From positions 1 through 33,529 of the forward strand of contig SNRW01000058.1 of assembly GCA_008636045.1 (NCBI GenBank): 33,529 bases of DNA, given 5' to 3'. The stretch comes from Streblomastix strix (lineage: Eukaryota). The translations under genes were made by a program, and so were the position numbers. Below are positions 1-33,529 of the stretch, in pieces; positions within the stretch are counted from its first letter, which is position 1, and every line of letters starts with the position of its first letter. Under the pieces are notes generated by a model. The model was not told the origin of the DNA, did not search any database, and worked only from the letters and a program-made list of their open reading frames with translations.

Positions 1-207
1 ATCTTTATTCTCATATGTGAGATCATTAATATTAGAATCCTTGTCCATATTCATTTCTCCTTCTATTCTTATTTCTTCACTTCTTTATTTGCACAGGTTA
101 TGGGTCAGAAGGAATAAATATAAAGAAGTGAAGAAATAAGAATAGAAGGAGAAATGAATATGGACAAGGATTCTAATATTAATGATCTCACATATGAGAA
201 TAAAGAT
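1..207. repeat. Perfect 88-bp inverted repeat (1-88 vs 120-207) with 31-nt spacer at the window start
   Basis: 1-88 (atctttattctcatatgtgagatc...cacttctttat) is the exact reverse complement of 120-207 (ataaagaagtgaag...catatgagaataaagat). Confidence 0.97.
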
Positions 208-3200
208 GAATTGGTTAATAAGGATAATTAATAAAGTTCATTATAATTATTACTATCAATGATTATATCATATCCGAATATACTACCATAATCTTCATTA
301 TTAATTCTTACATTATTTGATTTGCCTTATCTTCCTGTAAATCATTTTATTAATTTATATTAATAACAGTAAATATTAGGAAAAGATGATTAAAACAGGA
401 TAATACTTAATTATGAGCATATGAATGATGATAATAAATAAGAATATGGATGCATAATGATTAATAAAGAAAATTAGATTAATAAATAGATTGCAAACAT
501 TGATAACAAAGAATAAAAATATTAAGAAGAATATTAAGAAGAATATAAAAGATTATATTTTGAAGAAGATGTTTTAGTAAATCTTCTTCCTTCTCTTATT
601 TTTGGTGCTATTCGATGCCATATAAATCAAAATAATAAGAATAATACTAATAAATAATAAAGAACCAATCTTCAGTTGTAATATATTCTTGCAATTGGAT
701 ACTCACTTATATCTCCTGCTTTATCTTCTCATATTATTAATCTTGGTCCATCAATTTCATTATTTATTTTTTTGTTCTTATTATATTTATAAAAGGAATA
801 ATAAATAGAAGAATAAGTACAAGAAGAACATAAATTAACTGATAAATCATAAATTATTTAAGAATTATCGTTATAATAATCATAAATTAAATTTAAATAA
901 ATACAATAATAAAATGAATATAGTTAATTAAAGAAGAAAATAATGTTAAAAGTAATAATGTGGAAATTATTGAATTAAGTAAAAGGATATGGAGAGGATT
1001 TAATGTGCGAAATATTTAATTTAATTTCTGATTCAATGATGAAGATTAATACATTAATTAAATAAAATCAGGAGAAAGAATTAAAAAACAAAAAAGCAAA
1101 TAAAACGCATAAAATAATATTGAGAAAAGATAATAATGATAATGGAAAAGAAATAGTTTAGTATAATAATAAACAATCAGATTCATTTCTAGACATTTTC
1201 CAACTTAATCATAATAGCACTAATTATATTCTTTAATTCCTTCTTTCATAAAATTCATAATTATAACAATATTCATTATATTCTAATACTCTTCATTAAT
1301 TATAATAATTGAGTAAATAAGTAATGAATTTATATATATTTTGTATAAATATGGACATTAATACATATAAGCATAATATATTATGTGCATATATTCCTAT
1401 TTATATACATTTTGATAAATAAAATGAAATAATAATATAAGATAAATAAAGTAAAGATATTGAAAGAAAGAATGATAATATTGAAGATTATTAGTCTGGC
1501 ATGATTAAAGATATTTAAATAGAAGAATAAAATAAAGAAATAATAATTGAGAAAGAGAAAGAATAAGATCATAAGAAAGAGGAATTATAAGAGAAAATTA
1601 TGATAAAAGATATTGATAATATTGAAATTAAAGAAATTGAAAAGAAATTGAAATATAAACATTCTAAGAAACGTTAATATAAATAAGGTCTTAATATTGT
1701 GTTTGCATATATCAATATTAATTCATTCCAATCTCCAAATTAACTATTTGCTTTTATTGAAAATATTCCCTTAATTAATATTTAATAGAGTAATGAATAA
1801 TAAATAGAAGAAAGGAAAATGAAAGAAAAAGATATATAATATAAATTAGTATGTGATGAACATGGTAATAGAATGCATCACTATATGTAAGAATTGTAAA
1901 GATATAACAATGTCAATTATTAATTGTAACCTTCCTCATTATAAGCATAATAAACTTTATCATAATATAATGATATAATATTTAGAATATTTTAATTAAA
2001 CGTTTATAATTTTGTGAAAACTAAAACGAAGGATTTAAAATAGAAAATAATAAAATAAAAAAAAATGAAGAAAGAATAAGAAGAAAAAGAGATAAAATTA
2101 GAAAAGAAAAGTAAAAGAAAGAAAAAGTTGAGTGATTAAATAATCTAAAAAGAAATCAAATAAAAACCCATTAAAGAAGAAGAAGAATATAATAAGAAAG
2201 AATAAATAAAAACAGATGAATAATCTTCTGAACTGAATAAAGGTATATCTAATTCATTTTTTTCTCATTTAAAATATTCAAAACCATAAACTTTAATTTC
2301 TTCAAAACCTTTACAAAATAAATAACAACTGGATATGAAGACTGATTAAGACTAAAAATAAAAATCTTTATCAGAATAAAGCAAAGAAAAATAAGAATAA
2401 GAATAAGTTGATGAAAATATAAATATAATAAGACTAAATAAAAGGATTCTATGTTCATTTCTTAATCTTATATAGTAATAAAATCAATTAATTAAATGCT
2501 AAAAAGATGTTTAATAATAAATAAAATAAGATTCATAATAATAATAAACTTTTAATTATTCATATTAATACTCAATATAATAATAGTATATAATAAATAT
2601 TATAAGAACAATTCTATCATTAACTCATGAAAGATAAACTCACATTATAATAACATAATATTTAATTAACTAAATTTAATATTAATCTTAATCAATATAT
2701 AATACATTATAATAATCCATTAAGAATGCATAGATAAAAAGTCGGTTATATAAGAATAAAGCAAAATAAATTAAATAATAAGCATTAAAAGAATATATAG
2801 ATGAAAAACATAGAAGAAATAAAGAGAACTTAGAAGAAGAATAGATAATTTAGAAAGATGATGATAATCATATTCATTAAATTAAATATAACAATAATTA
2901 AGACATAATTAAAAAAAGAGAAATATTAATTGCAAAATCTATATTATATTAAAGAATAGCTGATGATATTTAATAAGGATTTGATATTGAAATAATAAAT
3001 ATAAACGATATTTATAATAAAATAAATACAATTTCTTCATATTTATTTATTTTATTGGATTCTGTTCCTTTTGAAGACCCAGAAAAATTTTTAAAGAAAA
3101 ATGTTTTATTATAATTTAAACAATAAATTTAATAATAATAATATTTTAGAAAAATTGAAGATAAAGAAAGATTAAAAGATGATAAACATTAATTAATAGG

Positions 3201-6200
3201 AATTGATATAATGTATGATGAATTTAATAAAATAGATAAAAATAAGAAAGAAGAATATAAAATAAAACTGCAATAAAAACTGCAATCATAATATTAAAGT
3301 GAGTATGAATGATTGAGATTACAATTTGAAAGAGATAGAATTTTGAGTGAATAGAGTATTAAGAATATTAATGCACCTTAGATTTCATCCCAAACTGCAT
3401 CTTAATAACAAACATCTTAACAGCAAAATTAATAACATCAATCTTTAAATATGACAAATTAAGAAATAATGAGTAAGGTACTTTCTATATTACGCCCTTC
3501 TCTTCTTAATATGATATTTAATGAATAATAAAATGAATAATAACAGCAATAATTTATTTATATTCTTTTTAACCAAATTAAATAATTATATCCATTATTT
3601 ATTTATTGGATATAAGCTCATAAGAACAGAATGAGTAGTTCATTGAAAGTTGAATGGATAATTGTGAATGAAGATGAAGCAGATGAATAAATAGAGATAT
3701 AAGAATAAGAATAATAATAGGATCAAATAAATACACAAATATCAAAAACATCATTACCACTTCCCCATTTTCTATCTTAATATAAATATGAAATGATTGA
3801 ATAGATAACAAATTAAATGTAACTATTTGTATCATTTTCATAATCTACTGTTGAATGGGCTGTTAATCAAATTAATTATTATACTAATAACAATGAAGAA
3901 GAAGATAATGAAGAAGATGAAGATAATGAACAAGTAAATGAATAAGACTCGGATGAAGAATTGGATTAAATTGAAGAATTAGATTCAGAAAAGAAGAAGA
4001 TTGAGAAGAAAAATGAAGTTGATAGTATTATTCATTATCCAAATTAATCTAAGTCATTTAATATAATTAACAATAAATAACAACGTAATACTTAATTGTA
4101 AGTATTGAATGCATATCCTGGACCGTATTAACAAGGTAGAATGGCTTTATTTTATTCAATTCCTCCAATTATTCATTTAAACCATTTGCCATAAATAAAT
4201 AAGAAAGAATAATAAGAATAATAATAAAATATATCCAAAGATAGTTCTGATAAAAAAGACATTAAGGATAAAATAGATGTCAAAGATATTAAAATAGAGA
4301 AAGAATTGAAAGGTACTTAAATTGGTAATGATGATTCAGTAAAGAATGAAAATGAATATGAAAATGATGAAAGAAAGCTAATTGAATAAACAATAAATAA
4401 TATTATAAAAGATAATAATGATGAAAAATAGATATAAATAAAGATATTATAGTCTGTTCCAATTATATAGTAAGCAATTTTATAATCAAGATAATAACTA
4501 ATTAGTAGATAATATCCTATATAAGTTAGAAATCATAAAAGAATAATGACCATTAAACCTTAATAATTTGCATTTAATAATAACAAAAAGAAGAATTAAT
4601 AAATGAACAAAATTTAATTAGCAATTTATATATCTGATATGTTTGCATCTTGGTTAATGTATGATAGGAAAGGTATAAGAAGAAAAAAGATAAATAATAA
4701 TGAAATAGATAATGTTTAATATGAATGGAATGATCCACTCTAAAATCATTCATCTTATAATCATCCAATAATATCAGCATCCTTTTCTTCTTATTATGAT
4801 TCTATTCTTCCTTTAATTTCCCATTAATTACTTTTGTCATTAATTTACTTACACAGACCCCCCTAACCTTTATTTTGGTCTAATTAATATAAAAATGGAA
4901 TTAATATCGATAATTAATAAAATAACAATAGTAAATAAGAAAATAATAATAATACATATATTGAAAATAATAATGAATTAGATGACTTAAATAAAATGAT
5001 AATTAAAGAAATAGATAAAACTTTAAAATAAGGTTATAAAGAGTAAACAATAATTAAATAATAAGAAATATTTGATGAATAAAAAATAAAGTAGGAATAA
5101 GAAACGAATAAATTATAAGAAACTAATTTATAATAATATCAAATTAAATACAAATAATAAGATTGGGATGATATTGATAATGAAAAAATATTAATTAAAA
5201 AAGTATCATAACCTTCATCATAATAATAAAAGTAACCATAACCATAATCTTAAACATCCCCCTTACAGCATCAATAAAATTATTATTCAAAAAGCCTTTA
5301 ATATTTTATGCAATAAGGAATGATCCAGAATTCACAATAACCTTCTTCCTTATCTTCATCATTCTCATTCCTCCCAATTCCATCTCCTTCAGACAATTAT
5401 AATTCATTTTCACCTTCACTTACTCCTTCTGTTGTATTACTATACATATTCATACTTAAAGGAGGACTATAGTTGATATCTCGCATAATTAGATGGTCTA
5501 TATTGAGTCTCATTTCATTAAGAAAGAATAATAACTATAATAATTCAGATAACAAAATGAATTTGGACGTCATAAATGGAGAGAATCAGATGAATGATCC
5601 AAATGCAAAATAATTAGAACACTAATCATACAAAGTATAAAACGAGAAGATATGCTGTATTATGAATAAATATAACCATTCTATTGTGAATAAATAAAAT
5701 GCTATAAATACTGAAATAGTCCCTTATGAATTAATATTAGTATAATCAAATAGAATAATGATTGGACGTGAAGAAATAGATGAAGATGAAGATGATTATT
5801 TGGAAGAAGAAGAATAAAGAATGTATAATAATATTAATAACTTACATCATATACTTTGTAATAATTATACAATATAATAAAGAGAAAAGAAAAGAATGAA
5901 TAGAGAAATCTAAAGAGAAAGAATAATAAAGATGATTATAAGTGAATAAAAGAAAAAGAATCAACGTGAATTGAATAAAGATGAAGACTAATAACAATAA
6001 AATGGTTAATAAAATGATTAAATATGCGAATATTGTTAATATTTGAAAATATAAGATAATTTTAATTATAATAATATTAATCTTCGTCTTTTATAATTAA
6101 ATTAAAAAGATTTTTATATTACACAATAATTATAACTATTGAAATAATAAGAAGATAAAAATAATTTTCATTCATCATTATATAATAATAAATTATTCTA

Positions 6201-9200
6201 ACAATTTTCTTACATTCCTCTTCTTACGTTATAATAACTATAAACAAGAGACATTACTATATAATAATTATTGTTAATTAGAAATATTGATTATATAATC
6301 AGTTTTATTATACCTCATATTCATCCACTTTCTATATTTAATGATTAATAATGCTAAATAATATTACCAATGTTATTGGAAGGTTAGTAGATCTATAATG
6401 GAAAATAAGGAATTAATGATAATTATTTGAATAATATTGAGGTGAACGAGGATCAAATGTAAAAAGTGATTGAAAAGAATAAAAAGTAGATGTTGATGAA
6501 GAAGGAAGAAGATGAAGAAGGAAAAAATAAAGATGAAAAATAATTAAAAGATTAAATCAAAGAAAAAGACAATGAAAAAGATTAAAAATATAAAAATAAA
6601 TAGACAAAATAGAAGAATAAAAAAATTAATAAGAAAAGAAAACTAGTTAATTTGGGTTTGTCATCTATAGTCATAATTGATAAGGATAAAGATAATGAAT
6701 CTTAATAATAGAAATAAAGAGGATACGATTTAGGGAATGAAATAATTAAAATATTAGTTAGTGAATAAGATTCAAATAAGGGGAATGAATTAGAATTGAA
6801 TTAGTAGTAATAATAAAATAAATGCATTTAAATAGAAAATAGATTGCAAGGATGTGAAATAAAAGCACATTTGAGGATGAAATGTGCTCTATTTATTATC
6901 AATTCAGTTTCATAATTATTTAATTACAATTTTAATAGTGAATATGATTAAATTGAATAAATGGGACTATAATTTGAAAATGATAATGAATTGATAAAGA
7001 AGAAGAAAAAGAAGAAGATTATAGTGAATGGAATTGTTAGATTTAAAGACAAACAATAATCATAATCTCCCTAATCTAATTCACATTCTCCAGTTCCACA
7101 TTCAATTGTTAATTATAACAGAGATACAAGCATTTGTAGCAATCAGACATATGTTCATAATTCTAATTATTATAATAATCCAATACTTTCTATTCTGTCA
7201 TTGCTGCCACCTGATAGAATCCTGCTAATATCAAAGAGCATAGAAGGATTATATGTATGGATGAGGATATAAAGAGAATTATACACATCTCTGTACTATA
7301 ACTGTGATTATTAGAGAGAGAAGGAAGAATAAGAGTAAATAATGGAGAATGAAGATATGGATGATAAGTAAGATTAGGATAAATTAAATAAATGGGATTA
7401 AGAATAAGAATAAAGTTATGTATAATAAGGATTGAAGGTATTAAATGCATTCATATTAAGATATAGTATGAATGCAAATAGTTACAAATATAAAGAAAGT
7501 GATATTAAAGATAAATAAATAAGAGAAAAAGAAGAGTAAACTAAAGAAACAGATAAAATTAATTGTTATTTTAACATTGAAGAGAAGAAGAATAAATCCA
7601 ATTAAACTAATTTAATGTAATTATTGTAATTTGATGATAGTCAATAATACATATATTAGTTTGTTAATTAATTTAAAGGAGCAAGAAAAATACAGTAAGA
7701 AAACTAAAAGGAAATAAATAAAACTATGGACAATAAAAAAGTAGAAGTACCTTAACATATTTAAAATATAATTATGAATATTTATAATAATGAAAATTAA
7801 ACTAATGAAAATAATGAATAAAAGATTATTTTATCAAATAATTTAATATAATAAATATAAAGATAATATTTTTCTAATTCGTTTATTAATTTTCCTCTTT
7901 ATTAAACAACTATCACTGAATAATAATAATCAAATCTGCTATTTTCAAGATGTATTCCATATTCATTTGCTTATAAAATTAGTAAAGATAATAATTAATG
8001 CGACAATAGATATATTTGGGATATCCCTTCAATTTATCATATTACTATTCCTTATTTATCTTAAAATAAATAATATCAATCTTCTTAGTAATATAGTAAG
8101 AAATAATTAAACATTAATTCCCCATCATTATCATCAGATTCATCCTCATCCTTATTATCCTTAGAATAGTAATTATAATTAGAATCTAAATCTCCAATAT
8201 ATTCTCCGTATAATTCACACTCCTAATCCCCATCCAGAGTATCATTACATTCATAATCATCATTATAACATCTCCATTCAAATATTCCTCACTCTGATCA
8301 TTATTAATCCAATACTCATCATCATCATTTTCATTCTCCAGGATCTCCTCATTCCACATCTCCAACTAATTCTAATTCATCCAGTTCTCCATCTTATTCT
8401 AATATATTCACTCCAATATCACCAATTGCTCCTTCTAATCGATATTCAAACATGTTCTCTACATTCCATAGTAATGATTCTCCTACTCATTCTATTTTTG
8501 GAAATTAACCTTATTCACATTTATAATAATTATTATCTATTCCTGGCAGTAGATTATAAACTGATTAATAATAGAGACATAGAATATAATTATAAAGAAT
8601 AAGAACTAGGTAATTAGAATAAGAAAATTTAGAATAATAACAAAGGTTATTAATATTACAGGATAGTATATTAAATGCATAGAACTAAAATGAAAGAATA
8701 AGAATATAAGAAGAAATAGACTAATTATAAATTTAAATACGATAAAATGATTTTTAACGTAATGTCAATGAAAGAAGTGAAAGATAATTACTATTAAGTG
8801 AAAGATTAAGTGAAACTGAAGGATAATAAATATAAGATAGTGTGCAAAGAGGAATACAAAGGTTATCAGATGAAATTAGAGTCTAATAATAAAATTAATA
8901 AGAATTAATAGAACAATTAAATAATCTAAGATAATAGTAATAATAATAAGAAGAACCAGAATAATAATTAAATTAAATTATATAAAGAACAGAAGAAAGA
9001 ATTAATGAATTAGAAAGAAGTATCAATTAATAATAAATTCTTTTAAGAGAATAATAATAAGAATTATTAGTATAATAATTATCAAGTTAAGTAAATTAAA
9101 GAGAAAGATAAATAGCTGAAGATGGTAGATAAAGATTAGCTTCATCACAAACATGAGAAGATATAGAAAGAAGAAGAATAGATCTAGAATAGGTTTAATA

Positions 9201-12200
9201 GTTAAGATAATAACTACAATAATAATAATAAATAAGAAGATAAATGGTATTAGAAAGAAGATAAGAAGTAGTATAAAGAAGAATTGGAAGAAGAATAAGT
9301 AGAATAGGAAATAGAGAAAGTGAATAAGAAGGTGAATAAGAAGATGGAATTTTAAGAGAAAGAGATAGAAGATTAATAATAGAAGAAGGGAGAATATAAT
9401 AAGAAGAAAGAAATATGCAAATTGAAGAAAGAAGACTATAGTAGTAAGAAATAAGAATGTAGGAGTAGGAAGTTGAAAGATAGGCAAGAATTTCATAAGG
9501 AAACACTAATTAAATTAATACAAGTTCAGTTTAGCAAGCTTTATAATAATATTAATTAGATTTAGATTTGAACTAATTAGAATAAGAAATAAATAGACCA
9601 TATTAAAGAATAACTTAATTAGGGCAAGGATAAAGATAAAGTGGTTCCCAATAAAGACTGATTTAATCAGAATAAAGAATTATATAATCAGAATAAAGAG
9701 TGAGAGACTCATAATAAAGAGCTAGATAGGCAGAATAAAGAATCGGATAAGCTGAGTAAATAGTGAGATAATAAGAATAAAGAACTAGATAATCGGAATA
9801 ACATGAAAGTATAGGAGAATAAAGACTGAGAGAATAGATACAAAATGATGGAAATAATGTCCATATTGAACATGAAGTAGAAGCTGTTGGGGGCATTGGA
9901 GGATTCTTATAGTATATATAACAGTCAGAATAATAATAATAATAAAATATTAATTAATAATAAAGATAATTAACAAGATAATAATAATAAGAATAATAAT
10001 AAATAGAAATATAATTGTAAAGTGATTAAATACGCAGATAATAAAGAAGAGATGAAATAACTGCTGTATTATTATCAATGAGTATCCAAAATGAAATTGC
10101 TTAGTAATCCGTTGATGTAACTGGTGGAAACTCTGAAGAAGAAGCAATTGAATATGCATCAATGCTAATGATTAACTAATAAGAAGGATAACAACAATAA
10201 TAAGAACAATAATAACAAGCATAAACTTAGTAATTAAATAGTGATATTATTCTTCCTAATATTCTCCTCCCACCAAATATAGCATCTTCTATTCAATCAT
10301 AACCAACTCTTTCATAATAACAATAATCTTCAACTATTCAACCAAATATATTAAATTTAGTTTAATAATCAATTGGTAATTTACATTTACCTTCATCAGT
10401 AGAAGCACCTCCTTCATCATCTATACAATAAGAATAAGAATAATAAAATGATAATCTTCTTCATCCTCCATCTTCATTACATTAATCAATATAATAAGAA
10501 TAAGAATAATAAAATGATAATCTTCTTCATCCTCCATCTTCATTACATTAATCTATATAATAAGAATAAGAATAGAATTAACATTCATCATTGTAACATT
10601 TAGAAGAAGAAATTAGAGAAGAAGAATTAGATGAAGATGCTATGTTATTAATGGCTTTATAAATGTCTGAATAATAAATTTAATAATAAGATTAATAACA
10701 ACAATAAAATGATTAAGTAATGGAAAATAAGATCGAAGACAATGTTAAGTAAAAATTACTAGAAAATCTAATTTTAGATAGTAATTTGAAAGATTAAGAA
10801 AAAGTGAAAGAAAAAGTATAAGAATAAGAAAAAGAAAAAGAAATTATTAAAGAAGAATAATTAGGATCTAAAGATGATATTGATGATGATGATGAGGAAG
10901 AAGAAGAAGAAGAGAAAGAAGAAGAAGAAGAAATTTCTTAGCAACCTGATTTATAGTAAATAAATGATGAGTAATAGAAAAGAAATAATATTCCTGATTA
11001 TATTATTCAAATTATATTGAAATTATACATAAATGAAGGATAGAGAAAGAAAGTGAAGATTAATAATGAAGGAGAACTGATATATAAAGAATAAATATAA
11101 TAAAATAAAGCTATATTTTGTCATGAATAAACCTCTGATGAAGTTAAAGATGAAGAATAAGAATAATAGACTTCAAATGAAATAGAATCAGAAGAAGAAA
11201 GTGAATATGAAGATAAATAAGGTGATATTAATCACTAATAATTTCCTTCTCCTCTTAATTAATCCACAGAATCTTAATTATCTTAATTATTGTAGATAGG
11301 ATTTTATATTCCTCATTTTCTTATATCTTACATATAGTCAAAATCATTGAATATTTCAAATGACATTGATAATGAAAGAAATTAATTAATAAAGAAAAGA
11401 TTTATATTGATGAATAGTAAATTTAATATAATAGAAAATGAATAAATTGATGTAGAAAAAGAAATTGTATAATATGATGAATAATATATTTACGGATAAA
11501 TTTATAATTCTGAATCATTGCTTCTCCATCTCTTAAATATAATAAGAGTAAATTAATATGAACAAAATATTTAAAATCAATCAATATATTCATAGCAATT
11601 ACAAATAATATGTGATATATATGAATAGAAGATTAAATATATCATAGAAAAGAGTAAGAATGAAAAGTAGAAAGTTAATTTGGAAAAAGATAAATAAGAA
11701 ATTAATGAATAATACAATAATAAATAAGATATAAAGAAAATGAATGATTTTATTTAATTAATAAAAGAATAAACTAAGAAATAATAAATATATATTAATA
11801 ATATTCCTGTTCCATATCATTTACTTTATTTATCTCCTTCATCATCATCTTCATCATAATATTCATATTATAGTTTGGATAATGATGAAGTGGAAATAGA
11901 ATAAAATTAAGATTAAAAATTTTATGAAGTTGACAAATACTTCAATTTGAATGAAGATAAATCTATGAATAAATGTATAATTGAATAATAAAAATATAAT
12001 TATAATATAAATAAAAATAAAAGTAAGAGTAGTGAATAAAAAGAAGAAGAAGATATTAATATATTATATTAGGATTCATCACGATTAGGAATTAAAAGAG
12101 ATTACTTAAATTCTAATGGAATTGATTCATTTTATTAGTAATAAATTAACTCATTAGATATATGCGGAGAAAGAAATATGAATAAATTATAAATAATGAT

Positions 12201-15200
12201 TAATGATGATGGTTAGTATTATAATAATACGAAGATTGGAAGAAGAGAAAGAATGTGGTTGAGAAGAGAAGTTGAAATTAATGAAGATAATAAAATAATG
12301 AAATATAAGGAAAATGATATTGAGATGCAATTGGGATATTTATAAGCTATTCCTCTTCTTCATATGTTTAGATTAAGCTATAATAATTATATTATGTTTG
12401 AAAGATTAATAATTAACTAAATTGTTTATATTATTTCTCAATATCATTCTTAATCATCATCATAATAATACTCTAATCCTCTTCCAACATCATTATTTTC
12501 ATCTTTGCATCTTTTGTATCTTCTTTGTATTGATAATAAATGCATTTATAATAATCTAAGATAATCAAAGACAAGTTCATTTAATATTAATATTAATGAT
12601 ATTATATTTGATTCACCATAATAAACTCATAATGATCCTACTCAAAATCAATATCATATAAACATAGTAGTTGCTATATTTATTTATTTAATAAGAATTG
12701 CATACAATAGAATACTATATGTACAAGAATAAGTTAGAAATAGAGAAAGAGAATATATAAACATATTAAATTAATATTTTTAAGAAAATGATGATGATAA
12801 TAGTAATGATAATGAAGAAGAAGATTATTTTGATGAAGAAATAGAAGAAAATTAGAATAAAATGATAATAGATGTTGATAATGGTGAACAAATCCATTCA
12901 TTTATATAAATAGAAAAATAATAACCTATAACATAGATTAATTATAATAATAAATAAAATGGTATTTAACATTATACACCTCTGTTGATTCAAAAGAGAT
13001 AATTCTATCCACATCCGTATCATATTAATAATGAATAATAAATTGGATAATAATTTAAATATTTTAAATTAGATAATAAATCAAATTAAGAAAAACAGAA
13101 TACAGAAACAGAATAATATAAATATTCGTAAGAAGATATTTAAGAATAAATTGAAGATTAGAGAATAATTGAAAGTGATATAATACGCCCTCTTATTTTA
13201 TATAATAATTAGAATTGTAAAATAAAAGAAGTTCAAGAGGGAAGAATATACAATAATTAAATAGAGAAAATTGAAAATAAAGAAAAATAATAATAGAAGA
13301 ATATGAACATGAATAATAAAAAGATTTTAAGAGCAAAATTAATATAATCAATTATTTAATATTAAACAGCAATTAGATAAGCAACCACAATATTATAATA
13401 AGAAACATCATTTATTTCTCCTTCTTCCTTGTTGCTTATAAATATTATTATAAAACAATATAAGACAAATAAATAATAAAAAGAAAGAAAGAATGAATAG
13501 AAATAGAAAGTTAATTAGAAAGAGAATAAATTAGAGAAAGAAGAGAAGGAAATGAATATAAAAGAAAAAAGTGAAGAATAAATCAAAAGTAAAAGTAATG
13601 AATAAAAGAAGAAGAAATAATTAAATGAATAGAAATTAGAAACAAAAGATTTATAATTAATTTTATTCAATTAAGATGCAAATATTATTGATTCAGATAA
13701 AGTATTCACTATATATACTTCGTCATCATCATCATAATCTCCTTCTCGTTCTCATTCCAATTCACATTCACATACTAATTCACACTCATAATAAACATTA
13801 TATAATATTCTAATAAATGAAATAATACAATTGTTATAAGTTATATCATACCCATCTTCTACATCTTAATAATCATAAATATCTTTATCATAATCTATTT
13901 AATAGAAATAAAATAATTTATTTGAAGGATTAAACTTGATGATGAAAATGACTCCAGCAATTAATAGATTATCTTTTTCATCATTAATACAATTGTTAGA
14001 AATATTATGTTTATACTCAAGATTTAGTCATAAACATAATGAAAAGATTAATAAGAAGAAAAATGAAGAAATATTTATAGAGCAATCTTCAAAAACAATG
14101 TAAAAAGATATTGTTATATAATAAAAACAAATATAATAAGACTAATCTTCATATTCATCAAATATATATTGTTATCAGATTATTCCTCATCTTCTTTCTC
14201 TTATTTCTTATACACCTCCTGAATGTTTACTTCCTTTAATTCATTTAATTGTTTAATCATCGTTTTCTGAATAATTCATATATAATTTAATCAAATAATA
14301 AATAATTCAAATAATAAACGAATACAAATATTGTAATACATTAACACTAAATCATTAATTTTAACATCTTCATCATCATTATTTATAAAGAAATAATGAA
14401 GAAGGAGAATAGCCGTAAAATAACTAAGAAAGATAATGCATTTATGATTTTAGCAAGTTGTAGGATATGAAGAAGGCATTAAATGAAAATAATAATAAGT
14501 TTATGTAATATTAAACATCCATTTAATCATCTTCATCATCATCAGAACTATAGTCGTAATTACCTTCTTCTTCTTCTTCTTATTTATCTCCATATGCTCC
14601 TTCTTCTGTAATATTACAACCTTGGAACTACCATTAATAATATTGCAGATAAAGATTAATATAGTAAGGAATAAGTATTAGATAATTAATTAATTAGATT
14701 TCACCATCATTATTGTATTATAATGATATTATTATAAAGATCATTATTGAAGTATTTGATATATATGATATTGGAAAAGAGAGAATAAAGATTGAAAATG
14801 AATAAATAGAGAAAGAAATGAGAAATATAATATAGGAAATTAATAGTGAAAGAGAAAAGAAGGAAAAAGTAAAAGAAAAAGAAAAATAAGATAAATAGAA
14901 ATAGAATGAAAATGAAAAGAAAGTGAAATAAATGGAGAAAGATTAAGATTAGGGAAAAGATACAAATATTGAAAAAGAGAAAGAAAAAGGAACAGAAAAA
15001 GAATAAGATGATATAATGAACAAAGATTGGAATGTGGTATAATCAATATATAATAAAATTAAAGATAAAAACAATAATTAAATTAAACAAGAAATAAATT
15101 AATATAATAAACATATTGAAGATGATAGATTTGATTAATACAACAATCCTTAGTTTTAAACAGAAGAATAAGTCTCATATAGAATAATGAGAGGTGAATA

Positions 15201-18200
15201 AATAAGAGTCGTTTTAAAATAACAATATTATTAAAATGAATAAATGTAAGAATAAGGGATCAAATATGAAAAATAAGATGTTGATGTTAATGTTGGTGTT
15301 AATAAAGAATATTTCTTTAATAAGAGGGGGAAAATAGGAATATATTTAATATTACATTCTATATTTAATATAATTATTAATTCATTCATAGTTAATTTGT
15401 ATGAATACAAAAGTGAATAAGAATAATAAGTCGAAGAATATTAAAGAAATGCGAATAATGAAGATTGGTTGGATGAATACGAGTTGAAGCAGGAGAAAAT
15501 TAAATAATCAATCAATAATATTTACAATAATAGCAATAATGATGCTAGTTATAGTGAAGAAGATTACGAATAGAATATTAATAATATGAATGATATTATC
15601 AATTAAATATGCTAATTTGGTCAGTAATATATATAATAATCATAATCATCTATATATTCGCATACTCCTTCTTCATTTCCTTCATCTTCTTAATATTCAT
15701 TCTCCAGTTATTCACTTTATTCAAATATTCTTTTACTTTAATCACTCATTCATTCATTCTAGTCTCATTCATATATAATTCTAACTCTTTTATCAACTTC
15801 AGATCATTAGTAATAATTTGATATGATTCATCTTCTTCTTAATCTTCTTTATATTCTTCCTTCTCTTTCACCTTCTTCTTCATCTCCTTCTTCATCTTTA
15901 TCAGATTTGATCCACTATTTATGTTTGCATAAGTAAGGAATTATAAGAAGAAGAATATTATTTAATATTATTTAAATGATTAAAGATGAAATTAATGAAA
16001 TTATTAATGAGGATAAAGTAGTTAATAATTATTAAGTAGAAAAATAAGAGGAGATAGATTTATAAATAATATAATTAGAATAAAAGATATAAATATCAAA
16101 TCATAGAATATAATTAACACAATTATTACTTCTTCTTCGTCGAATATTATGTGAATAAATAGAATAAAATAAATAAGTGAACGAATATAGATTATTGTCT
16201 TCTCCTTCTTCTCTTTCAACTCCTCTTCCTGTAATTTCAATAGAAATGATTTGCGAATTATATTCATCTGTTCCATAATTCATTTAAATTTTAGAATAAT
16301 GTTCAATATTGATAAATGATTTAAATAGCTAATAAGATAAAGATGAGCTAAGTAATGATACTGAATAAGATAATAATAAAAGAATTTATGGCAATGAAGG
16401 AATATAGTTATCTTTCATTTCAATAATAAGTGCTGTTAGAAATGAAGAAGTTAGAAAATGGATTAGAATAGAGGATGCAGATGATGATGAAGAAGAAGAA
16501 GATAAAGTAGTTGATGAAAATTCAAATAATACTCAAATAAAATAATTAATAAAAAAAGATTAATAAGGAAAATATAAAATAATATAATAATCTGGTAGCT
16601 ATATTTCATTAATAGGTTATTAAAGCAAATTATAAATGATAATAAAAGATAAGGAGAAAGATGAAGAGGTAAAGAAGGAAGTTGGAAATAATTGTGTTTA
16701 ATAATAAGATGAATAACTTTAAATTAATGATTAAGAGAAATAGTTGACTAATGAGTAATTAATATAATTGTAATTAAATGCTGCTTCAACTTTTGAAAGT
16801 TCACCAGTCAAAGTAACATTTACATAATAATCTCATATATAACAATCTTAATATTAAACATAATAATAAAATATAGATTAGGATAATTACTAATATTAAA
16901 ATGAACAATTATATTATCAAGAGTAAATATAATTATCTGGAAGACATTCATTTTCACTCCTTTCTCCTTTTATTCCATCTTGTCCAATAATCATAAAAAG
17001 AAGATAGAGAAAGAATAAAAACAATAAATAGACATTTAATTAACATTAAGATGAATATGAATATGAAGTTATAGTTGATAACATTTATAACATCAATACT
17101 TAAATTAAATAGAGAAGAAAAATACCTGAGAATTAAGAATCAGAAATATAAGAAAAAAATTAAGAGATTTCAAATAATCCTATATAGTAATATTATTATG
17201 ATTAAATGTCTTGTAAACCATAACTAAATATAAACGGAAATATTATATCGTAATATGATATAAATATAAACCATGAATTAAATGACAATGAATAATAAAA
17301 AATAATACAATAATAATAAGATTAAGAACAAAAAGTTTATTTTAGACACATTTTCCATTCTTTCCTTTAGCCAACATTTTCGTCTTTAAATAATATCAAA
17401 TATTAAATATTGCAAACATTGCCTTCTTCTTCATTTGCTTATTAAATATAATTATAAAATGAATAAATGATTAAATTAATCAAAGTTCCTACATTTACTT
17501 TATAACCATCTTAATATATTAGTATAGGAAATAATAATGAATAATTGAATGATTAAGATGATTATATTGGTAAAGAGTTTAACGAAGATGATAATGATAT
17601 AAAAGAATAAGAATATGAAAAGTAGATAAAACATGATTTATTTAGTCCTGTGAATTTCTATTTCAATGTATTTTTATATCTCCATTAGCCAATTATAAGT
17701 CCCCATTCGTTCTTATTAAATATCAATTAAAAGAAAAAAGAAAAGAAATAAATGAAGAAGGATGCAGAAACTGATAATTAAGTGGAAACCAAAGGAAATA
17801 AAATGGTTATTGATAAAGATGAATTAAAAGATACCAATTCACATATTTAAAATTAATCAATATCATAATCATTAACTTAATAATCTCAATAATTAATAAC
17901 AGTTGCAGAATTAACAGCAACTTTAGAAATAAGAAATGAATGTGAAAGAGAAATAGAACAAAATGATGAAAAAGAGAATAATTTGGAAAAGGATGACGAA
18001 GAATTAAAAGTAATTATTTTATAGTAGAATAAGTAAACGTAAAAATAATAATAGAAATAATAATAAAAACAATAGAATAATGAAAATATATATGTTGGTT
18101 AGAATGATTCTATTAATATATAGTTATGGATAAAAGATATTGTTTAGCCCCTTCTTCAACCTGTTTCATATCCAATTCCTTATTATTTGTCTTCTTTATC

Positions 18201-19651
18201 ATCACATTTAACACTCCCCCAACCTTATTCGAATATAAATTATATTGATAACAATTAGTTAAATAATAATTTAAATAATAAACCTTTAATTTGCATTAAA
18301 ACACAATGTGAATAATCATTTAATGTAGTTTCAGGCAAATTTATGAATAAAATTGGATAACATTCATTACTGAAAGGAGGAGGAAATGGAATATTAATTA
18401 TTAACAAAAACAAATAAAACAATCTGAAGAATAAATTAAAGAAAAGAATGAATTAAATATTATATAAATAATATTAATAAAAATAAGGAAAGGGAAATTT
18501 AGTTGGACTTGAGGAGGATATAATATGGAAAGATAGAAATATTAAATTACTATCTTCAATAATTCATAATATTAAATCTTATCCTTTATAATATAATAGT
18601 AATTTGTACCAAGAAAGTGATTAATTTAACAAAACAAGTAATAAAGAATATGAAAATTATTAATAGCAGTAAATAGAATTATTTAACTTATTGATGCAAG
18701 ACATTAAAATGCTAACAAGAAAAAGATTCGTTTATTCATCTTCTCCTTCTTCATAATAGCATTCACCATTACTACCTTCTCTTATATAAACAATTCCAAA
18801 TCATTTTATAGATAATTCATTTATCAACATTGAAAGTTCATCTTTATTATACGACTAAAAATATCCATCAATATATTCATCATTAATATCTCCATTAATA
18901 TATTCAATAGAAATACCTCCTTATTCATCATTATCTCAATCTTAAGAATCTTCATTATTATAATATTCATCATACTCATTCCATTCATTCTTAAATGTGT
19001 TGTATGTTTAACTTAGTAAATATAGATCTATTTATTATGAATAATTGAATTAGTATTTACCTTCATCGTCATCATCTTCTAATTCATCTGCAATTCACAT
19101 GTTAAGAATGTTTGAATAGAAAGGCGAATATGCAAATTAAGTTATTAATGAATAATGTGAATAAGAAGATAAAGATATAAATAAGAAAACAAATGAATAA
19201 TAAGTAAGTGAAATTGGGATAGGAAGTGAAATAAATAAAAAAATGAGAGAGAAGAATATTTTGGATATTACTAGAATGAAGTCATATATTCATTCATTCA
19301 AATAAATTAATGATTAATATCTTATCAATAACAATTAAAATGAAGAAATTAACAGTAATTAGTCATTATTATTGTCAGGAATAAAATATATAGATAGACA
19401 ATTAAATAATAATTCATTAAATATATTATTATCAGACAATTAATAATCAATATTTATTCCATCATTATATCATGAATAATAATTAAATCTGAAATATGAT
19501 ATGAAAAGAAGATAATAAAATGAATTTAATGAAAAGATAAAAGATGGATATAGAATGAAAAGAAGAAGATAAAGATATGCTTGTGAATAAATGGGTTTGA
19601 TTATTAATGAACAAATATTCGATGATATAAATATTGAAGAAAGTGGCAAAT

Positions 19652-19688
<37 letters not shown>

Positions 19689-22600
19689 CAACGATGATTA
19701 AAGAAAATAACATTAATAAAAGGTGCAATAACTTTATAATAACAAAGATGATATACATTAAAGATTATTATAACAAAGAAAGAATGAAAGAAATATTAGA
19801 ATAATTAATTATATATTTCCAACTTCTTCAAATTCATTTTGCATATCTAGTGAGGAACAAAAATTATAAAAACAATTTAATGAATAAAATAATTAAATAT
19901 CATAATATTCATACTCATTGACATCATAACAATAATAGTAATAATAAATAAATTAATAAAATGAAGATGTAGATGAGGAAGATTATTATTTATAAACTTG
20001 CTTATTTAATAGAAGAGCATTTTATTCATTTATTCCAAGTTCATTATCTTAATTATAACAATAATCATTGTATTAATAATAGTAAATGAGAAACAGTATT
20101 TAAATAATAAGAGGTGGAAATTGTTTGAATAAAGTATTTCCATAATAATATTTATAAAGAAGAATAAGTTCATCTGTTTTATTTTAATCAATGAACTAAT
20201 AATATCAAAATAAATAATCTTATTTCTGGATATTGATGAATGAATAGTGCGATTAATAATATTAAGGATGGTGGAGAATGAAATAATACGAAGAAGAAGA
20301 AATAATGAATGATAAAAGAATATAAATAATTAATTATAGCAAAAGAGTTAAAGATAATAAGAAACAGAAAATAAAAGAAACGATGATGGATAAAGATATT
20401 TAATTGGAAGAAGAATAGGAAAAGAATAAATAAGTGCAAAGACAATAAGAAAATGATAATAGCTTTAATTATAATAAACCTCAATTCCTATATAGATTGT
20501 CAGAAATAATTAATTTATAAGAACATTTATAATTTGCTTAATATTTATATTAATTAATTCCATAATAATTTAAAAATAAGTAAATTCTTCCTCTATTATT
20601 GTAATTGGATGAAGAACAAGAATTAAATGTTTAACAAGAAAAAAATAAATTGAAAGAAAAGAATATAAAAAAATTGAAAACAAAAAAGAATATAAGAATA
20701 AATGTAAACCCATAAACTTTATCATCTTAAATACAAAAAGATATTATCACATCGTAACCTTCATCTTCTTAATCATCATCATCATCTTCTTCTTCTTCAT
20801 AATAATAATATCCTTACTTTCTCAAATATAATAAAAATAAAAATATTAAATACTTACCCCGAGCTTTATAGATATCATATTAAGAATTATAATAACAATA
20901 TCAATCAAATTAATTACAAAGAAAATTACCAATAATTACATATTACGACCCATAAGCACTAATCAATCCATATTCCATTTCTTAGTCAAGTTCATTGTAG
21001 ACATTATAATTAAATAAATATAATATTATTGATTAACATTTTTATAAACCATAAATATAATAGCAATACATGAATCATTATAAAATAAGAGAAAGTGATG
21101 ACCTATTATTATTATGGCCATATTTGAATGAATTATCCTCTTTTGATTATAATTCATAAATATAACAATAAATATTAAATAAATACTAATAATATAATTG
21201 TATTGCTGATGAAACTGCATCTTAATCACTATCTATTCCATTTTAATATATTTTAAGTAATTCAATATAAATTACACCTTCATTTATTCTTCCTTTATGT
21301 TTAAATAGGTATTAACTATTATAATTGAAAAGTAGAGCTTATAAAGCAAACAATGTGAATGTTAATTTAAATGAATAAGAATAAAATGAATATGAATAGG
21401 ATGATGTAAATTATAAAAAAGAGATGGAAAAAGATGTTGTAAAAATAAAAAAGAAGAATAAAAGTCATATCAAACAACAAACTAATAAAGAAAAGAAATT
21501 ATATATTGAATTAGGAATAAGAATATATCAAGTATTAGAATAAATAATAATGAGAAGAAGATAAGAAGAATAAAAGAAGAAAGAAGAAATATAAATAGTT
21601 ATTTGGCTATAAATGTAAGAAGAATATAAATAAATGATTGAATAAAAAGAAAGAGAGAGAATTGAATAAGAAAGAATAGAGAATGAAAAGAGATAAAAAG
21701 AAAAAGAAGATAAAGAAAGAATAGAAAAAGATAAATAAGACAAACTTGCATCTCAATAATCAGGAAATGAATAATAATAATTAACTGAATTGGAAGATGA
21801 TGAAGAAGAAAGATTGTCTCCAACAGTATTGGCTGAACTTCCAGAAGAAATAAGAGAAGAAATATTAGCTAATTAATTGAGAGAAAGAGCTGAAAGAAGG
21901 AGAAGAAGAGAATAAGGACAGAATCAAGCGTAGAATGAATAATAATTAATACAGCAACAAAATGATCAATATGATTAGGAATTAGTACTTATGATAAATA
22001 TGATGGGAAATGAAGAAAGAAATGAAGTGTATCTGTAATTGGGATAATAACAACTAGAAAGGCTCCCAGTTGGTCTCAGAGAAGAAGCAGACAGAATCAG
22101 ACAGTCAGTCAACAACAGGCACCAAAGATAAGGGTAGTAATAATAAAGATTTGGTTAATAAGATGCGGAAGATGGTGATGAAGAGGAAGTGAACATTGGC
22201 TAATAAATAATGCAGATGGATGGAATGTTTGGTAGAATGGGGAGGTAGCAGTAATAAGATCAAATCATTTAATAATAATAAATTTATCAGTAAATAAAAT
22301 TATAATAATAATAATTAAATAATAGGAAAGATAATAATGGTGTAGATATACTAAATGGTGCTTTAATTGGGAGAAATAATACAATGCAAAGAAGATATGG
22401 GATGTTGTATATACTTGTAAATGAATAAGATACAAATAGTAGAAGGTTGGGATTAAGATAAGGAAAAAGATACCAATAAGGACAATAGGCGATATATGAA
22501 AATATTAATGGTTTAATATAAGATAATTAAAATTTAAATGAATAATAAGTTTAAGCAGGAAGATTGAGAGATGGAGAATAAAGAAGAGTAAGAATTAGAA

Positions 22601-25600
22601 GAAGATAAACACCTGCATTAGTAATGGAAGATGACAATTAAACATAACCATAATAGCTGTTATCATAATCATTATTATAAGTATTATAACAAAGAAGACA
22701 ATAATTGGAAAGCGAAATAGAAAGTGGAAATGATAATATGGAACAGTATAATATTGGAAGTGATAGTTAAGATGAAATAGATGAAGAAGATCATGATGAA
22801 CTAATGAATATATTGTAATAAGAAGGAGATTAATAATAAATTTAAAATTAAGATGATGATAGTAGTAATGATGATAGTTAAACAAGTATTGATATTGAAG
22901 ATATAATTGATGATGAATCCGAAATTGAAATATTAATGGCTTCTGACTATTCGTCATCATAATCATAATAAGATTAAGATTCAGAGTAAAGTTCAATATA
23001 ATCTGCCCATAGTTCACATTTATAGGATAATACAAGTTAAAGAATAATAAGAGGAAATGAAAGCTTATAACTTAACAACAACAATAATAATAATAACTTC
23101 ATCTCTCCAATTCAATATATTAATTTATTTAATAATGAGAATTTATTATCCACTGATCCAAATTTCAGAAGATAGGAATAAGAGTAGAGAAGATTAATTG
23201 AATAATAAAGAAGAATAATTGAACAATAAAGAAGATAAATATAATAAAATGCATTTGGATATTAGCCAACATTAACTCGCATCTAATTTAATAATGCATA
23301 ATAATAAAGTAGTAATAATATTTAGAGAGTTGGTGATAATTTAATGGAAAGAAGAGAAATAGCATAACAGTAGTATAACAATGATGGTGCATATGAATGT
23401 ATAGATCATCAGTCATATATTAATATAATAGGTAGATAAGAAAGAGGCGTGAATTAATTTTTAGAATAAAGGAATAATATTTAAAGTAACTTAACTTAGT
23501 AAGAAAGAAGATAGTAAATGAATGGAATGAGAAACAAAAATTAAATTAAAAATTCAAATCCTTATTTGTTATTGCAGAATAATGCACCATTGAGATTGGA
23601 TGATGTACTTAGAAATGACCTAAAAGAAGGAAGAATTAAAAAGAAAATATAATAATAAGGTTAATAAATATAATACACATCTCCTTCAACATAAGATGAA
23701 AAAAGAGTGTTATAACATGCAAACCAGATTGAATAGCATAGAAGGAGATATGAATATTATGCTTAGTCATTATCTCACACATTTATACACTCTTCATAAT
23801 AAGTCCAATAACAATAATATAAATATTACTTATAAAATAATATAAGTGAAATTAGATAAAATCAATTAACTAAGATATTAACAGTTTTATCTCCATAAGA
23901 ATCTTCATAATTATCAAATTAACATTAATTATTATTTTGCTTATAATATGATCCGTTTTCTTAATAATCTTTCTCTCATTCATAAATTCCATTATAAATA
24001 TAATCTCGTTCATAAAAAAAGTAGACTTCTTATACACCTCCAATTCAATCATCACATTCTAATTCATAATATATTGTTTTACTATCAAATATTCTTCTTA
24101 GCATTCAATAATCTAACATATTTGTCAAATAAGAATAATTAATAAATAAAATATGCAGAAATATTTAAATAGTTAAACAATTAAAAGATAAAAATAAAGA
24201 TTTAAATAATGAAATAGAAAAAGATGTAAAGAAAATTAATGATGAATTAATTAAGAAAATATAAAATAAAATAAAGAATATGACAATATAATATTTTAAT
24301 ATATAGCAGTTGCAAAATAGTAATATTTATTATATATATAAAGAGATTTACAATTCTATATATAATCTGATCTAAATTGATTCATCTTCAATATATTCTC
24401 TTTCTACTTTCTTAATTAATAATACTATTGGAATGTATTTAAGAATGAAAGAAGTAATTGTTAAAGAAAAAGAAAAAGAATTAATTTAGTCTTCATCTTC
24501 TTCTTCTTCATCATATGCTATAATATAACAATAATTTAGAAATCCATTATTATATATGAATGTATAGTAAACTTTATACTATATTAGATCTTTAAAATTA
24601 TTAATATAATTATGTTAATCAAATTTATTATTCGCTAGTATTGTTGCATTATAATTGGGAATAATAAGATAAGAAGAAGAATAAGGATAAATGAATGAGA
24701 ATGATGAATAGTAATAAATTTTGATTTAGAGTGTGAAAATTGATAAAGATGAAGTTATTGAATGTTCAGATGAAGAAATTGCTGACAAATACAATTCTCG
24801 ATTTTATGATGTTGTTTAAATGGTGAATGAATTGAAAGATAAAAATATTATAGAGAAATAATCATTATAATTATTGATTTAACTATTATTGGAATTATTC
24901 TTTACTTCATCAGTAATTCCTTTTAATTGTATACTTCCATCTGAATATTAATACTAAGATAATAAAGACATATAAATTAGAATGTTTAGATCGTACTTGC
25001 CATTTGCAAATACGCCTTTATTAGTTTATGCTACCAAAATACAATAGAATAGTAAAAATTAGGAATAGAAAGATTAAATTGTACTGAAGAATAAATAATA
25101 ACAATATTCAGTTCTTGATCATTTATAACGATAACTTCTTTCTCCTTCATTGTCATCACAATCATTATAATTCTTCTTCCCAACTTTATCTTAATCATAA
25201 TAAATAACATCTCCTTATCTCCTTATATAAATTAGATAAACTATTATTTCTATTATATCTTTAATACTACCCAAAAGTTTTAAATTTGAATTTAATATCA
25301 ATTAACAAGGAGATATAAATATACTATTATCAAGTTAATAAGAATAAATATAAAATCATGAACATATAATAAATACTAATCCTTTAACATTATTAAATAA
25401 CAAAAGTTAATCATTAAAAGCTTAAATATTAAGTTCTATTATTAATAACAAATATTTATTATTTGAATGTATTAAACTATTTATAGCAATCGTATAATAA
25501 TTATCAAAATAATGCATTTAATAATCAAAATAATTATAGCTACATTTCAAATGGGCTCCTGTAGTTCTTTCTGCCTATATATGTGGATAAAGAAAATAAT

Positions 25601-28600
25601 AGAATCCAAATTTCATTCTTCCGAATATATTTTAAAACAAATAAAAAAGTGAAGATCACAAAACAGATTAAAATTAAGAGAAATTAATTGAAAAAGAGTT
25701 GAAAAAGGAAGAGACAAATATTGAATAATCAAAATAAGAAGAAAATTAAAATTTAATTTTGCCTTCTTCTTCTTCTTCTACTTCTACTACATCTCCTTTC
25801 TTATTATAACAATAATAATTATTTATATAATAATTATCATAGTGGATATAAGCATATAAAAGAAGATAAGATTCACTAAAGCAATAATAATTAGTAAATA
25901 AACCATTACCCTTTTCAATGCTTCCATTCCCACTTCTATCGCCATCAACACCCATACAATAAAAGTTAGTATAGTAATATCAGGTGTCTATATAACATGG
26001 AAGATTAAATGAATCATAAACAGAATAATAAAGAATTTAAAGAGATTAATATTATATAACAAATGAAGAAATGTAAGCATAAAGAAAAGTAGATAAAGAT
26101 TAATTTGGACCGTTATTTATTCCTAATTATTTAATAAATAACATAAAAGAAAGCATATAAAATGATAATAAGCGTAATTTAAATAGTACTCATAGTGATA
26201 TAAATAAGTAATAGACAAGTAAATAACAATAAAAAGAAAAAGAACAGAAAACAAAATAAATATAAATATTGTAATAAAATATGCCATATGTAACACCAAT
26301 ATAATATATTCTATCATCTCCCTTTGTATAATAAATAAAAGAATAAAAGAAAATATGGAAACAAATATACAAAGAAGAAAGAATTAGATTGAATGAGAAA
26401 GAAAAGAGAAGAATGAATAGAAATAAATAAAATAAGAAAGTGAAAGAGAAAGAGAAAGATGTTGAAACAGAAGATTCATTAAATGTGTTTAAACACCCAA
26501 AAGCGATCAGAAGATAAAGAGAGAAATAAAAATAAAAAGAAGATGATGAATTAGAAGAATAATTTGACATTAGTTCAGATACTTCTGAATCAATGAATGA
26601 ATAAATAGATGGTGATATTGAAAGATAAGAAAATGACGATGAATCAGAAGATGAATATAGTGAATCTACTTTATAATTTTCAAGTTCAAGTGATGATGAT
26701 GATGATGATAACAATGATGATGAATTTGATTATAATACTGAACCCATAAATACATTTGAAAACAATAAAATAAAAAAATTAGAAATAGAAAAAGGGATAA
26801 ATAATTAATCTGATGAATTTTAAGCTTTTACGTCTTTCATGCACCTTATATAATAATAACATTCTACTTCGCAATAATAATAATAATAATAAGGACAACA
26901 ATAATAAGATGATAATCTCCTTCATCCTCCCACTTCATCATTGTAATAATAAATATAATAAAATGACTCATTATTAAATAATACATAGAGAGTTTAATAA
27001 ATTTAAAGATAAATAAGAATAGCAAATGAAAGAATAAATGATTTATAAATATAACAATAACTTTAACTCAATAATTACATATCATAAGATTAATAAGAAA
27101 ATGAATATTAGAGAATGTAATTAATATAATAATAAATAATTGATGAATAAAACAATTTAAGAATATTAATGGAAGAACAAAGATTGATTACAAACAGAAT
27201 AATTTAATAATAAAGAGCAACTTTAAATATATCAAATATTATAAGAGAAGAAAGATAAGATTAGAAAATGAAATTGAAAGATGGAATTAAATAATAAATA
27301 AATGTTAGATCATAATAAAAACAGAAATTACAAATTAACAGATAAATATTACCAAAAAAAATTAAATATATATTCCCATGGATAAATAAATATTAAGATG
27401 ATAGTTCATTTATTAATTAAGATAATGATTTGTTTGTTAATTCATTACCATAATAATAATAATCCAATAGTTCTACATCGCTCCATTCGCTCACTCATTC
27501 ATTTGTTTCATCTTCAAAGTCATATACATAATCAATTAATCAATCTTCTTCAATTCCTTCTATTCTTCCATCTGACATTCATTAAAAGTTATAAAATTAA
27601 TAAATAAACTCAAAATAATATGTCATATCATAATTAATATAAGATTAACCTCTCTCATATCTGCAATTAGATATTAATGAAATATATTGGAGCTAAATTT
27701 CATATTAATAAGATTAAAATTATGAAGTATAAGGAAGTATTATTATTGATGAATAAATTAATAATATTCAAGAATAATAGGAATAATAAATATAGTAAGA
27801 AAATATATTAAATGAACAAAAATAAGAAATTTAAATTAAAGAAAGAGTGAAAGAAAAAGAAAATAACTAAAAAGAACTTGAAAAAGAAAATAAAATAAGA
27901 AATACTTAATCTCCTTCATCATCAGCATCTCCATCATCCTCCCATTCACCTTCACAAATGCAGCATTAATAATAATAGAATAAGAATAAGAATGAAAAAG
28001 CACTATTACATTATATCGCTCGTACTCCTGCATTCAGACCAATATAGACAGACCTAGAAAGAGATTAGTATTCTTCTATTCAATCTTCTATATACTCAAT
28101 TGATAACATAAATTCTAAATTACTGTTGTTACAATAATTCAATATGATATAAAATATTAACAATATATATGAATCATAATAAGATAAAGATAATCTAATC
28201 AATTTTAACATTCTTAATTATTTATATGGAACAAATATTGGATAATTTAAAGAATTAGAAGATTTACTATTTATTAATGATAGTAATAGAAATAACAAAA
28301 TGAATAATTAAACTAAACAATTGAGAAATAAATTTTCAACGTAATAAAGTAGAGAATAATTGTTTAATTAATTATTATCATAAAGAAATAATAATATAAA
28401 AGAAATATTGAATCCAAGTTCAAATCACTTATAATTATTCAGAGGAACAGGATATGGAGAAATATAAAACTGGATAAATATTGGAGGAATGAACATAGGG
28501 TTGTATACAAAGTAATTCTTTTCTTCATCTCCATCTTCTTAATATTCATCTGATCATATTAAACATGTCCATTAGCATACATCATAACAACATAAACAAC

Positions 28601-31600
28601 CTATCGTATTCTCTCGTTTTTATAAACAACTTCAATAATTTAACAAATATTACTAAAGAAGAAATACTATTAGTACTGATTAATAATTTGGATCATATAA
28701 ATAATAATATTTATAACAGTAACAATATTAATTAAATGATGAATATATAAAAAGAGTAAGAGACTGGATAAGAAATAAAGAAAAGATGAAATAAAGAAGA
28801 AAGAATAGAATTAATATGAGAAAAAGAATAAGAGAAAATGTTGAACAAAATATTAATAAAGAAAAAGATTTTATTAATAAAGATGAAATAAATAAAGAGG
28901 GCATATATCCTTAATTAATTAAAGAAGATAATCAAATTGTTGATATAAATGATTCATTCCATCCTTTCATCAATATTTCATTTGCAATATAAGAAATAGT
29001 ATCATTAGCTATTACAATTATTAATGAATATCACTTCAGGTAAATTAGAGAAAGTGAAATTATTATGAACATTGAGAATGGAAAAGAGATGGAAAAAGAG
29101 AAAGAAAAAGAAAAAGAAGTTAAAATTGAAACAGAAAAAGAATTGGAAAAAGAAAAAGAAGTTAAAATAGATGCATCTAATCAATAAAACATAATATCGC
29201 CAGATGCATTCTCGTTCTTAATTTAAGAGCCTTCTTCTTAAACTTCAAAATAAGATAATTCTTAGGATATTCATAAATCGCAATAAATATCTTAACAATA
29301 AACTACTTCATCTTTGTAATAATAACTTCCTGATGAATCGCCGTACAAGTCTCTTTAATTATAATTGTAGTAATTAATTCCATTATAAATAATATAACAA
29401 TTAGAATAAGAAAGAGATTGTTTAATATCGTAATTTATGAAGTAATGTCATAATTCTATTAAATATATTGGTCCCCATATTGATAAAATGATTGGATATT
29501 TGAGTCTGTTACTCCCTTAATAAAAAGAATAATAAGAATAAAGAGGAATAGATAGAGAAGGAAGTGTAAATGAAGATAATGATGAATAAGCTGAATAATA
29601 TTTAGATTAAGAAGAAGATGGATTTGAATTTCGAGTTTAACATGGATTTGGAGGATTAAGAGGAAGAGGAAGAGGTGGAATTAGAATGTCTAGCAGAATG
29701 TTTGGCCAAAGATATAATGCAAGTATACTAGATGCATTTATGAATTAATTTGAAGATGGGAATGGGTTTGTAGATGATGTTGATAATATTGCACATAGTG
29801 ATGATGACGATGATGATGGTAGTGTTAGTCTTAGTAATAGTAATGAGAATAGCAATAACATTATTAGATCAAGAAGAAGGCCACTATAACTTGATTAGAA
29901 CTTATAATAAGATAATCAATTTGGATATATTAGCAGTCATCGTATTCATACTCATCGTCAGGAGCCTCATATTGCATCTTTTAATTTAAGTAATTTGGAT
30001 ATAAATGATAATTAGAATTAATAAGAATAATAAGCTTCTTCTTCTTCCTCTTCTTCTTCCTCTTCTTCTTCTTCCTCATAAATATAAAGAAAGAAATTAA
30101 AAGAAGTTAATTTATACTCCAAATATGTGAAAAGATTCAGATATTAATAACCAGATGAATAATAATAATAATAATCACAATCATAAATACAACGCACAAC
30201 TCCAACAAATAATGTAAGTGAATAAATAAATAAAAGAACTCCATCACCCCCACCTCCCCCATAATCCCCTTCTTCTGCATAATAGAGAAATAGATAACTG
30301 AATAATAGAATGAATATTGACATGAATATTGGAAGAGAAGACAAGGATATTTTATAGAGGAGAATACTGACTGAGATTGCTGATGATATTAGTGATCTAT
30401 TCAAGTAAGTATACACAAGTATTGATGAAGATGAAGATTAGAATACTTATTCTTCTACTTAATAATAAAGAAAAAGGAATATCAATAATCCTCTGGCTAT
30501 TTATGGAATTGAGAAAGATGAAGATATTCTTACAATTCTTAGTGAATAGACACTTATACGCGTTAATATCATCGAAAACGAAAAATGGAAAATATTAAAA
30601 GATTAATAAAATAATTAAGTTAGCAAGTATAATAACTTAGCAAATGCGATATAAGAATAAATATAAGCAATGAATATTGAATAAGTTTAATCAGAAATTA
30701 AATGTTCTTCTTCATCATCTTCATCTTCCTCTTTAGAATCTGCTCCAACTTAGATCTCATCATCAACTTTGAACACTGATAATACTCAAACATCTGATTC
30801 ATTGTTATTTTCTTCATTATTACACTTATAATCCTTAACCCAAAATGAAAGTATTATTACACCTTAATAAGAATAATAACCAATAACTGCTCCATAACGT
30901 AATGTATAATAAGACAGATCTTCTTTAAATTCTCCTCTTGTTACTCCGATTCAATTAACTAATGCTAATTAACCAACTTCTCAAACTAATTAATAATAAT
31001 CAATAAGTAATTCACTTATATCATAAGTATAATCCTCAACTATTACTCCTAAATCTTAATAAACATCTACTTTATAAACTTAATAAAAATAATAATAGAC
31101 TAAACCACAAATATTAACAGAATAATAACAATAATTATAAATATTATAAAAAGGCTTATAATTTGCGTAATAAGGACCTTTTCCCCAACAATCTTCTGAT
31201 ATTCTTCATCCTCATTTATTTAAATTAAGAAGCATTGCATTCAGATCATTTATTTAATCATATTTCCCACTTCTAGCCCCTTCAATTGATATTTATTTAA
31301 CATCTGCATTTATTGCTTCAAGATTTGATGTTACTCTGTCAAATGAAGAATAGCAGAGAATTCTTCTGAGTAAATTTGGAAATATCGCTTAATTCCTAAC
31401 AATTGATGAATAAGAATAAAAGAGAAATGAAATTTAAGATAAAGAAAGAAAATAGAAAGAAAAAGAATAAAATTAAATAAATGAAAATGAAAAAGGAATA
31501 TTAACATTTGATCAAAGTCAGTCAATATAAAGAGATTATACATATGAAGAAGAGAATGAAGATGATTAATAAATAGAAGTAGTTAGTAATATGAGTGCAA

Positions 31601-32868
31601 TACAATAATTTGGAATGATACACAGTTAGCTTGTTAATTATATTATACAGCACAATACATCTATGATTATTCCTCATTCTATATTCTAGACAGTACTAAG
31701 AATACCTTCTTGCATATCATTTAATAATAAAAGGGTCTTGTTTAAGAGAATGCTTATTCATCATATTTAATAGTAGATGCAATAATCTGGAAGAGGAATG
31801 AATTCCATTCATTTATCAGTAAGTAGAAAAAGGATTCTTTAAGATACATTTAGTGCATTAGGAGGAAAATCAGTCTCTGAAATGTATAATAGATTGAGTA
31901 TTGAATTTAAGAATGAGAAAGGTGTGGATGCAGGTGGTTTATCTCGCGAGTTCTTCATTAGTCTTTCAAACTCAATATTTGATTAGAATTATGCTTTATT
32001 TGTTCCTTGTTAGAACAGAACTACTTTCTAACCAGATCCTCGTTCATTAATAATGGATTAAAATAATGTATAAATTTTCAGCTTTGTTGGAAGAATAATT
32101 GCAAAGGCAATCTGTGATGAAATGTTAATGGACGTTCATTTTACAAAATCATTCTTCAAACATATTCTTGGAATTCCTCTTCAATTCTAAGACATGGAAG
32201 GAGTAGATCATTAAATGTACAATTCATTGCTATGGGTAATGCAAGCAACTTCTGAATAACTTGAGTAAGCTGAAACTACATTTGAAATTAATATGGATTA
32301 CTTTGGATAAATGAGAAGTATTGAATTAGTTCCAAATGGAAAAAATATTCCAGTTACCATAGCAAATAGAGCAGCATATGTATAATTAATGACTGAGTCA
32401 AGAATGTCGAATGATATTAAGCAGTAGATTTAAGCATTTAAAAGAGGATTCTATTAATTAATACCATTAAGACTGATATCAATATTTGATGTTAATGAAT
32501 TAGAATTGCTCATTTCAGGTCTTCCTGATATTGATGTAGAAGATATGAAGAAGAACACAATGTATGAAGGCACCTACACTGAAGAATCAAATGTTATTAA
32601 ATGGTTCTGGAAAGCAGCAGAATCTTTCTCTCAGGAAGAAAGAGCCAGACTTGTGCAGTTTATTACTGGATCAAGCAAGGTGCCTGTTGGTGGATTTATT
32701 CATGATAGGCTGAAGATATGCCATATATCAGGCGGTGATAGAAGACTTCCTTCTGCACATACATGTTTCAAGCAACTTGACCTTCCTAACTATTCTACTT
32801 ATGAAATCTTGAGAGAGAAACTCCTATTCGCAATTAATGAAGGTGGTGAAGAGTTTAATATTGTTTGA
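91..32868 (+). CDS. HUWE1: Giant HUWE1/Tom1/UPL1-family HECT E3 ubiquitin-protein ligase (about 10,925 codons with TAA/TAG=Gln; probably 5'-partial; two internal in-frame TGA at 3310 and 9154)
   Basis: Frame +1 read manually across the window shows no frameshift. Under TAR=Gln the only TGAs are 3310, 9154 and the terminal 32866-32868. The first ATG is at 100. Module order is UBA-like (10051), UIM (10621), UBM-like (21811-22104), pre-HECT helices (FGMIHSQLVNYIIQHNTSMII...ISFNNKRVLFKR, about 31609-31749), then HECT ending ...LLFAINEGGEEFNIV*. This is the HUWE1/Tom1/UPL1 architecture. The family call is from motif recognition, not a database search. Confidence 0.85.
9616..9825 (+). repeat. Degenerate 21-bp (heptad) coding repeat, about 10 units of x-x-Q-S/A-E-Q-R; coiled-coil-like
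   Basis: QLGQGQR QSGSQQR LIQSEQR IIQSEQR VRDSQQR ARQAEQR IGQAEQI VRQQEQR TRQSEQH ESIGEQR; gaataaaga recurs with 21-nt spacing. Confidence 0.85.
10051..10170 (+). other. UBA-like ubiquitin-associated domain
   Basis: DEITAVLLSMSIQNEIAQQSVDVTGGNSEEEAIEYASMLM fits the UBA pattern (L..MGF....A..AL..T.g.n.e.A.eyL) with MGF diverged to MSI. It lies just upstream of a UIM, as in HUWE1. Confidence 0.7.
10420..10572 (+). repeat. 66-bp in-frame tandem duplication (about 2.3 copies; SIQQEQEQQNDNLLHPPSSLHQ)
   Basis: Units 10420-10485 and 10486-10551 are near-identical, with a partial third copy at 10552-10572. The repeat lies between the UBA and UIM. Confidence 0.95.
10621..10680 (+). other. Ubiquitin-interacting motif (UIM)
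   Basis: EELDEDAMLLMALQMSEQQI has an acidic run followed by L-x-x-A-L-x-x-S, the UIM consensus. Confidence 0.8.
19654..19686 (+). repeat. (GAT)11 coding microsatellite (poly-Asp)
   Basis: Eleven consecutive in-frame GAT codons followed by GAC. Confidence 0.95.
21811..22104 (+). other. UBM-type ubiquitin-binding repeats (HUWE1/Tom1 DUF4414-like region)
   Basis: RLSPTVLAELPEEIREEILANQLRER matches the UBM consensus (dP.fLaaLP.diR.EvL). It is followed by a degenerate LMINMMGNEERNEVYLQLGQQQLERLPVGLREEADRIRQ that resembles the next HUWE1-family motif. Confidence 0.8.
30037..30078 (+). repeat. Poly-Ser tract (14 codons, TCT/TCC/TCA)
   Basis: tcttcttcttcctcttcttcttcctcttcttcttcttcctca in frame +1. 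Confidence 0.9.
31801..32865 (+). other. HECT catalytic domain (N-lobe plus C-lobe), catalytic Cys codon TGT at 32764-32766
   Basis: Translation shows hallmark HECT motifs: LSVSRKRILQDTF, IEFKNEKGVDAGGLSREFF, FVGRIIAKAI, HFTKSFFKHILG, IELVPNGKNIPVT, FDVNELELLISGLPDID, VIKWFW, RLVQFITGSSKVPVGGF, RLPSAHTCFKQLDLP. A terminal -4 Phe (FNIV) is present. The provided ORF 32506..32868 is only the tail of this domain. Confidence 0.97.
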
Positions 32869-33000
32869 AACAATAATAAAGGCTCAAAGTCGAACTTTTT
32901 TTATTTTAATCAATTTTTATTAGAAGTCAATAAATATTAAATGAAATGATAATATTTTATTTGTAATATTATATATGAATTGTTTAGTAAATGCATCCTA
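32869..33000. terminator. 132-bp spacer containing the 3' UTR/polyadenylation region of two convergent genes
   Basis: Bounded by the two facing TGA stops. It is T/A-run rich and loses the coding periodicity. AATAAA hexamers occur at 32875 and 32929, which is weak evidence in such AT-rich DNA. Confidence 0.55.
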
Positions 33001-33528
33001 TCACTCTTATTATTGTTTCTTATGGGATCTTTAACTTTCTTTATCTTTTCCTGATCTCAATTATGATTCTAATCCACTCTCAAAGTCATTGTGAGATTGT
33101 ATGTCAGATGTTTATTAATCATAATTAGTTATTCCATCCTCATATCCTGTTGTATGAGTCTCTTCTCTCCTCCATTCATATTTCAGACCAGAATCTTCCT
33201 TATTACTGACTCCATTACTTCTATCACTACTCTTATTGCTTAAATGAGATTGTGGCTATCTTTATGACTTTGATGATTATTGTTATTGGGGAGATCGTGT
33301 TGAATCATTCTAATATTAACTTGTATTAGAATAAGATGAAGATTGAATACTTCCAGGTGTTATCACTGAGAATGTTTGACTCTAAGCAAATGGTGTTGAA
33401 GCAGATTTGATACGATTTGTACTACTCGATGTTGGAGTTTAAGAATATTTTTGTTATTCGTGATATGGAAGATTCTACTATTATAGATATTATTCTTATT
33501 CTTTATTTTGTTATTTAGACTTCGATTC
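33001..33528 (-). CDS. 3' end (about 175 aa) of a convergent hypothetical protein, Ser/Gln-rich low-complexity tail; 5'-truncated by window edge
   Basis: The minus-strand frame is open under TAR=Gln: ESKSKQQNKEQEQYLQQQNLPYHEQQKYSQTPTSSSTNRIKSASTPF...SGLKYEWRREETHTTGYEDGITNYD...LRSGKDKESQRSHKKQQQE, then TGA at 33003-33001. Codon style matches the big gene. No recognisable domain. Confidence 0.8.
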
Positions 33529-33529
33529 T

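Follow-up and report, generated by a model that had tools for sequence, protein, structure and literature searches.

The window, i.e. the whole 33,529-nucleotide stretch of Streblomastix strix DNA analysed here, harbors a giant reading frame with an in-frame TGA codon at 3310. This codon is real and likely common to two samples, and the gene is apparently translated on both sides of it. Reading of the internal UGA as an amino acid is the single most likely explanation, held tentatively and at somewhat less than even chances. The weights given below to read-through, a spliced intron, a dead allele, a split gene, and an artefact are a matter of judgement, not of computation, and refer to one gene with two such codons.

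Extent and identity of the giant reading frame

The reading frame extends on the forward strand over 89..32868, encodes a HUWE1/Tom1/UPL1-like E3 ligase, and is open to the window edge, its true start lying outside the window. Read with table 6, frame +1 spans 10,955 codons and is interrupted solely by TGA at 3310 and 9154. Together with the terminal codon at 32866, TGA occurs three times in this frame over 1-32868, compared to 200 and 600 times in the other two forward frames. Since approximately 165 TGA codons would be expected from the position-specific composition, the frame is considered real and the two internal ones rare exceptions. Frameshifts are absent across all 10,955 codons. In-frame counts amount to 1239 TAA, 176 TAG, and 35 TGG, the latter agreeing with the manual count of an earlier note made from the sequence alone. 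The GC content of the window is 21%.

The first internal TGA (3310..3312, + strand, codon 1104) is preceded in frame +1 by QSQYQSEYE and followed by LRLQFERDRILSEQSIK. A frame scan confirmed its coordinates and flanking peptide as well as the next in-frame ATG at 3451, all as described earlier. The second internal TGA (9154..9156, + strand, codon 3052) is found in a Q/E/R-rich stretch and has no enclosing GTATG donor. Both codons are located within the first 28% of the frame. The leaky context for UGA is UGA-C, and the bases 3' of the two codons, TTG and GAA, respectively, differ from it.

The terminal TGA (32866..32868, + strand) closes the HECT domain at the same place where the relatives end, which upholds its earlier interpretation as a real terminator. 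It is followed by a spacer of only 132 nt (32869-33000), in which another in-frame TGA occurs at 32947. Beyond the spacer, an S/Q-rich open frame on the minus strand ends in convergent orientation (33001-33528, 175 codons, TGA at 33001-33003). The second terminator that had been proposed, at 33003, does close this 175-codon frame; that it marks a real gene end is likely rather than established, and the frame has no Pfam match. The long frame (89-32868, approximately 10,900 codons) contains no frame-breaking intron, though the group is reported to have one to two introns per gene. An in-frame tandem duplication (10419-10550, unit of 66 nt, 97% identical) has a third copy at 26880-26945 (76%). 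An inverted repeat without mismatches (88 nt per arm, loop of 31 nt) opens the window at 1-207 and likely stems from fold-back during amplification. Its bases 1-88 probably do not belong to the genome, and the gene is without its start.

The HECT domain (PF00632, 31960..32862, + strand) is recognized under table 6 with a Pfam E value of 1.5e-96, with TAA and TAG read as Gln. Its three Trp codons, at 32233, 32602, and 32608, are all TGG. A ubiquitin-binding motif (UBM, PF14377) is found at 21814..21891 on the same strand (E 1.7e-6; 2e-7 in a second profile test). Named best matches are mostly HUWE1, Tom1, and UPL1 proteins with 40-51% identity over the HECT region, and no oxymonad-named or near-identical protein is among the matches listed (for both statements, the best 120 of 348, 492, and 378). 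The order of a UBM followed by a C-terminal HECT domain is the same as in these ligases. In contrast, the long listed relatives comprise 4,346-7,270 aa versus about 11,000 codons here (approximately 2.4 times a typical HUWE1). The DUF908, DUF913, and UBA domains of the family gave no significant match in the present frame with Pfam, an own HMM, or profiles built from relatives.

Upstream of the UBM, nothing exceeded the reversed controls when BLASTP and sliding profiles were applied with 55 of the 120 long HUWE1 relatives; only the UBM region and the HECT domain were found. A phmmer search with aa 1-1039 against 1.84 billion representatives yielded no match. Due to this lack of alignable relatives upstream of the UBM, neither internal TGA can be assigned to a conserved alignment column. 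A UBA-like segment noticed by eye (10048..10185, + strand) is weak; it ranked third among the PSSM loci, below the reversed control, and was negative with Pfam and the own HMM. A weak UIM-like segment (10618..10680, + strand) obtained the top PSSM rank, barely over the reversed control, and has no Pfam match. These two segments (aa 3350 and 3540) are situated at 0.31 of the frame, with scores not above controls; the UBA of relatives is located at 0.27-0.43 of the protein (80 of 120). The UBM resides at 0.66 of the whole frame, compared to 0.60-0.78 in the relatives (60 of 120 scored). Simple arithmetic places it at 0.53 for a protein starting after the second TGA and at 0.62 for one starting after the first TGA (3469). 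Judged from these sequence positions, the UBM favours translation across the second TGA and is silent on the first.

None of eight unspliced pieces of the frame, either ATG-to-TGA or open, was present in the protein collection. Among JGI metagenome contigs, 130 pattern matches to HECT-region relatives were obtained, none of them confirmed, and no exact match to the 20-mer beside the second TGA was detected.

The internal TGA in other samples and its coding surroundings

Runs X1 and X3 are labelled termite gut metagenome, and X1 is a possible source of the window. For a termite-gut eukaryote of 21% GC that reads TAR as Gln, a Streblomastix-type oxymonad is the simplest assignment (PMC1501061, PMC13002328). 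X2 is another sample of the X1 study and is 2.2% diverged from the window over five pieces. It may be RNA, in view of its 10 Mb of contigs with the longest at 7.2 kb, or amplified DNA, in view of one record that joins two nearby pieces in inverted order. Run X4 gave short junk pieces only. Differences between X1-X3 and the window were taken from a table of the best-supported 40 of 86 rows, with depths down to 3.36.

X1 contigs match the window without difference at 3123-3922 (depth 8), including the first TGA, and at 9119-9663. An X2 contig (record 8, 3191-3923, depth 11.9) runs unbroken across the first TGA. Of its five differences, the three listed ones are at 3453, 3554, and 3881, all outside 3310-3312. 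As rows down to a depth of 3.36 are shown and the site lies 119 nt inside the contig, a difference at this codon should have appeared; X2 thus likely carries the TGA, too, as concluded from an absent row. X2 and X3 have two differences in common, at 3554 and 5684, which identifies these as real polymorphisms. X3 contributes one record over the first TGA (depth 2.6), with 5.3% divergence and eight differences that fall outside the listed rows. Among the listed pieces, the second TGA is covered only by X1, whose contigs break just upstream of it (overlap 9119-9148). One X2 contig joins 5324-5942 with 7033-7530 in opposite orientation, likely an amplification chimera.

That the TGA arose by amplification or assembly error is very improbable. 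The fold-back at the start of the window is typical of whole-genome amplification, the presence of the codon in X2 is derived from an absent row, and the second TGA is without independent cover. Nevertheless, the X1 contig matches exactly at a depth of 8, and X2, which has polymorphisms of its own (two of them common to X3), shows no listed difference at the codon. This largely removes the earlier caveat of amplification damage.

The coding character of the surroundings was assessed with a frame-specific model trained on 9400-32865 and compared with held-out stretches. The segment 3313-3450, directly downstream of the first TGA, scores +7.9 (97th percentile of the held-out stretches), and the sole real spacer of 132 nt scores -10.6. 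After the second TGA, the score is lower (17th percentile) and within the coding range. All 37 listed differences between X2 and the window (of 52 places) fall between the two TGA codons; 14 are synonymous compared to 9.1 expected (P 0.04), corresponding to a dN/dS of about 0.54, and both listed indels comprise 3 nt. The first in-frame ATG after TGA 3310 (3451..3453, + strand) is ATA in X2. Judged from these sequence comparisons, the segment between the two TGA codons is probably translated and under weak constraint.

Read-through of the internal UGA and competing explanations

According to the read-through explanation, the window would contain one giant HUWE1-like ligase frame with TAA and TAG as Gln, and the TGA at 32866 would end the protein. 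The TGA at 3310, owing to its distance from the mRNA end, would be decoded as sense. A single mRNA would then span both internal TGA codons, and UGA would terminate only close to a poly(A) end, the rule known from Parduczia and Condylostoma. At the internal UGA, a near-cognate tRNA would insert an amino acid, Trp by precedent. The first TGA would most likely go back to a TAA (Gln) codon under weak constraint, where insertion of Trp by read-through would be tolerated. One cause, read-through, would thereby cover both internal codons.

The rate of internal TGA is 2 of 10,955 codons, or 0.018% (95% CI 0.002-0.066%). Where sense use of internal UGA is proven, rates of 0.042% in Condylostoma magnum and 0.120% in Parduczia have been published (PMC4967479). 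The Condylostoma rate predicts 4.6 internal TGA codons for the present frame (P(<=2) = 0.16), the Parduczia rate (0.12%) predicts 13, and two are seen; being compatible with Condylostoma, the rarity does not exclude read-through. Free synonymy of TGA with TGG as Trp codons is excluded (2 of 37 versus an A-ending share of 0.85, P 9e-27). The residue context of the second TGA fits Gln better than Trp (0.144 versus 0.038), and that of the first shows no preference. Codons one step from TGA number 2810 of 10,955, with TAA accounting for 44-74% of this target and TGG for 1-2%. The likeliest mutational source is therefore TAA (Gln), not TGG or CGA as suggested earlier. Selenocysteine, another earlier option, finds no support from a SECIS match: the window gave no Rfam match, and the 3' spacer folds at z -0.31, though a divergent protist SECIS could escape such a search. 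Sec machinery has been reported in M. exilis, P. pyriformis, and T. marina (PMC6759080, PMC10703272). The window contains no tRNA genes. Overall, the sense-UGA proposal of the earlier note is partly supported: the coding signal, the X2 sample, the weak purifying selection, and the Condylostoma-like rate speak in its favour, and sense use as such stays short of an even chance.

Alternatively, the UGA at 3310 might be a plain stop within a small in-frame spliceosomal intron that ends at TAG 3338 and is spliced out, an explanation judged nearly as likely as read-through and, like it, below even chances. A micro-intron had been dismissed too quickly before: the GTGAGT at 3299 has the GAG at 3334 as its sole in-phase AG up to 3364, but two GTATG donors at 3213 and 3303, both in frame with TAG 3338, had been missed. 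They define candidate introns of 126 nt (3213..3338, + strand) and 36 nt (3303..3338, + strand) that enclose the TGA; only 3.2% of the codons are enclosed by such a latent in-frame GTATG...TAG intron (6% for one of two TGA). Published Streblomastix introns start with GTATG, end with YAG, are 46-229 nt long, and have a T-rich 3' end (PMC1501061); donor and acceptor are present in both candidates, and the length range accommodates the 126-nt candidate, not the 36-nt one. TAG 3338 is the first YAG at least 30 nt from both donors, and two of the nine GTATG words in the frame fall at most 100 nt upstream of the TGA. Such an intron would probably be young and derived from coding sequence, and unspliced mRNA would be cleared by nonsense-mediated decay. 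Intronization of this kind is described in Paramecium and would explain the coding look of the candidates (PMC9612004), UPF1 is present in Streblomastix, and the one X3 record over the site (5.3%) is more diverged than five of the seven other listed X3 records. Several findings oppose this. With the TGA omitted, the two candidates have coding-like scores (60th and 80th percentile), and instead of the T-rich 3' region and non-coding composition of published introns they have a purine-rich 3' end (pyrimidine 0.30) with three AG within 25 nt before the acceptor. X2 is without a listed difference in 3221-3338, where 1.3-4.0 would be expected under neutrality, and without a splice joint; if X2 is RNA, its contig represents an unspliced transcript. 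No listed piece of any run has a joint over the first TGA, and no run is on record as RNA. For the second TGA, another intron would be required, one lacking a consensus donor, and the 33 kb are free of frame-breaking introns. Splicing to the first YAG at least 30 nt away would break the frame at five of the nine GTATG sites; hence, the GTATG word alone is insufficient. Depletion of donor words in the frame (GTATG z -1.3, GTAAA z -2.7) is uninformative.

Two further explanations, both improbable and of similar weight, retain UGA as a true stop. Both TGA codons may be nonsense changes, most likely from TAA, and the allele or gene copy carrying them may be dead or truncated and persist in a polyploid or drifting population. 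The large mutational target given above, dominated by TAA, and the weak purifying selection between the TGA codons (dN/dS about 0.54) are consistent with this. With death confined to the sequence upstream of 9154, 0.8-1.6 new TGA codons would be expected between the two, a number compatible with the data. A whole gene that died before the split of window and X2 should, in contrast, have acquired 4-8 further TGA codons after 3312; one is seen (P 0.10-0.003, or 0.24 at the low local divergence of X2 record 8), the 33 kb contain no frameshift, and the HECT domain has remained intact. As the other explanation, the TGA at 3310 may be a true stop, either at the end of the first of two or three tandem genes or within a gene that split recently; translation would then start anew at ATG 3469 and ATG 9244. 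Tight gene packing, as evident from the 132-nt spacer at the 3' end, would agree with this, an AT-rich spacer often contains no stop under table 6 (0.13-0.19 per junction with the frame included), and no homology links the upstream pieces to HUWE1. Such an arrangement is opposed by the coding score of the supposed spacer 3313-3450, by the loss of ATG 3451 in X2, by its demand for two in-frame junctions, and by the start at 9244, which puts the UBM outside the range of the relatives.

Relation to known codes and implications

A combination of UAR = Gln with dual use of UGA is known from Parduczia, Condylostoma, and Amoebophrya (PMC5304391, PMC4967479, PMC6394959). In Parduczia sp. and the karyorelict code, UAR is exclusively Gln, and TGA occurs terminally as well as internally, far from the 3' end, as in the present frame (PMC4967479, PMC5304391). 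Internal TGA is at least about twice, perhaps six times rarer here (0.018% versus 0.12%), and Parduczia is a ciliate, whereas the organism of the window is likely a metamonad. The low internal UGA rate of C. magnum (0.042%) is compatible with 2 in 10,955, but there UAA and UAG also terminate, whereas the two ends examined in the window use only TGA (PMC4967479). Amoebophrya sp. ex Karlodinium veneficum is an AT-rich non-ciliate with UAR = Gln and UGA as both stop and Trp; its internal UGA codons are 5'-biased, and UGG is favoured in its giant dynein genes, resembling the situation here (PMC6394959). While 781 of its transcripts score better with UGA = Trp, the present frame offers no conserved column for comparison.

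Streblomastix strix itself, a termite-gut organism of low GC content, is described with TAA and TAG as Gln, in agreement with the window; the available text of both descriptions makes no mention of sense UGA (PMC1501061, PMC13002328). A published screen for in-frame stops covered ESTs from 17 Streblomastix genes; its main text mentions neither TGA nor UGA (PMC1501061). Similarly, the titles and abstracts of the literature searched contain no report of sense UGA in oxymonads. None is given in the available text of PMC5304391, PMC11687900, PMC10089648, and PMC13002328 either, three of which name TAR = Gln as the oxymonad change. Intron statistics for M. exilis are given in PMC8767320. Paramecium intronization acts on coding sequence of 3n length with a premature stop, producing GTA...TAG introns in the 5' gene part that look coding, like the candidates described above (PMC9612004). 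The intron discussed here is predicted from sequence, and the second TGA is without a consensus donor.

Extended to the organism, the read-through explanation would describe an oxymonad without a dedicated stop codon, with UAA and UAG as Gln and UGA as sense inside genes (approximately 0.02% of codons) and as stop near the poly(A) end. This wider proposal is somewhat more doubtful than read-through at 3310. As part of it, and with the same reservation, such low-rate sense use might be hidden by gene models that split genes or invent micro-introns.

All three stops are used as sense codons in the nuclear codes of some ciliates, Blastocrithidia, and one Amoebophrya (PMC5304391, PMC6394959, PMC11687900). 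If the intron explanation holds, the window presents a candidate intron caught at birth. If read-through is true, automatically predicted genes of the organism are incorrect at every internal UGA, and a new lineage is added to the codes without dedicated stop. A mitochondrial tRNA-Trp(UCA) has been discussed as a possible decoder in Condylostoma (PMC4967479); in amitochondriate species, it would not be available. A metamonad case would mean one more independent origin, within a group to which such species belong, and would be the first code of this kind in Metamonada, at an early stage of UGA capture.
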